Shown here piece by piece: positions 1 through 64,000 of a DNA stretch of 64,000 bases. The notes under the pieces are model-generated. The model did not search any database, was not told the origin of the DNA, and was given only the letters and a program-made list of their open reading frames with translations. How positions within the stretch are numbered: position 1 is the stretch's first letter; each line of letters starts with the position of its first letter. Source of the stretch: an uncultured Candidatus Saccharibacteria bacterium (GTDB lineage Bacteria; Patescibacteriota; Minisyncoccia; Phycocordibacterales; JACOZG01). Location: assembly GCA_964448295.1 (NCBI GenBank), contig CAYUVV010000003.1, positions 9,543 to 73,542 on the forward strand, written 5' to 3'. A program made the translations under genes and the position numbers.

Positions 1-314
1 GACGGAGCGTTGAGCTGTCTCATCCAGTCTCTGCGACAAGACACCAGAGAGTAAAGACAAAGATTTGTCCCTTAAATACCACTTTAGTGGTTCGGCGTCT
101 TTTAGAGATTCAGTTAAAATATATGTTGCCGTAGCAAGTTTTTCCGTCTTGGCCACCAAAAAGCCAAATGTCTCTGACTTGTCTTTAATATTTGTGTCTT
201 TGACTGGAGTCATAGGATATTTACCTTTATGTCTTTTATTATATATAGGACAAGGTTTTTGTCTAGTTTTCCTAGGTTCTCTTTGGTTGGACGTTATACA
301 ATGAGTGGATCGAA

Positions 315-2501
315 ATGGGCCGAAAAAAAAATAGTGGGCGGCGCGGATCGGAACCAACGATTCGCGAGGAAACACGGCACGCCATTCTGGCGGTGGTCTC
401 GTTTGCCGTGGCCGCGTTTTTGGTTCTTGCCTGGCTAGGCTATGCCGGCGCCGCCGGCCGTCTGCTTTACAGCGCACTCGAAACGGTTTTCGGGGTGGGG
501 TTTTTCGTTTTCCCGCTTCTTGCCTTGCTTCTAGGATTTTCTTTCCTTCAGTCCACTCGCCCCAACCTCGTGGGAATGCGTTTCCTTGGCGGCGGCCTCT
601 TTCTCGTCGCGACGCTCGCCCTCGCCGCCGTCGGTTTCGGCGGCGAGGAGGGCGGCTGGCTCGGCCGACTCATCGCCTGGCCGATCGTCAAACTCTTCGA
701 CTACTATGCCGGAGTCATCATCCTAGTAGCCATTCTTGCTATCTCCATTGTGATTATGTTTGAAACCAAACTTTCGCTCGATTGGTCGCTATTCGGCTGG
801 GGGAAACGGCGCAATGATGAGGAAGGGGAGACGAGCGACGGAGAAAGTATGGCGGCGGCTCGGGCAGAAGAGGAAGAAGCGGGGGATGGGGGAGAAGCGC
901 CGCCTCCCGCCAAGACAGAAAAAATAGAAAAGGCGCCGCGGCTCACCGCGGCGCCGGTTGCGCCCGCCGCGGCGGAAGATGAGTGGCAAGCGCTCGGTCG
1001 CAAACTGGCGCAAAGCGGCGGAGGCAAGTTTACGCCCCCGCCGCTCGCGCTCCTCGAGCGCGATAGCGGCAAGCCGGGCGTTGGCGATATTAAAGCCAAC
1101 GCCAACATCATCAAACGGACGCTAGCCAACTTCGGCATCGTGGTGGAGATGGACGAGGTGGCCATCGGTCCCTCGATCACGCGTTACGCCTTCAAACCGG
1201 CGGAAGGGGTTAAACTGTCGCGAATCGTCGGTTTGCAAAACGACCTGGCGCTGGCGCTGGCCGCGCATCCCATCCGGATCGAGGCTCCCATTCCCGGACG
1301 ATCCCTTGTGGGTATCGAAATACCAAACCAAACCAAGTCGCGGGTGGGTTTGGCCTCGCTCCTCGCCACGCCCGATTTTACCGAGTCGCCACATCCGTTG
1401 TTTATTTCTCTTGGACGTGGTATTTCCGGCCAACCGCACTTTTCTAATTTGGCCAAAGCGCCTCACTTGCTGGTTGCTGGCGCGACCGGCTCTGGCAAAT
1501 CCGTAGTTATCCACACCTTCATCGCCTCGCTCCTGTTCCGCAATCCGCCGGAAAATTTGCGTTTTTTAATGATTGATCCCAAGCGAGTCGAGCTTACTGT
1601 TTATAACCGCATCCCCCATCTTCTCGCTCCCGTCATCACCAACGCCAAAAAAGCCATCCTCCACCTAAAGTGGGCCATTGGCGAAATGGAACGGCGTTAC
1701 GCCCTACTCGAGCAAAGTGCCGTTCGCGACATTCAGTCTTATCACCAAAATATCCTACAGCCGGCTCTTAAACGAGATTTGAAAGAGGGGGAAGTTTTAC
1801 CAGATCGCCTCCCCTATCTCATCATCATTATTGACGAATTGGCCGATATTATGTCTGCTTACCCACGCGAGCTTGAGGCGGCAATCGTCCGCTTGGCCCA
1901 AATGTCGCGCGCCGTCGGCATCCACCTCGTACTTTCCACCCAGCGTCCGTCGGTGGAAGTGATCACCGGCTTGATCAAGGCGAATATCCCCTCGCGGATC
2001 GCCCTCCAGGTGGCCTCTCAAATTGATTCGCGGACGATTATTGATATGGCCGGAGCGGAAAAACTCCTCGGCGCGGGCGACCTCCTCTACCTTTCGGGCG
2101 AAATGGCTAAACCGCTTCGCCTGCAATCGGCCTTCATCTCCGAAAGCGAGGTGAAAAAACTGGTGGATTATCTCGCCGACCACTACCACGGGAGCGTTGA
2201 TCCGGCCGAAAGTCTGGAACTCGAAGGCGCGCGGCCTAACCTAGAGGCCGAGCTCGAAACGCTTGAGGCCGCGGGCGACGACGACGAGCTCTACGCCGAG
2301 GCCAAAACGGTGGTCGTTGAGAGCGGTAAGGCCTCGGCTTCCCTGCTCCAGCGCCGTCTCAAGGTGGGTTATGCTCGGGCCGCGCGCCTGCTTGATATGC
2401 TCGAGGAGCGTGGCGTCGTTGGCCCGGGCGAGGGTGCTAAACCACGCGAGGTCTATGGCCGCAGGAGCGGCCAAGATGAAACCGATAATGATCATGTTTA
2501 G
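315..2501 (+). CDS. ftsK: DNA translocase FtsK/SpoIIIE
   Basis: N-terminal TM helices and acidic linker. Walker A VAGATGSGKSV. Motor motifs LVLSTQRPSVEVITG and IALQVAS. C-terminal gamma winged helix LLQRRLKVGYARAARLLDMLEE. Confidence 0.9.
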   Translation: MGRKKNSGRRGSEPTIREETRHAILAVVSFAVAAFLVLAWLGYAGAAGRLLYSALETVFGVGFFVFPLLALLLGFSFLQSTRPNLVGMRFLGGGLFLVATLALAAVGFGGEEGGWLGRLIAWPIVKLFDYYAGVIILVAILAISIVIMFETKLSLDWSLFGWGKRRNDEEGETSDGESMAAARAEEEEAGDGGEAPPPAKTEKIEKAPRLTAAPVAPAAAEDEWQALGRKLAQSGGGKFTPPPLALLERDSGKPGVGDIKANANIIKRTLANFGIVVEMDEVAIGPSITRYAFKPAEGVKLSRIVGLQNDLALALAAHPIRIEAPIPGRSLVGIEIPNQTKSRVGLASLLATPDFTESPHPLFISLGRGISGQPHFSNLAKAPHLLVAGATGSGKSVVIHTFIASLLFRNPPENLRFLMIDPKRVELTVYNRIPHLLAPVITNAKKAILHLKWAIGEMERRYALLEQSAVRDIQSYHQNILQPALKRDLKEGEVLPDRLPYLIIIIDELADIMSAYPRELEAAIVRLAQMSRAVGIHLVLSTQRPSVEVITGLIKANIPSRIALQVASQIDSRTIIDMAGAEKLLGAGDLLYLSGEMAKPLRLQSAFISESEVKKLVDYLADHYHGSVDPAESLELEGARPNLEAELETLEAAGDDDELYAEAKTVVVESGKASASLLQRRLKVGYARAARLLDMLEERGVVGPGEGAKPREVYGRRSGQDETDNDHV

Positions 2502-2838
2502 AATCGGAGGTATCAGAATCTGGTTGGCTGTCATCTTTTTCTCCTTAGTCGGCGGTTATGCTTATTCCACCAGTCATGATTTTCTCGCGGGGCCGACCAT
2601 CAATCTCCGCGACCCCGCCGCCGACGCCCTCCTTACCAACGATCAGATCGTCGTTGCCGGTACGGCCGAACGAATTGCCAAACTATATCTAAATGGTCGG
2701 CAAATCTTTACCGACGAACTCGGCAATTTTACCGAGACGATTATTCTGCAAACCGGTTACAACCAGTTGGAAATCCGGGCAATTGACAAATTCGGCCGCG
2801 AAACAAAGGTGAACCGCAGTTTAGTTTTAAAATCATAA
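2494..2838 (+). CDS. hypothetical membrane-anchored protein
   Basis: ATG 2494 overlaps the ftsK stop. GGAGG at 2505 lies just downstream, so a TTG at 2524 is an alternative start. One TM helix (IRIWLAVIFFSLVGGYAY) followed by a small soluble domain. No family recognised. Confidence 0.35.
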   Translation: MFRIGGIRIWLAVIFFSLVGGYAYSTSHDFLAGPTINLRDPAADALLTNDQIVVAGTAERIAKLYLNGRQIFTDELGNFTETIILQTGYNQLEIRAIDKFGRETKVNRSLVLKS

Positions 2839-2847
2839 ACCGCAAAT

Positions 2848-3873
2848 ATGGTAAAAAAAGCGACGGGCAAGGAAAGTAAAACGGCAGACGAAAGGGCGAG
2901 CGGCCTAGAGGCCGTCATTAAGAATCTGCAAATCAAATTCGGTGAGGAAGCGATTATGAAGCTGGGCAGTAAGACCAAAGTCGGCATCGGCGCCATCAGC
3001 ACCGGTTCCTTAAGTTTGGACTTGGCGCTTGGCATTAGCGGATTGCCGCGTGGCCGGATCGTGGAAATGTATGGTCCGGAATCATCAGGCAAAACAACCC
3101 TCGCGCTCCACGTGATCGCCGAGGCCCAAAAACGCGGCGGTGTCTGCGCCTTTATTGATGCCGAGCACGCCCTTGACCCCGAATACTCAAAAAAAATCGG
3201 CGTTAAAACCGACGAATTGATCATCTCGCAACCTGATTACGGTGAGCAAGGTCTCGAAATCGCCGAAAGCATGATCCGGTCTGGCAAAATTGATGTGGTC
3301 GTGATTGATTCGGTCGCCGCCCTCACGCCTAAAGACGAAATCGAGGGTGACATCGGCGCCCAGCACGTCGGCAAACAAGCTCGCTTAATGTCGCAAGCCC
3401 TGCGTAAGATGACGGCCATCGTGGATCGGAGCAAAACGGTGGTCATATTTATCAATCAGCTCCGAATGCAAATTGGCGTAATGTTCGGCAATCCGGAAAC
3501 CACGCCCGGCGGCAAGGCTCTCAAGTTTTATTCCTCTGTCCGGCTCGATATTCGCCGCCTTGCCCAAATTAAGAAGGGGGAGGAGGTGGTGGGTAATCGC
3601 ATCCGGGTGAAAGTCGTAAAAAATAAGGTCGCCCCGCCCTTCCGCGTTGCCGAATTCGACATTCTCTACGATGAAGGGATTTCGCCCGAGGGCGAGATCC
3701 TCGCCCTCGGCGAAAAACACAAACTGCTAAGCAAATCCGGCGGGGCCTACGCCTACGGCGACGTTAAACTCGGTCGCGGCTATGATGCTGCCCGCACTTT
3801 TCTGAAAGAGCATCGCGAGATCCGCGCCGAGTTAGTTAAAAAAATTAAGGCGGCGTTCGGCGCCGAGGATTAG
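2848..3873 (+). CDS. recA: recombinase RecA
   Basis: [19 protein letters not shown] Walker [13 protein letters not shown]2 loop [35 protein letters not shown]. Full length. Confidence 0.95.
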
Positions 3874-3961
3874 ACGCCAACCTAAACCGCCGCAAAACAA
3901 GAACGGCCGCGCCATCTGGCGGCACAGCCAAATAAAATAAACGCGGCGCATCAGCGCCTGA

Positions 3962-4540
3962 CTAAAATCCGGACGGGCAAAGCTCATAACTGATTTTCTT
4001 AAATTCTTTTTTAGCGCGGTGCAGACGCATTTTTGCCGCGGCGACGGAAATCCCCTCCGCCATGGCGATTTCCGCGCATGTCTCGCCTTGGTAAAAACGT
4101 CGCCGCAAAACGATCGCCAACTGACGGGGCAACCGGTAAAGAATGCGGGCCACGAGATCACGCCAGCCCTCCCTCTCTTCGCTTAAAGCGCGGGTATCGC
4201 TCAAAACGTTGGCAACGGCGCCCAAGGGGATCGCCATCCGCCGGCGCTCCGCCCGGGCAGTTGAGATCACAGTGTGTTTGAGGATGCGGTAAGCCCAAGC
4301 CCGAAAAGAACCCTCCCCCGCCGGCGCGAAACGCGCTGCGTGCAAATAAATTTTAATGAAAGTTTCGGCCACGGCGTCATCGGCACCGTCTCGTCCCAGA
4401 TAACGCCTTGCGTAACGGAGAAAAGCCGCCTCGTACCGGTCGAGGAGGACTTTAAATTGCGAGGGTGTCTCGATCGCCGAGACTATTATCTCCTCATCAC
4501 TCATCGCACCGTCAGTCGGCGTTTCTCCAAACTTGATCAT
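3962..4540 (-). CDS. RNA polymerase sigma factor, sigma-70/ECF-like (regions 2 and 4)
   Basis: Region 2-like FIKIYLHAARF and a region 4 HTH (QGETCAEIAMAEGISVAAAKMRLHRAKKEF). Converges on recA. Confidence 0.7.
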   Translation of the reverse strand: MIKFGETPTDGAMSDEEIIVSAIETPSQFKVLLDRYEAAFLRYARRYLGRDGADDAVAETFIKIYLHAARFAPAGEGSFRAWAYRILKHTVISTARAERRRMAIPLGAVANVLSDTRALSEEREGWRDLVARILYRLPRQLAIVLRRRFYQGETCAEIAMAEGISVAAAKMRLHRAKKEFKKISYELCPSGF

Positions 4541-4646
4541 TAAAACTAATAATACTTCGACCTTTCACCTATTACAACGCTCGAAAGCGGGAAAAGGTTA
4601 CAGACGATAATGGACAAAACGTCTGATATTAGCTAGCATAGCGACC

Positions 4647-5219
4647 ATGCTCGATTATAACGAAATTAAACCCAAAAAATACATTGTCCTCGACGGCGAC
4701 CCGTACGAGGTCCTCTCGGCGCACGTGTTCCGCAAGCAACAGCGCAAGCCCGTCAATGCCACTAAATTGCGACATCTGCTCACGGGCTCGGTACGCGAAC
4801 ACTCCTTTGCGGTAAGTGATAAGGTGGAAGAAGCGACGATCGAATCGCGGGCCGTAACCTACCTCTACTCCAATCGCGGCGAGAGCTGGTTCTGCGAAGC
4901 GGGCGACAAGTCGAAACGATTTTCCCTAAAGTCGGAATTGGTTAAAAACAAAATCGGTTACATTAAGCAAAACAGCGAAATTGATTTGCTAACTTTCAAC
5001 GACCAGTTGGTTGACGTCAAGATCCCGATCAAGGTGGAACTTAAGGTTACAGAAGCGGCACCGGCCGTCCGCGGCAACACCGTCCAAGGAGGCATGAAGA
5101 CCGTTACTCTCGAAACAGGCTTAACACTTAATGTGCCAATGTTTGTAAATGAAGGCGACGTCGTGCGTCTAAATACGGAGACGGGAGAATATGTTGAACG
5201 GGTTACTGCTACTGGGTAG
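4647..5219 (+). CDS. efp: elongation factor P
   Basis: EF-P KOW/OB architecture. Start [22 protein letters not shown]. Typical 190 aa length. Confidence 0.9.
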
Positions 5220-5409
5220 TAAAAGGCAGTAGAGCCAAAAAGCGCGCGCGTTTGACGGCCACAGCCAAAGCGCGCTGATGACTGGCGCACAAACCTGAAC
5301 GGCGACGAGAACTGATGCGGCCATAGGTATCAAGAAAACGCTTCAACAAATCTGGATCTTTATAATCAATCACGGATGAATTGTTGGTGCAAAAATGACA
5401 ATTTTTCAT
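5209..5409 (-). CDS. rpsR: 30S ribosomal protein S18
   Basis: CHFC...[13 protein letters not shown]...GRI...[29 protein letters not shown] is the classic S18 sequence. Position downstream of ssb is conserved. Confidence 0.9.
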
Positions 5410-5423
5410 AAAAAATCTAAAAA

Positions 5424-5873
5424 TTAAAAAGGAATATCCTCGGGACTAATGTTTTCTTCAGGATAATTGATCTGGGAGCCGCCATCTTGCGGAGCGTTAG
5501 CGGCCTGATTGACGCCGCCCGCGGACGATGCGCCGCCACGCTCGCCGCCACGGGGGCCAAATTGCACCCGATCGGCCACAATCTCCGTTCGATACTTTTT
5601 AACACCATCTTGACCATCCCAACTACGCGTCTGCATCCGACCCTCCACCAACGCCGTGTTCCCCTTGCGGAGATACTGAGCGACTAGGCTAGCCTGTTGG
5701 CCGAAGACGACAATGTTGTGGAACTGCGTGTCTTCCTGTTTGGCGCCGTTTTTATCTTTCCACACGCGATTGGTAGCTAAACCAAACGTCGTAACCGACA
5801 CGCCGGAAGGCAAAGTGCGCAATTCCGGATCGCGCGTTAAATTACCGAACACAAATGCTCTATTGAGATACAT
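5424..5873 (-). CDS. ssb: single-stranded DNA-binding protein
   Basis: OB fold. N-terminus [19 protein letters not shown]. Gly-rich tail ending in the acidic DIPF motif. Confidence 0.9.
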
Positions 5874-6294
5874 TATCTAAAACACGGTCAAGCTTTTTTT
5901 CTAAATCCTCGGTGGGAACAACCGTCTTATCGCCGGCTGGTTTAGCGCTCTGGCGAACTGGCTTGGCCACCGGCAAATCGGCCACAAGCAGAAACCGCAA
6001 CAAAGACTCAGTATTCCGCCACGCCGCATCCAATCCAGCCAAACTGTCCGAAGATACAGAAAAACGACAGGCGCCAAAATAAGCATCCTTGTAGACGGCG
6101 CGAGTCTGCCCTTGCCGCCGGGCTACCGGATAGGCCAAAGTGATCATCTTGAGCGCGGGCAAAGCGCCAACAAGCGTCCCACCCGCGCTCTTAACTGGCG
6201 CGAGCACGGCTTTTTCTACCTCCTCAAGCAAGCCCTCGGCGGGCACCAAGGGCGAGAGCAAAAAACTGATTTCGTAACTGGTACTATCGGACAC
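5860..6294 (-). CDS. rpsF: 30S ribosomal protein S6 (divergent)
   Basis: YEISFLL N-terminus and an S6-like core. Sits in the conserved rpsF-ssb-rpsR arrangement. Confidence 0.7.
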   Translation of the reverse strand: MSDSTSYEISFLLSPLVPAEGLLEEVEKAVLAPVKSAGGTLVGALPALKMITLAYPVARRQGQTRAVYKDAYFGACRFSVSSDSLAGLDAAWRNTESLLRFLLVADLPVAKPVRQSAKPAGDKTVVPTEDLEKKLDRVLDNVSQ

Positions 6295-6318
6295 GAAGGG
6301 ATGCTAACAAATAAACGC

Positions 6319-7122
6319 TTAGTTGGCAAGGCGGAAAAACCGTTGGGTATTGGCTAAAGTCAGATTGGCCAGATCTTCGCCCGTTAACGCGCGCAAAGCG
6401 GCCAAACGTTCCGCCACCGCCGATAGATAAGCGGGCTCATTGCGCCGGCCACGCCATGGCGCCGGCGTCACAAACGGGCAATCCGTCTCCACAAGCAAGC
6501 GATCGGCGGGCAGACGACGCGCCACCTCGTCGTAAGCGTCGGTAATCGTGATCACTCCCCCAAGAGAAAAAGAGAAACCGAGATCAAGAAATTTTTTGGC
6601 GCACAGCCAGTCACCCACAAAAAAATGGACGTTGGCGCGGAGTTCGCCGCGACGTGAAATAAAATCGCTTGTAAAAACCGCGAGCAGGTCCTCATAGGCA
6701 TCAAGCGTATCGGGCGTTGGCCGGCAGTGGAGCATCAAGGGCTTACCCACCGCCAAGGCGAGCTCCACCTGCGCTGCCAACAATTCGCGCTGAGCGCGCT
6801 TAGTCGGCGCGGCCTCGGCCGTCAGACGAAAATAATCAAGACCGCACTCCCCTATGCCCACCACCCGCGGATGACGGGCCAACTCGGCGATTTTCTTAAT
6901 ACTCGCTTCAAAATCAATCGGGGGGTCGTTGGGGTGGATGCCGACCGTTGCCCACATATCGTCATTCGTTTCGGCCAAATTAATCGCTCGCTCCGATTCG
7001 GCAACGTCGGTGCCAACATTGATAATCCCGATCCCCGCCGCCCGCATCCGCGCAACGACCGCCGCGCGGTCGTCGTCATACTGCTTAAATTGCAAATGGC
7101 CGTGGGCGTCGATGAGAGTCAT
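6319..7122 (-). CDS. TatD-family metal-dependent hydrolase/DNase
   Basis: HxH start (IDAHGHL). GIGECGLDY. ...LVETDCPF. Start trimmed to the ATG at 7122, which forms an ATGA overlap with the metG stop. Confidence 0.8.
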   Translation of the reverse strand: MTLIDAHGHLQFKQYDDDRAAVVARMRAAGIGIINVGTDVAESERAINLAETNDDMWATVGIHPNDPPIDFEASIKKIAELARHPRVVGIGECGLDYFRLTAEAAPTKRAQRELLAAQVELALAVGKPLMLHCRPTPDTLDAYEDLLAVFTSDFISRRGELRANVHFFVGDWLCAKKFLDLGFSFSLGGVITITDAYDEVARRLPADRLLVETDCPFVTPAPWRGRRNEPAYLSAVAERLAALRALTGEDLANLTLANTQRFFRLAN

Positions 7123-8567
7123 TTCCTCAAAAATAAAGGTTTTTCGGGCATCTGGCCTTTGGCAACGAGGGCTTGGATAGTTTGAGCCGTGGTAGGCATA
7201 AAGGGTTCGAGTTGGACGCCGATCCACCAGAGACGAGCGAGCAACTCTTTGATCGCCCGCTCCCCGACCGAACGATCGGTTTTGATTTTTTTGAACGGCT
7301 CCTCGTATTGGATGAGTTGGTCAGCAAAACTAATTGCCCGCCAAATTACATCCATTGCTTTTTGGACATCAAAAAAATTAAGAGCAATGGTTTGCGTTCG
7401 ATGCTGTTGGGCCAGTTCATCAGTGGCCGCCAAATTTTTGGCCTCGGCCTCGTCAAATTTAATCTGGTTATCCACCGCCATTTTCATCACCCGGCTGACG
7501 AAATTGCCGAGTCCGTTGGCGAGATTGGCGTTATACCACTCCTTAATTTTTTCCGGCGTAACGTCGGTGTCTTCAAATGGATGAACGTGGCGCAAGAGAA
7601 CATAACGTATCGCCTCAGTTCCATACTCTCTCACTAAAGCAAACGGATCAATAATGTTGCCAAGCGATTTGCTCATCTTCTGGCCGCCACTGGTGACAAA
7701 GCCGTGAATCACAATTTGACGCGGCGGCGGCAAGCCGATAGAGAGGAGCATCGCCGGCCACATTGCCGCTTGCTGACGCAGGTTGTCTTTACCTGCCAAC
7801 TGCGTTACCGGCCACCATGCTTCAAAATTTTTCTCGTTCTTTGGCCAACCAAGGGCGGAAATGTAATTAACCAACGCGTCAAACCACACGTACATCGTCT
7901 GCGTCGGGTCGTCGGGCACCGGCACACCCCAAGACATTCGCGCCGTTAGGCGCGAAATGCTGAAATCTTGCAAACCGCGCGCCGCAAAACTTTTAATCTC
8001 GCCCAAACGGGCGGCCGGAATCACAAAATCTGGTTGCTGATCATAGAGCGAGAACAATCGCTCTTGGTATTTGGAAAAACGAAAAAAATAATTTTCTTCG
8101 TCGATGGTTTCCAGCTCGAGATTGGGATGAATGGGACAACGATCATCTTCTAGCTCCGACTCGGTTTTTTCGAGCTCGCAACCAACACAATACTTAACCT
8201 GATAAGTTTTTTTATAAATATCGCCGGCGGCCGCGGCGCGCCGCCAAAATTCTTGAGCGGCCACTTGATGAGCTGGATCAGTGGTGCGGATAAAATTGGT
8301 TTCCGGATGCACACCCAAAGCCGGCAAAAGATCGCGAAAAGGTTTGGACCACTGGTCGACAAAAGTTTGTGGCGCCAAACCCTCGGCCTCGGCTCGACGC
8401 AGGATTTTCAGTCCGTGCTCGTCGGTGCCAGTATTCAAAAAAACTTCGTCCCCAACCAAACGAGCGGCTCGAGCCAAACTGTCAGCCAACACAAGCTCGT
8501 AAGCAAAGCCGATATGCGGATCGGCGTTGAGGTAGGGTAAGGTGGTGGTAAAGTAACGTTTAGCCAA
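7119..8567 (-). CDS. metG: methionyl-tRNA synthetase (core only, no C-terminal tRNA-binding domain)
   Basis: HIGH region PYLNADPHIGFAYE and KMSKSLGNIIDP. The ORF-track start at 8684 would overlap the upstream permease. A TTG at 8567 directly precedes the conserved KRYFTTTLPY N-terminus. Confidence 0.85.
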   Translation of the reverse strand: MAKRYFTTTLPYLNADPHIGFAYELVLADSLARAARLVGDEVFLNTGTDEHGLKILRRAEAEGLAPQTFVDQWSKPFRDLLPALGVHPETNFIRTTDPAHQVAAQEFWRRAAAAGDIYKKTYQVKYCVGCELEKTESELEDDRCPIHPNLELETIDEENYFFRFSKYQERLFSLYDQQPDFVIPAARLGEIKSFAARGLQDFSISRLTARMSWGVPVPDDPTQTMYVWFDALVNYISALGWPKNEKNFEAWWPVTQLAGKDNLRQQAAMWPAMLLSIGLPPPRQIVIHGFVTSGGQKMSKSLGNIIDPFALVREYGTEAIRYVLLRHVHPFEDTDVTPEKIKEWYNANLANGLGNFVSRVMKMAVDNQIKFDEAEAKNLAATDELAQQHRTQTIALNFFDVQKAMDVIWRAISFADQLIQYEEPFKKIKTDRSVGERAIKELLARLWWIGVQLEPFMPTTAQTIQALVAKGQMPEKPLFLRK

Positions 8568-9591
8568 ATTTGACGCGTTCTTCTTCGGGACGGCGCTTTT
8601 CCAAGTCGGCGAGAATTTCCAACGCCACCGTCGCCAGAGGCACGGCCACGATGATCCCAAGAAAACCGGCCAACTGGGCGCCAATGATCAGAGCCAGAAT
8701 AGCCACAATCGCCGGCACGCCGACCATCTTTTTTACCACTAACGGATGGAGAAGGTGGTTTTCAAACTGCTGAATAATGATGTAGAGACCGACAACCAAA
8801 AACCCGAGTGTCAGATCTTCGGCAAAGGCGGTGGCCGCCGCCGGCACCGCCGCGAGCACCGGGCCGAAAATAGGGATAAGCTCGAAAACGGCCGCCAGCA
8901 GGGCGAGCACTAACGCGTAACGCACGCCGAGGATCGTTAGGCCGAGATAAACGATAATTCCCACTAGAAGACCGAGGAGTAATTGTCCCTGCATCCAAAA
9001 ACCAATTTTTTTCTCTGCCCGCCGCCATAAATCAACCACATAACGCTCGCGGCCGAGCGGTGCGATAATCCGCAAAAAATTTTCAATCCCGTTTTGTTGC
9101 ACCGCCAGATAAAACGACAGCACCACGATCATTACAAAACTGAAAAAACCGCCAAAGATGGTGCTCGCCGTCTGCAATAGGTTGCGGGAAACGCCGGCCA
9201 CCGATTCCCGCACACCGGCCGGCAAATCGGTCAGCGACAAACCCGACGAAAACGAGTTGAACCAGTCAACGAGCCCAGCGGAAAGCGGTAAACTCTCCAG
9301 GCGATCGGGCAGGGTGGAAAGCAGAGTAATGAGTTCGGCCAGAGCTGGCGCGATAAAGAACGGCAAAAGACCAGCGATTAAACCAAAGGCGGCGAGATAA
9401 ATTAAAAGTACGGCCGGCACGCGCGGGATGCGTAGCCGTTTTAACCAACGGGTGAGCGGATCCACGGCGGCCGCAATCACCACCGACACCACAAGCACCA
9501 GCAACAGGTCACGGAGCAAAAACAAGGCGTAGGCCAAAACACCGACCACCAACACCCGAATAATACTCCCGGTACTGATTTTTAGTTCCAT
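8560..9591 (-). CDS. AI-2E family (PerM/YhhT-like, UPF0118) transporter
   Basis: Eight predicted TM helices. Typical AI-2E topology and conserved C-terminal half. Confidence 0.75.
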   Translation of the reverse strand: MELKISTGSIIRVLVVGVLAYALFLLRDLLLVLVVSVVIAAAVDPLTRWLKRLRIPRVPAVLLIYLAAFGLIAGLLPFFIAPALAELITLLSTLPDRLESLPLSAGLVDWFNSFSSGLSLTDLPAGVRESVAGVSRNLLQTASTIFGGFFSFVMIVVLSFYLAVQQNGIENFLRIIAPLGRERYVVDLWRRAEKKIGFWMQGQLLLGLLVGIIVYLGLTILGVRYALVLALLAAVFELIPIFGPVLAAVPAAATAFAEDLTLGFLVVGLYIIIQQFENHLLHPLVVKKMVGVPAIVAILALIIGAQLAGFLGIIVAVPLATVALEILADLEKRRPEEERVKFG

Positions 9592-9618
9592 GTTTGGTTG
9601 ATTATAGAGACTTTTGAT

Positions 9619-12600
9619 CTAGTTGGTCAATAATCGGAGCAAGCGATTTATAGCCGGCAAAAGTTGTGGCAACTGACGTTCCAAACCTCCGGTCAAGGTT
9701 CTCTTGGTAGGAAAATCAAACAAGGAAACATTCGTCCACGGATCATTACTGCTGTTTCCGTTTAATAAATCAATCAGTTGCGTCATATCTTGAGCGTTTA
9801 TGGAACCACTGTCGTTAATGTCCGACTGATAATTCTCACAAACGCGAGATCCGTTCAGACAATCTGCTAGATAGGCGATATCCTGCGCGTTGGTCGTACC
9901 AGATTGATTAACGTCACCCGGCAAATATCCCAGTCGCACCAATGTTGCGGATGGTAAATGCTCTACTTCAATTTGTTCTCGCGGGTTAAGATTATCAAAA
10001 AAGACGGAAAAATTTTTAGTAGAACCATGGCGATATCCTGCATACCCAAAACCAATCTGAAAATTACGGCCCTCCTTGCGAGTGGTAGTCAGCCGAATAT
10101 CACTTAGTTGTGGCTCGCGAGGAAGAGGCTGTGAAAAATTAAAATCAATTTGTCTAAAAGGAACGCCGGTTCTGATGCGAGCATCAATCGCTTTGTTCCG
10201 AGGCCAGACACTTGACGGTTTGGGGTGAAAAACGCCGCCCTGAACATTAAATTCGCCACTATTGCCGTTGACCCCCGGCGCTCCAACAACCTCGACCAAA
10301 ATCTTAAAGGGATTATAAGCGGGATTAAGGGTGTTGGCCGGAATTGAGTGAGAACCGGTATTAGCGCCGCGGTAATGGTAAAAATTACCTTGACCTTCCC
10401 CTTCCGGGCTATTACCGGGTGCCAGAGATTGCGCCCAAATCCGAACATCATTATTTGCAATATTGGGCGACAAACCGGGGTAGACCCAAGAGACGGTAAT
10501 GGGTTGACCGGCGTCTAGCACAGCATCAGCCATTGGCGCGGTGACGATAAGCGGCGCGACGGAGACGATAAAGGTACCACTTTGACCGCCAATCCAACCG
10601 CCACTGGAGTTGATAGCACCCGCGCTAATGTAATACCTGCCAGGAGTTAAACTAGCAATATCCAGTTCGCTATAACCAGTATTGGGAACAGATGTAGACA
10701 AAACACTAGTGGTTCCGCCATCAGCGTAAACACCAAAAGATACTGAACTGGTTGAGGGCACGCCACTGGTCGACCACTTCACTCCAAGCGGCTGATCGGA
10801 ACCGAGGTAGTAGACATCGCCCGTGGTTGGTTTGGTGATGGTAATTGATGGCCGATTGGCCACTTGGATCTCTTGAATGTGGGTACCGGTGCCAGGCGGC
10901 ACGGTGAAATTAACCGAACCATTTTGATAAACCGAACCTCGGGGGAACTCAAAATCAACGCGATAGGTTTTGCCGATTTCCAAAATAGGATTTGGCGCCA
11001 GGGAATAACCCTGACCATCGGTATAAAGAGTGGCGACAAACCGACCAGATGATGGATCATAAACCTTAACACGCGCACCAGCCGGTATAGCAGTGCTGGC
11101 GTAAAGGAGGAAACCGGTATCCCTATGACCGACGACCGGCAAAACCTCAACTCGTATCGTTGCAAAATCAGGAGACATGGCCTGATTTGTTATCATAATG
11201 TTTTCGTACGGATCAATAAAACTTTGGCCGACTTTCAGAGAAGCGTCGAGAGCATCAAAAAACGGAAATGAATTCGAACCTGGAGTGGTATCAATTAACA
11301 AACTCCTGCTTATCAGACCGTAATCCGTAGCAATATGAATCAAAACAGAGTTATCGTAAAATACATTGTTACCAACCTCAAAACCAACGGGCTTACGAAA
11401 TTCAACATAATAATAACTGGGATAAGTTGTATTATCATTATATTGACCGGAAATTCTAGAACCGAGAATTGGTATTCGTAAAGTTTGAACATTGTTGGTT
11501 GCAAACTCTAGAGGGAAGATGTCGTAAGTTGCATAACCAGTGGCACGATCAAAAGTAACAGTATTATCATCGTTCAACCAAGTTGTTTTTTCTGCCTCAC
11601 TAGTACCCGCATAACCCTTACGATAACTAATCATGTGCCCACGACCAGAACCCATTATGTCGAAAGGATCTCCGTATTCCGCCCAATTCTGATCAGAACA
11701 ACGTCCCGTCGAATTCAACGGAAGAATAGACAGCGGACGACCTTCTGTGTCTAAAAAGCGACAAAAGCCAGCATGGATGGTGCCCAGGGCGTGGCCAATC
11801 TCGTGCCCTATGACACGAAGACTGAAACTGTGTGCGTCAGTCAAAGGAGGAACCCAGTCTATCATAATAAAAGCCGGCGAACCGCCAACACTCGAGTAAC
11901 CACTCCAAGCGCAGAAAACTCCTGGGAAAACGTGTATTACGATATCGTAACCAGATAAACTAAGACCCTGTGTTTGTACATAAGTATCAACAAGATCAGT
12001 GGTAGTGATTAAACCGGCGCAAACTTCGTTATTCAAATGATCTAGTGGTAAGGTAAACCACCCGTAAACATCGCCGTCGGGGCGGTTTTTGCCAACCAGT
12101 TTCATCTTGCCGAAAGAGTTTTCCTGATAGAAAGCGTTGACGGAGTCGCTGTCGGTAAAAACCCAATCGCGGATTTGATCGGGAGTAAAAGGCTCGCGGG
12201 TATCGTTCTGCCAGTTGAAAAGGATTACCGCTATCTTTTTTTCGTCTACATCACCACTCGCTAGGGGTGAAGATGGCCGTTCCGACGCTCTGGCCGTTAC
12301 TTTAATGTCTTTGGCTTGAGAAATAATTTTGTCGCCCAAACGCAAGCCGCTCACCGTAATCGTGTCGCCAGTCTTCGCCGGAGCCGGCGCCAAACGACTC
12401 GACGACGGAATCGTCAGTTGAAAACGCTGGCCGGTTTTTTGGTCCTTTACGAAATACTCATCGCGCGCTGTCCCCTCTTTAAAATTATCCACCACAATAT
12501 GGGAAAACTCGCCGGTAACAGACGCGGCCGAGAATGAGGGAAGAGTTTGCGCCAGGATCGAACGACCACCGAGCAACAGCAAAAAGACGGCGATCGTCAA

Positions 12601-12624
12601 ACTAATTATTTTGTTTGCTTTCAT
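9619..12624 (-). CDS. secreted multidomain zinc metalloprotease (metzincin motif) with C-terminal dockerin
   Basis: Signal peptide MKANKIISLTIAVFLLLLGGRSILAQ. HEIGHALGTIH matches HExxHxxGxxH. C-terminal DVNQSGTTNAQDIAYLADCLNG...DINDSGSINAQDMTQLIDLLNG is a two-repeat type I dockerin. Confidence 0.7.
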   Translation of the reverse strand: MKANKIISLTIAVFLLLLGGRSILAQTLPSFSAASVTGEFSHIVVDNFKEGTARDEYFVKDQKTGQRFQLTIPSSSRLAPAPAKTGDTITVSGLRLGDKIISQAKDIKVTARASERPSSPLASGDVDEKKIAVILFNWQNDTREPFTPDQIRDWVFTDSDSVNAFYQENSFGKMKLVGKNRPDGDVYGWFTLPLDHLNNEVCAGLITTTDLVDTYVQTQGLSLSGYDIVIHVFPGVFCAWSGYSSVGGSPAFIMIDWVPPLTDAHSFSLRVIGHEIGHALGTIHAGFCRFLDTEGRPLSILPLNSTGRCSDQNWAEYGDPFDIMGSGRGHMISYRKGYAGTSEAEKTTWLNDDNTVTFDRATGYATYDIFPLEFATNNVQTLRIPILGSRISGQYNDNTTYPSYYYVEFRKPVGFEVGNNVFYDNSVLIHIATDYGLISRSLLIDTTPGSNSFPFFDALDASLKVGQSFIDPYENIMITNQAMSPDFATIRVEVLPVVGHRDTGFLLYASTAIPAGARVKVYDPSSGRFVATLYTDGQGYSLAPNPILEIGKTYRVDFEFPRGSVYQNGSVNFTVPPGTGTHIQEIQVANRPSITITKPTTGDVYYLGSDQPLGVKWSTSGVPSTSSVSFGVYADGGTTSVLSTSVPNTGYSELDIASLTPGRYYISAGAINSSGGWIGGQSGTFIVSVAPLIVTAPMADAVLDAGQPITVSWVYPGLSPNIANNDVRIWAQSLAPGNSPEGEGQGNFYHYRGANTGSHSIPANTLNPAYNPFKILVEVVGAPGVNGNSGEFNVQGGVFHPKPSSVWPRNKAIDARIRTGVPFRQIDFNFSQPLPREPQLSDIRLTTTRKEGRNFQIGFGYAGYRHGSTKNFSVFFDNLNPREQIEVEHLPSATLVRLGYLPGDVNQSGTTNAQDIAYLADCLNGSRVCENYQSDINDSGSINAQDMTQLIDLLNGNSSNDPWTNVSLFDFPTKRTLTGGLERQLPQLLPAINRLLRLLTN

Positions 12625-12629
12625 AAAAA

Positions 12630-13910
12630 TTATTTGTCTGATAAACGGACACCAACCTCGTTCACGGCCACTCGCTCCTGCGCACCAGTATCGCGGGCGC
12701 GCAGGGTGACGGAGCCATCGTCGAGGGTTTGGAAGTCAACCGTCACGCACCACGGCGTGCCGATCTCGTCCTGCCGGCGGTAGCGTTTGCCGATGTTGCC
12801 GTTATCGTCCCAAACAATCGCTGGGATGGTTGTTTTGATTTTAGTGTAAATCTCCCGCGCTTTAGCGATCAACTCCGGTTTGTTTTTCAACAAAGGAAAA
12901 ACGGCGACAGTGATGGGAGCTAGATTGGCCGGCAAACGCAGAACCACCCGCGGTTCGCCGCCAAGTTCATCCTCGTCGTAGGCTTTGGTAAGCACGGCGA
13001 GCAGGTGCCGCCCAAGGCCAAAGGTCGGTTCAATAACATGAGGAAAAATTTTTTCTCCCGTTACCGGATCAACGTAATGCAAATCAACGCCACTTGCCCG
13101 ATCATGACTCTGCAAATCAAAATCGGAGCGATAAGCCAGACCGGCGATCTCGTCAAAACGCGCCGGAAAACGAAACTGAAAATCAATCGTCCGCGCCGAG
13201 TAGTGCGCTCGCTCCGCCGCCGGCACCTCGATTTCCTTAATCTCCTCGGGAGTGAAGCCAAGATCGGCAAACCACGCGCGCGTTTCCCCAAGCCAGTGGG
13301 TAAACCATTTTTCCCACTCGCTGGGGAGCACGAAATATTCTAGCTCCATAATCTCCAACTCTCGCGCACGGAACAGAAAGTCGCGCGGCGCGATCTCGTT
13401 GCGGAAAGTCCGACCAGACTGCGCCAACCCGAACGGTAATTTGGGGTGGTAGCTGTCGACAAAATTTTTAAAATTGACGAACATCCCTTGAGCCGTCTCA
13501 GGGCGCAAATATGCCACCGACTCGGCATTTTCCACTGCTCCCGCGTTGGTTTTAAACATCATATTGAACTGGCGGGGCGGGCCCCATCCTCCCCCGCAAT
13601 CTGGGCAATTCGCGCCAATCTGATCGGCGCGGGCGCGTCGGTGGCACTGACCACACTCCACCAGCGGATCAGAAAACCCGCCAACGTGACCGCTCGCCTC
13701 CCACACGCGGGCGCTCATCAAAAGTGACGACTCTATTCCCCATACATCATCGCGCGCCGACACAAAGCGCCGCCACCACAGGCGTTCCAAATTCTTTTTG
13801 AGCGCGAGACCAAGCGGGCCATAATCCCAGACTCCGGCCAAGCCGCCATAAATGTCGGAACTGGGCCAAACTAAGCCGCGGCGTTTAGTAAAAGAGATAA
13901 TCTTGTCCAT
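12630..13910 (-). CDS. glyQS: glycyl-tRNA synthetase (alpha2 dimeric type)
   Basis: Class II aaRS with the GlyRS-specific N-terminus MDKIISFTKRRG...YGGLAGVWDYGPLG. Start trimmed to the ATG at 13910. Confidence 0.9.
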   Translation of the reverse strand: MDKIISFTKRRGLVWPSSDIYGGLAGVWDYGPLGLALKKNLERLWWRRFVSARDDVWGIESSLLMSARVWEASGHVGGFSDPLVECGQCHRRARADQIGANCPDCGGGWGPPRQFNMMFKTNAGAVENAESVAYLRPETAQGMFVNFKNFVDSYHPKLPFGLAQSGRTFRNEIAPRDFLFRARELEIMELEYFVLPSEWEKWFTHWLGETRAWFADLGFTPEEIKEIEVPAAERAHYSARTIDFQFRFPARFDEIAGLAYRSDFDLQSHDRASGVDLHYVDPVTGEKIFPHVIEPTFGLGRHLLAVLTKAYDEDELGGEPRVVLRLPANLAPITVAVFPLLKNKPELIAKAREIYTKIKTTIPAIVWDDNGNIGKRYRRQDEIGTPWCVTVDFQTLDDGSVTLRARDTGAQERVAVNEVGVRLSDK

Positions 13911-13914
13911 TTTA

Positions 13915-15819
13915 CTATTCGACCACCTTGTCATCCCCCGGGCGACTGCCGACATCGTTTACTGCTGTTGTTAAGTTTCGAATTTCATAGCCAACCGTCG
14001 TATTGGTAACAACATCACGACCGGTTAAGACTGGTTCGGAAACTAAAACAGGCGAAGTGCCCACTTGGCTTAGACTCGGCGCCAATGCCACCCGGAAAAA
14101 TACCTCCCGGGCCGCACCCGATAAGCCGACCCCCGCCGCTACACCGCCCAAAGACCAAGTAACTCGACCGTTTTCCTCGTCAAACACTAGTCCGGAATCA
14201 GGCGGCGAAACGCTATCGAGCCAACGAACATAAGAAGGCAAGGTGGCAACAACAGCCACGTCCGCCACCTCGTTTAAAGCGTTGACCACCGACCAAGCGA
14301 TGGTATAACTCGTCTCCTCGCCCACGCGGGGTGGAATAGGACCATGATTAGCTAGAGGGCCGCCAGCGTGCCAAACCTGGCCAGACAGCTGAACCACAGT
14401 TTGCGTTTTTAGAGTTAAAGATTCGGTCTGTTCAATAATTTCCGCTTGCCCGCCCGGCGCCAAACGTCGTCCGCGTAAAGTAGCCACCAGCTTGATTTCA
14501 GGAACCGCCAACCGGTTAAAGTTGGCTGCTAAATCACGAAAAGACAAGGTGGTAAAATTAAAACTGGTTTTGCCGTCGTCGCCTGGCATTAAGCGCGCGA
14601 GCAACGGCAACGTCTGACGATTCCAAACGATTTCATTCCGCCCGGATTGATAAAAGCCGTTGGGCGCATTCACCGAGCGCTTATCGATGATCTCACCCGT
14701 CAATGAAACAGTTAACTCCGCCGCCGTCAGCTCTTCGGCGAGATTGTTCTCCCAACCCAAATCCACGCGCACCAGCTCGTCCAAGGGAATAACGACTTCG
14801 CCGCCCGAAATACCATTGGCCGTTAAAGAAACAGCAAGTAACGGACGACTAATCCCTACCTCCTTGATAGCCGAATCGTAAATTGTCGCTAAAGACTCCT
14901 GCGGCTCATCGCTACCGGCCAAACCCACATTCGCCCGAAAAGCCCTCCGGTCGCCGTCCTGACCAGCGATAACCCCGCGGAAAATGACAGTCCGCTCGGC
15001 GCCCGCGGCTAAATCACCGAGTCGCCAACGGTTCTCACTAACCACGGGCGCCGGCGTGGCTGTGAGAAAGGTAAAGCCGGGCGGGTACTCCAAGGTCAAA
15101 TTAAGACTGTCTAAAACCGTTTCGGTATTGGAGCGTACCACCACCCGACCAGTAATTTCTTGGCGGCTATTTATTTCGTCGGGCAAATCAAGCGTCAAAA
15201 CGACTGGGGTGGATGAGATCAGAAGATTGGCCTCGGATGTTTTATCAAAAATGGCGTTGGAGTCAGCCAAGCGATACTCCACCGTAACTCGCAAAGTTTG
15301 CACGCTATTCAATTCACCAAAAACCACCGCACGCAAAGTTTTTTTCTCCGTCGCCCCGGCCGCAAGTTGGCCAAGGCTCAAGCGTTCCCGCGTTAGACCA
15401 GTGTTAACGCCAGTTGCCAACGAACGACTCAAGGTCGGGTATTCGACGATCAAAAACACAGATTCGATTGTGGTTTGATTTTGATTAGTCAAAGTAACTT
15501 CCCAACTGACCTCGTCACCCGCACCAACCTCGCGCGGCCCGGTGATAGATAAAGCAATGTTATCCGCCGAAACGAGGCGTTCGCCGCCCCAGAATACAAC
15601 GAAAGACCAGCCGGCAGCTGCCAAAAAAAAGGTCAAGGAAAAAATAAACAGCCAACGCCAAATACGCCCGCCGCCGCGCGGCTGGCGCGGCGGCTCATAA
15701 ACGGGGGTTGAGGCGGCGGAGCGAAAAAAGCGCGAGCGGGTTATTCCCCCACCAGAAAACTGCCGACGATAAAGATTCTCCCGGGCGCGTTCCAAATTTT
15801 CGTTACTTCCCAACGGCAT
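13915..15819 (-). CDS. membrane-anchored surface protein with tandem Ig-like (DUF11/CARDB-like) repeats
   Basis: Basic N-terminal segment. One TM helix (WRWLFIFSLTFFLAAAGWSFVVFW). Then about 6 repeated beta-sandwich-like segments. No enzymatic motif. Confidence 0.55.
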   Translation of the reverse strand: MPLGSNENLERARENLYRRQFSGGGITRSRFFRSAASTPVYEPPRQPRGGGRIWRWLFIFSLTFFLAAAGWSFVVFWGGERLVSADNIALSITGPREVGAGDEVSWEVTLTNQNQTTIESVFLIVEYPTLSRSLATGVNTGLTRERLSLGQLAAGATEKKTLRAVVFGELNSVQTLRVTVEYRLADSNAIFDKTSEANLLISSTPVVLTLDLPDEINSRQEITGRVVVRSNTETVLDSLNLTLEYPPGFTFLTATPAPVVSENRWRLGDLAAGAERTVIFRGVIAGQDGDRRAFRANVGLAGSDEPQESLATIYDSAIKEVGISRPLLAVSLTANGISGGEVVIPLDELVRVDLGWENNLAEELTAAELTVSLTGEIIDKRSVNAPNGFYQSGRNEIVWNRQTLPLLARLMPGDDGKTSFNFTTLSFRDLAANFNRLAVPEIKLVATLRGRRLAPGGQAEIIEQTESLTLKTQTVVQLSGQVWHAGGPLANHGPIPPRVGEETSYTIAWSVVNALNEVADVAVVATLPSYVRWLDSVSPPDSGLVFDEENGRVTWSLGGVAAGVGLSGAAREVFFRVALAPSLSQVGTSPVLVSEPVLTGRDVVTNTTVGYEIRNLTTAVNDVGSRPGDDKVVE

Positions 15820-15863
15820 TGATTTAAGCGGCCCGATTATAGCACGAATCGTAGTTAACTCGC

Positions 15864-16400
15864 TTAGAGATGACTGTGAGCGAGCGATTCGTTGACGGCC
15901 AAGAGGATTTGGTTGCGCTCGCCGACGAGCCGGTCAGCCGGCAAATAGCCTAGGTGGTGAAGCAAACGGGCAACAAGCAATAATTCAAAATCGGCCAAGC
16001 GTGGCGATTCTGGAGGTTGTTCTTGAGCTAGTGACCACGCGGCCGAGTAAAGTTCCTCAAATATTTCCATCGGCGCACCCTCGCCGGGCAACAAACGTCG
16101 GAGCAAGTTGAAAACCCGAGCGAGAAGCAGGCGCGCGGGTTGACCGAAAGAATGATAAGAAAAATCGCCGGGCCCGACCCCAACCACCCTCCACCACTCG
16201 CGACCACGGACTAACTCAATCCGTAGATGCGAAAAAGGTTGCAAGTGGGCGCGTAGTTTGGCCTGGGGCAAACGCACTCCTTGGGCCAAGGCCGAGACGA
16301 GACCCAACTCTGAGGTAAGGAGAAAAATCAAACGGCTAGCTTCTTGACGTTCCTCACTCGCTAGAACAATGGCCGGCACTTGGTAACGATGGTGATGCAT
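15864..16400 (-). CDS. recO: RecO-like DNA repair protein (N-terminal OB fold)
   Basis: AIVLASEERQEASRLIFLLTSELGLVSALAQGVR...LQPFSHLRIELVRGREWWRV resembles the RecO OB domain. Short, no zinc finger. Confidence 0.5.
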   Translation of the reverse strand: MHHHRYQVPAIVLASEERQEASRLIFLLTSELGLVSALAQGVRLPQAKLRAHLQPFSHLRIELVRGREWWRVVGVGPGDFSYHSFGQPARLLLARVFNLLRRLLPGEGAPMEIFEELYSAAWSLAQEQPPESPRLADFELLLVARLLHHLGYLPADRLVGERNQILLAVNESLAHSHL

Positions 16401-16403
16401 AAA

Positions 16404-19400
16404 CTATCGTGCTGGCTTCGCCAGTCGAACTCGCAACTCCGCCCCCTCTTGGTAAGTAAGCGAGGAGAGCGAGGCCAATGTTTTGAGTTTGTTCTCGTAA
16501 CGTCTGGCTGTCTCTAAAAATTCTTTCGAGGCTGTGAGAGTGGCCGAAACCAATTGCCCGGGTTTAAGCCCGAGCACTTTACGCTCGGGTTGAATCGCTC
16601 GCACAATCTCGCGCAGGCGCCCCTCATCGCGGAGTTCATCCGTTAACTCCGTGTCCAACACAACAGATTCCGACAACTTGGTGTTAAACGCCACGGTGCG
16701 AACGTTTAACTCCTCGGCAATAATGGCTAACCAGTCAGGTTCGGCTACCAACGGTGGCGGAGATTCCCGAAAAGTAATTTTCGCGAGCGGTTGGCGAACC
16801 CTGACCCCGGCCCGTTCCCGCGCCTCAAAACCAAACGAAACCAACCGGCGCGCCGCGCGCATTGTTTCGAGTGTTTGCTCATCGCCCGTTTGCACTTCAA
16901 CTCTTGGCCAGTCCGTTAAATGAACACTGATCGGCCCGTCGGCCACACGAACGGCCTGATAAACTTCTTCCGCCAAAAACGGTGTGAAGGGGGCGAACAG
17001 CTTGGCCAACTCTTCAAGCGTCTCCCGCAGTAACTCCCCCGCTTTTCGCCTTGTTTCGACCGAGCCCGCGCGTAAACGATCACGTGAACGACGCAAATAC
17101 CATTGAGAAAGATCGGCCACAAAATCGCGCAAACGCCGCGCCGCCTCGGTGATTTTATAATTTTCCAAATCACGTGTGATACTGGCCACCAAACTCCGGC
17201 GATAAGCCAAAAGCCACTGATCGAGCGGAGTCAATTTCTTAGCCGCCGCTACTGACTTTCCCCCGTTCTTCGTTAACAAATCAGCCACATACAATTGATA
17301 AAAAGACACGACGTTCGCGAGCGGGTTGCGAACTTTCTTCACCGCCTCATCTACCAAACGTTCGTCGAAATTTTTCGATTCACCGGGCGAATTAACGGTA
17401 TACATAAAATAGCGGAGGGAATCAGCGCCGTAACGATCAATCATCGCGTTCGGCTCTACCACGTTCCCAACCGATTTCGACATTTTTTTGCCTTCCTTAT
17501 CGAGCAAGTGGCCAAGAACAATCACATTGCGATAAGGCGAACCCTTCCCCAGCAAGATGCCGATTGCGAGCAAGGTGTAGAACCAGCCACGCGTCTGATC
17601 AACGGCCTCGGCGATGTAATCGGCCGGGTACAAGGGCTCGGCGATCGCGGCCGGGTAACCATCTTCTGCCCAGGGCATCGCGCCGGAATCAAACCAGACA
17701 TCAAGCACTTCCGGCGCGCGTTTTAATTCTCGCCCCGCGTCATCTACTAAACTAATCTCATCAATAAACGGCCGGTGCAAATCGAGCTCGTAATTTTCAT
17801 TATGGGGCAGAGGCACGAAATCAAACGATTTAACCTCCGCGTTGGCAATAAAGTCATCCCCTTCACCGCGCAAGATAATGGATTCTTCAATGTTTAGTCC
17901 GCTCGCCGCCGCGAGCAACAACCAAGCCGGGCTCTCGTGTGTCACAATCAAAATCGTCTTGCCTTGGTAACGGCGCTCCAAATCATAGAGCGCGTCTCCC
18001 GTTCGGCGTTTAACATCGTTGAAACTTTCGCCACCAGGTAACGGCTTGATGAAATATTCTTCCTTAGTTTTAAAAATTTTGTGATAAACATTCACCGGCT
18101 GACGATCTAACTCACCATGATTAACTTCGCCTAAACGCTGGTCGATACTCAACCGATCATTAGGCAAGCCAAGCGCTTTGAGCACCAACTCGGCCGTCTC
18201 CCGTGTGCGTACAAAATCGGAACTGACGATTAGATCAATCTTTTCTTGCTTCAAATTCTTGGCCGCGGCGGCCACCTGTTCACAGCCGCGCTTCGTTAAA
18301 TGGTGAGGATTGTCGGCTCGCGAACTTAAAATATTTGCCGTGTTGTTCTCCGCCTCACCGTGCCGCATCACCAGATAACGATTGCCGGAACGTTTAACTC
18401 GCTTCTTTAATTCCTCGAGCGAGTCAACAACCACCGGCGCGGCGTTAGAACTATCGTCATCGGCCGGCAACCAGAAGGGTAGCGGCGTCCCCCAATAACG
18501 CTCCCGCGAAATCGCCCAATCTTTAACCTCCGTCAGCCACTCGCCAAAACGACCATGCTTGAAGTGATCCGGCTCCCAATTGATTTTCTCGTTCTCGGTC
18601 AAAAGTTCGTCGCGTAAGGCTGACATTCGGATATACCACGAAGCCCGGGCGTAGTAGAGCAAGGGCGTTTTGCACCGCCAGCAGAAAGGGTAACTATGGA
18701 GACACTTTTCTTGCCTTAGCAACAGACCCCGCTTATCCAAATCAGTAATAATGTCTCCATCAACGTTTTTGACAAAGCGACCGGCCCACGGCGTACCATC
18801 AACAAACTTACCATCCTCGGCCACAAGATGAACTTTGGGCAAACCAACCTTTTGGCCGAGAGTAAAATCATCGGCGCCGTACATCACAGCCGTGTGGACG
18901 ATGCCCGTCCCTTCGTCGGTCGTCACAAAATCGGCGGCGTAAACCCGATGCGATTTGTCGTTTTGCAATTGCGGAAAATCGAACAAGGGCTCATATTCAA
19001 GGCCAACCAATTGCGTAGCGGGAATTTGCCGGACGAGACGACTGGCCACGCCGCTTTGGGCGACGTCCGAAGGAGCGAGAAAGGTAAATTCCCGCGAAGC
19101 AATTAAGTGTTCATCGTCATGTTCAACCAACGCGTATTCAATTCCCTTCCCAACAGCCAACGCGACATTGCCGGGAAGCGTCCACGGCGTCGTCGTCCAA
19201 GCCACAAGATAAGTGTTCGGCGGCAAATCGCGGGCCTCGGGATTTTTGACCTTAAACTTCACGTACACAGCCGGGTCCTCCACCTCCTTGTAACCTTGGG
19301 CCACCTCGTGGCTTGAAAGGGCCGTACCGCAACGCGGGCACCAAGGCAAAACTTTGTAATCGCGGTAAAGCAGACCGCGCTCAGCCACTTGGCTTAAAAC

Positions 19401-19889
19401 CCACCAAACCGATTCGATATAAGAATTGTGGTAGGTAACGTAGGGGTTGGCTTGATCAACCCAAAAACCGATCCGCTCGGTAAACTGTTCCCACTCTTGC
19501 AGATATTTCCAAACGCTCGCGCGGCAACGGCGATTAAATTCGGCAAGGCCATAGTCCTCGATCTCTTTTTTGGTTTTAAGACCTAACTCTTTTTCTACTT
19601 CCAATTCCACCGGCAGGCCGTGTGTATCCCAACCGGCTTTGCGCCGCACGTGGTAACCCTGCATCGTTCGGAAACGCGGGATAACGTCTTTAAAGGCGCG
19701 AGCTTCGAGGTGGTGAATACCGGGACGACCATTGGCTGTTGGCGGACCTTCGTAGAAAACAAATTCGCCTTTAGGCGCGGGTTTGGCCAGAGTTTGCTCA
19801 AAAATTTTCTCCCGCCGCCAAAATTCGAGAATTTCCTCCTCCTTTTTAGCGATATCTGATTTTTGTAAATTGTGTTTGTCTGGTGTCAT
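16404..19889 (-). CDS. ileS: isoleucyl-tRNA synthetase with inserted histidine-phosphatase domain
   Basis: HIGH (PPTANGRPGIHH), editing-domain TTTPWTLPGN, WAISRERYWGTPLPFW, KMSKSVGNVVEP. About 190 extra residues (aa about 503-695) carry a PGAM-type signature, LVMRHGEAENN...RTRETAE...ILIVTHES. Confidence 0.9.
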   Translation of the reverse strand: MTPDKHNLQKSDIAKKEEEILEFWRREKIFEQTLAKPAPKGEFVFYEGPPTANGRPGIHHLEARAFKDVIPRFRTMQGYHVRRKAGWDTHGLPVELEVEKELGLKTKKEIEDYGLAEFNRRCRASVWKYLQEWEQFTERIGFWVDQANPYVTYHNSYIESVWWVLSQVAERGLLYRDYKVLPWCPRCGTALSSHEVAQGYKEVEDPAVYVKFKVKNPEARDLPPNTYLVAWTTTPWTLPGNVALAVGKGIEYALVEHDDEHLIASREFTFLAPSDVAQSGVASRLVRQIPATQLVGLEYEPLFDFPQLQNDKSHRVYAADFVTTDEGTGIVHTAVMYGADDFTLGQKVGLPKVHLVAEDGKFVDGTPWAGRFVKNVDGDIITDLDKRGLLLRQEKCLHSYPFCWRCKTPLLYYARASWYIRMSALRDELLTENEKINWEPDHFKHGRFGEWLTEVKDWAISRERYWGTPLPFWLPADDDSSNAAPVVVDSLEELKKRVKRSGNRYLVMRHGEAENNTANILSSRADNPHHLTKRGCEQVAAAAKNLKQEKIDLIVSSDFVRTRETAELVLKALGLPNDRLSIDQRLGEVNHGELDRQPVNVYHKIFKTKEEYFIKPLPGGESFNDVKRRTGDALYDLERRYQGKTILIVTHESPAWLLLAAASGLNIEESIILRGEGDDFIANAEVKSFDFVPLPHNENYELDLHRPFIDEISLVDDAGRELKRAPEVLDVWFDSGAMPWAEDGYPAAIAEPLYPADYIAEAVDQTRGWFYTLLAIGILLGKGSPYRNVIVLGHLLDKEGKKMSKSVGNVVEPNAMIDRYGADSLRYFMYTVNSPGESKNFDERLVDEAVKKVRNPLANVVSFYQLYVADLLTKNGGKSVAAAKKLTPLDQWLLAYRRSLVASITRDLENYKITEAARRLRDFVADLSQWYLRRSRDRLRAGSVETRRKAGELLRETLEELAKLFAPFTPFLAEEVYQAVRVADGPISVHLTDWPRVEVQTGDEQTLETMRAARRLVSFGFEARERAGVRVRQPLAKITFRESPPPLVAEPDWLAIIAEELNVRTVAFNTKLSESVVLDTELTDELRDEGRLREIVRAIQPERKVLGLKPGQLVSATLTASKEFLETARRYENKLKTLASLSSLTYQEGAELRVRLAKPAR

Positions 19890-19900
19890 TTGGTTAGATA

Positions 19901-19937
19901 AAAAGAAACTCCTCTGGCCTATCGTAATGACCAGAGG
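19901..19937 (-). terminator. hairpin plus U-run immediately upstream of the ileS start (leader attenuator)
   Basis: On the minus strand, CCTCTGG-N13-CCAGAGG is followed by AGTTTCTTTTTATC, about 15 nt before the ileS ATG. Confidence 0.5.
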
Positions 19938-20149
19938 AGAAACGAAGCGATTTGCGAGACAGCGGAGCGGTTGCCCGCATTCCAGCTATTGTCGAGCCAG
20001 TTCGCGTTCCGGTTCCACCTGTCGCCATTACGATACAAGCGCGCCACTCTGCTCGAAGCCTTAGCCGCGAGCACTCTCGACGCGTCGGATACTGGTTTCG
20101 GTCGCCGGAAGCCGTAACCGCCGGCAGATTCGCCTAGTCCCAACTCAAT

Positions 20150-20188
20150 ATACCAACAAAAACAACCCGACGCTAGCGCGTCGGGTTG
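20150..20188 (-). terminator. rho-independent terminator downstream of tmk
   Basis: 12-bp perfect stem ACAACCCGACGC / GCGTCGGGTTGT with a 3-nt loop, followed on the minus strand by TTTTTGTTGG. Confidence 0.7.
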
Positions 20189-20337
20189 TGGAGACCCAAG
20201 GTCCTAAGGGCCACAAGCCCAAAGTTCCAAGGGTCAAAAATCAGAAGCTACTTGCGAGACAGCGGAGCGGTTGCCGGCAAGCTCGACCAGCGTTCAAAGA
20301 ACGTTTACCGTCTATTATACATAAATTATCGCTACTG

Positions 20338-21075
20338 TCAATACCGGTCGCCGTTGCCGAGATCTATTCCGGTTTCCTTTTCGATCGCGTCGGCGATGGC
20401 TAAATGGATTTCGGCTTTGGTGAGCATTTTGCCTTCGGGTGCGCAGTTGATGCGCACCCATTTGTTGTTCTCGGCCACCAAACGGAGCGCGTTCTGACGC
20501 GCGTTTTCCAAATGCACCGGATCATTCTCGGCCTGATCGGCGCCACCGCCGGCATAACGTTTTTTGTAACTCAAAAAAGCGCTCCGACGTTTTTCCAACA
20601 ACAATTTCTGACTTAGCTCGGCCGGTAAATCAAGATAGACGATGAGATCCGGTCGGGGCAAACCAAACACGCCGTATTCCATCTCGTCAAGCCAGCGCAA
20701 AAACTGGGCGCGAGCCCGGGGATCATCAATTTTTCCCCCTTGATGAATCTGGTTGGCACTAACGTAACGATCGGCCAAAACCAACCGACCGCGCCGGAGC
20801 CAGCCCTCGATCTGTCGTCGTGACTCGTAGCGGTCGGCGGCGTAGAGAACGGAGGCAATACGGGCATCAAGCGCGAGGAAATCACCGTGTTCGCCAGCCA
20901 AACACTCGCCGATCAGCTTGCCAAACAAATTATCGTAATAACGGGGAAAATCAATCGTCGCCACTTTGAATTTTTGATGGCGCAGACGGCCGGCGAGCAG
21001 TTCGATCTGAGTGGCCTTGCCCACGCCATCAATTCCGTCTATGACAATCAATCGACCGGATTTAGTTTTGACCAT
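20338..21075 (-). CDS. tmk: thymidylate (dTMP) kinase
   Basis: P-loop IVIDGIDGVGKATQ and LID region. Typical length. Confidence 0.85.
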   Translation of the reverse strand: MVKTKSGRLIVIDGIDGVGKATQIELLAGRLRHQKFKVATIDFPRYYDNLFGKLIGECLAGEHGDFLALDARIASVLYAADRYESRRQIEGWLRRGRLVLADRYVSANQIHQGGKIDDPRARAQFLRWLDEMEYGVFGLPRPDLIVYLDLPAELSQKLLLEKRRSAFLSYKKRYAGGGADQAENDPVHLENARQNALRLVAENNKWVRINCAPEGKMLTKAEIHLAIADAIEKETGIDLGNGDRY

Positions 21076-22243
21076 GTTTCAAAATCTTATCAATCCTCCG
21101 AGCAATTTGCACAAAATCTTTTTCCTGCCGACCTCGAGTGGTTTCAGCCGCTGTTCCCAAACGAATACCGGACGGGTCAACGGGCGACCTTGGATCAAAC
21201 GGAATCGTGTTTTTATTGACGATAATTCCCTCCTGCTCCAACCGTGCGCTCGCCTCGCTCCCCGCGAGACCCTGACCACCACGCCAGGTATCAACCAATA
21301 GAAGATGCGAATCGGTCCCGCCCGCGACCAAACGCCAGCCCAGATTCTGCAGTTCGGCTGCCAAGGCCTTGGCGTTTTTAACCACCTGATGCGCGTAGCG
21401 CCTAAATTCCGGCTGACTGGCTTCCGCCAAAGCGACGGCCGTCGCCGCAATCTGATTCAAATGCGGCCCGCCCTGCAACCCGGGGAATACCGCCTTATTA
21501 ATTTTCTTGTCCAGCTCACCCTGCCGACGGGAAAAAATGAGCGCGGCCCGCGGGCCGCGCAAGGTTTTGTGTGTCGTTGTCGTTACCACGTCAGCGTAAG
21601 GGAATGGTGAAGGATAAGCCCGCCCGGCCACGAGACCAGCCAAATGCGACATGTCCACCAACAGATAAGCGCCAACGGCATCGGCAATTTGCCGAAAACG
21701 CTCCCAGGCGATCAATCGCGGGTAAGCTGTAAAACCGGCGACGATCAGCCGTGGCCGTTCGCGTCGAGCGATGCTCTCCAATTCGTCGTAATCCAGTTGC
21801 TCCGTCGCGCGGTTAACGGTATAAGAGACCGGTTGCCAAAATTTCCCAGTGGCCGAAACTTTGTGCCCGTGAGTCAAATGCCCGCCGTGATCGAGCGCCA
21901 AACCCATAATTTTCTCTGCCGGAGGCACCAAGGCAAGATAGGCCGCCAGATTGGCCGGCGAACCGGATAGGGGTTGAACGTTCACCGCCCAATCGGCCGC
22001 CGGCAATCTAAATAACCTCAATGCTAATTTCTGCGTTAAATTCTCAAGCTGATCAGACACTTCGTTCCCGCCGTAATAACGTCGTCCCGGATAGCCCTCG
22101 GCGTATTTATTAACAAACTCTGAACCGAGGGCCCGTAAAACCGCCCGCGAGACATAGTTTTCCGAGGCGATCAGATTGATAACGCGTTTCTGCCGCCGCC
22201 GTTCACGGCGAACCAGCTCAACTACAAGCGTTAAATTGGTCAT
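21062..22243 (-). CDS. glyA: serine hydroxymethyltransferase
   Basis: INLIASENYVS, GYPGRRYYGG, the PLP-lysine region VTTTTHKTLRGPR. Start trimmed to the ATG at 22243 (MTNLTLVVELV...). Confidence 0.9.
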   Translation of the reverse strand: MTNLTLVVELVRRERRRQKRVINLIASENYVSRAVLRALGSEFVNKYAEGYPGRRYYGGNEVSDQLENLTQKLALRLFRLPAADWAVNVQPLSGSPANLAAYLALVPPAEKIMGLALDHGGHLTHGHKVSATGKFWQPVSYTVNRATEQLDYDELESIARRERPRLIVAGFTAYPRLIAWERFRQIADAVGAYLLVDMSHLAGLVAGRAYPSPFPYADVVTTTTHKTLRGPRAALIFSRRQGELDKKINKAVFPGLQGGPHLNQIAATAVALAEASQPEFRRYAHQVVKNAKALAAELQNLGWRLVAGGTDSHLLLVDTWRGGQGLAGSEASARLEQEGIIVNKNTIPFDPRSPVDPSGIRLGTAAETTRGRQEKDFVQIARRIDKILKHGQN

Positions 22244-22253
22244 TGCGAGCAGT

Positions 22254-22757
22254 CTATGCCAACCAACGTCCAACTGCCACCCCCAAGACGATGGCCGCAC
22301 CGCCAATAAAGAGCATCTCAAACCCCTGACGCCAATAACTAGTTTTAGACCAGTGCGCGCTTAGTAAACCAAGACCAAAAAGAGCAAGTAAAGAAAAGAC
22401 GATAGAAAAAATAAACGCCTCATGAGTTGGATACAAAAAGTAGGGAGTCAAAGGAACAAGGCCGGCCACAAAATACGAGCCGAGCATGATAATTCCACCT
22501 CCCAACGAAGCCCGAAGCGGCACAGACTGTTGACGCTCATATTCCCAAGCGGAATTATCAGAAAGTAAACTTCCAACCCCCATGGAAAAAGCTTCAACAA
22601 AAATCAAAACCACGCCGGAAATAATGATTGATGAGGGCGCGAAACCAGCTGCTGCCACGCCGGAGATCAATCCCACAGTGGAAACCAGACTATCTTCAAC
22701 CCCAAAAACGAAGTTGCGCAGATAGACACTGGAACGTTGGGGCAATTTATTGGACAC
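22254..22757 (-). CDS. VIT1/CCC1-family (DUF125) membrane protein, putative Fe/Mn transporter
   Basis: RNFVFGVEDSLVSTVGLISGVAAA is the VIT-family signature. Four to five TM helices. Confidence 0.6.
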   Translation of the reverse strand: MSNKLPQRSSVYLRNFVFGVEDSLVSTVGLISGVAAAGFAPSSIIISGVVLIFVEAFSMGVGSLLSDNSAWEYERQQSVPLRASLGGGIIMLGSYFVAGLVPLTPYFLYPTHEAFIFSIVFSLLALFGLGLLSAHWSKTSYWRQGFEMLFIGGAAIVLGVAVGRWLA

Positions 22758-22943
22758 ATTTAGATTTTAACACAAAAAAGCTACCGCGTGGCCTGGGGGG
22801 AAGACCTAACGGTAGCTCGGGAGAGGGGGGCGGAGGGGTGGTCCGCCCTTGAGTGCTTTTGTGCTTTCAAGAACAACAGCTGGTCTAAATTGTACTGGAA
22901 AAGACCGTACGAGCAAGGGTCGCGCCGGGAAAATTGGGGATAA

Positions 22944-23150
22944 CTAACGATAACGATTTTCCATCTGTTCGCGCGCATCACGAGCGGCATCTATCATCGT
23001 CCGGTAGTCCCCGACGGAAGATTGGTTGGGAACCGAACCGGATTCGGTTACGGACAAAGCCCGCCAACCATACCAAAACATTGCGCCAACAATCGCCAAC
23101 ACCACAAGCAAACCCAAAAGACCAAAACCAAGTTGTTTTTTGTTGTTCAC
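22944..23150 (-). CDS. small single-pass membrane protein
   Basis: 68 aa, one TM helix (LGFGLLGLLVVLAIVGAMFWYGW). 4-nt overlap with the enolase stop suggests co-transcription. Confidence 0.35.
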   Translation of the reverse strand: MNNKKQLGFGLLGLLVVLAIVGAMFWYGWRALSVTESGSVPNQSSVGDYRTMIDAARDAREQMENRYR

Positions 23151-24313
23151 AGTGACAGACCTTCTTCTTCAATGGCGAGTAGGCGGTTATATTTAGCCAC
23201 TCGTTCGCCGCGCGCGGGCGCTCCGAGCTTGAATCCGTCGGCGCCAATGGCGCAAGCCAAATCGGCGACAAAAGAATCGTTTGTTTCGCCAGACCGATGA
23301 GAAACAAACACTCGCCAACCCGCCACCCGAGCGGCCGCAACCGCGGCTAAAGCCTCGGTTAAGGTGCCAGCCTGATTGGGTTTGATGATCACACCATTCG
23401 CCGCCCGAGCAGCAGCGACTTCTTTTATCAAGCTAGCATTCGTTACCGTCAGATCATCACCAACAACGAGCGGCCGTTGCGGGTAGCGTGCCAAGAGCCA
23501 AGCGTGGCTGGCAAGATCATCCTCGGCAAACGGGTCTTCCAAATACCAAAGATCGTATTGACGGATAAGGTTCTCGTACAACGGCCGCAATTCGGACGGG
23601 CCAAGTCGGGTGTTACTGGCGGCCGCATCAATTCCCAAGTCTATCTCCCCCGCATTGGCAGCCGCGGCGGCGGCGCGAATCAAACCCAGAGGCAATTCAT
23701 CATCAGTGAGCGGCGGCGCGAAACCGCCCTCATCGCCAAGATTGATCGCCGCTGGCCCAAAACGCTCACGCAAACCAGCGCGCAGGGTACCGTAAACCTG
23801 AATCAGCTTCTCAATCGTCTCCCGCAGACCACGCCTCGGGGGAATAACCATAAATTCTTGCAAGACAAGACCGTTACCCGCATGGAGTCCGCCATTGATT
23901 AGATTAGCGAGCAGGCGCGGCGGCGCCGGCGTCGTTCCCGCCCAAGTCGCGAGAAAACGCCAAAGTGGCTCGCCCTGACGCTGGGCCGCCAAGCGCGCCG
24001 CGGCGAGCGACACCGCGAGAGTGGTATTGCCTCCCAGACGACTCTTATTTGACGTTCCGTCGAGCGCCAACAGGGTTTTGTCTATCAAAACCGGATCAAG
24101 AGCGTGCCGGACGAGGGCGGGAGCCACCACTTCGGTCAAAAGACGCACGGCCTCCGTCGCTGGTTTAACAACCGCTTCCCGTCGGCCGCGGGAACGGCCG
24201 GTGGGGACGGAGGCCCTCGCCCGTTCGCCACCGGTGCCTAATTCCACTTCCACCGTCCACTCTCCCCGCGAATCAAGCCTAGATCGAGCGCGACAGAGAT
24301 CGAGATAAAACAT
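23147..24313 (-). CDS. eno: enolase
   Basis: N-terminus SRLDSRGEWTVEVEL, the signature SHRSGETNDSFVADLA, and IKPNQAGTLTE. Start trimmed to the ATG at 24313. Confidence 0.9.
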   Translation of the reverse strand: MFYLDLCRARSRLDSRGEWTVEVELGTGGERARASVPTGRSRGRREAVVKPATEAVRLLTEVVAPALVRHALDPVLIDKTLLALDGTSNKSRLGGNTTLAVSLAAARLAAQRQGEPLWRFLATWAGTTPAPPRLLANLINGGLHAGNGLVLQEFMVIPPRRGLRETIEKLIQVYGTLRAGLRERFGPAAINLGDEGGFAPPLTDDELPLGLIRAAAAAANAGEIDLGIDAAASNTRLGPSELRPLYENLIRQYDLWYLEDPFAEDDLASHAWLLARYPQRPLVVGDDLTVTNASLIKEVAAARAANGVIIKPNQAGTLTEALAAVAAARVAGWRVFVSHRSGETNDSFVADLACAIGADGFKLGAPARGERVAKYNRLLAIEEEGLSL

Positions 24314-24321
24314 AATGCCAA

Positions 24322-25350
24322 TTAATTTGGACTGACTTGGTTCACGGGCGCACCCCGCCGCCAAGCTATAATATTGCCAAGTGCTGTATCGAGAATTCTT
24401 TCCAAGGCTTCCCAAGTATTGAAGGCGTTGTGGGGAGTAATAATGACGTTCGGAAGATCAATTAGCACGTGATTAGCTAAGATTGTGCGCAGATTAATTT
24501 CTGACGGGTGAACCGCGCTTAAAAAGCGTAGTTCGTCTTTGGTTGTTCCTTCTTCTTCCAACACATCAAGGGCGGCGCCGGCCAATTGGCCGCTGGTCAG
24601 GGCTTGCACCAAGGCCTCGGTTTCCACCACCGGCCCACGGCTCGTGTTTACGAGTACTGCGCCACGCTTCATCTTAGAGATCGTCTCGTGATTAATCAGG
24701 TGGTGAGTGGCTGGTAGATAAGGCACGTGCAGAGTAACTACGTCGGCCACGGCCAACAGCTCCTCCAGCGGCAGATATCGAAAGTCGAGTGTCTGGGCCA
24801 ACTCAGCATTTTCTCGAGCGTCGGTGGCCACCACCCGCATCCCAAAGCCATGCGCGATGCGAATCGCGTTGCGCCCGATATTGCCAGTGCCAACGACGCC
24901 AATCGTCTTACCTTGCAAATCAAATCCGCGCAAACCGTCTAGTTTGAAACTGCCCGTCTCGCGTATCTGATCGTAACCTTGATAAATTTTTCGAGAAAGA
25001 GCGAGCAATAGAGCGAAGGCATATTCCGCTACGGTATTTTCGCCATAACTGGGAACATTGGTGACCACCACACCTCGTTCCCGAGCGGCCGCCAAATCCA
25101 CATGATCGAAACCGGTGGATCGCGCCACCACCAACCGCAAGCGCGGCCAGCGATCAAACACCGCCTTCGTCAGCCGCGCATCCACAAAGATCGACACCAC
25201 CTCTACCGCGTCGTCGGCCGCCGGCAATTGCTGATCATCAAGAGGCCCGGCGGCAAACACCACTTCCCCGCCAAGCGCCGGCCAATCCGGACGACGAGTT
25301 AAATACTCGCGCTCCCAAGGTTCCAGATCGTAAAAAATTATTTTGGCCAT
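24322..25350 (-). CDS. D-isomer-specific 2-hydroxyacid dehydrogenase (glycerate/hydroxypyruvate/PGDH family)
   Basis: NAD-binding GKTIGVVGTGNIGRNAIR. Catalytic region RGAVLVNTSRG...AALDV. Confidence 0.8.
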   Translation of the reverse strand: MAKIIFYDLEPWEREYLTRRPDWPALGGEVVFAAGPLDDQQLPAADDAVEVVSIFVDARLTKAVFDRWPRLRLVVARSTGFDHVDLAAARERGVVVTNVPSYGENTVAEYAFALLLALSRKIYQGYDQIRETGSFKLDGLRGFDLQGKTIGVVGTGNIGRNAIRIAHGFGMRVVATDARENAELAQTLDFRYLPLEELLAVADVVTLHVPYLPATHHLINHETISKMKRGAVLVNTSRGPVVETEALVQALTSGQLAGAALDVLEEEGTTKDELRFLSAVHPSEINLRTILANHVLIDLPNVIITPHNAFNTWEALERILDTALGNIIAWRRGAPVNQVSPN

Positions 25351-25359
25351 GCGCCTTGA

Positions 25360-27780
25360 TCAAACTCCCGTCGCCCGTTCTGCGGCCGCAACCACCTCGA
25401 CCGTCTTCAGAAACGAGTCGGGGTTAAGAGAAAGACTGTCAATTCCCGCTCGCACGAGCATCGCTGCAAAATCGGGAAAATCCGACGGCGCTTGACCGCA
25501 AATTCCAATATACTTGCCGCGCCGACGGGTTACTTCAATTACTTGGAGCAACACGCGGCGCAAGGCCTCATCCGTCTCGTTGCCGATGGGCGCCAACAAA
25601 GCGGAATCGCGATCAAGCCCAAGAACTAGCTGGGTTAAATCATTCGAACCGATCGAATATCCGTCAAACCGATTCAAAAACTCTTCAGCCAAAATGATAT
25701 TGGAAGGAATCTCGCACATCATATAGATCTTGAGACTTTGATCTCGAGAGCGATCTAGGCCGTCCTCAACCATCGCCGCAAGAACGCGATCGGCCTCGCC
25801 GAGCGTCCGACAAAACGGCACCATCGGCACAATGTTCCGCAAACCAAAAACCTCGCGCGCTCGTTTCAACGCTTGGCACTCAAGCGCGAACGCCGCTCGA
25901 AAATTAGGGTGATAATAACGAGATGTTCCCCGCCAACCAAGCATCGGGTTTTCTTCCTCCGGTTCGTACAACGCGCCGCCGAGCAGAGTGCGATACTCGT
26001 TGGTTTTGAAATCGGAAAAACGGATAATCGCTTCACGCGGATAAACCGCCGCCGCGATTTTAGCCACACCCTCGGCCAACTCTTCCACATAATATTGACG
26101 TTTATCAGCATAACCACGAGTCAACGTTTCCACTTCATGCGCCAAGGTTTGATGCTCGGGTACAGTTTTCACCTTCTCAAAATTAATCAGCAAATTGGGA
26201 TGAACGCGAATGTGGGAATTGATAATGAACTCGAGCCGACCCAAACCCACACCCGCGGCTGGCAAGCGGTAATGCCGAAAAGCTTCCTCCGGCGAGCCAA
26301 CATTAAGCATCAATTTAGTTTTAGTAGTCGGTAAAACGTCAAGCCGATGATCAAGGATCCGAAAGGGCAGAGCGCCGCGGTAGATCACCCCATCGCGACC
26401 CGAAGAGCAGTCCACCGTGACCGTCTCGCCGGTGGGAATTTTTGACGTGGCATCGCCCGTGCCCACCACGCAAGGAATACCAAGCTCCCGCGAAACGATC
26501 GCCGCGTGCGAGGTCCGACCTCCGCGGTCAGTTACAATAGCGGAAGCAATTTTCATAATCGGCTCCCAGTCGGGATCGGTGATCTCGGTGATCAGCACTT
26601 CCCCTTTCTCAAACTCGCGCAGGTGTTGTGGCGAGCGGATCAACCGAGCGCGGCCGGTCGCGATTTTCGCCCCCACCGCCGCCCCAATCGCCAAACGTTC
26701 GCCCCCACCTCCTTCCAAACGATATTCGCGGTAAACGTTTTGGTCTGCCGTCGAATGCACGGTCTCCGGCCGAGCCTGGACCACAAACAATTGACCACTC
26801 TGGCCATCTTTCGCCCACTCGATATCCATCGGTTGGAAACGGCCATAATGTTTGGAGAAGTATTCTTCGATCAACACCCCCCAACGCGCCAGCTCCAACA
26901 CCTCGTCGTCGGTAATCGAAAAGCGGTTTTGCTCTTCCGTTGAAACCGGCACCAGCTTGATCTGATCGCGATCATAAATAATTTTTTTATCTTTAAGACC
27001 TAGGTCTTTGGCAATAATCGCTCGCGCGCCCGTGGCAAGCGTGGGTTTGAAAATCACAAATTCGTCGGGGGTCACCCCGCCCTGCACAATCAGCTCGCCC
27101 AAACCATAAGCGGCATTAATCACCACCACCTTCGGGAAACCGCTCTCGGTGTCGATGGTAAACATCACGCCGCTCGCCGCGAGATCAGAGCGCACCATCC
27201 TTTGCACGGTCACGGAAAGCGAAACATCAAGATGGGCGAAACCCTTGTCTTGGCGGTAAGAAATCGCTCGATCGGTAAACAAGGAGGCAAAACATTTTTT
27301 TACCGCTACCACCACCGCTTCTTCGCCGCGCACATTCAAATAGGTTTCTTGCTGGCCGGCAAAAGAAGCGCCGGGCAGATCTTCGGCGGTAGCTGAAGAC
27401 CGAACGGCGACTTCGTTATCACCGCCATACTTCTGTCCCAGCTCTCGATAGGCCACACGAACCGCTTCCGCTAAATCACTGGGCATTTCAGCCGATAAAA
27501 TACTTTCGCGCACCGCTCGACCGCGCGCCTGCAAATCAGGAAAATTGTGTGTATCAAGACCGCGCAACAATTCCGCCAGTTTGGTCTGCAAACCAGACTC
27601 ATGAATAAAATGATCGTAGGCCGCAGCCGTAACCGCGAAACCGTCTGGCACGCGCACCCCGAGCGGAGTCAAGCGTTGGAACATCTCACCCAAAGAGGCG
27701 TTTTTTCCGCCCACGAGCGCAACATCGCCCAAATTAATCTCCCCCAACCAACTAATTAGCTTGCTTGCACCTGATGCCAT
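25360..27780 (-). CDS. ppsA: phosphoenolpyruvate synthase (pyruvate, water dikinase)
   Basis: N-terminal DVALVGGKNASLGEM. Phosphohistidine domain GGRTSHAAIVSRELGIPCVVG. C-terminal PEP-utilising domain SIGSNDLTQLVLGLDRDS. About 800 aa. Confidence 0.85.
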   Translation of the reverse strand: MASGASKLISWLGEINLGDVALVGGKNASLGEMFQRLTPLGVRVPDGFAVTAAAYDHFIHESGLQTKLAELLRGLDTHNFPDLQARGRAVRESILSAEMPSDLAEAVRVAYRELGQKYGGDNEVAVRSSATAEDLPGASFAGQQETYLNVRGEEAVVVAVKKCFASLFTDRAISYRQDKGFAHLDVSLSVTVQRMVRSDLAASGVMFTIDTESGFPKVVVINAAYGLGELIVQGGVTPDEFVIFKPTLATGARAIIAKDLGLKDKKIIYDRDQIKLVPVSTEEQNRFSITDDEVLELARWGVLIEEYFSKHYGRFQPMDIEWAKDGQSGQLFVVQARPETVHSTADQNVYREYRLEGGGGERLAIGAAVGAKIATGRARLIRSPQHLREFEKGEVLITEITDPDWEPIMKIASAIVTDRGGRTSHAAIVSRELGIPCVVGTGDATSKIPTGETVTVDCSSGRDGVIYRGALPFRILDHRLDVLPTTKTKLMLNVGSPEEAFRHYRLPAAGVGLGRLEFIINSHIRVHPNLLINFEKVKTVPEHQTLAHEVETLTRGYADKRQYYVEELAEGVAKIAAAVYPREAIIRFSDFKTNEYRTLLGGALYEPEEENPMLGWRGTSRYYHPNFRAAFALECQALKRAREVFGLRNIVPMVPFCRTLGEADRVLAAMVEDGLDRSRDQSLKIYMMCEIPSNIILAEEFLNRFDGYSIGSNDLTQLVLGLDRDSALLAPIGNETDEALRRVLLQVIEVTRRRGKYIGICGQAPSDFPDFAAMLVRAGIDSLSLNPDSFLKTVEVVAAAERATGV

Positions 27781-27785
27781 AATGT

Positions 27786-29102
27786 TTATTTGGCCTTAAC
27801 AGCAATAATTAAGTCGGCCACATTAGACCCTAAGCGGCCGGTATTGATAAAATTGGCAGTTCGCTCAAAAAAAGCGAACGACTCGTGACGATCTAAAAAA
27901 TCGCTCGGCCGAAGGCCGGCCGCCAACGTCGCGGCGCGTGTCATCTTATCGGCAATGGCGCCCGCATGCGGCGTGTTGTCCCAACCGTCGGAAGCGAGTG
28001 TGAGCACTAATTCATTGTCGCGCACTTCCGGCAAGACGGCCAGCGCTAGTTCTTGATTTCGACCGCCCCACGGACGATCGCTCGTCGTCAGGCGCCGATG
28101 TCCACCTGCGGTGAACGTGGTCACATGACTCTCGCCGCCAAACAAAAGAACCGCGCCGGGCTGGGTCGAATGCAAACGCTCGAGCACATCCCGACCAACA
28201 ACCGCCGCTTCGCCTTCAAACGCGGAAGCGGCAATCGTCGGCTGAAAACCGCGCGCTGCGGCGCTCCGAGCCATTGCTTCCAAAGCCAACTGGTTAGACA
28301 CGATCAAAAAATTGGTCGACAGAGAAAAATAGTGGTCATCTTTTGGGGTTTCCAGCAGATTCGCCGGGGGGAACAACGCGGTAAGACCGAAACGACGCAG
28401 AACCGCCGCCGCGTCCGTAACGGTTGTTACGTCACGAACCGTCGGGCCGGACGCAATAAAGCCGATATCATCGCCCGGCACGTCGGAAAAAATTAAACCG
28501 ACCAAGCGTGCTGGGTAAGCGGTCTTGGCCCAAAATCCGCCGCGGGCAATTGAGAGATGTTTGCGCACCAGATTGATCTCTTGAATCCGCGCCCCCGCCA
28601 CAAATAATTTGGAGACCAGCTCCGACTCGACGTGGCACAAAAAATTGTGAGGTTGGCACAGCAGTGTCGAACCGCCGCCCGAAACTATCGCCAAAACTAG
28701 ATCATCTGGTCCGGCCCGCTCGAGCCAAGCAAGTAGACGTTTGGTGTGGTCAACATTGGCTTGACTCGGCAACGGATGATCGCCCGCGCATCCTTCCAGT
28801 CTCCGCAACGGGCGATCACACCGGACGTCAATCACTAAACCGCCGGTGATACGATCGCCGAGCACGGATTCTAGTTCTGCGGCCGCATCGAGCGCGCACT
28901 TACCTACTCCCACCACAATGAGTTGCGCCGTCGGCGCGAGCGGGAATATCTGACCGTTAACTTCTATCCCCCCGTCGCGCCCCCGAACCGACCGGCGAAT
29001 CGCAGCCGCGGTATCGATCGCCTCTAAACCGGCTTCCGCCCACCCGAGAGCTTCACGTCGTAACGCCGTCGTGGCTAAAGTTTCAAAATTTTTAATCCGC
29101 AC
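27786..29102 (-). CDS. glycerate 2-kinase (MOFRL family, DUF4147 N-terminus)
   Basis: Hydroxypyruvate-reductase-annotated fold typical of MOFRL. The C-terminus DGWDNTPHAGAIADKMT...NTGRLGSNVADLIIAVKAK fits MOFRL. Confidence 0.65.
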   Translation of the reverse strand: MRIKNFETLATTALRREALGWAEAGLEAIDTAAAIRRSVRGRDGGIEVNGQIFPLAPTAQLIVVGVGKCALDAAAELESVLGDRITGGLVIDVRCDRPLRRLEGCAGDHPLPSQANVDHTKRLLAWLERAGPDDLVLAIVSGGGSTLLCQPHNFLCHVESELVSKLFVAGARIQEINLVRKHLSIARGGFWAKTAYPARLVGLIFSDVPGDDIGFIASGPTVRDVTTVTDAAAVLRRFGLTALFPPANLLETPKDDHYFSLSTNFLIVSNQLALEAMARSAAARGFQPTIAASAFEGEAAVVGRDVLERLHSTQPGAVLLFGGESHVTTFTAGGHRRLTTSDRPWGGRNQELALAVLPEVRDNELVLTLASDGWDNTPHAGAIADKMTRAATLAAGLRPSDFLDRHESFAFFERTANFINTGRLGSNVADLIIAVKAK

Positions 29103-29119
29103 CCAATTATTGTACCAAG

Positions 29120-30730
29120 TTAGTGAAAAAATTTGTTGCGATTGGAGTGGGAAAGATGCTCGAGCGCAAAAGATCGGTTGTCGCCCGTCTTTTTCTTGGG
29201 GTTAAAAACGTTCAACGGATCAAACAGATTCTCAATCGCCGCAAAAAGATCAAGAATCGCCGGCGGATACATCAAAGGGAGGAAAGAGGTGCGGACCAAC
29301 CCATCATTGTGTTCGCCCGCCAACCCGCCACCCACTCCCACCACCAACTTGAACACATCTTCCGCCAACTCCGGAATCCAAGCGCGCTGTTGGGGATTAG
29401 TGAGATCCACCAGCGGAATAAGATGAAAATTGCCATCCCCAATGTGTCCGGCCAGCGTGTAGGTCAGCTGGTAACGGCTCAAAATCGCTTCTAGTTTCGG
29501 CAAAAATTCTGGTAAGCGAGGGGGAGGGACAATGATGTCATCAATAAACGGCGCCGGACGGAGTTGCCCGCCCGCGTGTTCACACAACAAACGAAAACTG
29601 GCCCGCCGGATCTGCCAAAAAGCGTTCGCCGCTTCGGGAGAAACGATCTCCCCCGACACTCCTGGCAAATGAAGAGCTTGAAGAGAGTATGCCGCCCGCT
29701 CCACACGACGCAGAGCCTCGTCAGTGGTGGGGCCGGAAAATTGGGCAAGGAGAGAAAGAGCGGCGCCGCCGCTAGCGGCCGCGGCCCGCGCCGTTTCCGC
29801 CAAAAATCGCTTAGCGAGGTCGTAAGTATGACGATCATAAGATTCAAAACAGTCGGGTTGGTGCGCCAAAATTGCGCTCACCACCGCTGGCAAAACTTTT
29901 AAATTGTCGAGGGTAATCACGAGCACCCGCTCGGCGGCCGGCCTCGGCACGAGAGAAAAAACAATCTCCGTAATGATCCCGATGGTGCCTTGCGAGCCAA
30001 CGAACAATTTGGGTAAATCAAGGACTTGCCCGTCCCATAGATCCCAAATCAAGTAACCGGCCGAATTTTTCGACACCTGAGGTTTAGTCCGCTTAAGCAA
30101 TAGATTGTTTTTCTCAATTAAATCCCATAAACCCGTAACTATTCGGGCAAAAAAATTGTCTTGTTTTTGTAGCATTTCCAGCTCGTTTCGATGGAGAGGT
30201 TTAATATCGTGCTCCTTGCCATCGGCCAGAACCACTTTCAAACTTTTTACATAACGGGCCGTGCTTCCATAACGCAGAGTTCTCTCGCCGGCGGCATTAT
30301 TCCCCACCATTCCGCCTACGGCGCACAAATCTTTCGACGCAGTGTAAGCCGGCATCAGCAAACCTTGAGCTAAAGTGGCCTTTTCCAGATCGCGGTAAAA
30401 AACACCGGGGCCGGCGGTAATCGTCTCCCCCACCACCGGCCCAAGCTGGTTAAAATGCGGCATCAAATCCACCATCAAAGAATCGGTAAGTGAGCCGCCT
30501 GACATGCAGGTCCCCGCCGCGCGCGGCGAGAGCGACAAATCTTCGCCGCCGCGGCGGCGTTCACTCACAAACTTAACCAGCCGCTCCAGATCTCCCACAC
30601 TCCGTGGCTGGATCACCGCGCGGGGTTTAACTTCAAAAATACTCGCATCAACACTGTAATCAGCGAGCGTGGTCTCATCGTCGAGTACTACCCCTACTTC
30701 CAAATTTTTTAAATCGTCAACGAAAGACAC
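29120..30730 (-). CDS. FAD-linked oxidase (GlcD / D-lactate dehydrogenase-like)
   Basis: PCMH-type FAD-binding N-terminus (PRAAGTCMSGGSL). FAD-oxidase C-terminal domain. About 536 aa. Confidence 0.8.
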   Translation of the reverse strand: MSFVDDLKNLEVGVVLDDETTLADYSVDASIFEVKPRAVIQPRSVGDLERLVKFVSERRRGGEDLSLSPRAAGTCMSGGSLTDSLMVDLMPHFNQLGPVVGETITAGPGVFYRDLEKATLAQGLLMPAYTASKDLCAVGGMVGNNAAGERTLRYGSTARYVKSLKVVLADGKEHDIKPLHRNELEMLQKQDNFFARIVTGLWDLIEKNNLLLKRTKPQVSKNSAGYLIWDLWDGQVLDLPKLFVGSQGTIGIITEIVFSLVPRPAAERVLVITLDNLKVLPAVVSAILAHQPDCFESYDRHTYDLAKRFLAETARAAAASGGAALSLLAQFSGPTTDEALRRVERAAYSLQALHLPGVSGEIVSPEAANAFWQIRRASFRLLCEHAGGQLRPAPFIDDIIVPPPRLPEFLPKLEAILSRYQLTYTLAGHIGDGNFHLIPLVDLTNPQQRAWIPELAEDVFKLVVGVGGGLAGEHNDGLVRTSFLPLMYPPAILDLFAAIENLFDPLNVFNPKKKTGDNRSFALEHLSHSNRNKFFH

Positions 30731-30744
30731 CCTGCCAGTCTAAC

Positions 30745-30788
30745 ACAAAAAACCCCGTCGGCGTGCGTATGCGCGCTGACGGGGTTTT
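30745..30788 (-). terminator. bidirectional-looking rho-independent terminator
   Basis: AAAAAA CCCCGTCGGCG ... CGCTGACGGGG TTTT, an 11-bp stem with one mismatch. Follows the gene 30802..31521 on the minus strand. Confidence 0.6.
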
Positions 30789-30801
30789 CTACACATCTTT
30801 C

Positions 30802-31521
30802 CTAGAGAGAAAAACAAAAACATTCCCGCACCCGATCAAACACGCCCTCTCGCCGCGAGCCAGGACAGGAAATCGAGACCTGGGCCTGAAACTGCGCCAG
30901 CTCACTAAAGGACCGGTGAACCTCAATCAGACACCATTCAGTTGGTTTAAGAAACTGCAAATCCGCCCCCGGAAGTGATGATCCAAGAAGGTGTTCAATA
31001 ACTGCCGGGTAAGTCACCACCACTACCACGCAATCATCCTTGGCGGGATCAGACAGGGATAACAAGTTCGCAAACATCCAATCATGCAACCACAATTTCC
31101 GATCCCGCAAACAATCAGGATCAAAATACTGATTCAGAATCGTGCCCCCATTCTTGTCTGAAACAAACTCCGGCCACACCTCAAGAAAAGTCTGGGCAGT
31201 CTGTTTTGCCGCCATCCACGATGAAGCGATCATTGCGCGATTGGAGGGCAGTGGCTTTCTAGCCGTCGTCTGGTAGTCGGTTTTAATTTGCTTAGCAGCC
31301 GTTCGAATATACCGTTTCTCTCTATTAGGTATGCAAGCGTCGGATTCAGGGCGCCAAGTATAACCAGCAACCAAAAGAACTAACCAACTCGGGGCAACAC
31401 CGCGCACCGTCGCAGGAAAAGCCGATCGGGTTTTGGGCATACTTTTACTCCCCACAAAAAGAACGTCAATTCTCAATGAGCCACACTGGAAATATTTATA
31501 GCATAAAAAGTTACCAAGCAA
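30802..31521 (-). CDS. hypothetical protein with possible degenerate histidine-phosphatase (SixA-like) fold
   Basis: ASSWMAAKQTAQ resembles the SSPLLRAxQTA motif but lacks the Arg. ...VVVVTYPAVIEHLLG resembles the SixA C-terminus. No RHG motif. Start uncertain. Confidence 0.35.
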   Translation of the reverse strand: MLGNFLCYKYFQCGSLRIDVLFVGSKSMPKTRSAFPATVRGVAPSWLVLLVAGYTWRPESDACIPNREKRYIRTAAKQIKTDYQTTARKPLPSNRAMIASSWMAAKQTAQTFLEVWPEFVSDKNGGTILNQYFDPDCLRDRKLWLHDWMFANLLSLSDPAKDDCVVVVVTYPAVIEHLLGSSLPGADLQFLKPTEWCLIEVHRSFSELAQFQAQVSISCPGSRREGVFDRVRECFCFSL

Positions 31522-32176
31522 GAGGTTGACCCTTAAACCAGAAACCGCCGGTGGGAGGACGCGAAATGGAAAATTTGAAAATCTCGGCGGCGGCTTCGTC
31601 GGGCGAGAGATCGGCCTCCTTGCCGCCCATCGTTGTGCGAACCCATCCCGGATGCACCGCCGACACCGTTATTCCCGTCAAGCGCCGCGCCAAAGTGCGG
31701 GTATACATATTGAGCGCCGCTTTGGAAATTTTGTAGGCGGGGTAATGATCTGGAAAATGAGTGGTTTGGCCAACCAAACTAAGTGAACCAGCCGTTGAAG
31801 AAATATTAACAATATGTGCCGTCGGGCTAAGGCCAGATAGTAAACGCTCCGTCCAATCAATTGCCCCAACGAGATTAACCTCAAGCGTGGCGCGTAACTT
31901 CTCAACTCGCACCACAGTTTCGTCTTCGTCCAAAAGCACACCAGCGTTGTTGATCAAAATATCAATCGGACGTTTCAAGCCCAAAACCTGATCAGCGGCT
32001 CGAATGATACCCTCGCCACGTCGCAGATCGAGTTGAATGACGGTTAATCGTGGGTTATCGAGCGGCAAATTGCCCTCGCATACCGTGCCGATAACCGCGT
32101 CGCCGGCCGTTAAAAATTGTTTAGCCAGAGCCAAACCGATTCCTTGACCCACGCCGGTGATCACCACATTCCGCAT
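31511..32176 (-). CDS. short-chain dehydrogenase/reductase (SDR)
   Basis: TGVGQGIGLALA, NNAG, YKISKAAL catalytic motif. Confidence 0.85.
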   Translation of the reverse strand: MRNVVITGVGQGIGLALAKQFLTAGDAVIGTVCEGNLPLDNPRLTVIQLDLRRGEGIIRAADQVLGLKRPIDILINNAGVLLDEDETVVRVEKLRATLEVNLVGAIDWTERLLSGLSPTAHIVNISSTAGSLSLVGQTTHFPDHYPAYKISKAALNMYTRTLARRLTGITVSAVHPGWVRTTMGGKEADLSPDEAAAEIFKFSISRPPTGGFWFKGQPLAW

Positions 32177-32257
32177 AAAAGTATTTTAACGCAAGAGACC
32201 CCCGTTCGCATCTCACAACGCGAACGGGGGCTCGGCTCTGGCGGAGCCTCATTTTGT

Positions 32258-32860
32258 TTATCCGGTCCAAATTCGACGCCGGGCAGCCGCTAAGGCGATG
32301 GCTCCCATCACCAACGTCGCGGCAGTGGTTGGCTCGGGAACAACCCGCACCGACAGGGTGTCAATCAGCACCCGGTCACTGCCGCTATTAAAATTAGCAA
32401 ATAAGCGCAGCTGGGTGTCCGGGTTATCGTCCCCGTCGGGCGGTAACGGAAAATGAAAATGCTCCCATTCGCCCGCTGGCGTATTGGCCAGCGTCGCTAG
32501 GTTCTGCCAACTGCTCCCGCCGTTGGGCGAAAACCAAATCGAAAACTCATCGCCACCTTCCAAACCGCCATGCACCTTCCACAAACCCTCAAAAACGAGG
32601 CTGGTAAAACCAGTAGTGGAAAACGCGATAGTCATCGTCTCTCCCGCCGGATCACCTACCGGCCCGACGACGTTGCCATACCAATCACCGTCAGGGGCCA
32701 GAGAAGATTCGATGCGCATAAACGACTGTCCGGATTGGATAATCGCCAAGGGAAACGGTTCTTCGAAACCATATTCCCAAATCACCGGATCGGCCAAGGC
32801 CGACGGAGCCAAAAACCACATCAAGCAAGCCAGTACTCCTCCCAAACACCGCCTCTTCAT
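32258..32860 (-). CDS. secreted PEP-CTERM sorting-signal protein
   Basis: Signal peptide MKRRCLGGVLACLMWFLAPSALA. C-terminal VPEP + TTAATLVMGAIALAAA + RRR is a canonical PEP-CTERM tripartite signal. Confidence 0.7.
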   Translation of the reverse strand: MKRRCLGGVLACLMWFLAPSALADPVIWEYGFEEPFPLAIIQSGQSFMRIESSLAPDGDWYGNVVGPVGDPAGETMTIAFSTTGFTSLVFEGLWKVHGGLEGGDEFSIWFSPNGGSSWQNLATLANTPAGEWEHFHFPLPPDGDDNPDTQLRLFANFNSGSDRVLIDTLSVRVVPEPTTAATLVMGAIALAAARRRIWTG

Positions 32861-32974
32861 CGTTCGCTCCTTCGTAACGAGCAGACAACTAAGCCGCGAC
32901 ACTCCTTGTGCCGAAAAGACCTAGTCTGGGAAAGATTCTAACACGAGGATTAAGTCTGTAAACGTAACAATTTA

Positions 32975-33610
32975 TCAAGAGTCGGAAATACCCAAGAGAG
33001 AACGCGCCGCCACGAGCGCGGCTCGGCATTTGGCATCAAAATCTTGCGAGGCGCAGACAGATAAAAATCGATGGGGAGGAAAAACTTTTTTCCAAATCTC
33101 ACGCGTTACCGCATCTAACTGGCCAGCGGTTACTGCGTCTTCGCCCCGCTCTTTATCAATAACATAGAATCCGGCCGTTTCGGAATTAGCGGCCGGACTT
33201 TGCAAATAAATAACGCCGTCGTAACGACCAGCCAGATCACGAAGAGACAAACCAACCCCCTCAACCAGCTGGTGGAATATCCGCTCGGAAGTATATGAAA
33301 AACCATCTAGCGCTCCTCGGTCGTGCAAAAGAACGATCTGCTTGCCTTTCGACGCAACTTTTTCGGCCAGCTCGCGGTAATGGTCCTCCAGAGTTAAAGT
33401 AAGACCCAACACGGCGCGCTGGAAATCTGCTTCTTCAAGAACCCCCGGTGCGCCTCGAACACCGCTAATGTATAACGAACGCGCCACTTCCGGCACCGAA
33501 AAAACTGTAAACCCCAGAGAAGTTAATTCTTTTTGCAATAAAGCCAACACCGTGCTTTTACCCGCTCCCGGACCACCAGTTAAAACCAAGGATCGAACGC
33601 TGTTATTCAT
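32975..33610 (-). CDS. P-loop NTPase (AAA_28/COG3911-like predicted ATPase/kinase)
   Basis: Walker A LTGGPGAGKST close to the N-terminus. Walker B-like LLHDRGALD. Start trimmed to the ATG at 33610. Confidence 0.55.
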   Translation of the reverse strand: MNNSVRSLVLTGGPGAGKSTVLALLQKELTSLGFTVFSVPEVARSLYISGVRGAPGVLEEADFQRAVLGLTLTLEDHYRELAEKVASKGKQIVLLHDRGALDGFSYTSERIFHQLVEGVGLSLRDLAGRYDGVIYLQSPAANSETAGFYVIDKERGEDAVTAGQLDAVTREIWKKVFPPHRFLSVCASQDFDAKCRAALVAARSLLGISDS

Positions 33611-33703
33611 TGTTATGGATACTGGGGTCGGTAGCGGAAAGCCTTGACCGTCCGCATATTCACCTACTGCCACAAATATTATATCTGAAATTTATTTTTT
33701 ATG

Positions 33704-33742
33704 AAAAAATTTAGCCCTGCTCCGACGGATCGGAACAGGGCT
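33704..33742 (-). terminator. rho-independent terminator downstream of the 33780..34439 gene
   Basis: Minus strand AGCCCTG-TTCCGATCCGTCGGAG-CAGGGCT with an internal TCCGA/TCGGA sub-stem, followed by AAATTTTTT. Confidence 0.65.
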
Positions 33743-33779
33743 AAGGGCTAAGAGCAAAGGGACTGAAGTCCCGAGGATC

Positions 33780-34439
33780 TTAGGATTGAGAACCGACTTG
33801 CGAGACGACGAACGCGAACCCGTCCTCACGATCCCACCTGTTGCCGGGCTTGCCGGAGCACGCGCGCAACCAGCGACCATCGCCGTACCGGCGCGCGCCG
33901 AGCAAGCGAGGGCCGCCGTCGGAGTCGTTGATGGGTTCATGCATGGCAGCGATGTACCACAGACCCATCTGCTCGATCTCCTTGTCCTTGAACTTCTCAC
34001 GGATGAGGCAAGCGAGCTCGGCGTTCGGCTTGAACAGCTTGCGCTTGTCGGCCTCGGCGCGGATCTTCTTCGTGATCAGATCGTTGTCCCCGAAGAGCAT
34101 GCCCTTGAGAACGGCGACTTCGGTCGTCACGCCGCTCGTCGGTTTGAAGGAAGGCGTTCGGAGCACCTGCTTGGCGTAGTCTCCGACGCGGAAACCGTTG
34201 CCTTCCAGACGCTTGATCCAGTCCTCCCCGGTCGTGCCGTCCGAGGTGACCGAGAAGTAGATGACGCCGTCTTCCTCGCGCCACGAACGGGTCGGTTTGG
34301 AAACAACCCATTCACCAGAGTTAACCAGGCGAACTGCTTCATTGGGATCGGCTTCTCCAGTCTGACGCATGATGTTCTTGACCAATGCATTCAGCTTGCC
34401 TGGCATCACTTCCGCAATTGCGAATAATTCTGCATTCAT
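33780..34439 (-). CDS. hypothetical protein with strongly atypical GC3-rich codon usage (likely horizontally acquired)
   Basis: Strong SD AAGGAGAT 6 nt upstream of the ATG. The composition is extreme for this genome, and all three overlapping antisense frames stay open, consistent with very high GC3. No recognisable family. Confidence 0.6.
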   Translation of the reverse strand: MNAELFAIAEVMPGKLNALVKNIMRQTGEADPNEAVRLVNSGEWVVSKPTRSWREEDGVIYFSVTSDGTTGEDWIKRLEGNGFRVGDYAKQVLRTPSFKPTSGVTTEVAVLKGMLFGDNDLITKKIRAEADKRKLFKPNAELACLIREKFKDKEIEQMGLWYIAAMHEPINDSDGGPRLLGARRYGDGRWLRACSGKPGNRWDREDGFAFVVSQVGSQS

Positions 34440-34499
34440 GATCGTATCTCCTTGGGCTAATTTGCCCGTTTTGGTTTTCCTCTAATCCGAGGAGGAACT

Positions 34500-34637
34500 A
34501 TGGCCTGTGTGGTCATAGCGAGAAGAGGCCCAGGTTTTAAGCCACTTTTCGCTATGACCAATCGCAAGTCTTATCAAAGAACTATGTCTACTATCATACA
34601 CCTAAACGCCATATTTGTCAAATGTCTCGGATCGTGA
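34500..34637 (+). CDS. possible 45-aa small ORF (MACVVIARRGPGF...)
   Basis: GAGGAGGA SD 3-4 nt upstream of the ATG. It overlaps a 12-bp perfect inverted repeat. It could equally be a non-coding regulatory region. Confidence 0.2.
   Translation: MACVVIARRGPGFKPLFAMTNRKSYQRTMSTIIHLNAIFVKCLGS
34510..34560. promoter_or_regulatory. 12-bp perfect inverted repeat TGGTCATAGCGA-N27-TCGCTATGACCA
   Basis: Seen directly. Lies upstream, in minus-strand sense, of the foreign 219-aa gene. Candidate operator or structured element. Confidence 0.4.
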
Positions 34638-34781
34638 CCGACATGGAAGGTGGACTTTACACCTGTGGTAGCCGGTAAATCAAAAGCATTAGTCGCCCCT
34701 AAAACTCAGAAATCCCGACATAAAGTCGAGACTTTCGAGGTGACATCCAATAAACCACCTGCGGTTATATTGGATACCGTT

Positions 34782-34857
34782 TGGGGTGCCTATCGGGATT
34801 CGAACCCGAACTGCGGCTTCCACAGAGCCGAGTGCTAACCATTACACCATAGGCACC
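34782..34857 (-). tRNA. tRNA-His (GTG)
   Basis: Clean cloverleaf. Anticodon loop CTGTGGA. Encoded G-1 pairing with C73. Encoded CCA. Confidence 0.9.
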
Positions 34858-34875
34858 ATCTGGCGCCGCGACGGT

Positions 34876-35406
34876 TTATTGATAGTGCGGCGGTTCTTCT
34901 TTTATACCAGAGCGGCGGTTCACGAGTCTAGCTAGCGCATAGAGATAAGACGACAGGCGGTTGAGGTAGGCCAAGGTGTCTGGCCCGAGCTTGATCGCCC
35001 CCTCGTCTTGAGCGCGAATCACCCGACGTTCGGCCCGGCGCACTACCGTCCGCGCGTAATCAAGAAGAGCGCCGTCAGGGCAACCGCCGGGGAGAAAAAA
35101 AGATTTGATTGGCGGCAGTTCTTTCTCGATAGCATCAATTGCATTCTCAAGCGCCGTTACTTTAGCCAAGGAAATTTTTTTATCCGCGCCAGCAACTTCA
35201 GCCTGAACGATGAAGAGGTTGTGCTGGACCGCCATAAGGCCGGTAGCCAAATCAGATGACTGGCTGACGGCCCGAACGTAGCCGAGCCAAGAATTAAGCT
35301 CGTCCAACGCGCCCAAGGCCTCGGCGGTTGCCGAGGCCTTGGTTCGGCGCTGATCGCAACCGAAAAATTTAGTCGTACCGCCGTCCCCTTTCTTGGTATA
35401 GAGCAC
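34876..35406 (-). CDS. ATP:cob(I)alamin adenosyltransferase, PduO-type (MMAB family)
   Basis: YTKKGDGGTTKF...D...EALGALDELNSWLG is the PduO-type signature. About 176 aa. Confidence 0.85.
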   Translation of the reverse strand: MLYTKKGDGGTTKFFGCDQRRTKASATAEALGALDELNSWLGYVRAVSQSSDLATGLMAVQHNLFIVQAEVAGADKKISLAKVTALENAIDAIEKELPPIKSFFLPGGCPDGALLDYARTVVRRAERRVIRAQDEGAIKLGPDTLAYLNRLSSYLYALARLVNRRSGIKEEPPHYQ

Positions 35407-35903
35407 TAGCGAGTAACAGTAATCAGATTGTTTGATTCAGCCGAGCAGGCGCCTACCGTAATTGAGCCGTTAGTGTTTCGAGCAAGATAATAACCGCTGT
35501 GATCATCATCCCAGCTCTCACCCGAGCCGTTCGGACTAACCGGCAATTTGCCCAAATAACCATCGGTGACTAGATCACTCAAATCAACGCAACGATTGGC
35601 ATTCGTGACCGCCGCGCAAGCGGTGTTGCAAGCGGTTGTTACGCCGGTACCATTGACTTGATAATTTTCATCTGCTGTTAAGGCCGCAATCTCCGCCAAA
35701 TACGAACCGCCGTTATCCACCTGATCCACTTTCACCGCTGATAGAATCGCGGTGACATCCGTCCAACGACTGGCATCACGGGCGTCCTGGAAACGCGTGG
35801 CCGGGTCAAGCGACACAAACACCACGCCCGCCAGAATTGCGATAATTGCAATAACGATTAAAAGTTCGATTAAAGTAAAACCCCGTCGAAACATTGTTTT
35901 CAT
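35406..35903 (-). CDS. type IV pilin (prepilin with class III signal)
   Basis: N-terminal RGFTLIELLIVIAIIAILAGV, with a Glu at +5 after the cleavage Gly. Confidence 0.8.
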   Translation of the reverse strand: MKTMFRRGFTLIELLIVIAIIAILAGVVFVSLDPATRFQDARDASRWTDVTAILSAVKVDQVDNGGSYLAEIAALTADENYQVNGTGVTTACNTACAAVTNANRCVDLSDLVTDGYLGKLPVSPNGSGESWDDDHSGYYLARNTNGSITVGACSAESNNLITVTR

Positions 35904-35930
35904 ATTATTGACTTATTGCTTAATGGTAGC

Positions 35931-36917
35931 TCAAATCCCGTGCGCTCGGTAGTGGATAACCGGTTCAGAAATTTTGCGGCCGAAACCAAGCCCACCCAAA
36001 GCCAGCCCTGCGGCCTCAAGATAGTAATAGGCCTCGCCGCGCAACCAAAAACGGCGCAGAGCGTTATGATCATCGGAAAAGATCGGCGGCAAAAGAGCCA
36101 AACGGACAGGAAGAGACAAATTTTTACCAAGAGCTTGGGTAATCCCCCGCCGCTGGCTGCCACCACCTGCTAAAACCAATGCTTCGGGCTTAAACTGGCG
36201 CGCATTTGTTAAATGCTCGAGCGCCGCGGACAGGGTGGCCAAAAGCTTGGCTTGGTCATCGCCGGGGGCCGGAACCAAATAAGCGCCGAGCCAACCGCGT
36301 TTGTCGAAAGCGCTTAATTGGCTCACTCGCGACCCCAAATCAAGCAGGGCGACGGGTGCCAGCGGCGCGCCAAGAAAAATACCACGCGCCAAAGCGACGG
36401 GTTCCGGCTCGGCCGCCGCTAGATGAAAACCGGATCGCCCAAAAAAACGCCACCAAGTTTCAAGGGTTATCCGGCTAACCGCCACCAGCAGAACGGAAAT
36501 GAGATCTGGCCCCGCCTCACCCAAAACCTTGTAGGCGACCACTTGTTCCTCGGCCGGCAACGGGAATAAGCGCGCCGCAGCGGCAACGGCCGCCGCGCGC
36601 GCGCGGCGCCGGTCGGCAAAATCGGTCGACGGCAACCCTAGCACTTGACTATAAAACTGTGTTTCCGGCAAACCAAAACAGGCCTGGCGGCTACGGATTG
36701 GACGAGGCAAGGCCGCGCGACAAACCTCCTCCAGCGCTGTCCGTAAAGCCGATTCATCAAGGATTAAACCATGCTTGACCACCCCCGACGGCAACGTTGT
36801 TCGTCCAGCGGCCACCAGCGTCGGTCGTCCCCAACGCGATGCCAGTTCCACCACTTCAATGGTGGCGTCCGAAACGTCGACCCCTATCATTCGCCGAGAA
36901 AAACCGAGCCAAGTCAT
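35931..36917 (-). CDS. PilM-like actin-fold pilus assembly protein
   Basis: IGVDVSDATIEVVEL N-terminus typical of PilM/FtsA-like proteins. Sits in the pilin locus. Confidence 0.55.
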   Translation of the reverse strand: MTWLGFSRRMIGVDVSDATIEVVELASRWGRPTLVAAGRTTLPSGVVKHGLILDESALRTALEEVCRAALPRPIRSRQACFGLPETQFYSQVLGLPSTDFADRRRARAAAVAAAARLFPLPAEEQVVAYKVLGEAGPDLISVLLVAVSRITLETWWRFFGRSGFHLAAAEPEPVALARGIFLGAPLAPVALLDLGSRVSQLSAFDKRGWLGAYLVPAPGDDQAKLLATLSAALEHLTNARQFKPEALVLAGGGSQRRGITQALGKNLSLPVRLALLPPIFSDDHNALRRFWLRGEAYYYLEAAGLALGGLGFGRKISEPVIHYRAHGI

Positions 36918-36924
36918 CAGTACA

Positions 36925-37338
36925 TTAATTGCCGCGACGCCAGTCTATTAACTCAACAGACCGAGGACCAACCGTCGCCTTCGACCAAAGACGCTGACGG
37001 TACTCTCCTTCCAGAGCAAAGACCTCAATACCTCGATTCGTGGAGTCCAATTTCATTACTCTAATTATACACGTAGGTAATGAAGGTTGAACGATGGTAA
37101 CAGGGGTCGCGACCGCAAACTCACTATCGCGTCGCAAACCAAGCAAAGCCAAAGATAAACAACCGTCCGCCGCCCGAGCGATCCGGTCGCCGGCGGCGGC
37201 GGTCGTGGCGGCGAGCAAACGATTCAGGCCCAAACCAGCCACCCCGAGACCGGCGGTCAAAAGAAAGGCACCGAGCGAAAGCACGAGCAGTAAAGCCACA
37301 AATCCACCGCACCCCCGATGATTAATTATTATTTTCAT
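36925..37338 (-). CDS. hypothetical membrane-anchored protein (pilus locus)
   Basis: One N-terminal hydrophobic segment. Overlaps the upstream pseudopilin by 4 nt. Confidence 0.3.
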   Translation of the reverse strand: MKIIINHRGCGGFVALLLVLSLGAFLLTAGLGVAGLGLNRLLAATTAAAGDRIARAADGCLSLALLGLRRDSEFAVATPVTIVQPSLPTCIIRVMKLDSTNRGIEVFALEGEYRQRLWSKATVGPRSVELIDWRRGN

Positions 37339-37820
37339 CTTTCTCCAAGGATAAAACGGGTTTCGACCAACCCCGAAGCGGCGAAGCGGGATCGCGACTC
37401 GGTTTCCACCTCCAAACTAGCTTGGTTGCCGGTTCCTAAATTGCGAAATCGCAAAGCCTCGATAATGAGAGCGTCGCCCAAAATTATTTCTTCCGGACCA
37501 CCACCAACTATCACCCCCACGCGACCATTGGCCAACCGGAAACGGACTTCTTGACCGTCTCGCCTTTGTAATCGCAACTCATCAGAGGTCTCTCCAGAAA
37601 GAGGCATGAGCGTCGCGGTGGCGGCGATCTCCTGCTCCAGCGTTTGCCACCACCGTCGCCATTCACCGTCCGCTAAAGCCCGAGCTTGGGCATCAGCCAT
37701 TGCCCCAGAGACGTTCAGGGCAAACAATACAAAACTCGCGCCCACCACCGCGAGCAGTGAGACATAGAGAATTGTCTCAAGCAAACTAAAACCACGAACA
37801 CAGGAGGGGTTTGATTTCAT
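37335..37820 (-). CDS. pilin-like / pseudopilin
   Basis: RGFSLLETILYVSLLAVV prepilin-type N-terminus. Confidence 0.6.
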   Translation of the reverse strand: MKSNPSCVRGFSLLETILYVSLLAVVGASFVLFALNVSGAMADAQARALADGEWRRWWQTLEQEIAATATLMPLSGETSDELRLQRRDGQEVRFRLANGRVGVIVGGGPEEIILGDALIIEALRFRNLGTGNQASLEVETESRSRFAASGLVETRFILGER

Positions 37821-39323
37821 TTAACGAAAATTTAAACGAAGCGCTTGTAAAACCGGCGAGACGGATCCGTCACCAGCCAGCCGCACGCGGTATTGCGCCC
37901 ACACTCGACCGTTCTCGCTTATTGGCACAAGACTACCGCTAGCCAGCGTAAAATCGGAGCCGGAACCTTGCGCCCCCACCCACTCCCCCCAGACCCCAGG
38001 AACGCCGCCGCTGTCTGGCGCGGTGCGCACATTAACCGTAATAGAACAGTTGGGAGAGCAGGCATCGTCCGCCTCCCACTCCACCACCTGCAGTGGTGAT
38101 GGCCCACCCAAATTGAAAGCGGAAGACGTCAATTCTCCCCGCAGAGCATAGGTTGAACGCCCCCAATTTACTCCAGCGTTGTCGAACAAAACGGTAATCG
38201 GGCCGGTGTTCACCGCCGCGGCATCAAGCCAAATCCCAATTTTTAAAAAGTACATACCGGCCGCCGGCGCAACAGCGGCACAGTCCACCGCACCGGTCGA
38301 CAGCCAGCCAGTGTTACCACGCAATTGATTGGAGGACCAAATTTCCGACCCTAAAGCGGGCGGGCCGGAGACCGCGTCTAAAAACATCAGAATTCGAAAA
38401 TCGTCGGCACGGCGATTGCCAGCAACCCAATCGGTCACTCGCCATTCCGTGCTACAGATTAAAGGCAGGTTGTCTTCCGTTAGCCTAACTGGTCGTTGCC
38501 AATAAGCTCCCACCTGATCGTCTCGTGCGTTGAAGGGAATATTTATTTGAACGGTTCCGCCGGGATGGCCACCGCTTGCCTGCCATTGACCGGTAGGTGT
38601 AACCTCTCCCGGCCCAACCCCCCAAGGAGAAAACGACCAGCCCGAGACAGTATCAAAATTTTGATTAAGAGATCCGTCTGCGGTGGTGGTTTGCCGAAGA
38701 CGCAAACCGCCGGGCACGCTTTCTACCTGGCCATCGTCAGAGTCGTAACGGGTCGGGTCGAGCCACAAACCTTGACCCGAACCACCCGACCAGTCGGTCG
38801 TCTCCCAATCGAGAGAATCCCAGTTGCTTAAATAAAAAGGCAAACGAAACTCTCGCGATTCGCCGGCGGCTGAACGCCAATTAACAACCGCGGTAACCTG
38901 CCTAGCGTGGGGGTCAAGCCAGTTCGCCGGGCAAGCCGCAATCGCCCCATCCATGGTGCGGCAAACGGGCGAAAATACTAGGCGCCGCTCCAAAACACCA
39001 TCGGTGCCAATCGCCCCCTCCCCCGCGAAAGACCATTGCCCTCCTGCCCAGACCGGGTCGCTAGTCTGTAAATTTAATTCGTTCCAAGCGCGGGCGGCAA
39101 TCGCCCGCGCCGCTTCCAGACCAGACCAAGCATAGCGTCGCACCAACGCTTCGCCGTCAGTAGCCATCGCCAGTTGATAACCGTTAAGAACCAAAGGGGT
39201 TAAGCTGGCGGCGAGAAGGGCAAACAAGGCCACCGCCAAAACTAATTCGAACAAACTTTGGCCACGATCTGACGAAGAAAACATAATCACAACCCGCAGG
39301 ATCCTAACACTATGCCGCCCCAA
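37821..39323 (-). CDS. large pilin-like protein (minor pilin/tip-adhesin candidate)
   Basis: GQSLFELVLAVALFALLAAS prepilin-type N-terminus followed by a 450-aa globular domain. Confidence 0.55.
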   Translation of the reverse strand: MGRHSVRILRVVIMFSSSDRGQSLFELVLAVALFALLAASLTPLVLNGYQLAMATDGEALVRRYAWSGLEAARAIAARAWNELNLQTSDPVWAGGQWSFAGEGAIGTDGVLERRLVFSPVCRTMDGAIAACPANWLDPHARQVTAVVNWRSAAGESREFRLPFYLSNWDSLDWETTDWSGGSGQGLWLDPTRYDSDDGQVESVPGGLRLRQTTTADGSLNQNFDTVSGWSFSPWGVGPGEVTPTGQWQASGGHPGGTVQINIPFNARDDQVGAYWQRPVRLTEDNLPLICSTEWRVTDWVAGNRRADDFRILMFLDAVSGPPALGSEIWSSNQLRGNTGWLSTGAVDCAAVAPAAGMYFLKIGIWLDAAAVNTGPITVLFDNAGVNWGRSTYALRGELTSSAFNLGGPSPLQVVEWEADDACSPNCSITVNVRTAPDSGGVPGVWGEWVGAQGSGSDFTLASGSLVPISENGRVWAQYRVRLAGDGSVSPVLQALRLNFR

Positions 39324-39775
39324 GAATTAAGATCCACGCAAACAGTTCGAGCGGCGCTCGCGACAGTAATCGTCCCCGCCGCCGCCGGCAAACCGGTGGC
39401 GGCGGCAAAATTGAAATCCGCTCCAGCAGGGCCGGTAGTGGTAAGACTCACGGTCGCCGGCCAAGGCAATGTTTCGTCACCCGCCGGATCTCGCGCCGCA
39501 AACGACGCCCCGCGATACAAAATCAATCGCCGACTGCTGGTATCAACATACAAACCATGATTGGTAAAATGCCAACCAGCGCTCGCCCGCTCTGCTACTT
39601 GACGCAACCAGCTCGCCACCTCGGGAGCGAAGCGATCGGCCTCATCTCCGGGAATAAAATTCCGGTACGCCGTTGGCAAGGCCGCCGCCGCCACCAACAC
39701 TACCGCGACCGTGATCAACAACTCGACCATCGTCAGGCCGCAGCGTTTAGCGTTGCGGCAAACTGGTGAGCTCAT
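39287..39775 (-). CDS. pilin-like / pseudopilin
   Basis: Leader MSSPVCRNAKRCG then LTMVELLITVAVVLVAAA. Start chosen at the ATG at 39775; the alternative is 39823. Confidence 0.5.
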   Translation of the reverse strand: MSSPVCRNAKRCGLTMVELLITVAVVLVAAAALPTAYRNFIPGDEADRFAPEVASWLRQVAERASAGWHFTNHGLYVDTSSRRLILYRGASFAARDPAGDETLPWPATVSLTTTGPAGADFNFAAATGLPAAAGTITVASAARTVCVDLNSWGGIVLGSCGL

Positions 39776-40793
39776 AGATAGGCGTAATAATTGATAGAGC
39801 AAACCACGCCACCACCAAACCAATCACAAAGAGCAAAAGTGGTTCGATAATTGTCGGCAAAGTTTTAATCGCCCGCTCCGCCTCGGCTTCGTAAAAATCG
39901 GCCAAATAAAACAAACTCGATTCCAGCTCCCCGGTCTCCTCTCCTACCTCGATCATCCGCGTTGTGAGTTCGGGAAACAAATCGGGATAAAGCCGCAAAC
40001 TAGCTGAGAGTTTGTTTCCGGCCACAAGATGATCCCGCGCGGCCATAGATGCCTGTTGATAATAATAATTACTCGAGGCCGTGCCCGCGAGACGCAGGGC
40101 CTCATCGGCACTCACCCCACTTTTCAACAACAGACCCACCCGGCGGCTCAAACGACCCATATTTAATTCACGCGTGAGGCGACCCACCAGCGGCAAACGG
40201 AGCCACAACCAATGCATTACTGGTTTCAAAAACGACTGACGAATTAACCACCACAAGCCGAACAGGCCGGCGGTGAGAATACCAATCCACCACCAAATCG
40301 TTCCCCGGGTTAAATCAGCCAAACGCAAAAGCCAACGCGTCGTCCACGGCAAATCAATCCGCAAACCAGAAAACAAGGGCAATAATTTAGGAAACACAGT
40401 TAACGCCAGAATCGCGCCCAAGACGATCGTCAACACGAGAATCGTCAGTGGGTAGATCAACGCTCCCCGCAGTTTGGCAAACAGCGTCGACTCCTTCTCG
40501 AGCTCCGCCGCCACGCCAGCAAGGTTATCACCCAAAGTGCCAGAACTCTCACCGGTCTCCACGGCGCTAACAAGCAAGGCGGGGAAGAAGGCGGGGTAAT
40601 CGCGCAAAGCGACCGACAGCCGCCGCCCGCCAGCTACACTCGCCGCAACGGCCTTCAAGACCGGCCGTAAACGCCGACTAGAGCGCCCTGCCAAACTCAA
40701 GGCCTCGGTAATGGTCAAACCGGCCTTGATCGTCACCGCCAAATGACGAGCGAGCAAGGATTGTTCTTTGATTGAGACTGGCATGCCAATCAT
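39747..40793 (-). CDS. pilC: type IV pilus inner-membrane platform protein PilC (GspF family)
   Basis: Two GspF repeats (LSVALRDYPAFFP... / LSASLRLYPDLFP...). TM helices. Confidence 0.85.
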   Translation of the reverse strand: MIGMPVSIKEQSLLARHLAVTIKAGLTITEALSLAGRSSRRLRPVLKAVAASVAGGRRLSVALRDYPAFFPALLVSAVETGESSGTLGDNLAGVAAELEKESTLFAKLRGALIYPLTILVLTIVLGAILALTVFPKLLPLFSGLRIDLPWTTRWLLRLADLTRGTIWWWIGILTAGLFGLWWLIRQSFLKPVMHWLWLRLPLVGRLTRELNMGRLSRRVGLLLKSGVSADEALRLAGTASSNYYYQQASMAARDHLVAGNKLSASLRLYPDLFPELTTRMIEVGEETGELESSLFYLADFYEAEAERAIKTLPTIIEPLLLFVIGLVVAWFALSIITPIYELTSLPQR

Positions 40794-42481
40794 AATTTAA
40801 TCACACGCAAAACTTCAGCCAAAGTGGTTTCGCCGGTAATCACTTTGCCGAGGCCGTCTTCGAGCATCGTCGTCATTCCCTCCGCCGCCGCGGCGGCCAA
40901 AATTTCATGGCTAGCCGCTCTGGCCACAATCAATTTTTTAATTTTGTCGGTTATTTCCAAAACTTCAAAAATTCCCAGCCGGCCCACGAAACCGGTTTCT
41001 CCGCAGGTGCGACAACCCAAACCACGGTACAGAGTTAGATCATTCAAACGACGATACCCGCGTCGGCGCAATGAGCGACGAATCGTTTCATCCTCTTCAA
41101 TTAAACGCCGATCAGCCACCGTCGGCTCGCTCGAAACCCGGCAACGCTCACAGATTTTTCGCACCAAACGTTGAGCCAACACCACATTGACCGTGGACGC
41201 AACCAGAAAAGGCTCGATCCCCATATCGAGCAAACGGGGCAGGGTCGTCGCGGCATCGTTCGCGTGAACCGTGGAAAGAACGAGATGGCCGGTCATGGCC
41301 GAATTGATCGCGATCCCAGCTGTTTCCTCGTCACGAATCTCCCCCACCACAATCACGTCAGGATCTTGGCGCAAAATGGAGCGCAGACCTTGAGCAAAGG
41401 TGAGGTTGGTTTTGGGATTAACCTGAATTTGGCTTACACCACTAATCTCATATTCCACCGGATCTTCAATGGTCGAAATGTGCACATCGCGGCGATTGAG
41501 AATTTTGATGACCGCGTAAACGGTTGTGGTTTTGCCGGAACCAGTCGGGCCGGTAACGAGAATCATACCGTGAGGATTATCAATCGCTCGTCTGACCCGA
41601 ACGAGGTCGGTTTCCCCTAAGCCAAGTTCTGTCAAGCTAAACTGCCGACTGTTTTCGGCCAACAGACGCAAGACCAGATTTTCCCCCTGCGTTACCGGCA
41701 CCAAAGAAACCCGCACATCCACTCGCTCGCCGCTCGTCTCAAAACTAAATCGACCGTCTTGGGCAGATTGATGTTCGTCGAGTCGGAGACGGGCCAAAAT
41801 CTTCAAGCGCGAGAGCAGTGGCTCGCGCAGTACAGCCGGCAAATCAAAAGCATCATGAAGAACGCCATCAATCCGAAAACGCACGAGCAAGCGCGTTCTT
41901 TGCGGCTCAAAATGAATATCGGAAGCTCTCTGCTGATAGGCCTGATGCAAAATCAAGTGGACAAGGCGAACAACCATATTCTGCCGCTCGGTTTCCGGCA
42001 CCTCCTCGGCTGATAACCGCTTAACCACCTGCGTTAATTCTTCGCGCAAACCTTGGCGATATTGATTAAAAGAATCGAGAAGGCCGCGACGGGTAACCAA
42101 AAACGGAATTATGGCATCACCCAAACGCCGTGATAGGTTTTGCAACAAATCAAATTTGGTCGGATCAAGCATGCCCACCCGCACGCCGGCAGGCGTGCGG
42201 GTGATCGCCACCACCCCTTCTGCCCGCGCCACCGATTCGGGAATTAAATTAAAAATCTGGGGGTCAATTTTCTCACGGCGCAAATTCAAAAAATCAAACC
42301 CGAAATGGTCGGCCAAAAGCTGGCCCAACTGCTCGTCACGGATAAGACCGCGATCAACTAGAAAATCGGCAAGGGGGCGACGCTCCAACCGGCTCTCCGC
42401 TTCGGCCGCAGCCAACGCCTCGGCCGAGAGATGCCCGGGCGCCACCAAGATTTGCCGCAACACTTCAACGTTCGTCTCCAT
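40790..42481 (-). CDS. pilB: type IV pilus assembly ATPase PilB (GspE family)
   Basis: Walker A VTGPTGSGKTTT. Asp box. His box. C-terminal tetracysteine CERC...CRTCGETG. Confidence 0.9.
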   Translation of the reverse strand: METNVEVLRQILVAPGHLSAEALAAAEAESRLERRPLADFLVDRGLIRDEQLGQLLADHFGFDFLNLRREKIDPQIFNLIPESVARAEGVVAITRTPAGVRVGMLDPTKFDLLQNLSRRLGDAIIPFLVTRRGLLDSFNQYRQGLREELTQVVKRLSAEEVPETERQNMVVRLVHLILHQAYQQRASDIHFEPQRTRLLVRFRIDGVLHDAFDLPAVLREPLLSRLKILARLRLDEHQSAQDGRFSFETSGERVDVRVSLVPVTQGENLVLRLLAENSRQFSLTELGLGETDLVRVRRAIDNPHGMILVTGPTGSGKTTTVYAVIKILNRRDVHISTIEDPVEYEISGVSQIQVNPKTNLTFAQGLRSILRQDPDVIVVGEIRDEETAGIAINSAMTGHLVLSTVHANDAATTLPRLLDMGIEPFLVASTVNVVLAQRLVRKICERCRVSSEPTVADRRLIEEDETIRRSLRRRGYRRLNDLTLYRGLGCRTCGETGFVGRLGIFEVLEITDKIKKLIVARAASHEILAAAAAEGMTTMLEDGLGKVITGETTLAEVLRVIKL

Positions 42482-42860
42482 CGAGAAAATTTTTGACTCG
42501 CGCCACCACTTCTTTTAATTGCACATCCGATTTGACCAGATAATCAATGGCGCCGAGTTGGCGGGCCTTGGCAATATCGCTTTCCTGACCGAGATTAGAG
42601 AGGACAATCACGGGTGTGGCTTGAAGATCGGGGTCAGCGCGCAGATTTTCCAACACCGCGAATCCTGATTGGCCGGGCATAATCAAATCAAGCAAAACGA
42701 GATCGGGCCGTTCCGATCGAATGAGGGAGATCGTCTCTCGCCCGGTTCCCGCTCGGATCACCCGCAAACCCTCTCGGGCAAGACGCTCACCGACGGCCAC
42801 GGCTAAAAATTTGTCATCCTCGGCAAGCAGAACTTTTTTTCCGTGTTCTCCCTTTACCAT
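42465..42860 (-). CDS. CheY-like single-domain response regulator
   Basis: KKVLLAEDD...DLVLLDLIMPGQSG...ATPVIVLS...K receiver motifs. Start trimmed to the ATG at 42860. Confidence 0.8.
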   Translation of the reverse strand: MVKGEHGKKVLLAEDDKFLAVAVGERLAREGLRVIRAGTGRETISLIRSERPDLVLLDLIMPGQSGFAVLENLRADPDLQATPVIVLSNLGQESDIAKARQLGAIDYLVKSDVQLKEVVARVKNFLDGDER

Positions 42861-42864
42861 AACC

Positions 42865-44022
42865 TCATGCCAATCCCTTGGCTCCCGAACGCGCCGGCAT
42901 GCCGGTGAGCGGGAACGCCGCGTAAAACGTTGACCCCTGACCCTCAAGTGACTCAAACCAGACCCGCCCGCCTACCGCCTCCATAATAGACTTAACGATG
43001 TAGAGCCCAAGACCGGTGCCGTCGGCCTCTTGATCGCGGATGTTTTCAGCACGAAATAGTTTGGTGAAAATTTTGTGCTGATCCGAGGCGGGTATACCAA
43101 AACCACTGTCAGCCACCCGCCAAACTATTTCTTCGCCCACGCGCGACAATTCCACCGCGATCGTGCCGGCTGGCGGCGTATATTTAACCGCGTTCGACAA
43201 ATAATTTTGAAACACAATCCGTGTTAGCTTGGGATCAACACTTAAAATCGGTAAACCGGTGGCGTATAACTTAGACAAATCAATACGCTTCTCGGCCAAG
43301 ATCGGCGCCAGTTCGGCCACCACGCTGTCAGCCAGCTCACGGAGATCAGTCGGTTTCGGCTCGATGGCGAAAGTGCCGAGATCAATCCGCGAAACGTTCA
43401 ACAGTGAATTGACGAGCTCAATCATGCGCCGATTAGAATTGTATAAGTTTTCTAAATATTCTTTTTGTTTGCGATTCAACTTGCCAATCTCTTGCTCGAG
43501 CATCGTCTCGGCGTACCAATTAATGGCAGAGAGAGGGGTTTTTAACTGATGCGAGGCGAGAGAGACAAACTCCGTTTTGGCGCGATCCACCTCCTTATCT
43601 CGCGCCACATCGCGAAAAATGACGATCGCCCCATCCACCTCTCCTGCCACCAATAGCGGCGCTACCATCATCGCCACCGGAAAAGAGACGCCGGCGCTAT
43701 TTTTGAGTTGCAAATCGTCGCGCAAACTGAAAGAAATAATGTTTTTCTCGGCCATCGCTCGAGACACCGGTGGAGCCAACGCCTCGCGAACGGTCGAACT
43801 ATTGCCGCGCTCCAAAACGAACACCTCGCGAATATCTTTCCCCACAGCCGCTTGTGGCGCCAAACGAAGCATGATGCCTGCGGCCTGATTCATCAAAATA
43901 ATTTTTTCTGAACGATCGACAGCAATTAACCCCTCGGCCATCGAGGAAAGAATCGCGTTCAATTGATCTTGGCGCAGAGGCGACAAGGGCGGCATGGCAG
44001 CAGCATCATCCATCGCTACCAA
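42865..44022 (-). CDS. PAS-domain sensor histidine kinase
   Basis: PAS (LNAILSSMAEGLIAVD). HisKA H-box SHQLKTPLSAI. HATPase G-box GTGLGLYIV. Confidence 0.85.
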   Translation of the reverse strand: MVAMDDAAAMPPLSPLRQDQLNAILSSMAEGLIAVDRSEKIILMNQAAGIMLRLAPQAAVGKDIREVFVLERGNSSTVREALAPPVSRAMAEKNIISFSLRDDLQLKNSAGVSFPVAMMVAPLLVAGEVDGAIVIFRDVARDKEVDRAKTEFVSLASHQLKTPLSAINWYAETMLEQEIGKLNRKQKEYLENLYNSNRRMIELVNSLLNVSRIDLGTFAIEPKPTDLRELADSVVAELAPILAEKRIDLSKLYATGLPILSVDPKLTRIVFQNYLSNAVKYTPPAGTIAVELSRVGEEIVWRVADSGFGIPASDQHKIFTKLFRAENIRDQEADGTGLGLYIVKSIMEAVGGRVWFESLEGQGSTFYAAFPLTGMPARSGAKGLA

Positions 44023-44062
44023 TTATACAACAGAAAACCCTGCGCGGGGGTTGAGAAAGGGC

Positions 44063-45550
44063 TTACCAAGAAGCCCCGAGCGCCGCCCGGAGACGTTCCA
44101 GCGCTTGTTGCCAAGCCGTCGGCGACGGCTCACCAATGATCACTCCCTCATGATTGCCGTGATAAATTGTCTCAGATGCGGAACCAGAAAAATTCCAAGT
44201 TGTTGACGGCAAGATACGCACCGGCTCCGCGACGGTGTCGCCCTTAAAGTTAAACAAGAAAACCGCTTGGGTGGGCTGATTGATTCGCACATTATCAAGC
44301 GTTACCGCCACTCGAGAGCGTGTGTCCCAAGCTTGGGGTTCGTAACCACCAGCCCGAAAACCGATGTAAGTATTGTTAATGATCGCATTCTGAAACAAAA
44401 CCCGACCAGCCGCGGAACCATAATCAGGATGAATCAAATCATAAACGGCCGCGAGACCAAAGGTGCCACCATCAACCACAATGTCTCGCGCAACAATATC
44501 TACCATCGGGCTGGCCGCGCGTAAGACCGACAGCACGGCATACACACACGCCCCCTTATTATTTTCGCATCGGACATTTTCAATCAATACCGTCGCCCAA
44601 TCGAGCGGGCTACCCGGCTCCACATCAATTGCCGATTGCGGCGATTTGCCAGCGGTATTGCGAAACACACTGTCGCTAATTTCCACCCCGCGGCCGGAGA
44701 TCACTGAAACTCCCTGCCGACCGCAGCGGTCGGTAACAATATTGCGAATCTCGATATTGGTCGGTGGCGGTCGGTTGCCGACAAAGCCGGGCAGAAGGGT
44801 GATGCCATCACCTTCAGTTTTTTCAAACGTCGCGCCATCAATCGTGATATTTTCGCCGCCCGCAATCTGAACCAGCGCCCGAAACTCACTCCACTCGGCT
44901 GGCGGCAGAGATCGTTGCTCACCGATAAAGCGCCCATTCTTAATCGTCACATTTCGACACGCGTCATCGCAACCCAAAAGAAAATAAAGGTCAGAGCGAA
45001 CGAGATGCGGGGTGCCGATATGATTGCTTGCGGCCGCACGGATCGTGATACCGCTTAGATCCAGAGTGATGTTTGCCGGCAACCAGAGTTCTCCCGGCCG
45101 AACAGTATAGGTGCCGGCCTCGGGGCGGCAGACGGCACTAGGATTGGCGGCGCAACCAGCCAGCAAATTTTTTAATTTAGTCGTGTCATCAACCGGCGGT
45201 GATGGCGAAGCCGGTGGCGCGGGTGGAGTAGAAGCAAGCGGCGGCTCCGGATCGTCTGGCTCCGGCGGTAATGGCCTCACTGGTTTAGGCGTAACTTTGG
45301 GCGCAAGGGTTGGGCGAACGGGAGTAACGACCGGCGTCAACGGCAACTGGTTATTGGCGCGCAACAAAGCGATCAAATCAAGTAAGCGGCGCAAAAGAAC
45401 AATCAAGCGCCCCAGTTCTTGGCTATTCAAACGCTGAAGTGATGAATTAGAATCGAGTAACGGCGGAACGGCCAGAGCCGGCCGGGCGCCCATCACCCCA
45501 ACAAAAAAGACTAGAGCGAGAAAAAACGCCGCGATTTTTGTTCTAGACAT
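44063..45550 (-). CDS. secreted right-handed parallel beta-helix repeat protein
   Basis: Signal peptide. Pro-rich linker. Repeated N-[IV]T-I-x-N/G beta-helix rungs (NVTIKNGRF, NITIDGATF, NIEIRNIV). Confidence 0.6.
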   Translation of the reverse strand: MSRTKIAAFFLALVFFVGVMGARPALAVPPLLDSNSSLQRLNSQELGRLIVLLRRLLDLIALLRANNQLPLTPVVTPVRPTLAPKVTPKPVRPLPPEPDDPEPPLASTPPAPPASPSPPVDDTTKLKNLLAGCAANPSAVCRPEAGTYTVRPGELWLPANITLDLSGITIRAAASNHIGTPHLVRSDLYFLLGCDDACRNVTIKNGRFIGEQRSLPPAEWSEFRALVQIAGGENITIDGATFEKTEGDGITLLPGFVGNRPPPTNIEIRNIVTDRCGRQGVSVISGRGVEISDSVFRNTAGKSPQSAIDVEPGSPLDWATVLIENVRCENNKGACVYAVLSVLRAASPMVDIVARDIVVDGGTFGLAAVYDLIHPDYGSAAGRVLFQNAIINNTYIGFRAGGYEPQAWDTRSRVAVTLDNVRINQPTQAVFLFNFKGDTVAEPVRILPSTTWNFSGSASETIYHGNHEGVIIGEPSPTAWQQALERLRAALGASW

Positions 45551-45594
45551 TTCCCTAGTTTACCATAGTCGAACTTTGCGGGTACAATCAGAGA

Positions 45595-45999
45595 ATGAAT
45601 AAAGTACAACATTTCGAAATTCCCGCTGATGACCTAGCCCGCGCGCGCCAGTTTTATGAAACAGTATTTGGGTGGCACACAGCCGAGTGGCCAATGCCGG
45701 GCGGCGGCGTTTACGTTGGCTTGCACACCGGCCCCACGGACGAAAAAAATATGGTGCAAGAATCAGGCTTTATCAATGGCGGAATGTTTAAACGCGGTAA
45801 CGACTTTGCGGCGACCGGGGTCGTGATCACGCCCGTCGTTGACGACATTAAGAACACGATCGCGAAAGTTAAACAAAGCGGCGGCACGGTGCTTGCCGAA
45901 CCCAAAACTATTCCCGAGATGGGCATCTACGCTTATATCAAAGACACTGAGGGTAACGTCATCGGCCTGTGGCAATCTCTTAAAAAGCAGGAAAATTAA
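45595..45999 (+). CDS. VOC/glyoxalase-family protein
   Basis: FEIPADDLARARQFYETVFGW...GNVIGLW glyoxalase-fold pattern. Confidence 0.75.
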   Translation: MNKVQHFEIPADDLARARQFYETVFGWHTAEWPMPGGGVYVGLHTGPTDEKNMVQESGFINGGMFKRGNDFAATGVVITPVVDDIKNTIAKVKQSGGTVLAEPKTIPEMGIYAYIKDTEGNVIGLWQSLKKQEN

Positions 46000-46171
46000 A
46001 TTTGAGTTCTATTCTGGTGCTGGCATATTAACCTTTGCGCAAACCCATTTCACACGCGCGGAGCGCGTGGTGAATCGGGACTGAATCGTACGCTCTCCAC
46101 CCCGCCCGCCCTGTGCGCGCACAAATCCCAGCCGTTTTGAGGAGATATTATAAAACGGCGGGGATTGCTCC

Positions 46172-46678
46172 CTACATCAACTTTTTCATCCAAAAGAAAA
46201 ACCTTTTCGCTAAACTAACGATTATCAAACTAGAATACTTTTTGTAAATCTTACCAGTACTATCTTTTACATAGACATAGAAAATATCACTCACTTCTAC
46301 TGGAATAAACTTACCATTTTCAGAATCGTAGAAAGTAAATTCTTCCTGTCCCTGTGGTTTTAGCTGTTCACCTATTACAACACGGCGATGTTCTTCTTCT
46401 TTTGTTTTTCCGTCCCATGTCTTTATGCCAAAGGCAATAATATTGATACTCCGCCGAGTGCTTGTGTTTGTTGCGTTTATCCAAAACCCACTTCGACCGG
46501 CCCCTCTTTTATCAAAAATATATGTTAATTTGACTCTCTTATTTTCAAAGTAAATTGTTACAAGCAACGTCAAGAACAAGAGGAGCGTTGTAATCCATTC
46601 GGCCGGGTTGGCTTTGAATTGAGAAACAGCGAAAGATAGCATCGAGACTAAACTATTGATACTACGGCTGAACACCAT
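46172..46678 (-). CDS. hypothetical single-pass membrane protein (island gene 3)
   Basis: TM helix WITTLLLFLTLLVTIYF followed by a 120-aa beta-rich domain. 17-nt overlap with the protease gene. Confidence 0.5.
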   Translation of the reverse strand: MVFSRSINSLVSMLSFAVSQFKANPAEWITTLLLFLTLLVTIYFENKRVKLTYIFDKRGAGRSGFWINATNTSTRRSINIIAFGIKTWDGKTKEEEHRRVVIGEQLKPQGQEEFTFYDSENGKFIPVEVSDIFYVYVKDSTGKIYKKYSSLIIVSLAKRFFFWMKKLM

Positions 46679-47852
46679 ATTGGCGCTGTAGGCGTAATAG
46701 TTCTTCTCTTGCTGTTACTCTATATTCGTCAAAAAGAGCGTCTGCTTCATCAATGACTTGCGCAGAAGACCCACCATCTAATGCATACATTGCCAGTTCA
46801 CTCACCTCGCTGATATAAGCTGTCAAGATTCTCCTCAAGTTTTGAAGTTCTGGTTCAGCGATTAACTTATTTTTTACTATTATAATTTCATAGTAATATT
46901 TAGCGCAACTCTTTTTATAGTTAGCCATTTCCTCATCAATATTATCGGGAATCATTTCCGGAGTACCATATTTAACTAAATTATTTCCTTTACCAAGAAT
47001 TGTGCAGTTAATATCTGCCTCAACAACTTTTTCCTCAAGTACATTTTCAAACTCAACTATCTGTGCTTTGATTCTTGAATAATCTTTCTGTGGCGCAGGT
47101 TGTGATGGTTTTGGTTGTGACGCCGTTGCTTTCGGTTTTGGTGCAAGAATTTCTCGACCATTTTTAAGATCGGGAATCAATCCTTTTACGGCATTTATCG
47201 GAATTGCCAATTTTATCGTTTCTCCGATTGTGACTCCCTCGATAGACTCACCAAAACCCGCCGAATTTATACCTACAACTTCGCCGGAATGATTGACGAG
47301 AGGTCCGCCACTATTCCCCGGATGAATTTCAGCAGAAGTTTCGAGAAAAGTTACGTCTCCGTCACTAATGCGCCTGGAAATTGTTCCCTCCTTAAAACTC
47401 ACATCACCCTCCAATCCGAACGGAAAGCCGAGTGTAAAAACATTATTACCCTGCACTATCGCGTCAGAATCTCCGAATTTTACGAAAGGAAAATTTTCCC
47501 CGCTAATTTTCAAAATTGCAACATCGATAATTTCGTCTCGTCCTTTTACTTCGGCAGAATAAAGTTGTCCGTCAGACAATTTTACTTTCGCGGTGGAAAC
47601 GTCCGCGACAACATGAGCGTTAGTTAAAATATAGCCTTCCGCGTTAATTATCATTCCACTACCAACGCCTTCGGTTGTTTCGATATAAACTGTCGCGGGT
47701 TTTACCTCCGTAACAATTTCAGTGTTTGATAAAACTTTTTGTTCATTCCCAATTTTAGGTAGGTCAAAGTTTTTGTAAGCAACAACACCTCCGGAGATCA
47801 AGATAAGACCGCCCAAAATAATAAGCCCTAGTTTTGTGGTTAATATATTCAT
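46662..47852 (-). CDS. membrane-anchored trypsin-fold (S1/HtrA-like) serine protease with unknown C-terminal helical domain instead of PDZ
   Basis: N-terminal TM helix. Catalytic His (LTNAHVV), Asp (DVAILKI), Ser (GNSGGPLV). Pro/Gln linker, then a 170-aa domain with no recognised family. Confidence 0.75.
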   Translation of the reverse strand: MNILTTKLGLIILGGLILISGGVVAYKNFDLPKIGNEQKVLSNTEIVTEVKPATVYIETTEGVGSGMIINAEGYILTNAHVVADVSTAKVKLSDGQLYSAEVKGRDEIIDVAILKISGENFPFVKFGDSDAIVQGNNVFTLGFPFGLEGDVSFKEGTISRRISDGDVTFLETSAEIHPGNSGGPLVNHSGEVVGINSAGFGESIEGVTIGETIKLAIPINAVKGLIPDLKNGREILAPKPKATASQPKPSQPAPQKDYSRIKAQIVEFENVLEEKVVEADINCTILGKGNNLVKYGTPEMIPDNIDEEMANYKKSCAKYYYEIIIVKNKLIAEPELQNLRRILTAYISEVSELAMYALDGGSSAQVIDEADALFDEYRVTAREELLRLQRQYGVQP

Positions 47853-48067
47853 TTCGTGAAGTAGTCTAATGATTTATTGTAGATTTTTGCTAACTCATCT
47901 AATTCTACCGCATCTATCCGCCGCTCGCCTCGCTCTATCTTGGAAATATACGCCTGCGGTTTCTTTAATTGCTTCCCCGCCTCAATTTGCGTCAAATCTG
48001 CCTCTAGACGAGCTTGGCGGAGACGCTGGATGAGTTTTTGATATTTTGCTCGGTATTTACTCGCCAT
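47849..48067 (-). CDS. XRE-family helix-turn-helix transcriptional regulator
   Basis: LRQARLEADLTQIEAGKQLKKPQAYISKIERGER is the classic XRE HTH. 4-nt overlap with the protease gene. Confidence 0.8.
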   Translation of the reverse strand: MASKYRAKYQKLIQRLRQARLEADLTQIEAGKQLKKPQAYISKIERGERRIDAVELDELAKIYNKSLDYFTK

Positions 48068-48180
48068 AGATATACTAACATGATATAAACGATTGTGGAA
48101 TATACCAAGATGGTTTATTATGTATTAGGGGATGGTAGCGGCGAATCAAAACCAAAAATTTCCTTCGAAGTTTCTATCTG

Positions 48181-48262
48181 TGCGCGGGAGAGGATTTGAA
48201 CCTCCACGACTTGCGTCATACGCCCCTCAAGCGTACGTGTCTACCAGTTCCACCACCCGCGC
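48181..48262 (-). tRNA. tRNA-Leu (GAG)
   Basis: Acceptor stem GCGCGGG/CCCGCGC. Anticodon loop TTGAGGG. Long variable arm. Discriminator A. CCA not encoded. Confidence 0.8.
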
Positions 48263-48289
48263 GAAACGCCCAACAGTATTATAAACGAT

Positions 48290-48688
48290 TTAGAGTGACT
48301 CAGTTTCCTCAGCTGGAGATTCTTCAGACGGCAGCGTGGCGCTAATCATTTGCCGCAATTTGCGCCGAATGGTCTTTTGAGACTTTTCGCGAACGAAATA
48401 GAGCTTGGCGCGGCGCACTCGCCCACGACGCACAATCTCTATTCGATCAATGGCGGGTGAAAACAGCGGAAAAATTCTTTCGATGCCAACCCCGCTTGAA
48501 ATTCGTCGAACGGTAAAGGTGGCGCCTGTTTCCGTTCCGCGTCGACGGGCAATCACCAAGCCCTCAAACGCTTGGAGCCGCGTTTTACCTTTCTCTTCAA
48601 TCTTTTGCCAGACGCGCACGGTGTCACCGGCGCGGAAATCCCAAGCGCGGCGCGCGGCTACCTCAATCGGGCTGAAGCTGATCATCAT
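48290..48688 (-). CDS. rplS: 50S ribosomal protein L19
   Basis: [47 protein letters not shown]...[11 protein letters not shown]. Start trimmed to the ATG at 48688. Confidence 0.85.
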
Positions 48689-48698
48689 AATGGGAAAA

Positions 48699-49337
48699 CT
48701 AACATTTCTCTCGCAGAAGAGCAAGAGCGTGGGCAAAGTCTTCTGGTAAGGGGGCCGCCAACCGTGTCGTCTCTCCCCGGCGATTTGGAAAAACCAGTCG
48801 GGCAGCGTGTAAAGCCAGACGACGCATCCCGGGCGCGACGCCTGGCGCGCCGTAAAGTTCGTCTCCGGCAATGGGGTAACCAAACGCCTTGAGATGAACA
48901 CGGATTTGGTGCGTGCGACCAGTTTCCGGCTTAACTTCCAGCAGCGTCAAGCCAGAAAAACGTTCTAACACCCGAAAATGCGTCCGGGCCGAGCGCAAAC
49001 GACCAAAAGCTTTAGCGCTCGCCACTCGCCGGCGCGGATCTTTGGCGCTCCGACCGATCGGCAAATCAATCAGAGCCTCGTCGCGGCGTACCACGCCGCA
49101 CACTAACGCAAGATAAGTTTTTTCTATCCGCCTGGCGCGAAAAAGTTCACGCAGGTATTCTCGAGCCGCAGGATGTTTGGCCGCCAAGATAAGACCGCTT
49201 GTGCCCCGATCCAGACGATGAACCAGGGTGGCTTGTGGCAGACGCGACTGCAATTCCAACACAGAAATACCAGCCGGCTTATCGAGAGCCAACAAGTCGT
49301 TGTCCTCATAAATCACCAATGGTGGCGAAACTTGCAT
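48699..49337 (-). CDS. RluA-family pseudouridine synthase
   Basis: Catalytic-Asp motif [12 protein letters not shown]. No S4 domain. Confidence 0.85.
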
Positions 49338-49487
49338 TAACAGTTAGTTTTGCTATACTTATCTTGGGTCGGCTATTATTGGCGTAATATAGCGCAAAAC
49401 TATCATGGAGGACATGAACAAAGAAAAAAAGGAAGGCGAAGAAGAAGGAGAAACCGCTTAGTTCTCACTAGTTTTTAGAACGCCGAA

Positions 49488-49527
49488 CCAGCCCCGTTCG
49501 CCTAACCGCGAATGGGGTTGGTTTTTG
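49488..49527 (+). terminator. plus-strand hairpin plus T-run terminator after an 18-codon micro-ORF
   Basis: CCAGCCCCGTTCGC-CTAACC-GCGAATGGGGTTGG TTTTT, with G.U-tolerant pairing. Confidence 0.45.
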
Positions 49528-49536
49528 TGTCTAGAC

Positions 49537-49568
49537 AAAAAAACCGCCCAAGGTAAACCTCGGGCGGC
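49537..49568 (-). terminator. terminator downstream of the 49592..50284 gene
   Basis: Minus strand CCGCCCGAGG-TTTACC-TTGGGCGG followed by TTTTTTTG. Confidence 0.6.
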
Positions 49569-49591
49569 TATTTAACATTTTTGCGCACACG

Positions 49592-50284
49592 CTAACCGCC
49601 ATCCTTGATCAAGCACTCCTTGGCTAATTCAGCCGCTCGACGAGAATAATGGCCGGCTTCTCCTAGTCGGTTTACCAAGCAACACGCTTTGGAATACTCG
49701 TGGTAAACCAACGCCAGCCGGTTCGGAGGATGTTCTTCGGTTGAGATTAAGCTTACTATATTCCTTGCCTGGCTGAATGTTTCTAGGACAGTGCGGTACC
49801 CAACAACCAGCGCTTCTTGAGCCCACACACGACCACACAAGAGAAGGGCGTGGTTAATATTGTCCTCACCAATATTGTCTTTGATCAAACATAACCGGAT
49901 ACATTTCTCCATTTCTGACCACCGACCACCCAGTCGCAAAACCCGCTGATACACTACGCGTTGCTGGGTTGTCATCTGCGACCCAACGCACTCATAAGCG
50001 CGATCGAACACCGACAAACTCCAACTCCAACAATAAAAGGAGAGGGCGAAGTGCCACCAGGGTCGCCGTTCATCACCCATTTCTACCCACTCTACTACGC
50101 TGACGTACAGACTTGATAGGTCCGACCAGGCGTCGGCCTCGTCTGACGAACAATCTAGACGACGGCAAGATCTAGCCCGCGACAAGCATTCCCTCCTCGT
50201 CCTACAAAACCGGCGAAAAATTTCCGAATCAGACCAAATCCGTGCGAGTAAGCCGAGCTCAAACCGGTCAACATCAGAAAGCAT
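49592..50284 (-). CDS. hypothetical protein, paralog A of a tandem pair
   Basis: Shares FxRxRRECxxxxRxxRRL, a Trp-rich segment and a Cys-containing C-terminal helical region with the neighbouring gene. Confidence 0.5.
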   Translation of the reverse strand: MLSDVDRFELGLLARIWSDSEIFRRFCRTRRECLSRARSCRRLDCSSDEADAWSDLSSLYVSVVEWVEMGDERRPWWHFALSFYCWSWSLSVFDRAYECVGSQMTTQQRVVYQRVLRLGGRWSEMEKCIRLCLIKDNIGEDNINHALLLCGRVWAQEALVVGYRTVLETFSQARNIVSLISTEEHPPNRLALVYHEYSKACCLVNRLGEAGHYSRRAAELAKECLIKDGG

Positions 50285-50426
50285 ATTCGGCTCCTTATGA
50301 GAGAGTAATGTGAGTGTCTCCTATCCAACCATCTTATAACAAAAGACTTATTATCGCGCAAACAAAAAAAAGACCGCCGTGCCCACACAGGTTGCACGGC
50401 GGCCAAAATCGCAATCGCCTTCCAAC

Positions 50427-51143
50427 TCAAAACGCAACAGGCCCAGCTTTAAGTGTTTGGTCCTTGGCGCCAGTTTGTGCAACTAACTCTCTCGCCGTGG
50501 AGAGACAAATCTCGGCCTGTTGTGGAAAACCGAGTTTTCGTAAAACATCAGCGCACCCACGGTAAATCCTAATGACTGGATTCAGTTCTTCATTGGTCTG
50601 CGCATTTCGTTTCGCTTGATTGGCGCTAGTCAAGGCCTGTTCGATTGCCACCTCCGCACCGTCAAATGCGCCACGTCGGAAAAGAACGTCAGCCCGTCCG
50701 ACTTGAAACGAACCACGAATATGCGCCTCCCCGAGGTGTTTCCCCAAGGCTACATTAATGCACTCCTCGGCCTCGATCCACTTTCCACATTTACGACAAA
50801 TACCTTGATGGACATTGAGCTGATTGACCGTTGCCCCCACGAACCCCCCCGAGAGCTTAATTCCTCGACTAGAAATTGGATACATGCGCCAGTAACAGTA
50901 GGTGCCAAGCAATAGCCAGTGAAAAAAATACACCGATTTAAGCTGGGCGCGAGCCGTTTCTACGATCGTGTAGTAGGCGCTCGACAGCGCTGAATACCCG
51001 GCCGACTCCAACAACCTATCGCCTAATCGGCGAGCTGCGCGAACTTGCGCACCACACTCTCGCCTCTCCCGCAAAAATAGGTCGATCTTGTCCCGCCACG
51101 TCGTCGTGTTCCAACTTTGACAAGTGGAATTTTTTGTCGACAT
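50427..51143 (-). CDS. hypothetical protein, paralog B of a tandem pair
   Basis: FLRERRECGAQVRAARRLG and FFHWLLLGTYCYWRMY compare with paralog A FCRTRRECLSRARSCRRLD and WHFALSFYCWSWS. Confidence 0.5.
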   Translation of the reverse strand: MSTKNSTCQSWNTTTWRDKIDLFLRERRECGAQVRAARRLGDRLLESAGYSALSSAYYTIVETARAQLKSVYFFHWLLLGTYCYWRMYPISSRGIKLSGGFVGATVNQLNVHQGICRKCGKWIEAEECINVALGKHLGEAHIRGSFQVGRADVLFRRGAFDGAEVAIEQALTSANQAKRNAQTNEELNPVIRIYRGCADVLRKLGFPQQAEICLSTARELVAQTGAKDQTLKAGPVAF

Positions 51144-51251
51144 TATTCATTCTCCTCAAAAGGTGTGAAGTGAATGTCCAATCTACCGTGGTTTAATAGC
51201 ACAAAATATGTTTTTGCGCAAGACAAGACTACTCACCAAGAATTTATCGTG

Positions 51252-51324
51252 TGGACGGTGCAGGAGTCGAACCTGCGGCCTTCCGCGTGTAAAGCGGATG
51301 CTCTACCAGCTGAGCTAACCGTCC
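51252..51324 (-). tRNA. tRNA-Val (TAC)
   Basis: GGACGGT acceptor stem. Anticodon loop TTTACAC. 73 nt. CCA not encoded. Confidence 0.85.
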
Positions 51325-51355
51325 AATTTTATTCTCTATCTAATCACCACCGTGA

Positions 51356-51427
51356 TGCCTCCGGCAGGAATCGAACCTACATTAAGGGCTTAGAAGACCC
51401 TTGTTCTATCCATTGAACTACGGAGGC
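51356..51427 (-). tRNA. tRNA-Arg (TCT)
   Basis: GCCTCCG acceptor stem. Anticodon loop CTTCTAA. 4-nt variable loop. CCA not encoded. Confidence 0.8.
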
Positions 51428-51440
51428 CGATGAGAAAACT

Positions 51441-51788
51441 CTATAATCCCGCCCGCCCTGGGTCAATCACCGGAGGTGGTGTCTTCTGCCAACGAGCAAA
51501 GCGCTCGGACTGCGCCCGCAAATCAGCTACGGCTTGTTTGATAATTTCGGCCCGTTGATTAACCGACGAATTCGTATTGATGACCTCGCTCGTCGCACTG
51601 CCGGTAACCAACGCACTCATATATCGCAAACCAAGGTACGTTGCGAGCAAACTGCCGAGCAAAATAAAACCAAACACTACGAGCAGGCGTTGCCAATCGC
51701 CCCAAGGATCTAAAGAAAACTTGCCGGTTCGTTTATTCTTCATCGTTTGCATAATAAAGCGACCAAGAATTCTCAACCGCCGGATCAA
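51441..51788 (-). CDS. hypothetical single-pass membrane protein (pilus-locus accessory candidate)
   Basis: One TM helix (LLVVFGFILLGSLLATYLGL). Position directly downstream of pilM-N-O. Start uncertain. Confidence 0.35.
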   Translation of the reverse strand: MIRRLRILGRFIMQTMKNKRTGKFSLDPWGDWQRLLVVFGFILLGSLLATYLGLRYMSALVTGSATSEVINTNSSVNQRAEIIKQAVADLRAQSERFARWQKTPPPVIDPGRAGL

Positions 51789-52299
51789 AACTGATAACGA
51801 CGATGGCCAAATCGCTAGTCCAAAAATCTGGCCGATCTTCCGCTAGCGCAATCCGCTCAAAACGCAGAACCAGCGGCGCGTTCGCCAACAATTCGGCAAA
51901 CCGCACGATCGACGAGTAGCGCCCTCGAACTTTCAGGATCAAGTTGAGATCACCCGCCGTTGGCGTTTCCTCAAATGAGGAAAATTCTAGATCGACGCCG
52001 CTCGTCCGCGACAATTCTTCAATCCCTTCGATCAGGTTGGGTAAAGACTCTTGATTAATTAGGTGGCGATCGAACAAACGGGCTTCGGCAGAAACGGCGG
52101 CGTGCATTTCAGCGATGGCTTGTGCGTTGGCGGCTCGTTCAGCCGCCTCGCGGCGTGCTCGATATTCTCCCGAGAGGGCCGAGAGCTCGGCCCTGATCAT
52201 CATCGCCGCCGCGCCCGTGGCCACCCCGCCCAACAGATTCAACACCACCACAACAACGAGACCGCGGCCAAACTTGAATCGCAAATTATTGTTCGGCAT
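51733..52299 (-). CDS. pilO: PilO-like pilus assembly protein
   Basis: N-terminal TM helix, coiled coil, then LNLILKVRGRYSSIVRFAELL, which is PilO-like. Confidence 0.55.
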   Translation of the reverse strand: MPNNNLRFKFGRGLVVVVVLNLLGGVATGAAAMMIRAELSALSGEYRARREAAERAANAQAIAEMHAAVSAEARLFDRHLINQESLPNLIEGIEELSRTSGVDLEFSSFEETPTAGDLNLILKVRGRYSSIVRFAELLANAPLVLRFERIALAEDRPDFWTSDLAIVVISFDPAVENSWSLYYANDEE

Positions 52300-52864
52300 A
52301 GCCCTCGTCGGCCGGCGCGGCGCCGGCCTTAATAATCAAAGCCAGAGAAAAATCAAGATCTCGGTCTTTGATCAAATTGCTAATCGGCGATTCGACGGAA
52401 TCAAAATAATTCTCGGCCTCCAGTCGGTCAACGAAATCTAGTAGGTCGGCCCGGCTTGTGGCACGACCACGCATCGCGAGCCGGGCGCCGCCCGCCGCTT
52501 CGGCCTCCCAATCTAGGTGGCTAACGACCACCGCCGACGGTTTCAAACGACTAATCCGCGCGAGCACCGCCCAAGCGGCGGTCGGCGGCGGCGAGCTCGC
52601 TTGTAATTGCTTCGCGCGCGTTTCCCACGCGACGAGCTCGGCCAACCTTTGAGTCGTGGCGGCATCATCCGCCGGCGACAAATGTGGCAATTCCGAAAAC
52701 GACAAGCGCCAATTATGCCAACGCACAAACAGCCAAAAAGATGCGAGGATGATGAGCATCATTATTCCCACGGCGAACAACAGAGAAGCACCAAACACAA
52801 ACAAACGTCGGCGATAATCACCACGGAGACGGCGGACGTCCTCTTTAAGCATTAAGTTAACCAT
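52286..52864 (-). CDS. pilN: PilN-like pilus assembly protein
   Basis: Single TM helix then a periplasmic domain. Start at the ATG at 52864 overlapping the pilM stop. The ORF track begins at a non-ATG codon. Confidence 0.5.
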   Translation of the reverse strand: MVNLMLKEDVRRLRGDYRRRLFVFGASLLFAVGIMMLIILASFWLFVRWHNWRLSFSELPHLSPADDAATTQRLAELVAWETRAKQLQASSPPPTAAWAVLARISRLKPSAVVVSHLDWEAEAAGGARLAMRGRATSRADLLDFVDRLEAENYFDSVESPISNLIKDRDLDFSLALIIKAGAAPADEGYAEQ

Positions 52865-53966
52865 GAGCGGATCGCTGGCGCGGGACGCGGCGCAGGGCCA
52901 AGCCAATGGCTGTAGCGTAGCGTAATGATTGATTGCGAGTTAAGGGTGGGACCTTCGACCGGCCAACCTCAAATAGATTGCGCCAAACATCGCCCAGCGT
53001 CACCGGTACCCCCAAACTCAAACCCAAATACTCCGCCAAGCCAGGCAAACTGGACTGCCCGCCGCAAACGAGCACGCGCTCAATCGGCCGACCAATGGTT
53101 CGACCCAAATTTTCATTCCAGTATTTAAACTGCTTGGCAATCTCATCGCGCAATACCGACACCAGCGGCAACAGGGCGGAAAAAAGCTCTTTGTCTTTTC
53201 TGGCCCGAAGTATTCCGCGCTCGATTTTAATCCGTTCCGCTTCCGCCTCATCCACGTTCAGATTTTTCTTAAGCGAGGCCGACAAATCTTGACCGCCAAT
53301 GTTGTTAAAAGTAGAAGTGTATTGCACAACCCCGCCAAACAAAACAGAAAAACTAGTGCGCGTTTTACCAAAATCAACGAGCAAGGTGGTGCAAGCGTCG
53401 TCGTCGGGCACAAGCGCCCGAGCGATAGCTTGGGTTTCAATCTCCAGCGCCAACAAATAAAGCCCGGCTTCGGCGAGCGCAGCGGAATATGCGGCCACAG
53501 TATCTCGCGGCAGAACGGAAACCGCCACCGTGTATTCCGGGCGTTCGGTCGTCGGCGCCGACACCACGTCATAGTCAAACACCACCTTATCTACCGGCAA
53601 CGGCACATGCTCTTCCAGTTGCAACTCGATACTACCGTAAATATCGCGAGCGGCGAGGACCGGCAACTCGAGCCGCACAATATAAGCCTCCTCCTCGGGC
53701 AAAGAGGCCACTACGTAATCCAAATGATGCGTCACGCGCAACTCGGCCAAAGCGCGCGCGAGAGCGGCCGGAGACTTAACCTCGCCGGCCTCGATAATTC
53801 CGAGGTCAAGCGGGTGTTCACCGTAACGCGCGAGATCCAAACGGCCGCGGCGTGGTGCGATCTCCGCAAATTTAATTGATTGGTCGGAAATGTCGAGCCC
53901 AACGGCCGGCATCAATAAATATTTAGGCGGCGGAAAGAGGCGAAAAAAAATTCCCGGCTTAATCAC
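52857..53966 (-). CDS. pilM: type IV pilus assembly protein PilM (actin-like ATPase fold)
   Basis: VGLDISDQSIKFAEI ... VDFGKTRTSFSVLFGGVVQYTSTFNNIGGQDL ... IKIERG. Confidence 0.8.
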   Translation of the reverse strand: MIKPGIFFRLFPPPKYLLMPAVGLDISDQSIKFAEIAPRRGRLDLARYGEHPLDLGIIEAGEVKSPAALARALAELRVTHHLDYVVASLPEEEAYIVRLELPVLAARDIYGSIELQLEEHVPLPVDKVVFDYDVVSAPTTERPEYTVAVSVLPRDTVAAYSAALAEAGLYLLALEIETQAIARALVPDDDACTTLLVDFGKTRTSFSVLFGGVVQYTSTFNNIGGQDLSASLKKNLNVDEAEAERIKIERGILRARKDKELFSALLPLVSVLRDEIAKQFKYWNENLGRTIGRPIERVLVCGGQSSLPGLAEYLGLSLGVPVTLGDVWRNLFEVGRSKVPPLTRNQSLRYATAIGLALRRVPRQRSAHG

Positions 53967-53995
53967 TCTTTAATTATAACCCGAAACAGAACAAT

Positions 53996-54973
53996 CTAGT
54001 GAAACATGATCCACAACAAAATGAGCACGCCCAGCCCCAAGGCCAAAAAATTGAAACGTCGAATCAGCCAAGGAGCCAGCACCGGCCCCAGCCAACGTCC
54101 GGCGGCCGCGACCAAAAAAAATCGCGCGCCGCGACCCAGCGCATAAGCCAGACTGAAAACACCAAAGTTAATTTGAAAGAGACCCGCGGCCAAATTAAAA
54201 ATCTTATCGGGGATTGGGGTAAACGAAGCCACGAGGGTGGCGATGAAGGCATTGGACGTAAGCCATCCAGCCGCAACCTGCATCTGCGATTCCCAGCCAT
54301 ACAACGCCACCAGCGGCGCGCCCAACCAGTCGAAAGCCCACCACCCCACAAGATAGCTAAACCAACCGCCGACAAGCGAACCAAGGGTAGTAACAAGAGC
54401 CAAACGCCACCAACGTCGCGGCTCACGATAGGCCATCGGCAACAAGGCCACATCCGGCGGGATGGGGAAAAACCACGCTTCAGCGAAAGCAATTACGCCG
54501 AGCCACGCGAGACCGCGGCGCCCGCCAGTTTGACGGATCATCCACTCGCGCCAAGCGCCGTGGCGCGCCGGTGGAAAGGGATCGTGACGTTCTTGTCGAT
54601 CAAGAAAACTGCGCAGGATGATCGCCGCCGCTCGATCGTCAATCACCCCCCTTTCCCGCTCGCCCGCGGGTGAACGAGCGGCTTCCGACGTCGTCAACCA
54701 TTCCGATTCCCAATGCACTTCAAGTCCGCTAGCTCGCAAGTCCCGCGCAAAGACCTCGGCCGCGGCGGCTATCGGGTTATCCTCACCGCGATAATCAACC
54801 GAGCGACCGATCACTACCGCGCCAACTCCCCGCTCGCGGGCCAAGCGCGCCACGCGCGCGGCCAAATCGGCGCCGTTCGGCCAAATGGCGAACGGCGCGG
54901 GAAAGCGACCTGACTCGTCGGTGAGCGCCAAACCAACTTTTTTCTTACCATAATCCAAACCCAGCCAACGCAT
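53996..54973 (-). CDS. ruvX: RuvX/YqgF nuclease fused to a DedA/YqaA-type (VTT-domain) membrane module
   Basis: N-terminal 140 aa reads MRWLGLDYGKKKVGLALTDESG...AAAIILRSFLD, which is the YqgF fold. C-terminal 180 aa has 4-5 TM helices with the FFPIPPD...LYGWES...FIATLVASFTPIPDKIF pattern of DedA/YqaA. Confidence 0.65.
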   Translation of the reverse strand: MRWLGLDYGKKKVGLALTDESGRFPAPFAIWPNGADLAARVARLARERGVGAVVIGRSVDYRGEDNPIAAAAEVFARDLRASGLEVHWESEWLTTSEAARSPAGERERGVIDDRAAAIILRSFLDRQERHDPFPPARHGAWREWMIRQTGGRRGLAWLGVIAFAEAWFFPIPPDVALLPMAYREPRRWWRLALVTTLGSLVGGWFSYLVGWWAFDWLGAPLVALYGWESQMQVAAGWLTSNAFIATLVASFTPIPDKIFNLAAGLFQINFGVFSLAYALGRGARFFLVAAAGRWLGPVLAPWLIRRFNFLALGLGVLILLWIMFH

Positions 54974-55133
54974 AGCGCCATAATAACAGACGCAAGTTGC
55001 CAGACAACAATTCTGGCACTAAACTAAGGACGCAATTTCGGTTGGTCATTGTGGTGGAAGACCTTGCTCTGAGGTGCGCGACACAGCGAGATAAATTAGA
55101 AATTTGCTATCTCTGCGACCTGGGGAAAAAGAG

Positions 55134-55220
55134 GGAGGAGTGCCAGAGTGGTTGAATGGGACGGTCTTGAAAACCGTTATACTCGAAAGGGTATCGTGAG
55201 TTCGAATCTCACCTCCTCCG
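55134..55220 (+). tRNA. tRNA-Ser (TGA)
   Basis: GGAGGAG acceptor stem. Anticodon loop CTTGAAA. Long variable arm. Discriminator G. 87 nt. CCA not encoded. Confidence 0.85.
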
Positions 55221-55232
55221 TTTCGAAAATTT

Positions 55233-55850
55233 ATGAAAAAACGAGCCGCCAATCTCAAATACTATTTTTTGCGAGACATTAATCCTGTCATTCGCTTTCT
55301 CGTCATTTCTGACACGGTTTTCATGGGCGCGGCGGGATTACTCGGGCCCATATTCGCCTTGTTCGTCACCGACTTCATCCGCGGCGGCGACGAGGCTGTG
55401 GCCGGCCTCGCGGCCGGTATTTACTTGTTCACCAAAAGCGTTTTCCAAATTCCGATCGCTCACTGGATAGATCGCGTCCGCGGCGAACGCGATGACTTTT
55501 GGCTACTCTTCGGCTTTACAGTCGTCATCGGCCTAACTCCTCTACTCTATCTAGTGATTAACACGCCAGCCCAACTCTATCTTGTGCAATTCCTCATCGG
55601 TCTATGCACGGCTTTTACCTTTCCCACTTACATGGCAATATTCACCCGTCATATTGATAAAGAGAAAGAGGGTACGGAATGGGGCGTCTACTTCACCTTA
55701 ACCGACCTCACAGGCGCAGCTATGGCCGCACTCGGCGGCTACATCGCGGCAGTGAGCGGCTTTCGCCCGCTGATCTGGGCGGTTGTTTTTATTTCCTTGA
55801 TTGGTTCCATTTTGTTGTGGCCAATCAAATCTTATCTTAAAAAACGTTAG
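55233..55850 (+). CDS. 6-TM MFS-like half-transporter
   Basis: Six hydrophobic helices. MFS motif-A-like HWIDRVRGERDD. Confidence 0.45.
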   Translation: MKKRAANLKYYFLRDINPVIRFLVISDTVFMGAAGLLGPIFALFVTDFIRGGDEAVAGLAAGIYLFTKSVFQIPIAHWIDRVRGERDDFWLLFGFTVVIGLTPLLYLVINTPAQLYLVQFLIGLCTAFTFPTYMAIFTRHIDKEKEGTEWGVYFTLTDLTGAAMAALGGYIAAVSGFRPLIWAVVFISLIGSILLWPIKSYLKKR

Positions 55851-55855
55851 CCATT

Positions 55856-56539
55856 ATGCAAGCCGTGATACTCGCCGCCGGTGAAGGCAAGCGTCTTAGA
55901 CCGCTCACCCTCGAGCGACCCAAACCTCTCGTCCGGCTTGCCGGCAGACCACTTCTTGATCACATCGCCGCCGCTTTGCCGGTAGCAATCAATGAACTAA
56001 TTATCGTCGTGGGCTACCGCGGAGAGCAAATCATCGAACACTGCGGCAAAAATTATTTTGGCCGACCGGTGCGCTACTGCCGCCAAAAGGAGCTGGGCGG
56101 TAACGCGCTCGCCTTGCGCCTAGCCGCCCCCCTTCTCCATCAACGCTTTCTCGTACTGTTCGCCGACGACCTTGTAGACAAGCCGAGTATCGAAAACGCC
56201 CTCCGCCACGAACTCGCAGTGCTCGTCAGCGAGCACTGCCAGCCACAAAATTTCGGCGTCGTCGTTACTAATCCCGACGACACGGTTGTCAATATCTTGG
56301 AGAAACCAAGTGAACCGCCATCAAACACTGTCTTGACCAGCGTCTCGATTTTAACGAAGGAAATTTTTGAGCATATCAGTCCGGGTCAACCGGGGGCCGA
56401 GAGTTACCTCTCGCACGCTATCGCCCGTTTGGCCCAAACAAGGCCGGTGCACGCAAGCCCCATGCGTGGCTGGCACCCCATTGGCCGGCCAGAAGATATT
56501 GAACAGTTGGAAAAAATTTGGGCCGGGCCATTGCCGTAG
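55856..56539 (+). CDS. sugar-phosphate nucleotidyltransferase (NTP_transferase family)
   Basis: MQAVILAAGEGKRLRPLTLERPKPLV is the G-x-G-x-R-L signature. Confidence 0.75.
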   Translation: MQAVILAAGEGKRLRPLTLERPKPLVRLAGRPLLDHIAAALPVAINELIIVVGYRGEQIIEHCGKNYFGRPVRYCRQKELGGNALALRLAAPLLHQRFLVLFADDLVDKPSIENALRHELAVLVSEHCQPQNFGVVVTNPDDTVVNILEKPSEPPSNTVLTSVSILTKEIFEHISPGQPGAESYLSHAIARLAQTRPVHASPMRGWHPIGRPEDIEQLEKIWAGPLP

Positions 56540-56540
56540 G

Positions 56541-56569
56541 TTGACACCACACCATCGGCAAGTTAGCAT
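56541..56569 (+). promoter_or_regulatory. candidate sigma-70 promoter for the RRM-protein gene
   Basis: TTGACA, 17-nt spacer, TAGCAT, about 85 nt upstream of the ATG at 56654. Confidence 0.35.
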
Positions 56570-56653
56570 AGTCTGGTAAGCATCTTATCAGTAAAAAGCA
56601 ATAAGATTTGGTCGGCTTACGGATTACGGAGTTAAAAAGTTATCGCAAATTAA

Positions 56654-56941
56654 ATGGCCAAGAAGTTGTATGTCGGTGGTCTGTCGTACAGCACCACCCA
56701 AGATGGTCTGCGCGAGGCCTTCGCTAAGGCCGGAGCCGTCCAATCGGCCGCAGTCATCACCGACAAAATCACCGGTCGTTCACGCGGTTTCGGCTTTGTG
56801 GAAATGACGGATGATGCCGAAGCAGAAAAAGCGATCGAGATGTGGAATGGCAAGGAGCTCGACGGACGACGCCTCGTCGTCAACGAAGCTCGCCCTCTCG
56901 AGAACGACGCGCGGCGCGGCGGTTTTAGCCGACCAAACTAG
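56654..56941 (+). CDS. RRM-domain RNA-binding protein
   Basis: RNP-2 KLYVGGL and RNP-1 RGFGFVEM. Gly/Arg tail. Confidence 0.85.
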   Translation: MAKKLYVGGLSYSTTQDGLREAFAKAGAVQSAAVITDKITGRSRGFGFVEMTDDAEAEKAIEMWNGKELDGRRLVVNEARPLENDARRGGFSRPN

Positions 56942-57022
56942 CGTCCAAGCGAGGTGGAAAGACGAGCCAGAGCCCCCAAGTGGCTCTGGCTTTTCGTTTG
57001 CTGGGTGGTTAGAATTAACGCA

Positions 57023-57490
57023 ATGCACAACAAAACCCTTATCGAGTGGGAAACACCCGACTTCATTCACCAACCCAAAACTAAAAACTGGTATTGGGCG
57101 TTTTCGCTCGTGACCACTGCCGTCTTTCTCGCCGCCCTCCTCACCACCAATTTTCTCCTCGCCGCGCTTGTTCTCCTCGCCGCGGGAACGATTTATCTAG
57201 TCTCCCGACGCCAACCAGAGGTGGTGCAAGTGGCTATCACGGAGCGTGGTCTGCTCGTCGCCGATAGCCTACTACCCTATCGCGAGGCCCGCGCCTTTTG
57301 CTTTAAACACCGGCACGGGCACCTGCATCTGGCTCTGCTTACTGATCGCTGGCTGGCCCGTGGCCTCATAATCCCACTTCATCCCGACCATCAGCCGGAG
57401 CAAATCCGTCCCCACCTGGCCGGTCTTCTGGATGAGGTGGGAGGAGAAGATAATTTGGTGGACGCGCTGATTCAGCGGCTTGGTTTGTAG
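57023..57490 (+). CDS. hypothetical two-TM membrane protein
   Basis: Start trimmed to the ATG at 57023. Two TM helices. No family recognised. Confidence 0.35.
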   Translation: MHNKTLIEWETPDFIHQPKTKNWYWAFSLVTTAVFLAALLTTNFLLAALVLLAAGTIYLVSRRQPEVVQVAITERGLLVADSLLPYREARAFCFKHRHGHLHLALLTDRWLARGLIIPLHPDHQPEQIRPHLAGLLDEVGGEDNLVDALIQRLGL

Positions 57491-59127
57491 ACAAGAGCTT
57501 GCAAAAAGACTAGATTAAACACAGGCCCTCGTAGTTCAACGGATAGAACGCGGGATTGCGGATCCCGTAATGTAGGTTCGATTCCTGCCGGGGGCACCAA
57601 AATCTGACTTTCTGCAAATTCACCGACCATTTCGGTGGACGCGCGAAGCGCGTCCCAAGCATTTCCTCCCGACAAATCTTCTCCGCTCGGCGCGCGCAGG
57701 CGCGCCTCGCGGTTGGCCAAGACGAGGTTCGAGCCAAAGATTTCTTTGGCCGCAACCTTTTTGGCAAAAAGGTTGCCCTCCCGCGCGATTTCAGGCAGAT
57801 TTTCTGCCTCTTTTATCCATTCCGCCATCAGTTCGAGCCAGCCAGTCCGCTTTTGTTCAATCCGCGCCATTTGTTCCTCCAGCGACTTCTTTTCGGAAAG
57901 TAGTTTCGCTTTTTCTGTTCGGTAGATTTCGCGCTCGATATCCTGTTCAAGATAGCCATCAAGAAGTCGCTGGAGTTTCGTTTGTATGGCGCGGATTTTG
58001 GTTTCGGCTTCCTGAACAAAAGCGGTTGCGGATTGGGCGGCTTCAGTTTTCTCTTTTTCAAGCATAGTGGTTAGTTGTGCCGCCCAATCCGGTCTCAAAG
58101 AAAATTTTTGTAATAGAGATGATAACTGGCGATCCAGTTCCTCTTGGCGAATACAAGGTTCTGGACATTTGAGTTTTGATTTCTTGGTGCAGTGGTAATA
58201 GACATACTCGTGGATATTTCCATTTTTCTGTTTCTTCACCTTGTATTCGCCAGTTATCATCATTCCACATGAGGCGCAGGAAAGAAGTCCGCAAAAAGCT
58301 TGCGGTTCATTTTTCTGTTTGTGGTGCGGACGACCTCGCTGTTTCAAAATTTCCTGCGCCTTGTCCCAAATTTTCTTTGAGACAACTGGCTGGTGCTTGC
58401 CCTCGTGAACTTCGCCAGCGTAGCGGAATAATCCGGTGTAAAACGGATTGGAAAGGATAAAAGTAATTCTGTCTCGGTGGAGTCGCTTGCCGTTTTTTGA
58501 ATGGATGCCGGATTTCGCCAAAAAGTTTGAGATGTCTTCAAGTCGGCTTCCGTTTTTCGCGTACAACTCAAAGGCGCGGCGGATGATAGCTGACTTCTTT
58601 TTATCCACGACTACTGTTTTTGTTCGCACATCGTTGATATACCCAACAGGAGCAAGACAAGGATATTCGCCGCGCCTTACTTTTTGGCGCAATCCTCGCT
58701 TTGTGTTTTCGGCAAGCGAATCCACATAGTATTTGCTCTGCCCAAAGGCGATATTGAGCATGAACTTTCCTTGCGAGGTATTTTCGCACCAAAACTGCGG
58801 AAATTTCAGGTCCGCAAGTCCACCGCCGTCCAAAAGATAGATTATCTTTCCTCCGTCAACAGAATTGCGCGCCAACCTGTCCGGATGCCAAGCAAGAATA
58901 GCGTTTGCATCGCCTCGCTCTATGCGCGAAATCATTTTGTTGAAGATAGGACGACCAGTAATTTTCGCAGATTGTTTTTCGATAAATTCCTCGGCGATAT
59001 GCAAACCCTCTTGCTTGGCAAAGGCGCGCAATTCCGTGATCTGCGCTTCGATAGACAAAACTTGTTTATCCTCCACATCGGTGGACTTGCGGGCGTAGAG
59101 AAGATATTTGTAGTTGTTCATGCTCAT
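57472..59127 (-). CDS. large serine recombinase (resolvase catalytic domain, recombinase domain, zinc ribbon, coiled coil)
   Basis: YARKSTDVEDKQVLSIEAQ contains the catalytic Ser. Zinc ribbon CGLLSCASCG...YYHCTKKSKLKCPEPC. The C-terminal 90 aa of the ORF are read through IR1-L and the antisense of tRNA-Arg, so the true stop is uncertain. Confidence 0.85.
   Translation of the reverse strand: MSMNNYKYLLYARKSTDVEDKQVLSIEAQITELRAFAKQEGLHIAEEFIEKQSAKITGRPIFNKMISRIERGDANAILAWHPDRLARNSVDGGKIIYLLDGGGLADLKFPQFWCENTSQGKFMLNIAFGQSKYYVDSLAENTKRGLRQKVRRGEYPCLAPVGYINDVRTKTVVVDKKKSAIIRRAFELYAKNGSRLEDISNFLAKSGIHSKNGKRLHRDRITFILSNPFYTGLFRYAGEVHEGKHQPVVSKKIWDKAQEILKQRGRPHHKQKNEPQAFCGLLSCASCGMMITGEYKVKKQKNGNIHEYVYYHCTKKSKLKCPEPCIRQEELDRQLSSLLQKFSLRPDWAAQLTTMLEKEKTEAAQSATAFVQEAETKIRAIQTKLQRLLDGYLEQDIEREIYRTEKAKLLSEKKSLEEQMARIEQKRTGWLELMAEWIKEAENLPEIAREGNLFAKKVAAKEIFGSNLVLANREARLRAPSGEDLSGGNAWDALRASTEMVGEFAESQILVPPAGIEPTLRDPQSRVLSVELRGPVFNLVFLQALVYKPSR
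57525..57599 (+). tRNA. tRNA-Arg (anticodon reads GCG)
   Basis: Near-identical backbone to the tRNA-Arg(TCT) at 51356. Anticodon loop TTGCGGA. Encoded CCA. Its last 5 nt (CACCA) begin inverted repeat IR1. Confidence 0.75.
57595..57731. repeat. IR1 left copy (137 bp), begins with the tRNA-Arg 3' CACCA
   Basis: Exact reverse complement of 59194..59330. Contains internal hairpins (GGACGCGC-GAA-GCGCGTCC and GGCGCGC-GCAG-GCGCGCC). Confidence 0.85.
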
Positions 59128-59193
59128 ATGTTTTGGTTAGTTAATATTTTTGGGCAAAGCAAATCCGAGACAGAATTAAAATCACGCGGGAGA

Positions 59194-59330
59194 CGAACCT
59201 CGTCTTGGCCAACCGCGAGGCGCGCCTGCGCGCGCCGAGCGGAGAAGATTTGTCGGGAGGAAATGCTTGGGACGCGCTTCGCGCGTCCACCGAAATGGTC
59301 GGTGAATTTGCAGAAAGTCAGATTTTGGTG
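59194..59330. repeat. IR1 right copy (137 bp), ends TGGTG
   Basis: Reverse complement of 57595..57731. Overlaps IR2-L by the 5-bp TGGTG. Confidence 0.85.
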
Positions 59331-59474
59331 TATCTTTACAACAAGGCGCGAACCTTTTTCCTGAAAAACTTTTAACCAACTCGCTCCGGCGGGGCGGGCA
59401 GGAAAGGGGGTGAGGGGGAAAGGAATGCCCGCCCCGCCTCCGCTCGTTTTCGCCGCTTCGCGGCGGCGCGCCAG
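59326..59474. repeat. IR2 left copy (149 bp), starts TGGTG
   Basis: Reverse complement of 60902..61050. Contains a 13-bp stem GGCGGGGCGGGCA/TGCCCGCCCCGCC with a 25-nt G-tract loop. Confidence 0.85.
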
Positions 59475-59486
59475 AAACTTTTTAAT

Positions 59487-60161
59487 ATGAATATTTATCC
59501 CGATGAACTTTCGCATAAATATTCCGAATTGAGGGAAAATTACACTGCTACGGATGAAAAAACTTTTTCGATACTGAATCAAATTGGAGTTCGCGGAAAG
59601 AAAGTTTTGGACTTCGGTTGTGGCGACGGGCGATACTCTTTTCAAATTGCAAAACTTGGAGCAAGCGAGGTTGTCGGTATTGATGTAAGTCCGGCGATGA
59701 TCGAAATCGCTAACCGCGAACTCCAAAATCAGAAAATCGAAAAAGTTAAATTTCTTGAAGCGGACGGAAACAATCTCCCATTCGGAGATAAGTTTTTCGA
59801 TGTAATTTTTTCTAATTTTGTTCTTCATCATTTTGAAAATACACTTAAGCCGCTTCAAGAAATTTCTAGGGTTTTGGATAAAAACGGATTTTTTCTTGGA
59901 ACTTTCAATACTGCGGAGGTTAGTGACGAAAAACTCTTTAATACCGAAATTCCTTTGCAACTTGGAAAAGAAAATTTTGTTGTCGTGCATAATTTCATAA
60001 AGTCCGATGAAGAAATACAACAAAATTTCGAAAAAGTTGGATTGAAAGTTCTCCAATATCAGGAAGAGGAAAATCCGTTTTTATCCATTGAGCCGACCTA
60101 TCCAAACAAGGAAAAAATTGGTAAGATAAAGACAATGATTTGTCTGGCGCAAAAAATATGA
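59487..60161 (+). CDS. class I SAM-dependent methyltransferase (small-molecule/protein type, not a DNA MTase)
   Basis: Motif I VLDFGCGDGRYS. Motif II IGIDVSPAMIEIA. Post I-like FDVIFSNFVLHH. AT-rich. Confidence 0.8.
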   Translation: MNIYPDELSHKYSELRENYTATDEKTFSILNQIGVRGKKVLDFGCGDGRYSFQIAKLGASEVVGIDVSPAMIEIANRELQNQKIEKVKFLEADGNNLPFGDKFFDVIFSNFVLHHFENTLKPLQEISRVLDKNGFFLGTFNTAEVSDEKLFNTEIPLQLGKENFVVVHNFIKSDEEIQQNFEKVGLKVLQYQEEENPFLSIEPTYPNKEKIGKIKTMICLAQKI

Positions 60162-60889
60162 CTTTATCACTTGCAATATTTTGGATAATCATAGTTTCAG
60201 TCTTTGGTGTGCTTGGCGCATGGTACGCTCGCCGCTATAATCGTCCCGACGCGCTTATCGCTTTTTATGTTACTTTGGTTGTTTTCTCTAACATTGCTGT
60301 TTCAAAAACTATCGCTTTTGATTTTGGATTTACGCAATTTTTTGCGCCAGCCACTGTCCTCATTTTTTCCGTAACATTTCTCTTGACCGATATTGTGAAC
60401 GAGCGATTTGGAAAGAAAGAAACCCAGAGGATGATTTTAATTGCCTTGTTTGCCCAAATCGCTCTCATTCTCTTTTCATATCTAGTGCTGAAAGCGCAAG
60501 GCGCACCCTTTTTCCAAAATCAGGCCGCGTTTGAAGCGTTGCTAAGTAATGTGCCGCGCATAGTTGTTGCTAGTTTGATTGCGTTCTACATCAGCGAAAA
60601 TTTTGACGCTTACCTTTTTCACTGGTTCCGCAAACTCACTGGCGGCAAACATCTATGGATGCGCAACGCTTTCAGCTCCATTCCGGCAATGCTTTTGGAT
60701 AGCATTCTTTTCATCTCGCTCGCGTTCTATGGAGTCATGCCTATCATCCCCCTCATCATCGGGCTTTCCGTAACAAAATGGCTTGTCGGCGTGATAGACA
60801 TTCCATTCATGTATCTTTCGCGAGCGATTCTCGGAAAGCATACGAGCGAAGCTCATGTGGAAGCTCCGCTTCCACATTCAGGAATGTAG
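60140..60889 (+). CDS. YhhQ/VUT-family (DUF165) queuosine-precursor transporter-like membrane protein
   Basis: Six TM helices with the YhhQ family pattern (FFAPATVLIFSVTFLLTDIVNERFGKKE ... FISLAFYG). Confidence 0.7.
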   Translation: MSGAKNMTLSLAIFWIIIVSVFGVLGAWYARRYNRPDALIAFYVTLVVFSNIAVSKTIAFDFGFTQFFAPATVLIFSVTFLLTDIVNERFGKKETQRMILIALFAQIALILFSYLVLKAQGAPFFQNQAAFEALLSNVPRIVVASLIAFYISENFDAYLFHWFRKLTGGKHLWMRNAFSSIPAMLLDSILFISLAFYGVMPIIPLIIGLSVTKWLVGVIDIPFMYLSRAILGKHTSEAHVEAPLPHSGM

Positions 60890-60901
60890 TTTTTGAAAGA
60901 A

Positions 60902-61050
60902 CTGGCGCGCCGCCGCGAAGCGGCGAAAACGAGCGGAGGCGGGGCGGGCATTCCTTTCCCCCTCACCCCCTTTCCTGCCCGCCCCGCCGGAGCGAGTTGG
61001 TTAAAAGTTTTTCAGGAAAAAGGTTCGCGCCTTGTTGTAAAGATACACCA
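60902..61050. repeat. IR2 right copy (149 bp), ends CACCA
   Basis: Reverse complement of 59326..59474. Confidence 0.85.
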
Positions 61051-61146
61051 GAAAGGAAATCGCAGGTCAGAGCTCGCTACACGTAAGCGGCGGTTTCGGG
61101 TTTCAGATTTGACATATACCCCATAGGGGGTATATGATGACTTTAT

Positions 61147-61422
61147 ATGAAATATATGGACGACAAAAATAAGTCAAAAGTAGTCCGTCGCCTCAAGCTT
61201 TTAGAAGGCCAGCTTCGAGGACTTCAAAAGATGGTTGAGAACGACACCTATTGCATTGACGTGATAACTCAAACGTCGGCGGTAAAACAGGGTTTGTCTA
61301 ATGTTGAAGACTTACTACTTGAAAACCACCTGGGCCATTGCGTTGTTCATCAGATGCAGTCCGGTCAAATAAAAAAGTCTAAGGAAGAAATCATCAAAGT
61401 TTATAAACTAAAGCGAAAATAA
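61147..61422 (+). CDS. csoR: CsoR/RcnR-family metal-sensing repressor
   Basis: RLKLLEGQLRGLQKMVENDTYCIDVITQTSAV...HLGHCV provides the Cys/His/Cys Cu(I) ligands of CsoR. Confidence 0.8.
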   Translation: MKYMDDKNKSKVVRRLKLLEGQLRGLQKMVENDTYCIDVITQTSAVKQGLSNVEDLLLENHLGHCVVHQMQSGQIKKSKEEIIKVYKLKRK

Positions 61423-61423
61423 T

Positions 61424-63718
61424 ATGCATACACAGACATACAAAGTAAAAGGGATGCATTGTGCCTCGTGCTCATCGGTAATCGAAAAGACTTTCAAAAA
61501 AATCGTGGGGGTAGAGTCAGCGGAAGTAAACTACGGCACAGAAAAAGCCAAGGTCTCATTTGATCCCTCAAAAATAAGTCCGCACGACCTATCCAAGCGC
61601 ATTGAGCCACTCGGATACTCTCTGGATATCCCCACTTCTGCCGAAGAGATGGGTGGGCCAGCAGAAAAGCACGCCGCTCACCTCGGACTTAACCAAACAA
61701 AAAAAGAGAAGTTAGCAGAAGTCGGAGATATGCGGGCTAAAGTGCTCTCGGCCATTCCGCTTGCCATCATTGCCGCTTTTATCATGGGTTGGGATATTCT
61801 TGCTCAATACGGGACCGTGGCTGAAATGGGCGTAACGGCGAAAACATTTTTTCATCACTTACTGCCTCTCCTTGCAACCTACATTCTTTTTGTGGTTGGC
61901 AAACCATATCTGCTCGGATTTTACAGATTCATTCGTTATGGCAAAGCGAACATGGACACGCTTATCGGCATTGGAACCGTTGCCGCTTTTATATACAGTT
62001 TTGCCGTTACTGCCTTTGAGGAGGTACTAAAACCTTTTATAAATGTTGAGTATCAATACTACGACGTGACGATCGTGGTCATTACGTTTATCGCCCTCGG
62101 CAAATATCTTGAAGCTCGTTCAAAAATAAAGACGGGCGATGCGATTGAAAAACTGCTCAACCTCCAAGCCAAGACTGCGCTTGTGGTTCGTGGCGACAAA
62201 GAAGTCGAGATTTCAGTAAACGATGTTAAGCACGGAGACCTGGTCATTATTAAGCCTGGGGCCAAGATTCCAGTGGACGGCGTAATAACCGAGGGGTCAT
62301 CCTTTATCGACGAGTCTATGGTCACCGGCGAACCGATGCCGGCACAAAAAAGGATCGGTGATCCTGTCGTCGCGGGCACAATCAACACAAGCGGCTCGTT
62401 TGTTTTCAAGACTACTAAAGTCGGATCGGAGACCTTGCTCGCTCAAATTATCAAAATGGTTGAGGATGCCCAAGGGAGCAGGGCGCCGATTCAAGCGCTG
62501 GCAGACAAAATCTCTGCTGTCTTTGTACCTATTGTCCTTGTCATCGCATCCCTTGCGTTAGGAACTTGGCTCATTGTCGGTTCTCAATATTTGGGATTCT
62601 CTCAAGCGCTGTCATTCGGGCTTGTGTCATTTGTAGGCATTCTCGTGATCGCTTGTCCCTGTGCGTTAGGGCTTGCCACACCGACCGCTATTATCGTTGG
62701 CGTAGGTAAGGGTGCGAAAGAAGGCATCCTCGTCAAAGACGCCGCGACTCTTGAGAAACTCCATAAGGTGAATACGGTCGTGGTTGATAAGACGGGAACG
62801 ATCACCAAAGGTAAACCGACTTTAGTAAACGCGCACAGCCTCTCTGATAAAAACGAGACCGAGCTGGTATCAATCATCGCTTCGCTTGAAAAAAAATCCG
62901 AACATCCAATCGCGCATGCGATTGCAAGCTATGCTCAAGAAAAAAATATTCCTCTTTTAGAAACTTCAGAATTTGAAAGCATGCAAGGCAAGGGCTTAAA
63001 GGGTAGAGTCAAAGATATCGAATATTTTGTTGGCAACGCAGGGCTTGTGAGCGACCTCAAACTTTCTTTTGATGTTGCAAAATTAAATGAGTTTACTTCT
63101 CAAGGTAAAACGCCCGTCATTCTTGCAACCAAAGAAAAGGTACTCGGCTTTGTCATGGTGGCTGATGAAATAAAGCAGGAATCAAAGCAGGCTGTTGCCG
63201 ATCTGCATAAGTTTGGAATCAGAGTGGTCATGCTTACTGGCGATGACGAGAAGACCGCAAAGTATATCGCCTCTTTGGTGGGTATTGATAACGTCGTCGC
63301 CAATGTTCTGCCGCAAGACAAACTTGAAAAGGTTCGGGCAATTCAATCTCAGGGCCGAATAGTGGCAATGGCTGGTGATGGAGTGAATGACGCCCCAGCG
63401 CTCGCTCAGGCGGACGTCGGTATCGCCATGGGGACGGGCACGGATGTGGCCATTGAGTCGGCCGGTATCACTCTTCTTGGTGGCGATATTTCAAAGCTAG
63501 TAAAGGCTATTAAGCTGTCCAAAATCACCATGCGCGGTATCAAGCAAAATCTTTTCTGGGCGTTTATTTATAACATCGTGGGTATACCGCTTGCGGCTGG
63601 AGTTTTTTATCCGGTTTTTGGATGGCTTCTTAATCCGGTTTTCGCTGGATTTGCCATGGCGATGTCATCGGTGTCGGTGGTGTCGAACTCACTCCGAATT
63701 AAAGCCAAAAAAATATAA
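61424..63718 (+). CDS. copA: copper-translocating P1B-type ATPase
   Basis: N-terminal HMA GMHCASCSSVIE. TM CPC motif IACPCALGLATP. DKTGTIT. GDGVNDAPAL. Confidence 0.9.
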   Translation: MHTQTYKVKGMHCASCSSVIEKTFKKIVGVESAEVNYGTEKAKVSFDPSKISPHDLSKRIEPLGYSLDIPTSAEEMGGPAEKHAAHLGLNQTKKEKLAEVGDMRAKVLSAIPLAIIAAFIMGWDILAQYGTVAEMGVTAKTFFHHLLPLLATYILFVVGKPYLLGFYRFIRYGKANMDTLIGIGTVAAFIYSFAVTAFEEVLKPFINVEYQYYDVTIVVITFIALGKYLEARSKIKTGDAIEKLLNLQAKTALVVRGDKEVEISVNDVKHGDLVIIKPGAKIPVDGVITEGSSFIDESMVTGEPMPAQKRIGDPVVAGTINTSGSFVFKTTKVGSETLLAQIIKMVEDAQGSRAPIQALADKISAVFVPIVLVIASLALGTWLIVGSQYLGFSQALSFGLVSFVGILVIACPCALGLATPTAIIVGVGKGAKEGILVKDAATLEKLHKVNTVVVDKTGTITKGKPTLVNAHSLSDKNETELVSIIASLEKKSEHPIAHAIASYAQEKNIPLLETSEFESMQGKGLKGRVKDIEYFVGNAGLVSDLKLSFDVAKLNEFTSQGKTPVILATKEKVLGFVMVADEIKQESKQAVADLHKFGIRVVMLTGDDEKTAKYIASLVGIDNVVANVLPQDKLEKVRAIQSQGRIVAMAGDGVNDAPALAQADVGIAMGTGTDVAIESAGITLLGGDISKLVKAIKLSKITMRGIKQNLFWAFIYNIVGIPLAAGVFYPVFGWLLNPVFAGFAMAMSSVSVVSNSLRIKAKKI

Positions 63719-63720
63719 CA

Positions 63721-64000
63721 ATGAATAAAACATACACACTTCATGTTTCTGGCACCCACTGCGCTTCATGCAAAATCTTCATTGAAGATACTTTGAACGA
63801 ACAACTTGGCATTGAGCATACGAGTGTTGATCTAAAGAACGAAACAGTATCATTTGAGACTACTCTCGACGAGAGCCAGCATAAACTCGCCGAGATGCTG
63901 ACGGAAAAAATAAAGCACAACGGATACGCTCTTTCAGTCGAGAAAAAGGTAAAAGAGAAAAGTGGTCAGAGGGTTATCTGGCAAGCACTGCCGATCGGGC
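63721..64000 (+). CDS. heavy-metal-associated (HMA) domain protein, partial at the window edge
   Basis: MNKTYTLHVSGTHCASCKIFIED is an HMA GxxCxxC-type metal-binding fold. May be a CopZ-like chaperone or the N-terminus of a second ATPase. Confidence 0.55.
   Translation, partial: MNKTYTLHVSGTHCASCKIFIEDTLNEQLGIEHTSVDLKNETVSFETTLDESQHKLAEMLTEKIKHNGYALSVEKKVKEKSGQRVIWQALPIG

Follow-up and report, generated by a model that had tools for sequence, protein, structure and literature searches.

An isoleucyl-tRNA synthetase of Paceibacteria with a histidine phosphatase domain nested in CP3, and a sister form in which the two are adjacent genes

The isoleucyl-tRNA synthetase (IleRS) encoded in the 64-kb stretch of DNA analysed here (the window) carries in its CP3 an insert that is a whole branch-1 histidine phosphatase, predicted from conserved residues and a structural model to be catalytically competent. 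In Paceibacteria this phosphatase and IleRS are conserved as a pair, in two interchangeable layouts in which the phosphatase is either nested in CP3 or encoded by an adjacent gene. An earlier note on this DNA had described an intact PGAM/cobC-type histidine phosphatase domain in the catalytic core of the synthetase, and HMM matches, the structural model, residue conservation and the lineage-wide architecture all bear this out. The coordinates of the gene, its domains and its catalytic codons are given in Table 1.

Table 1. Features of the window IleRS gene (positions in the window)
Feature	Position	Strand	Residues	Remarks
Whole IleRS gene	16404..19889	(-)	1161 aa + stop	Uninterrupted single ORF; IleRS2-type class Ia synthetase with nested phosphatase
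First half of Rossmann fold, CP core, CP1 editing domain, CP2, CP2-3 linker (WAISRERYWG)	18471..19889	(-)	1-473	
Non-canonical HIGH motif 'GIHH' (GXHH form)	19710..19721	(-)	57-60	Aligns with 'GVHH' of 8c8w
N-terminal half of CP3 (LPADDDSSNAAPVVVDSLEELKKRVKRSG)	18384..18470	(-)	474-502	Aligned to 8c8w 'WECEGCQHQVAPKSIKEL'
Complete branch-1 histidine phosphatase domain in CP3 tip loop	17805..18383	(-)	503-695	
RHG motif, codons R509-H510-G511	18357..18365	(-)	509-511	H510 predicted phospho-accepting nucleophile; aligned with PhoE R9/H10
Codon R561, second phosphate-pocket arginine	18207..18209	(-)	561	Aligned with PhoE R59; 120/120 best homologs
Codon E588, predicted general acid (GEVNHGE)	18126..18128	(-)	588	Aligned with PhoE E83; 120/120 best homologs
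Codon H651, second catalytic histidine (LIVTHES)	17937..17939	(-)	651	Aligned with PhoE H151; 120/120 best homologs
C-terminal half of CP3 (HNENYELDLHRPFIDEISLVDDAGRELKRAPEVL)	17703..17804	(-)	696-729	Aligns with 8c8w residues 480-~512
Second half of Rossmann fold (DVWFDSG), SC fold, anticodon-binding domain, C-terminal DUF5915	16404..17702	(-)	730-1161	Pfam and 8c8w alignment
KMSKS	17472..17486	(-)	802-806	Located by regex

The protein matched the NCBIfam profile TIGR00392 (ileS) with 883 bits (cut-off 621) in two separate stretches, compared with 396 bits for valS and at most 166 bits for leuS, and a second ileS was not found within the 64-kb window. Pfam assigned tRNA-synt_1, His_Phos_1, Anticodon_1 (residues 890-1036) and DUF5915 (residues 1076-1137) to the 1161-residue chain, and its full-length AF2 model had a pLDDT of 91.2 and a pTM of 0.84. 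The best PDB matches were 8c8w from Priestia megaterium (784 bits) and 1ile from Thermus thermophilus (766 bits), residues ~11-455 of which align with residues 1-473 of the window IleRS and which share with it the domain order, the KMSKS motif, the CP1 editing domain and the position of CP3 (domain names follow PMC7191050 and PMC7955072). Solved structures of the IleRS editing domain alone match residues 199-401 (1wk8, E=4e-36). In the HIGH motif, the window IleRS and 8c8w have the GXHH form in common, and in the best 120 homologs P56 just before the motif and H59 within it are invariant, with H60 conserved in more than 90%. The mupirocin-resistance enzymes MupA and MupB are related to this protein only as IleRS2 types (701-718 bits against a cut-off of 1900). 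The NF040702 family (ileS_w_GNAT) likewise comprises IleRS with an additional catalytic domain, but that domain is an N-acetyltransferase and the window IleRS is not a member (353 bits against a cut-off of 1999); the family nevertheless indicates that IleRS tolerates the addition of enzyme domains.

The alignment with 8c8w stops at residue 494 of the window protein and restarts at residue 696, corresponding to chain residues 474 and 480, thus ~200 residues stand where 8c8w and 1ile have a loop of ~5 residues. As CP3 remains on both sides of the insert, the phosphatase is nested in CP3 and does not replace it. The earlier note had placed an insert of ~190 residues in the IleRS core, and its size and location stand, but only the ~5-residue loop is displaced and the CP3 flanks persist. 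In 8c8w and 1ile CP3 forms a Cys4 zinc knuckle, which is lost in the window protein, where the Cys-x-x-Cys ligands are missing from the N-terminal half and the second ligand pair from the C-terminal half. Among the best 120 homologs, 19 retain CxxC...CxC, and D703, H705, P707, D710 and R724 of the C-terminal half are invariant. The tripeptide 'PHN' is conserved at the C-terminal junction of the insert.

The Pfam family PF00300 (His_Phos_1) covers residues 506-669 with 114-119 bits (gathering score 21.7), at E=7.5e-33 in the whole protein and E=2.9e-34 in the insert alone, which settles the HMM check that the earlier note had proposed. The AF2 model of the insert had a pLDDT of 97.4 and a pTM of 0.93, and Foldseek matched it with a probability of 1.00 (TM 0.75-0.82) to PspA (4ij6), GpgP (6s2q/4pz9), HFP (9mmh), CobC (6nru) and PhoE (1h2e), full-length phosphatases of ~205 residues whose cap is kept in the fold of the insert. 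The phosphohistidine signature [LIVM]-x-R-H-G-[EQ]-x-x-[WN] is matched at residue 507 by VMRHGEAEN, as had been pointed out, and this is its sole match in the six frames of the 64-kb window; R509 and H510 occur in 120/120 of the best homologs and G511 in 114/120. All four catalytic elements listed in the earlier note are present, but the canonical general acid is E588 in GEVNHGE and not E621 of 'GES', which is itself conserved in 119/120. The position of E588 is occupied by Asp in 117 of 124 free-standing relatives. Enzymes of this family act on phosphomonoesters by a two-step phospho-histidine mechanism. In the insert, H510 would attack the phosphomonoester, with the phosphate held by R509, R561, H651 and N516 and the leaving group protonated by E588, and phospho-H510 would finally be hydrolysed by water.

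The oddity of the architecture might a priori suggest a catalytically irrelevant structural module, an evolutionary relic or an assembly artefact. This is hardly credible, since the catalytic residues are invariant in 120/120 of the best homologs and in every extra copy of the domain, the architecture is lineage-wide, the model is confident and an independent assembly (Logan, run SRR15237813) encodes an identical 1161-residue protein. A frameshift or assembly join at the insert boundaries is excluded by the intact ORF, the independent assembly and the same architecture in homologs, and the earlier judgement that the domain is no relic agrees with its invariant residues and complete, confidently predicted fold. 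Judging from these invariant residues and from an evolutionary rate similar to that of the anticodon-binding domain (46% versus 47% identity), the insert is under selection as an enzyme. A recent horizontal insertion was rejected, as the composition of the insert (GC/GC3 0.49/0.54) is near that of the rest of the gene (0.52-0.53/0.57-0.58) and the insert is found throughout the lineage. An intein-like element was also dismissed, as the insert has a PGAM fold without HINT features.

Tentatively, we favour a reading in which the phosphatase provides the synthetase with an accessory active site and works for it, and not for unrelated metabolism, on a nucleotide or a tRNA end. A nucleotide-type ligand encountered at the synthetic site or close to it would lose a phosphomonoester, candidate substrates being a 3'-phosphate-blocked tRNA(Ile) acceptor end and AMP or 3'-phospho-nucleotides. 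It is nearly as likely that the domain is an autonomous 'cargo', i.e., an ordinary small-molecule phosphomonoesterase of the PhoE/PspA/CobC kind (acting, for example, on phosphoserine, a sugar-phosphate or a nucleotide) housed in a loop that tolerates insertions, within an essential gene whose expression is constitutive. Its link to ileS would then be historical, the product of an operon, a fusion or a fission, and would serve co-expression only in a tiny genome.

The distribution of the nested form bears on both readings. A survey of orthologs found the insertion in all of the best 120 homologs (Patescibacteria/Paceibacteria, 49-70% identity), and PF00133 is broken by PF00300 at the same CP3 loop in the aligned homologs; the nested architecture occurs in at least 185 GTDB species representatives. 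Two proteins have tandem phosphatase copies in CP3 (P0175 and P0221), two IleRS variants of 1419 residues with two copies each (P0252 and P0260) use a second insertion site at the boundary of the SC fold and the anticodon domain, ~65 residues past KMSKS, and a ValRS (P0137) contains four copies. RHG..R..E..H is kept in all of these extra copies. The same domain has been acquired by class Ia synthetases in at least three sites or enzymes, and its only other hosts among the best 150 representatives are a few Sua5/YrdC fusions, which argues for an accessory role in the synthetase and against mere cargo. Both the number of copies (1-4) and the place of insertion vary, however, which fits poorly with a precisely aimed active site and favours the autonomous enzyme. 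An N-terminal phosphatase-IleRS fusion was not seen among the homologs examined; as the adjacent layout would give rise to such a fusion most easily, its absence hints that position matters and counts against the cargo explanation. Conversely, patescibacterial Sua5/YrdC proteins occur joined to a wide variety of unrelated housekeeping domains, His_Phos, Nudix and GNAT among them, so fusion in such genomes is weak evidence of a mechanistic link, a point in favour of cargo. The Sua5/YrdC-His_Phos protein P0198, considered as evidence of shared adenylate/PPi chemistry, loses weight for the same reason.

The sister group has an IleRS without the insert and with the CP3 zinc knuckle intact, and encodes the same phosphatase as a separate gene of ~195 residues directly upstream of ileS in 9/9 loci (6/6 looked-up contigs and 3/3 additional loci from metagenomes that share the synteny). 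The free-standing homologs are 33-41% identical to the insert and score 160-209 bits against its profile, and all adjacent copies keep the catalytic set. The two genes overlap by up to 8 nt or are separated by up to 41 nt, with several copies overlapping the ileS start, and such a constant, overlapping or near-abutting association counts against a phosphatase unrelated to the synthetase. On the other hand, the free-standing form clearly functions as a separate protein, and the whole block SmpB-IF3-L35-L20-ArgRS-[phosphatase]-IleRS-RecO is syntenic, so the adjacency may be inherited and persist by inertia. The order IleRS-RecO-DUF11/CLIPPER of the window is common to Paceibacteria contigs. In a star-like neighbour-joining tree of ~220 domains, which allowed midpoint rooting only, the main free-standing group forms a clean clade (46 leaves, stem 0.12) within the inserted radiation.

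We then consider the kind of phosphatase involved. PspA (4ij5/4ij6), PhoE (1h2e/1ebb), CobC (6nru/6e4b), mycobacterial GpgP (4pz9/6s2q) and riboflavin-pathway HFP (9mmh) share with the insert the fold, the size (~195 columns aligned), the catalytic residues and the 'GGES' loop, at 21-27% identity and phmmer E-values no better than 1e-9, but are free-standing metabolic enzymes, neither nested in nor paired with a synthetase. That the nearest relatives are small-molecule phosphatases whose cap is retained, and not RNA-end or protein phosphatases, speaks against an accessory site on the synthetase and for an autonomous enzyme. The specific subfamily models of NCBIfam, however, all had their cut-offs missed by wide margins, including those for dPGM (NF038349, dPGM_arch, 77 versus 225 bits; TIGR01258, 28 versus 81.7; PRK14115-14120, 17-22 versus 305-421), CobC (TIGR03162, 74 versus 162.9; PRK15004, 59 versus 250), SixA (42 versus 74.5) and PspA (NF045917, 57.7 versus 350, even though PspA is the nearest solved structure), and the insert also scored below the cut-offs for GpmB and the MSMEG_4193 family. 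This counts against a specific metabolic role, and the label 'PGAM/cobC-type' given earlier holds as a resemblance, no cut-off for dPGM, CobC or PspA being reached. The best NCBIfam match was to the phosphatase part of PRK07238 (RNase H/acid phosphatase; 83 versus 326 bits). Such Rv2228c-type proteins likewise join a CobC-like histidine phosphatase to a nucleic-acid enzyme, in their case by end-to-end fusion with RNase H, whereas the window domain is nested in a synthetase; that the best match is itself a phosphatase fused to an enzyme of nucleic acids supports the accessory-site reading. The separate gene at 30802..31521, which had been taken for a degenerate member of the same fold, finds no support as such: searches gave no match in Pfam (E<=1), NCBIfam (E<=10) or PDB sequences (E<=10), and hhalign against the insert profile returned a probability of 0.5% (E=0.12, 41 columns).

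It is very unlikely that the domain serves the cell as its cofactor-dependent phosphoglycerate mutase, feeding enolase in a genome without another PGM. The SR1 inserts were called 'phosphoglycerate mutase domains' (Kantor et al., 2013, PMC3812714), dPGM_arch is the second-best NCBIfam match, and enolase (~4 kb off) and PEP synthase are encoded nearby. Nevertheless, the dPGM scores given above are far below their cut-offs, the domain of ~190 residues lacks the dPGM C-terminal tail and has 'HES' in place of the 'HGN' motif, and the dPGMs in the PDB are more distant than the phosphatases. The neighbouring MOFRL-type glycerate kinase, moreover, may make 2-PG directly. This kinase and enolase belong, with SHMT and a 2-hydroxyacid dehydrogenase, to a serine/glycerate/lower-glycolysis cluster that adjoins the synthetase gene and could be the user of an autonomous phosphatase.

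The domain might instead be a self-directed regulator, a phosphoprotein phosphatase or phospho-metabolite sensor that would keep IleRS unphosphorylated or tune its activity, for example by countering HipA-type kinases aimed at the active-site loops of class I synthetases. The pairing is specific to the synthetase, the second insertion site of P0252 and P0260 lies shortly after KMSKS, and the superfamily includes the protein phosphatases PGAM5, Sts-1 and SixA. We regard this role as distinctly improbable, because the structural neighbours are small-molecule enzymes and not SixA, Sts or PGAM5, the score against the SixA model falls short of its cut-off, the argument is one of analogy, and we know of no kinase partner or phosphosite.

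The accessory-site reading thus draws on the completeness of the domain, the conservation of its catalytic residues, its nested or adjacent partnership with IleRS and its recurrence in class Ia synthetases. Its location is also suggestive, as the CP2-3 linker, which immediately precedes CP3, helps to form the CCA-end pocket and in yeast IleRS lines the tRNA-CCA/reveromycin pocket (PMC7955072). A stronger version, which would make the phosphatase, whether nested or encoded next door, a true third catalytic centre of the enzyme directed at its RNA or nucleotide substrate, seems doubtful. Against the accessory-site reading, canonical IleRS chemistry to our knowledge has no phosphomonoester, and we could name no IleRS-specific phosphorylated ligand. 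A third site might, for example, strip the 3'-phosphate from tRNA(Ile) acceptor ends that have been damaged or blocked by a toxin, ahead of charging, or, with an SR1-type Nudix domain, remove a 3'-pyrophosphate. If so, it would be the first case of an aminoacyl-tRNA synthetase that repairs tRNA ends or performs phospho-proofreading with a domain of its own, and the trait would be conserved throughout a major bacterial radiation.

Full-text literature searches for a fusion or a PGAM domain with a tRNA synthetase returned a single sentence, which reports two 'phosphoglycerate mutase' domains and a Nudix domain in the IleRS of SR1 (Absconditabacteria) (Kantor et al., 2013, mBio, PMC3812714). The SR1 enzyme is likewise a CPR isoleucyl-tRNA synthetase interrupted by His_Phos, and P0252 and P0260 are of that general kind, whereas the window IleRS has one phosphatase copy, lacks the Nudix domain and stands on the Paceibacteria side. 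That report is without function, insertion site, conservation analysis or the split-gene form (PMC3812714); the sister group with an insert-less IleRS and a separate upstream phosphatase gene is new. The nested and split forms constitute a natural experiment, with the same two proteins joined in a single chain or made separately. Few enzymes have been studied as thoroughly as aminoacyl-tRNA synthetases, whose known additional domains serve mostly in editing, tRNA binding or signalling. A conserved, catalytically intact phosphatase in the catalytic core, fused or operon-coupled across much of Patescibacteria, may point to a need of isoleucine charging in ultra-small symbionts that has gone unrecognised; otherwise, it is a striking enzyme 'cargo' nested in an essential gene. 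At NCBI the nested-form proteins are labelled merely 'class I tRNA ligase family protein', and at JGI some free-standing phosphatases are labelled 'isoleucyl-tRNA synthetase', so counts of both IleRS and 'PGAM' can go wrong when the metabolism of CPR genomes is reconstructed.

The IleRS encoded in the window carries a complete histidine phosphatase fold nested in its CP3 subdomain, and the catalytic set of this domain is invariant. It scores 883 bits against TIGR00392 (NCBIfam cut-off 621), the match being split in two by a gap, and Pfam places His_Phos_1 at residues 506-669 of the whole protein (E=7.5e-33), flanked by tRNA-synt_1, Anticodon_1 and DUF5915. The motif VMRHGEAEN is the sole match of the phospho-histidine signature when the window is read in its six frames and, together with the Pfam score of the insert alone, confirmed far beyond chance that a histidine phosphatase lies inside IleRS, as the earlier note had claimed. 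In the HIGH region, P56 and H59 are invariant among the 120 best homologs and H60 is more than 90% conserved; the GXHH form of this motif is linked to mupirocin hyper-resistance in IleRS2.

Features in the window
Feature	Position	Strand	Basis or remark
IleRS gene, 1161 aa, uninterrupted ORF	16404..19889	-	ORF reading, TIGR00392, Pfam
Phosphatase insert, aa 503-695	17805..18383	-	PF00300 E=2.9e-34, insert alone
CP3 flanks of insert (WLPADDD...; ...LVDDAGRELKR)	18447..18470 and 17733..17765	-	all four zinc-knuckle cysteines lost
HIGH motif, swapped form GIHH (GXHH), aa 57-60	19710..19721	-	IleRS2 structure 8c8w has GVHH
Thymidylate kinase, SHMT, VIT1, enolase, D-2-hydroxyacid dehydrogenase, PEP synthase/PPDK-like enzyme, glycerate kinase (DUF4147+MOFRL), FAD-linked oxidase	20338..30730	-	same-strand run directly upstream of ileS
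239-aa ORF, TTG start	30802..31521	-	between FAD oxidase and SDR gene

The same note held the domain to be intact, and our data bear this out: a relic or an artefact is a far-fetched reading. The identical IleRS is present on an 85-kb NCBI contig and was assembled independently by Logan from run SRR15237813, and PF00300 was detected in 120/120 best homologs (49-70% identity, 1099-1225 aa). In the alignment of these proteins, R509, H510, R561, E588 and H651 are invariant and align to R9/H10/R59/E83/H151, the catalytic residues of PhoE; N516 is conserved in 118, and E621 and R629 hardly vary. Identity of the homologs to the window protein is 46% in the phosphatase domain and 47% in the anticodon-binding domain, i.e., the two change at about equal rates, and GC and GC3 of the insert are similar to those of the remainder of ileS. 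AlphaFold gave a pLDDT of 91.2 and a pTM of 0.84 for the whole IleRS, with a pLDDT of 97.4 for the insert, and a Foldseek search with the insert model retrieved complete phosphatases of ~205 aa at TM 0.75-0.82 (PspA, mycobacterial GpgP, riboflavin-pathway HFP, CobC and PhoE). The 120 homologs are named in their sources as Vogel-, Zambryski-, Campbell-, Paceibacteria or Patescibacteria. When one genome per GTDB species was scanned, 185 relatives were found; 80 loci were kept, nearly all with Patescibacteria-type names. The contig of one insert-bearing IleRS is titled Nitrospira sp. MAG (locus L070, JBEBJM010000005.1) and is probably mis-binned and patescibacterial in origin; a second such IleRS comes from a MAG with the label Berkelbacteria (L018), and many 'uncultured Candidatus Saccharibacteria' titles resemble placeholder names.

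The nearest solved IleRS is 8c8w, of the IleRS2 type (784 bits), with Thermus 1ile next. The 8c8w alignment stops at window residue 494 and restarts at 696, corresponding to chain residues 474 and 480 of 8c8w; ~200 residues therefore stand in place of a ~5-residue loop. This region is the CP3 subdomain of structural studies (PMC7191050; PMC7955072), which forms a Cys4 zinc knuckle in Thermus IleRS and 8c8w, whereas the window protein is devoid of those cysteines. The CxxC...CxC motif and the insert occur together in 19 of the 120 close homologs and in most distant insert-bearing representatives, so the ancestral CP3 was a zinc knuckle whose tip loop contained the phosphatase; evidently, the CP3 zinc site was dispensable once the phosphatase had inserted. 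The CP2-3 linker directly before CP3, which is part of the tRNA CCA-end pocket in yeast IleRS (PMC7955072), reads WAISRERYWG in the window protein.

The insert belongs to the histidine phosphatase superfamily, and no characterised subfamily was assigned at NCBIfam cut-offs: CobC (74, cut-off 163), PspA (58, cut-off 350) and SixA (42, cut-off 74.5) were rejected. Among NCBIfam models it scores highest against PRK07238, an RNase H/acid phosphatase fusion whose phosphatase half it matches (83, cut-off 326), and its top PDB sequence match reaches only E=1.6e-9. By the established chemistry of the family, H510 would attack a phosphomonoester held by R509, R561, H651 and N516, E588 would protonate the leaving group and water would free the phosphate from H510. 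The genes directly upstream of ileS together look like a serine/glycerate-to-PEP route, and no separate phosphoglycerate mutase was seen within 20338..30730; with a dPGM_arch score of 77 against a cut-off of 225, a glycolytic dPGM is very unlikely. A self-directed protein phosphatase or sensor is improbable, if somewhat less so.

An exhaustive search of representatives, with the insert as query, yielded 887 proteins at E<=1e-10, the best 150 of which were mostly IleRSs, whole or fragmentary, plus ~30 proteins of 185-215 aa. With one of these short proteins, P0186, as query, >500 free-standing phosphatases of one family came to light in Parcubacteria/Paceibacterota. In 6/6 long contigs looked up, the free-standing phosphatase lies directly upstream, on the same strand, of a 949-989-aa IleRS without PF00300, the two genes overlapping by up to 8 nt or standing up to 41 nt apart. 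These insert-less proteins are genuine IleRSs (718-990 bits); all keep the zinc-knuckle cysteines, with 3-6 residues at the insert position of the window protein. The downstream order, RecO then a DUF11/CLIPPER protein, is common to split loci and window. Metagenomes scanned with a segment of an insert-less IleRS gave 80 loci. Paceibacteria synteny was present in 7, with an upstream phosphatase in 3/3 of those with enough upstream DNA; among the 73 loci without these synteny markers, an adjacent same-strand phosphatase was found in 0/54 with enough upstream DNA. The count for insert-less ileS next to an upstream phosphatase is thus nine of nine (six contigs and three metagenome loci), and the partnership with ileS is conserved, fused or adjacent. 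Catalytic residues are kept in all adjacent copies, the general-acid position being mostly Asp, not Glu. Identities of phosphatase and IleRS co-vary among split loci, as expected if the two genes descended together from a single old event, and the main free-standing clade falls within the inserted radiation in a rough, weakly rooted NJ tree. At one split locus, on a Paceibacteria contig (L088, 5001..6182), two tandem phosphatase genes, both with the full catalytic set, precede ileS and mirror the tandem copies within some IleRSs. Several free-standing ~195-aa phosphatases are named 'isoleucyl-tRNA synthetase' by JGI, and most insert-bearing IleRSs just 'class I tRNA ligase family protein' by NCBI; in both cases the name seems to be a by-product of annotating the nested domain.

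Among the database proteins, P0175 and P0221 carry two tandem phosphatase copies in CP3, and P0252 and P0260 (both 1419 aa) one in CP3 and one between the SC fold and the anticodon domain. P0137, a metagenome protein (1161 aa, contig ~3.9 kb, ORF possibly truncated), has four His_Phos copies in a ValRS (valS 380-410 bits vs ileS 199), so the domain is not strictly IleRS-specific. P0198 is a Sua5/YrdC-His_Phos fusion of the same phosphatase subfamily as in IleRS. Every copy in these six proteins keeps the catalytic motif. The Sua5 fusion is less telling because patescibacterial Sua5/YrdC (threonylcarbamoyl-AMP synthase; P0198, P0394-P0396 and others) is fused to varied domains in different lineages: MGMT-like PF01035 (commonest), TruB, 2H/cyclic phosphodiesterase, MPG (methylpurine glycosylase), GNAT, Nudix and His_Phos.

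Four observations lead us tentatively to favour a phosphatase that serves the synthetase, with a nucleotide-type ligand or the acceptor end of the tRNA as its possible substrate: IleRS and phosphatase are obligately paired in all layouts seen, class Ia synthetases acquired the domain repeatedly, simple N-terminal fusions were not seen and the insertion point adjoins the acceptor-end pocket. Nearly as plausible is a cargo role, in which the domain would be an autonomous metabolic phosphatase: its relatives are small-molecule enzymes, copy number and insertion site are flexible, Patescibacteria genomes are generally prone to fusion and the whole gene block is syntenic.

The window IleRS belongs to a known kind, synthetases with accessory domains. 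A full-text literature search found only one sentence describing the phosphatase-in-IleRS architecture, on the SR1 IleRS (Kantor et al. 2013), and the bare fact is not new since it is visible in precomputed Pfam annotations. What is new is where exactly the phosphatase is inserted, the conservation of its catalytic residues throughout the lineage, the variants with several copies or in a ValRS, and the nested/split duality with 9/9 adjacency.

Elsewhere in the window, the earlier note had read the TTG-start ORF as a degenerate member of the phosphatase fold. This is unsupported: Pfam, NCBIfam and PDB gave no match even at permissive thresholds, and hhalign against the insert profile gave a probability of only 0.5%; the ORF is an orphan or else no genuine gene. 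GC falls to 0.405 at 46001..48000, with a tRNA-Leu (48180..48262) at the edge of the dip, and to ~0.45 at 58001..64000, vs 0.51-0.57 elsewhere; both stretches could be foreign or mobile DNA.

Follow-up and report, generated by a model that had tools for sequence, protein, structure and literature searches.

A probable repeat-bounded cassette family found recurrently behind tRNA genes of Patescibacteria carries a PDZ-less HtrA-type protease and an exchangeable third gene

Positions 46033-48165 of the window, by which we mean the whole 64,000-nt stretch of DNA analysed, are probably (roughly 60%) what is left, after partial erosion, of a small accessory cassette from a family that moves horizontally among Patescibacteria, with a protease core and a swappable third gene. 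The constant cargo would be a membrane-tethered, PDZ-less HtrA-type protease, normally with a small XRE repressor gene ahead of it. The third gene appears to occupy an exchange slot that runs from the conserved 3' end of the protease gene to a conserved 85-nt hairpin element, and the cassettes appear to land recurrently just behind tRNA genes of varied specificity, with no recombinase inside. The first-pass annotation of this DNA had described one dedicated three-gene module. It overlooked the main point, namely a probably mobile, inverted-repeat-bounded cassette family found recurrently behind tRNA genes, and its 'three-gene system' is corrected here to a two-gene core plus exchangeable cargo. 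The genomes of Patescibacteria (CPR) are tiny, and most of their mobile elements are poorly understood. A recombinase-free, tRNA-landing, repeat-bounded, cargo-swapping cassette would give a handle on accessory-gene exchange in these uncultured episymbionts.

ORF calling placed three genes on the minus strand: an XRE-HTH gene (72 aa; 48067..47849), an S1C protease gene (396 aa; 47852..46662) and a gene for a 168-aa membrane protein (46678..46172). These coordinates match the earlier description, as do the overlaps of 4 nt between the first two genes (ATGA, where the XRE stop overlaps the protease start) and of 17 nt between the second and third if the first ATG of the latter is taken. The same three proteins were called on independent contigs, so the genes are real and not chance ORFs. 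Translational coupling, also proposed for the trio, is uncertain for the third gene because the 17-nt overlap rests on the first-ATG start; the two close homologues begin at the position of Met13 (46642), which gives a 20-nt gap. A tRNA-Leu gene with anticodon GAG (48180..48262; ARAGORN; Rfam tRNA, 50.8 bits) lies on the same strand as the cassette. The ORFs begin 112 nt 3' of this tRNA, and cassette DNA starts about 15 nt past its end. The GC content was 0.35-0.43 across 46000-48200 (about 39%) versus 0.50-0.58 on either side (about 52%), and no recombinase ORF was present at 43000-51000 of the window, as expected from the earlier account of low-GC DNA beside tRNA-Leu with no integrase. A repeat search of the window found no second, directly repeated (att-type) copy of the tRNA-Leu 3' end at the far boundary, and an Rfam scan of the window and the relative loci returned tRNAs only.

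The 72-aa XRE-family HTH protein matched Pfam HTH_3 (PF01381, E = 3.3e-14, aa 16-70) and HTH_31 (1e-8). PADLOC returned domain-level matches to RmrA, CapH and Control_protein, and matches to antitoxin-type models were weak (E >= 0.003). Orthologues were found directly 5' of the protease gene in L017, L021, L025, L026, L032, L048 and L010, and a second XRE type holds the same position in L013 and L024. A consensus scan identified a promoter-like site at 48080..48119 (minus strand), with a -35 box TTGGTA (48108-48103), a 17-nt spacer and a -10 box TATCAT (48085-48080). Overlapping this site is a 9-bp inverted repeat, AATAAACCA-N3-TGGTATATT (48119-48099, minus strand). The promoter and palindrome block is near-identical in the window, L017, L021 and L048, where coding DNA is just 74-84% identical. 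The palindrome is a putative operator of the XRE protein; a dimer bound there, over its own -35 box, would keep the operon low.

Family scans and hydropathy identified the second gene product as a membrane-tethered, PDZ-less HtrA-type (S1C) serine protease. It consists of an N-terminal signal-anchor (aa 8-26, 47831..47775; hydropathy), the protease domain with H80, D110 and S181 (aa 58-235, 47681..47148; family scans), a Pro/Gln/Lys linker (aa 236-257) and a C-terminal four-helix bundle with C283 and C316 (aa 258-396, 47081..46665; AF2 model). Pfam Trypsin_2 matched aa 64-195 (E = 1.3e-34). NCBIfam DegP/HtrA models matched aa 58-235 only, with degP_htrA_DO at E = 8e-45 and a score of 153 bits where the cut-off is 416. 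The triad had been called intact and PDZ domains lacking; H80, D110 and S181 were kept without exception in 16 relatives, and the Pfam scan gave no PDZ match at E <= 1. PADLOC matches were to single domains (RT-Protease_XI, 2e-22; LmuA, 5e-14; Avs1b), consistent with the previous judgement that this is no named defence system, and the partners of the matched systems (reverse transcriptase, LmuB, NTPases) are absent from the cassette. The architecture is not unique: at least six protein clusters have a TM segment, protease, linker and the same C-terminal domain. The protease has about 4,700 relatives; the more distant ones are widespread in CPR genomes, and protease cassette copies that are 75-96% identical are spread across different lineages.

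The C-terminal domain had been described as helical and unassignable. An AF2 model of aa 237-396 indeed gave four helices (pLDDT 92), and Pfam, NCBIfam and PADLOC scans matched no family to aa 236-396. The two conserved cysteines (C283 and C316) lie at matching heights on helices 1 and 2 of the model. Tar/PcaY-type sensor domains were similar in shape, with TM scores of 0.5-0.6 that were not significant. The bundle domain also exists alone as a TM-anchored protein with serine-recombinase, Bro-N, PemK or GmrSD neighbours, and these stand-alone relatives sit on elements carrying large serine recombinases. The hydrophobic anchor and the conserved Cys pair fit export, but the charges flanking the anchor are balanced. 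We infer that the protease is inserted N-in/C-out, so that the catalytic domain and a disulfide-stapled bundle would face outside, and that the bundle may stand in for PDZ as a module for substrate recognition or regulation.

The 168-aa protein (46172..46678, minus strand) has a single TM segment (aa 28-44, 46597..46547) followed by a beta-rich domain and a C-terminal helix. Its earlier description as a single-pass protein without a family was borne out, as the members scanned had no relative in Pfam and a profile search found none in the PDB. There were just two close homologue clusters among 5.8e9 proteins and 27 clusters in an exhaustive profile search, and a metagenome scan with the family profile gave no locus beyond those already in the set. 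PADLOC did not match the protein, and neither it nor the protease matched a toxin family in Pfam, PADLOC or NCBIfam. A structure model from a 3-sequence alignment reached pLDDT 60 and was therefore kept out of the fold search. A PilZ identity was considered on the basis of an RxxxR-like 'RKKxR' 24 residues before 'NxS', with a beta domain and then a C-terminal helix behind them; the idea was dropped because no family member matches PilZ or another Pfam family and there is no PDB match. Among 23 members the mean number of K+R was 1.1 before the TM segment and 5.0 after it, and a conserved PAEW motif lies at the predicted outer face of the membrane. The globular domain is thus predicted to be cytoplasmic; the protease is predicted to be extracytoplasmic. 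With an N-out/C-in topology and a cytoplasmic beta domain, the 168-aa protein would act independently of the protease active site.

Gene neighbourhoods were conserved for part of the trio. The XRE-protease pair recurs in the same order and with tight spacing in at least nine loci (L010, L013, L017, L021, L024, L025, L026, L032 and L048), but the gene that follows is variable, with at least eight unrelated families in this slot, several of them soluble. Replacement of the third gene is ORF-precise and occurs next to the conserved 85-nt element. The same three families were found together once more (L010/L011/L012). The 168-aa family also occurs beside a protease of different architecture (L010) and, in L008 and L049, with no protease at all. 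Since one C-terminal domain is found next to four different third genes, and two protease architectures next to the 168-aa family, the two do not co-vary. The predicted compartments differ as well. A single dedicated module of three genes is therefore not supported, and the 168-aa protein looks like a replaceable passenger of the cassette and not a constant partner. Weak Abi_2/AbiD-like matches were seen among the cargo (PHROG, E = 8e-5; PADLOC, 0.0045).

The cargo slot ends on the right at a conserved element of about 85 nt (46090..46173, minus strand) that starts at the stop codon of the 168-aa gene and marks the edge of the slot. Within it are a 17-bp hairpin (arms 46166-46152 and 46138-46124), a palindrome TGTGCGCGCACA and a G-rich tail, and the element is 86-90% identical behind three different third-gene families (L048, L047, L021 and L008). 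The consensus fold has 17+5 pairs with one compensatory change. The element may be a terminator. An attC/integron reading of the hairpin was rejected on the grounds that there is no integrase, the bounding repeats are inverted and not direct, and covariation is essentially lacking; no GTTRRRY core was seen in the element by eye.

Beyond these limits lie remnants of flanking repeats. On the left, blastn and alignments with L017 and L048 identified the 32-nt inner part of an inverted repeat (AAATTTTTGGTTTTGATTCGCCGCTAC; 48134..48165, minus strand). Its outer part is gone and the tRNA stands in its place; the blastn match to L017 and L048 ends at 48165, and the right arm of the L048 repeat (5693-5720) corresponds to 48138-48165 of the window at 96%. 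On the right, a 45-nt outer part (46033..46077, minus strand) with the hairpin CACGCGC-TCC-GCGCGTG is 89% identical to L017 2648-2692 and 83% identical to the opposite arm, L017 355-400. It is single copy in the window and is the final cassette-related DNA before a glyoxalase gene (45595-45999). There are no intact inverted repeats here, hence mobility of the window copy itself is historical at best. Four lineages have flanking inverted repeats of about 100-206 nt, rich in GC hairpins. By locus, the repeats measure 191 nt perfect (206 nt at 97%) in L013, 165 nt at 100% in L032, 141 nt at 100% in L026, 100 nt at 91% in L048 and about 125 nt at 78% in L017. Their cores, searched for in 48 relative loci, are of a GCTCGGGCGGCGCGGAATTCC... 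type and a CACGCGCGGAGCGCGTGGTG type. Repeats of 141-191 nt are 100% identical in three lineages although the cassettes have diverged to 60-75% identity, which requires active homogenisation or recent creation. No matching short repeats indicative of a target-site duplication were found outside the arms in L013, L032, L017 or L026.

Cassette relatives were present in many Patescibacteria MAGs. Their GC content is 0.36-0.43 while that of the host flanks ranges from 0.33 to 0.54. A conserved chromosomal HtrA operon was looked for among the relatives; contexts were variable and non-syntenic, in keeping with the non-housekeeping setting proposed before. Neighbouring genes at relatives include RM, RhuM, GmrSD and PemK. 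A tRNA gene lies directly upstream in the same orientation in the window (Leu), L047 (Ala), L048 (Ser), L032 (Gly), L036 (Thr) and L037 (Lys), which make up 6 of the 18 loci that offer enough upstream DNA. All are within 320 nt 3' of the tRNA and involve six different tRNAs; by our own estimate about 1-2% per locus is expected by chance. The partner-only islet L008 has a tRNA-Ser upstream, and L013, L017 and L025 have no adjoining tRNA. Junctions lie 0-16 nt past the tRNA 3' end, and HTH genes truncated at the 5' side abut this end in L047 (codon 24, 5 nt) and L008 (codon 38, 0 nt). On one and the same GIY-YIG/RhuM/methylase flank, the cassette was joined by its third-gene end (L013, L015 and L022) or by its HTH end (L014 and L016). 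Contigs L013-L016 derive from JGI 3300025121 and 3300003358 and ENA ERZ4902888 and ERZ909573. These two orientations could be an assembler artefact, as a perfect repeat of 191 nt is longer than both k-mers and reads. In or beside the cassette loci examined, there was no transposase, invertase or integrase. A search for an empty site through the neighbouring glyoxalase protein returned only the same arrangement and a 901-nt contig ending inside the 3' element of the cassette. A phage origin was rejected: IMG/VR held no relatives of the protease or the 168-aa protein, and GenBank phage records gave generic DegP/DegS/DegQ matches below 45% identity.

Judged by its GC content, tRNA positions, inverted repeats and two assembled orientations, the cassette appears to behave as a mobile element. 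We tentatively consider that it could be an undescribed recombinase-less CPR mobile unit, an operon of about 2-2.6 kb with long, actively homogenised hairpin-rich repeats that flips in place, targets the 3' side of tRNA genes whatever their specificity and offers a cargo slot. Delivery of such a unit might depend on a trans-acting enzyme or on tRNA-anchored recombination after DNA uptake, and the XRE-protease pair might then supply its backbone function, such as surface exclusion or establishment. As to role, accessory envelope proteolysis in conflict (with phage, other mobile elements or a host or competitor surface) or in envelope stress, not in core housekeeping, is a suggestion to which we give somewhat less than even odds. 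The conflict part of it draws on context and on the weak Abi_2/AbiD-like cargo matches.

The 3' ends of tRNA genes are classical integrase targets, and the locus could be leftover cargo of an integrase-borne island or prophage at an att junction, the inverted repeats being incidental (paired terminators or decayed repeats). Junctions so close to the tRNA, truncated HTH genes, stand-alone bundle relatives on large-serine-recombinase elements and repeat ends without target-site duplication all fit that origin. It is nonetheless unlikely, given that neither the window nor any cassette locus has an integrase, the tRNA 3' end is not directly repeated at the far boundary, one cassette family is found at six different tRNAs, and the long repeats are perfect in three lineages despite the divergence of the cassettes. 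Slightly more doubtful is a dedicated defence, abortive-infection or toxin-immunity-like system, in which XRE represses, the protease acts as effector or sensor, and its obligate partner (substrate, inhibitor or membrane effector) is the 168-aa protein. The recurrence of the three families in L010/L011/L012, tight gene packing on island-like DNA, trypsin-type domains in known defence proteins (RT-Protease_XI, LmuA and Avs1b) and the RM, RhuM, GmrSD and PemK genes near relatives speak for it. Most cassettes, however, have another third gene, the 168-aa family also occurs without the protease and does not co-vary with the C-terminal domain, the predicted compartments differ, and PADLOC matches are domain-level at most, with none for the 168-aa gene.

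Two further explanations are very improbable. DegS is a membrane-anchored HtrA-family protease, and by analogy with DegS/RseA signalling the outward bundle would sense a signal and activate the protease, the protease would clip the short external N-tail of the 168-aa protein, and the cytoplasmic domain would alter XRE-controlled transcription. The sensor-like bundle shape, the predicted N-out/C-in topology and the PAEW motif at the outer face are compatible with such a scheme; against it, the third gene varies and several alternatives are soluble, the fold matches are not significant, and there is no site-2 protease or sigma/anti-sigma signature. An ordinary housekeeping HtrA operon for envelope quality control, only seemingly foreign, is the least probable of all. 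It would account for the good DegP/HtrA match of the protease domain (E = 8e-45) and for the distant relatives widespread in CPR genomes, but not for a composition 13 GC points off that of the host, non-syntenic contexts, flanking repeats, orientation polymorphism or the 75-96% identical copies across lineages.

The preferred reading, a horizontally spreading accessory cassette, has partial precedents. Mobile insertion cassettes (MICs) are passenger genes between IS-type inverted repeats with no transposase (PMC4337579). They share with the repeat-bearing relatives of the window copy the passengers inside inverted repeats, the absence of an internal transposase, many sites and foreign composition. 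MIC repeats are shorter than 100 bp, whereas those described here are 100-206 nt and GC-hairpin-rich, with no target-site duplication seen, no known cognate IS (repeat cores searched for in 48 loci) and a strong preference for the tRNA 3' side. Invertons and shufflons likewise have long inverted repeats with perfectly homogenised arms around a segment, and one cassette lineage occurs in both assembled orientations; there, however, a promoter or gene fragment flips, and here it would be an entire operon of 2 kb, promoter included, with no invertase gene nearby, its orientations being taken from assemblies. Tyrosine-recombinase tRNA islands resemble the cassette in lying right behind a tRNA gene and in their foreign GC; the cassette is only 2 kb, its family is found at six different tRNAs, and it has no integrase or att direct repeats. 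Controller (C-protein)/XRE modules of mobile DNA, for example R-M and type II TA operons (reviewed in PMC3874152), also begin with a small HTH_3 gene that overlaps the next gene and have a palindrome at their own promoter, and the cassette HTH matched PADLOC Control_protein and CapH. Those modules regulate a nuclease or cytoplasmic toxin, in contrast to a predicted exported protease.

[quoted passage not shown] It offers an earlier example of an accessory protease of the HtrA family on horizontally transferred DNA, with mobile elements at the flanks. The LHR spans about 14-16 kb, holds many stress genes and is unrelated to the cassette in sequence and architecture. With HtrA/DegP/DegS enzymes (MEROPS S1C; E. 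coli DegS, Gram-positive HtrA) the cassette protease shares the trypsin fold and the His-Asp-Ser triad, and with the membrane-anchored members an N-terminal anchor that is predicted to place the catalytic domain outside. HtrA/DegP proteins carry one or two C-terminal PDZ domains, whereas the cassette protease has the Pro/Gln linker and a predicted Cys-stapled four-helix bundle; its full-length score is far under the family cut-off, and its gene is carried by a probably mobile cassette, where a small XRE gene precedes it. The HtrA scaffold thus appears able to trade PDZ for other outward-facing modules, in this case a bundle that also travels alone, which points to surface-level recognition functions and could matter for phage/host interactions.

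The window copy is an eroded instance of a wider family of cassettes in Patescibacteria, which normally hold an XRE gene, a protease gene and an exchangeable third gene. The interesting part is this family outside the window, not the window copy itself. The three minus-strand ORFs that the first-pass annotation had placed here were all reproduced: an XRE-type HTH gene (gene 1, 72 aa, 48067..47849; Pfam HTH_3, E = 3e-14), a protease gene (gene 2, 396 aa, 47852..46662; Trypsin_2, E = 1e-34) and a 168-aa membrane protein gene (gene 3, 46678..46172). They share the strand of tRNA-Leu(gag) (48262..48180, minus). Overlaps of 4 nt (genes 1/2) and 17 nt (genes 2/3) were also recovered. The translational coupling read from them is uncertain for gene 3, because the 17-nt overlap needs its first ATG and its close homologues start at the position of its Met13.

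Gene 2 matched DegP, HtrA and DegS models over aa 58-235 only, far under the full-length cut-offs. Its triad (H80, D110, S181) was intact, as annotated, and invariant in relatives. Although the sequence suggests that the protease works like an HtrA-family enzyme, no PDZ model matched gene 2, again as annotated, and for want of this domain it was not filed as a DegP or DegS orthologue. The protein starts with MNILTTK and 19 hydrophobic residues, a predicted signal-anchor of a kind known from Gram-positive HtrA proteins. Nothing matched aa 236-396, the C-terminal region already described as helical. When the C-terminal 160 aa were modelled from a 28-sequence alignment, a confident four-helix bundle was obtained (pLDDT 92), with helices at model positions 23-59, 69-91, 98-122 and 128-156. 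Two cysteines, C283 and C316 (model positions 47 and 80), are nearly invariant; since C283 precedes the end of helix 1 by 12 residues and C316 follows the start of helix 2 by 11, they stand at equal height of an antiparallel helix pair. This placement would fit a C283-C316 disulfide and hence an extracytoplasmic bundle. Foldseek searches of the bundle against the PDB and BFVD returned nothing significant; the best-shaped matches, also not significant, were Tar/PcaY-type four-helix sensor domains (TM 0.5-0.6).

The arrangement of TM, protease, linker and bundle is common to at least six other protein clusters, one of them from a Staskawiczbacteria MAG, and 13 clusters lack the protease domain and consist of a TM anchor, a low-complexity linker and the bundle. 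Neighbours of these stand-alone bundle genes encode large serine recombinases, PG_binding_1 proteins, Bro-N, PemK, GmrSD and a DDE transposase. In other proteins with a closely related protease domain, the C-terminus is unrelated or a DUF5667 stands at the N-terminus. Because these additions vary, the protease domain is taken as the constant part and the appendages as modular. In three of the relatives' contigs fetched for comparison (L003 3930-7381, L004 3820-7663 and L047 7081-7791), stand-alone TM plus four-helix-bundle genes recur with a PG_binding_1 protein of about 400 aa and small unassigned ORFs, adjoining AAA_25 and large serine recombinase genes; such a block is likely to be a CPR integrative element. 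The cassette of L047 is also followed by a PG_binding_1 gene.

An XRE gene with 51-69% identity to that of the window lies directly upstream of the protease gene in L010, L017, L021, L025, L026, L032 and L048, and a second XRE type takes that place in L013, L022 and L024. The third position is filled by proteins unrelated to one another: the 168-aa family (window, L010), a 176-185-aa family (L017, L048, and after a stand-alone bundle gene in L005), a 191-192-aa family (L021, L047), single proteins of 150 aa (L013), 182 aa (L023) and 114 aa (L032), a multi-TM 168-aa protein (L024), and a 177-aa plus a 226-aa protein (L026). DNA homology of the window to L048 and L047 runs through the protease gene, is lost over gene 3 and is back exactly at its stop codon, in an element of about 85 nt (46090-46173); replacement of the third gene is ORF-precise. 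Behind third genes of three different kinds this element keeps 86-90% identity, and its fold is a 17-bp hairpin with a 12-nt palindrome after it. Recombination between the conserved flanks, the protease 3' end and the 85-nt element, would be enough to explain cargo exchange. The earlier suggestion of a dedicated protease and partner, or a toxin-immunity-like module, was not supported: the third gene differs among cassettes, and since third genes of four kinds accompany the same bundle and two protease types accompany the 168-aa family, there is no toxin/immunity-style co-variation. The two cargo genes of L026 (1522-2741) encode the 226-aa protein, which is weakly Abi_2/AbiD-like (PHROG E = 8e-5, PADLOC 0.0045, Pfam 0.063), and the soluble 177-aa protein without family; among third-position proteins only the former gives a hint of function.

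The 168-aa protein had no match in Pfam, NCBIfam, PADLOC or PHROG, in keeping with its being left unassigned at first pass. Its close homologues form two clusters only, and an exhaustive profile search of 1.8 billion representatives gave 27 clusters for the family. The layout is the same in all members: after a short N-tail bearing a PAEW-like motif come a single TM helix, an RKK-type cluster with an invariant Lys, a beta-rich domain and, at the C-terminus, an amphipathic helix. K+R averages 1.1 before the TM helix versus 5.0 after it (23 members), an asymmetry that by the positive-inside rule predicts a cytoplasmic globular domain, across the membrane from the protease domain. The family occurs with the protease in the window and with a protease of other architecture in L010-L012. 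No protease accompanies it in L008, where it comes after genes for two small secreted proteins, or in L049, where it has a promoter of its own.

Several observations speak for mobility of the unit. All loci have a cassette GC of 0.36-0.43, and that of the flanks is 0.33 to 0.54, the contrast being clear in L017, L026 and the window, where the reported low-GC stretch was borne out (0.35-0.43 at about 46000-48200 versus 0.50-0.58 on both sides). Each lineage has different genes around the cassette, for example those for glyoxalase and type IV pili in the window, glycosyltransferases and MurB in L017, RM/RhuM/S49 protease in L013, TyrRS/ClpP in L032 and DsbA/VKOR/Ddl in L047. Inverted repeats bracket the cassettes of L013/L022 (206 nt at 97%, 191 nt of it perfect), L032 (165 nt, 100%), L026 (141 nt, 100%, truncated where the contig begins), L048 (100 nt, 91%, truncated where the contig ends) and L017 (about 125 nt, 78%). 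A GC-rich palindromic core is common to the repeats of L013, L025, L026, L032 and L037, and a CACGCGC-N3-GCGCGTG hairpin to the type found in L017, L048 and the window. Of the window arms there remain a 32-nt inner piece on the left (48134-48165) and a 45-nt outer piece on the right (46033-46077), the latter 89% identical to L017. The L013-type cassette meets the same GIY-YIG/S49-protease/RhuM/methylase flank by either end, the third-gene end in L013, L015 and L022 and the HTH end in L014 and L016, the change from one to the other falling within the 191-nt perfect repeat. Both orientations were found in several samples and with different assemblers; inversion is probable, although a repeat longer than the k-mer can mislead assembly. 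A small stand-alone GIY-YIG gene (83-90 aa; L013 2906-3157, L032 ~7710-7970, L003 10998-11255) closely follows the right repeat on its outer side in two cassette loci that are unrelated, and such a gene also lies near a serine-recombinase element with a stand-alone bundle gene.

A further sign of mobility is linkage to tRNA genes. Upstream DNA of at least 400 nt was available for 18 loci, and in six of these the cassette or protease gene starts within 320 nt 3' of a co-oriented tRNA: Leu-GAG in the window, Ala-TGC in L047, Ser-TGA in L048, Gly-TCC in L032, Thr-TGT in L036 (45 nt) and Lys-CTT in L037 (20 nt). By our estimate, which takes ~45 tRNAs in ~1 Mb of genome, ~1-2% of random sites would be so placed. 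The HTH gene is truncated where the tRNA ends in two loci, L047 (at codon 24, 5 nt behind tRNA-Ala) and L008 (at codon 38, 0 nt behind tRNA-Ser). Genes for a transposase, invertase or integrase were not found within or next to any cassette examined; at the window locus there was no integrase, as annotated, no direct repeat of the tRNA-Leu 3' end and no att repeat. How the cassettes move was weighed among three candidates. Against MIC-like transposition in trans (MIC as defined in PMC4337579) stand the great length of the repeats and the finding of no target-site duplication at their ends. Against leftovers of integrase-borne islands stand the homogenised repeats and the six different tRNAs. 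The third candidate is recombination anchored on tRNA genes after DNA uptake. No cassette copies were found on viral contigs, and the search for an uninserted locus yielded no empty site. In L032 a LAGLIDADG-like ORF with an HTH (4403-5074) lies upstream of tRNA-Gly.

The closest concepts are MICs, invertible segments and tRNA-linked islets; the cassette shares features with all three but fits the full definition of none, and it matched no described defence, TA or integron system, so that the view that it is not a named system stands. We give this structural and mobility account a probability of roughly 0.6. Gene order, domains, conservation, repeats and contexts rest on observation; the working of the cassette is inferred. 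A 9-bp inverted repeat, AATAAACCA-N3-TGGTATATT, overlaps a -35/-10-like pair (48108-48080) in a block nearly unchanged among the window, L017, L021 and L048, and the XRE protein would repress its own promoter through this repeat. The protease would be exported together with the bundle, which sits in the PDZ place of HtrA proteins and probably has a recognition or gating role; the gene 3 product would act independently at the cytoplasmic face. Three features point to accessory envelope proteolysis in conflict or stress as a possible role: the protease is mobile and, as predicted, repressor-controlled and outward-facing with interchangeable recognition modules, bundle relatives sit on other mobile elements, and neighbours and cargo are defence-flavoured. 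Conflict, whether with phage, other mobile elements or between cells, is a tentative choice; stress tolerance, for which the DegS-like protease of the LHR island is a precedent (PMC4563881), is less likely, and housekeeping little likely. Confidence in any specific biological role is low.

Of the protease relatives with at least 90% identity, 10 of 11 lie on contigs below 6 kb, many of them cassette-sized (1.4-2.7 kb); this fits assembly breaks at the inverted repeats, although short contigs are common anyway. Of two independent Logan contigs of the same population as the window, L001 ends at window position 48161, 4 nt inside the left edge of the cassette by tRNA-Leu, and L046 ends at 46109, inside the 85-nt element. 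Such graph branch points at both borders hint at presence/absence variants or other copies of the border sequences. Elsewhere near the cassette, adjacent minus-strand ORFs of 230 and 238 aa (49592-50284 and 50427-51143), Cys/Trp/Arg-rich and of similar length, look like paralogues of each other and sit between an RluA-like gene and a tRNA-Val/tRNA-Arg pair. Between the glyoxalase gene and a block of PAS histidine kinase, response regulator and type IV pilus genes lies a gene (44063-45550, minus) for a probable surface protein of 495 aa, which is secreted and has a long Pro-rich linker and a faint match to Beta_helix.

Follow-up and report, generated by a model that had tools for sequence, protein, structure and literature searches.

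A candidate integrative element in Saccharibacteria with a large serine recombinase, tRNA 3' ends as targets and an attachment-like site carried twice in inverted orientation

Serine integrases are large serine recombinases that catalyse conservative reciprocal exchange, not two-ended cut-and-paste, and their attP and attB half-sites differ by the offset of a motif. TnpX and TndX, the large serine recombinases of Tn4451 and Tn5397, move small cargo elements through a circular intermediate and show a relaxed site asymmetry. Classical tRNA-gene islands and tycheposon-like elements mostly rely on tyrosine recombinases, and a 15–50 nt segment of the tRNA 3' end is duplicated as direct repeats. The Hin/Gin/Cin/Pin recombinases are small serine enzymes (~190 aa) with a C-terminal HTH that use 26-bp sites and an enhancer, and the segment inverted by Hin includes the gene for the recombinase. 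In IS607-family elements the serine recombinase is small and its DNA-binding domain N-terminal; their ends lack inverted repeats and their target specificity is low. Finally, the yeast 2-micron plasmid (FLP/FRT) is a circle in which two inverted repeats with recombination sites separate two unique regions, one of them carrying the recombinase. Among the named systems that come close are the tycheposon-like cargo elements, as outlined in bioRxiv 10.1101/2020.12.28.424599.

The locus described here lies in a 64-kb window (the whole stretch of 64,000 nucleotides that was analysed) from an uncultured Candidatus Saccharibacteria bacterium, and its features are collected in Table 1. An earlier note on this DNA had reported two long inverted repeats with a common CACCA/TGGTG core. 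Its factual statements were all borne out. A repeat comparison over the window reproduced both at the same coordinates: the 137-nt arm x returns as its exact reverse complement x' at 59194-59330, and the 149-nt arm y as y'. Exact inverted repeats of this length cannot have arisen by chance within 64 kb. As proposed, x opens with the end of the tRNA gene, CACCA (57595-57599) being the last acceptor base, discriminator and CCA of tRNA-Arg(GCG); TGGTG at 59326-59330 is common to x' and y, and CACCA at 61046-61050 closes y'. Pfam matches bear out the reported gene content, with a recombinase in the first segment (S1) and a SAM-dependent methyltransferase plus a Vut_1/YhhQ transporter in the second (S2). 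No further full copy of x or y is present in the window, the only other trace being a short degraded relic at 46.0 kb, at tRNA-Leu.

Table 1 Features of the locus, with positions counted from the first nucleotide of the window
Feature	Position	Strand	Basis
tRNA-Arg(GCG), integration target	57525..57599	+	ARAGORN; Rfam tRNA, 66 bits; sequence
x outer copy, attL-like junction tRNA-CACCA-x	57595..57731	+	exact 137-nt inverted repeat; x-like arms at the same position in 84 related loci
central GC-rich hairpin of x	57637..57655, second copy 59270-59288	.	folding and family covariation
large serine recombinase gene, 551-aa ORF	57472..59127	-	ORF; Pfam
unique 66-nt leader, inner x copy to recombinase start codon	59128..59193	-	position; A/T-rich leaders alike in relatives
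intact internal site x'-TGGTG-y, reverse complement of y'-CACCA-x	59194..59474	+	sequence; about 60 loci with the same junction
y inner copy, 149 nt	59326..59474	+	exact inverted repeat; folding
cargo module: SAM-dependent methyltransferase 59487-60161, Vut_1/YhhQ-family transporter 60140-60889	59487..60889	+	Pfam
y' outer copy, attR-like junction y'-CACCA-flank	60902..61050	+	sequence; spacing statistics; Logan contig start at 61021

The recombinase ORF matches Resolvase (PF00239, 4.7e-22, residues 10–154), Recombinase (PF07508, 3.2e-17) and Zn_ribbon_recom (PF13408, 9e-07), with the catalytic domain first and no N-terminal HTH. Residues Y11, R13 and S15 of its YARKSTD motif are invariant in 16 homologues, and its C-terminal region aligns to the C-terminal domain of A118 integrase (4KIS, E=9e-9). 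Similarity to A118 integrase and SPbeta SprA is distant, and weak against solved integrases (E about 1e-8). Its domains and motifs mark the protein as a genuine large serine recombinase. The ORF lacks its own stop codon ahead of the core and, as had been noticed before, continues across x and the tRNA antisense (...PPAGIEPT...). The outer x, read on the minus strand, encodes the last ~45 codons, which are poorly conserved; in a comparison of homologues conservation stops at FGSNL, the inner edge of x, and homologues carry GIEP tails as well. The 66-nt leader is presumed to be the promoter region of the gene from its position; a simple promoter/terminator scan gave no match there or inside the arms. 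Exact-protein look-ups with the recombinase, the methyltransferase and an upstream 178-aa ORF returned no match, and no relatives turned up when viral_contigs was scanned with the recombinase, hence no sign of a phage vehicle. In S2, which holds no recombinase, the methyltransferase start codon lies 12 nt past the inner edge of y, so that the cargo promoter is probably located inside y.

Folding supports the earlier claim of hairpins in both arms: x has three, and y a 13-bp stem closing a 25-nt loop along with a 6-bp stem. The central x hairpin, GGACGCGC-GAA-GCGCGTCC, covaries in the family alignment: 97% of cells are paired, five of the nine pairs show double compensatory changes, and none of 500 shuffles reached its covariation score. 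Another helix, close to the x core, was not supported, with only 65% paired in the same alignment. Rfam recognised nothing but the tRNA, apart from two sub-threshold CRISPR-DR28 matches to the GC-rich hairpin of x, which are attributed to chance. The arms x and y have no sequence in common. A T-arm-like GGTTCG at 61022-61027 stands in y' 24 nt ahead of the core. In the spacing statistics GTTC lies 23 nt from the start of the y' arm, versus 19 nt for the tRNA T-loop (GGTTCGATTCC at 57575-57585 in tRNA-Arg(GCG)), a constant offset of +4 that resembles the attP/attB half-site offset of serine integrases. By motif and spacing, the y' arm mimics the T-arm/acceptor end of a tRNA. In an older copy with drifted arms identity is down to 96% for x and 88% for y, and mismatches between arms are concentrated near the core in three loci (L046, L064 and L004). 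A serine integrase needs a site of ~50 bp, far below these arm lengths.

Well over 100 contigs, from genomes and metagenomes of uncultured CPR/Patescibacteria, show the same design. Complete x arms are present in 84 loci from two collections; their median length is 137 nt, and in 41 loci the identity of the arms is at least 99%. A tRNA gene adjoins the arm at the recombinase 3' end in 71 of the 84, and the targets comprise 27 tRNA isoacceptors, with tmRNA in one further locus. An abutting second pair of arms (129–430 nt) is seen in 21 sufficiently long contigs. Near-identical elements occur at different tRNAs in different phyla-level lineages, and close recombinase homologues number in the thousands, across many candidate phyla and many tRNA genes. 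The recombinase is the only conserved gene of the family. Cargo between the y arms is unrelated from locus to locus, with no second conserved gene, and the y arms themselves form the conserved backbone. The searched literature gave no description of this architecture, in keeping with the earlier remark that it had not been described for serine recombinases.

Every locus with both pairs of arms displays three constant junctions: tRNA-core-x (attL-like), y'-core-x (intact, internal) and y'-core-flank (attR-like). The internal junction, a conserved y' end joined to the core of the neighbouring tRNA, was found at about 60 loci. The core follows the tRNA discriminator base and reads CAC, or CTC at tRNA-Thr, and the internal site likewise reads CTC where tRNA-Thr is the target. 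Comparison of the junctions suggests that exchange is limited to (G)CAC or CTC, and at the window locus, L042, L058 and L081 to 3–5 nt. Beyond y', loci with both pairs show no conservation, and the terminator of the tRNA itself often follows there. The tRNA-Arg 3' 25-mer is not repeated downstream, matches with at most three mismatches being the tRNA itself and an unrelated tRNA-Arg(TCT). The locus is thus, as first stated, not an attL/attR direct-repeat island: at the far end, where a canonical tRNA island has a 15–50 nt direct repeat, CACCA is the only common sequence. A very short core with hybrid attL/attR junctions and no long direct repeats appears consistent with exchange of the attP x attB type. 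An empty site in the source organism was not found; a unitig of a third sample that ends exactly at 57599 is a mere hint of one.

Based on these junctions, we consider it probable (roughly 60%) that 57600-61050 is one 3.46-kb integrative element in which a long attP-like site is carried twice, inverted, with one copy split by integration. The attachment site would be the composite y'-core-x, its core corresponding to the last acceptor base, discriminator and C74(CA) of the tRNA, and its two inverted copies would separate the recombinase module (S1) from the cargo module (S2). One copy would recombine with the 3' end of tRNA-Arg(GCG), giving tRNA-CACCA-x on the left and y'-CACCA-flank on the right, and the other would be left intact in the middle as x'-TGGTG-y. 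With one copy split and the other intact, x/x' would enclose S1, y/y' would enclose S2, and all three junctions would share the 5-nt core. The recombinase presumably catalyses exchange within a core of 3–4 nt, and the element, once free, would be circular and carry two inverted sites. The internal site, still intact, may remain active, which would explain both recombinase modules with a different tRNA on either side (L037, L039 and L050) and chained modules, such as an S1-S2-S1 chain that ends at tRNA-Arg (L109). The two-tRNA cases could also be chimeric assemblies of two similar copies. The GC-rich hairpins may act at the RNA or single-strand level, e.g. as insulators or terminators around the recombinase gene.

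A free circular form was not recovered, the P0002 and P0003 contigs being integrated copies. Two perfect (y,y) contigs with terminal perfect inverted repeats of 1718 nt (L131) and 476 nt (L147) probably arose as foldback walks through the assembly graph across identical arms. A third candidate circle, L064, is a real contig with a module between two y' arms; these arms are non-identical and its two junctions differ. Two other routes were rejected. A single-stranded "dumbbell" as the direct path of integration would cap chromosome ends with hairpins, unlike the structure observed, albeit other roles of folded forms are possible, and the non-palindromic core is incompatible with a cointegrate formed from two circles that have palindromic sites.

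Comparison with the known systems places the element close to, yet apart from, the serine-integrase modules (A118/LI, phiC31, Bxb1, SPbeta SprA). Shared features are the enzyme class and the order resolvase catalytic, recombinase and zinc ribbon, partner sites identical over only 3–5 nt, hybrid attL/attR-like junctions and the offset of the half-site motif. Conversely, the element has its site in a second copy, intact and inverted, in place of a single attP with a directionality factor; conserved arms of 130–430 nt with covarying hairpins stand against about 25 nt per half-site, and the generic 3' end of many tRNAs and tmRNA, with an unconserved downstream target half, against one target locus. 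Phage, conjugation and replication genes are absent from the element, and no recombination directionality factor is evident, an absence that sequence cannot prove. The ends of Tn4451 and Tn5397 are directly oriented, have GA as crossover dinucleotide and lack long inverted repeats, unlike the CAC/CTC core at tRNA ends and the inverted site duplication seen here. Small size, variable accessory cargo, insertion at tRNA genes and tandem build-up are shared with tRNA-gene islands and tycheposon-like elements, but here only 3–5 nt are in common, no tRNA-end direct repeat is formed and inverted repeats bracket the modules. Like Hin/Gin/Cin/Pin segments, the locus combines a serine recombinase gene with DNA bracketed by inverted repeats, whereas the enzyme is large (551 aa), the arms are 137–149 nt instead of ~26-bp sites, and two adjacent segments lie at an integration junction. 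The earlier exclusion of an IS607-type element stands, given the catalytic domain first, the long inverted repeats and the strict targeting of tRNA/tmRNA 3' ends. If the free form is a circle, its plan would equal that of the 2-micron plasmid. This is a formal analogy only, as the latter is a eukaryotic plasmid with a tyrosine recombinase, replication functions and no chromosomal integration.

The earlier note had offered two readings, and a single integrative element with a second intact inverted site is more economical than either. The first has two adjacent recombinase-controlled invertible segments. The recombinase, or else host homologous recombination, would flip S1 via x/x' and S2 via y/y', altering how recombinase and cargo face the tRNA promoter and flanking genes; this could coexist with integration. 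Long perfect inverted repeats do bracket each segment, and both orientations occur among relatives, for S1 relative to the tRNA (about 71 versus about 10 loci) and for the cargo relative to the recombinase (58 versus 28 genes). With S1 flipped, reading from the tRNA would enter the recombinase gene, which could plausibly make an on/off difference. However, the S1 orientation is strongly biased (about 85:15), not mixed, and a flip leaves every junction sequence as before. One identical protein on 23 contigs has the same context in all 10 places listed, so that one element, although a decayed copy, keeps one orientation in 10 independent assemblies. In flipped elements (L024, L051, L098 and others) the cargo is oriented as if the whole element, not S1 alone, had been reversed (nine of nine genes, in three loci only). 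Recombination of an attL-like with an attP-like site is also, to our knowledge, not canonical for large serine recombinases. Such a switch is possible but rather unlikely.

We regard as rather doubtful a more far-reaching reading, a modular recombination system instead of a simple island, in which x-ended recombinase modules and tRNA-mimicking y-ended cargo modules combine and any tRNA-like arm-core-x junction is live. Each insertion would restore a docking site (y'-core-flank) and leave one active site to spare, and the long, self-complementary and hairpin-rich arms would function single-stranded or as RNA. By analogy with CTX phage, where a folded strand reconstitutes the double-stranded attachment site for XerCD, naturally competent CPR cells could take up a folded strand that does likewise. 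If true, such a system would imply serial cargo capture, module chains and tRNA-to-tRNA chromosome rearrangements.

The second of the earlier readings, two long-TIR transposons abutting by chance (an autonomous x-recombinase-x' and a non-autonomous y-cargo-y'), is very unlikely. Each unit formally has terminal inverted repeats, and the modules between two tRNAs without an adjacent y pair, as well as the chained modules, would fit. Still, conservative reciprocal exchange by serine recombinases argues against it, and a y-bracketed cassette away from a recombinase module or relic was found at none of about 160 loci examined. The cargo lacks a recombinase and varies in content while its arms are conserved, x and y ends are always joined via the same core as the tRNA end in attL, intact and attR junctions, and one enzyme is unlikely to treat two arms with no shared sequence as equivalent ends.

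In two independent read sets, Logan unitigs break precisely 30 nt (k-1) inside the edge of x (57624) and of y' (61021), and therefore the branch points exist in the raw reads. An assembly artefact (collapsed or misjoined repeats) or a REP-like dispersed repeat family is scarcely credible and largely refuted: inverted repeats do give foldback contigs in the family and the window does hold one short relic, but different projects and assemblers gave the same architecture, with different sequences, in well over 100 contigs, many of them built at k=141, which exceeds the 137-nt arm; the unitigs branch where expected, and the 64 kb contain no other full x or y.

The architecture accounts for the frequent breaks of CPR assemblies at tRNA and recombinase genes, and for the spurious "GIEP" tails on annotated CPR recombinases. 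We could find no described counterpart for the duplicated inverted site, the very long structured arms, the tRNA-mimicking arm or the universal T-arm/CCA target. A family of tRNA-end-targeting enzymes would help to explain how large serine recombinases read DNA. Large serine recombinases are wanted as genome-engineering tools, and enzymes that target tRNA ends, apparently through one specific half-site, would be useful for uncultivated lineages. CPR/Patescibacteria make up a large share of bacterial diversity and almost nothing is known of their gene exchange; the element family described here appears to be among their commonest small mobile elements.

Two nested pairs of exact inverted repeats, both folding into hairpins, lie at tRNA-Arg(GCG), where the earlier note had placed them. 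The x arms (137 nt) enclose the recombinase module, S1, and the y arms (149 nt) enclose the cargo module, S2. A CACCA/TGGTG core, identical to the tRNA 3′ end, is found at all three junctions. The domain content of both modules was recovered as first described, and the recombinase ORF indeed has no stop within x and continues over the antisense strand of the tRNA. No other full copy of x or y is present within the 64-kb window. In two separate read sets, Logan unitigs (k = 31) stop exactly 30 nt into x (57624) and start exactly 30 nt inside y′ (61021), the de Bruijn graph behaviour expected at a true repeat edge.

Features of the element and of neighbouring segments (window coordinates)
Feature	Position	Strand	Remarks
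Low-GC segment	46001-48182		about 40% GC; beside tRNA-Leu(GAG)
x/y-type junction	46001-46100		19 nt identical to x-arm core end, then TGGTG, then y-type arm (E = 8e-8)
Degraded x′ end	48140-48182		adjoins 3′ end of tRNA-Leu(GAG)
tRNA-Leu(GAG)	48180-48262	minus	
ORF, 325 aa	53996-54973	minus	
tRNA-Arg(GCG)	57525-57599		last 5 nt, CACCA, are the first 5 nt of x
x	57595-57731		exact reverse complement (x′) at 59194-59330
TGGTG	59326-59330		begins y; also ends the x reverse complement
y	59326-59474		exact reverse complement (y′) at 60902-61050, final bases CACCA
Large serine recombinase ORF, 551 aa	between x arms	minus	Resolvase, Recombinase and Zn_ribbon_recom domains
SAM methyltransferase and Vut_1/YhhQ transporter	between y arms		
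Distal segment	61051-64000		about 45% GC vs about 54% upstream of the tRNA
Consensus-like promoter	about 61115-61135		overlaps palindrome ATACCCCATAGGGGGTAT
CsoR-type repressor	61147-61422		
Copper P-type ATPase	61424-63718		

Close homologues of the recombinase number in the thousands, nearly all in CPR/Patescibacteria metagenome-assembled genomes (MAGs). Many of the contigs stop at the gene edges or hold the gene alone, a signature of flanking repeats. When loci (80 from genomes, 80 from metagenomes) were each compared with themselves, the same anatomy kept recurring. Pooled over the 84 loci with both x arms complete, arm length has a median of 137 nt (range 93–185), and arm identity is at least 99% in 41 loci, 95–99% in 30 and below 95% in 13. 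Copies at other tRNA 3′ ends, which the earlier note had proposed to look for, are common: in 71 of the 84, a tRNA gene on the opposite strand directly adjoins the arm on the 3′ side of the recombinase, and the targets span 27 isoacceptors, which cover 11 amino acids. Another pair of inverted repeats (129–430 nt) lies directly next to the upstream arm in 18 loci and next to the 3′ arm in three.

Read in gene orientation, the order is flank, core′-y, cargo, y′-core-x, about 66 nt, the recombinase gene ending in x′-core′, and tRNA; it is kept in every locus carrying both repeat pairs. Sequence past the distal y arm is unconserved and in many cases consists of the tRNA's own terminator, a hairpin followed by a T-run. 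Comparison of the three junctions narrows the exchange to GCAC (L042), CAC (L081) or CTC (L058), and the internal junction has CTC exactly where the target is tRNA-Thr (discriminator U). From these sequences, the junctions appear to behave as attL (tRNA-core-x), attR (y′-core-flank) and an intact inverted attP-like site (y′-core-x). Joining the two ends of 57595-61050 to form a circle would produce y′-CACCA-x, which equals the internal site read in reverse complement. Nested repeats follow of necessity from a site carried twice, inverted, with one copy split. We favour, with a probability of roughly 60%, one integrative element of two modules that carries its long attachment site in two inverted copies and has inserted at the CCA end of tRNA-Arg. 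Integration there would split one of the two site copies and leave the other intact, and the vacant target would read GGGGGCACCA followed directly by GAAAGGAAATCG. Neither a free circle of the element nor an empty site for the source organism was recovered. A third-sample unitig stops exactly at 57599, its partner contig missing, a hint that CACCA may also be followed by a different sequence. The family elements compared hold no conserved second gene, e.g. for a directionality factor, and a scan with the recombinase found no relatives on viral contigs.

The structure described in the earlier note thus stands, and its interpretation, two recombinase-controlled invertible segments or two abutting elements, is supported in part. 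Active inversion of S1 and S2 would be compatible with the integrative element, but we regard it as unlikely. Frequent flip-flop would mix the orientations, whereas S1 orientation is divided about 85:15. Moreover, one element was oriented alike in each of 10 independent assemblies, albeit as an old copy with x arms 96% and y arms 88% identical and a truncated ORF. This decay indicates that the host alone does not keep the arms identical, so that intact copies owe their identical arms either to recent insertion or to a process dependent on the element. Of 86 cargo genes in the major class, 58 point away from the recombinase. In three loci with cargo where the tRNA or tmRNA adjoins the upstream side of the recombinase module (“flipped” loci), 9/9 genes are oriented as for reversal of the whole element rather than of S1 alone, a weak argument given three loci.

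The enzyme satisfies the large serine recombinase domain definition, and the junctions have the short core and hybrid sites of serine integrases; the window element, however, departs from the single attP expected of such elements. As the earlier note had it, attL/attR direct repeats do not apply, the tRNA end having no direct repeat, and a classical tRNA island is rejected on the same ground. An IS607-like element was likewise rejected, and a Hin/Gin-type switch is ruled out by enzyme class and site length. By analogy only, the layout of the putative circle formally resembles that of the 2-micron plasmid, and chained cargo modules of the family recall cassette arrays.

The inner edge of x falls at the same place everywhere, between ggc and TCGAACC, encoding G-S-N-L. 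Recombinase conservation is very high as far as FGSNL and then collapses, and in the protein alignment most family recombinases from databases end in “...GIEP...”, the antisense translation of the target tRNA T-arm. Thus, x′ is a nucleic-acid-level element entered by the ORF, and the annotated GIEP C-termini do not represent genuine protein but read-through, as the gene lacks a stop codon. The central x hairpin covaries strongly: 97% of cells are paired, five of nine pairs have double compensatory changes (e.g. GGGACGCGC/GCGCGTCCC, GGGCGGCAC/GTGCCGCCC and GGGCGTTGC/GCAACGCCC), and the score was reached in 0/500 shuffles. For another helix, closer to the core, the family alignment gives no support. 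The covariation implies selection on self-complementarity, and points to a probable role at the RNA or single-strand/cruciform level. In three elements (L046, L064, L004), x-arm mismatches cluster in the 20–35 nt beside the core, the remainder being identical; within a single element, the copies of the site can hence differ from each other exactly at the expected recombinase binding region.

On the y side, the core-proximal last ~45 nt of y′ are conserved family-wide (...TTTTGAAAATAGGTTCGAGCnnGGTnnnATAAAnA-core) and include GGTTCGA, which resembles a T-loop. Counted from the arm start, the GTTC of this motif is at 23 nt, against 19 nt for that of the actual T-loop in the tRNA; the shift of +4 is constant. 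In serine-integrase structures (A118/LI), the zinc-ribbon domain binds attP half-sites at a position displaced outwards by ~5 bp relative to attB half-sites, and the resemblance to this offset is suggestive.

Loci were further classed by what adjoins each x arm.

Arrangement of flanks around the x arms
Upstream flank	3′ flank	Loci
y′	tRNA	roughly 36 from the first set and the majority of the second
tRNA or tmRNA	y′ or contig end	about 9 (e.g. L024, L051)
tRNA	different tRNA	L037, L039, L050
y′	y′	L064; the two junctions differ near the core

The two-tRNA loci would be consistent with the intact internal site having recombined with another tRNA gene; a possible alternative is that two similar copies were joined into a chimera during assembly. 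A chain in L109 (1-4762) reads x1-recombinase1-x1′-core′-y-cargo-y′-core-x2-recombinase2-x2′-core′-tRNA-Arg(CCT), with recombinase1 intact and recombinase2 a frameshifted pseudogene, which indicates that an occupied tRNA site or a y′-core-flank junction was targeted a second time. L024 (9270-15149), with x arms not scored complete and thus outside the 84-locus count, is a flipped element at the 3′ end of a tmRNA gene, the one locus with this target. Its cargo includes an AdoCbl-II riboswitch (14866-14936) and ORFs that we take, by eye and not by family search, to be ribonucleotide-reductase fragments. L131 (1-5945) and L147 (2532 nt) are bounded by perfect inverted repeats of 1718 and 476 nt, which include part of the recombinase gene or x and y arms. 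Such contigs most likely reflect the assembler folding back over identical arms, a caution for annotators of this family.

Elsewhere in the window, the segment beside tRNA-Leu(GAG) carries low-GC cargo-like genes (a 168-aa ORF, a trypsin-like peptidase) between its junction remnants and no recombinase; from its sequence it appears to be a relic of the element family that lacks the enzyme. The distal segment with the copper genes may represent an older island, or cargo that accumulated at tRNA-Arg(GCG); it is continued past the window end by a 14.4-kb Logan contig (DRR784963). The 325-aa ORF has a counterpart on Logan contig L174 annotated RuvX (Holliday-junction resolvase-like) plus VTT/DedA membrane domains, which is an unusual fusion.

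Full-text literature searches returned no description of this architecture, and none of elements in CPR that use a serine recombinase at tRNA ends. Together with the integrative-element reading, and at the same confidence, the window element probably belongs to a very large, undescribed family. Relatives ~90% identical to it occur at tRNA-Gly, tRNA-Val and tRNA-Arg in MAGs of different candidate phyla, implying a recently mobile family with many targets. The distal part of y is modular, with a few sequence families shared at 90–95% among elements with unrelated cargo, which indicates that y is element backbone and that cargo is swapped between conserved arms.
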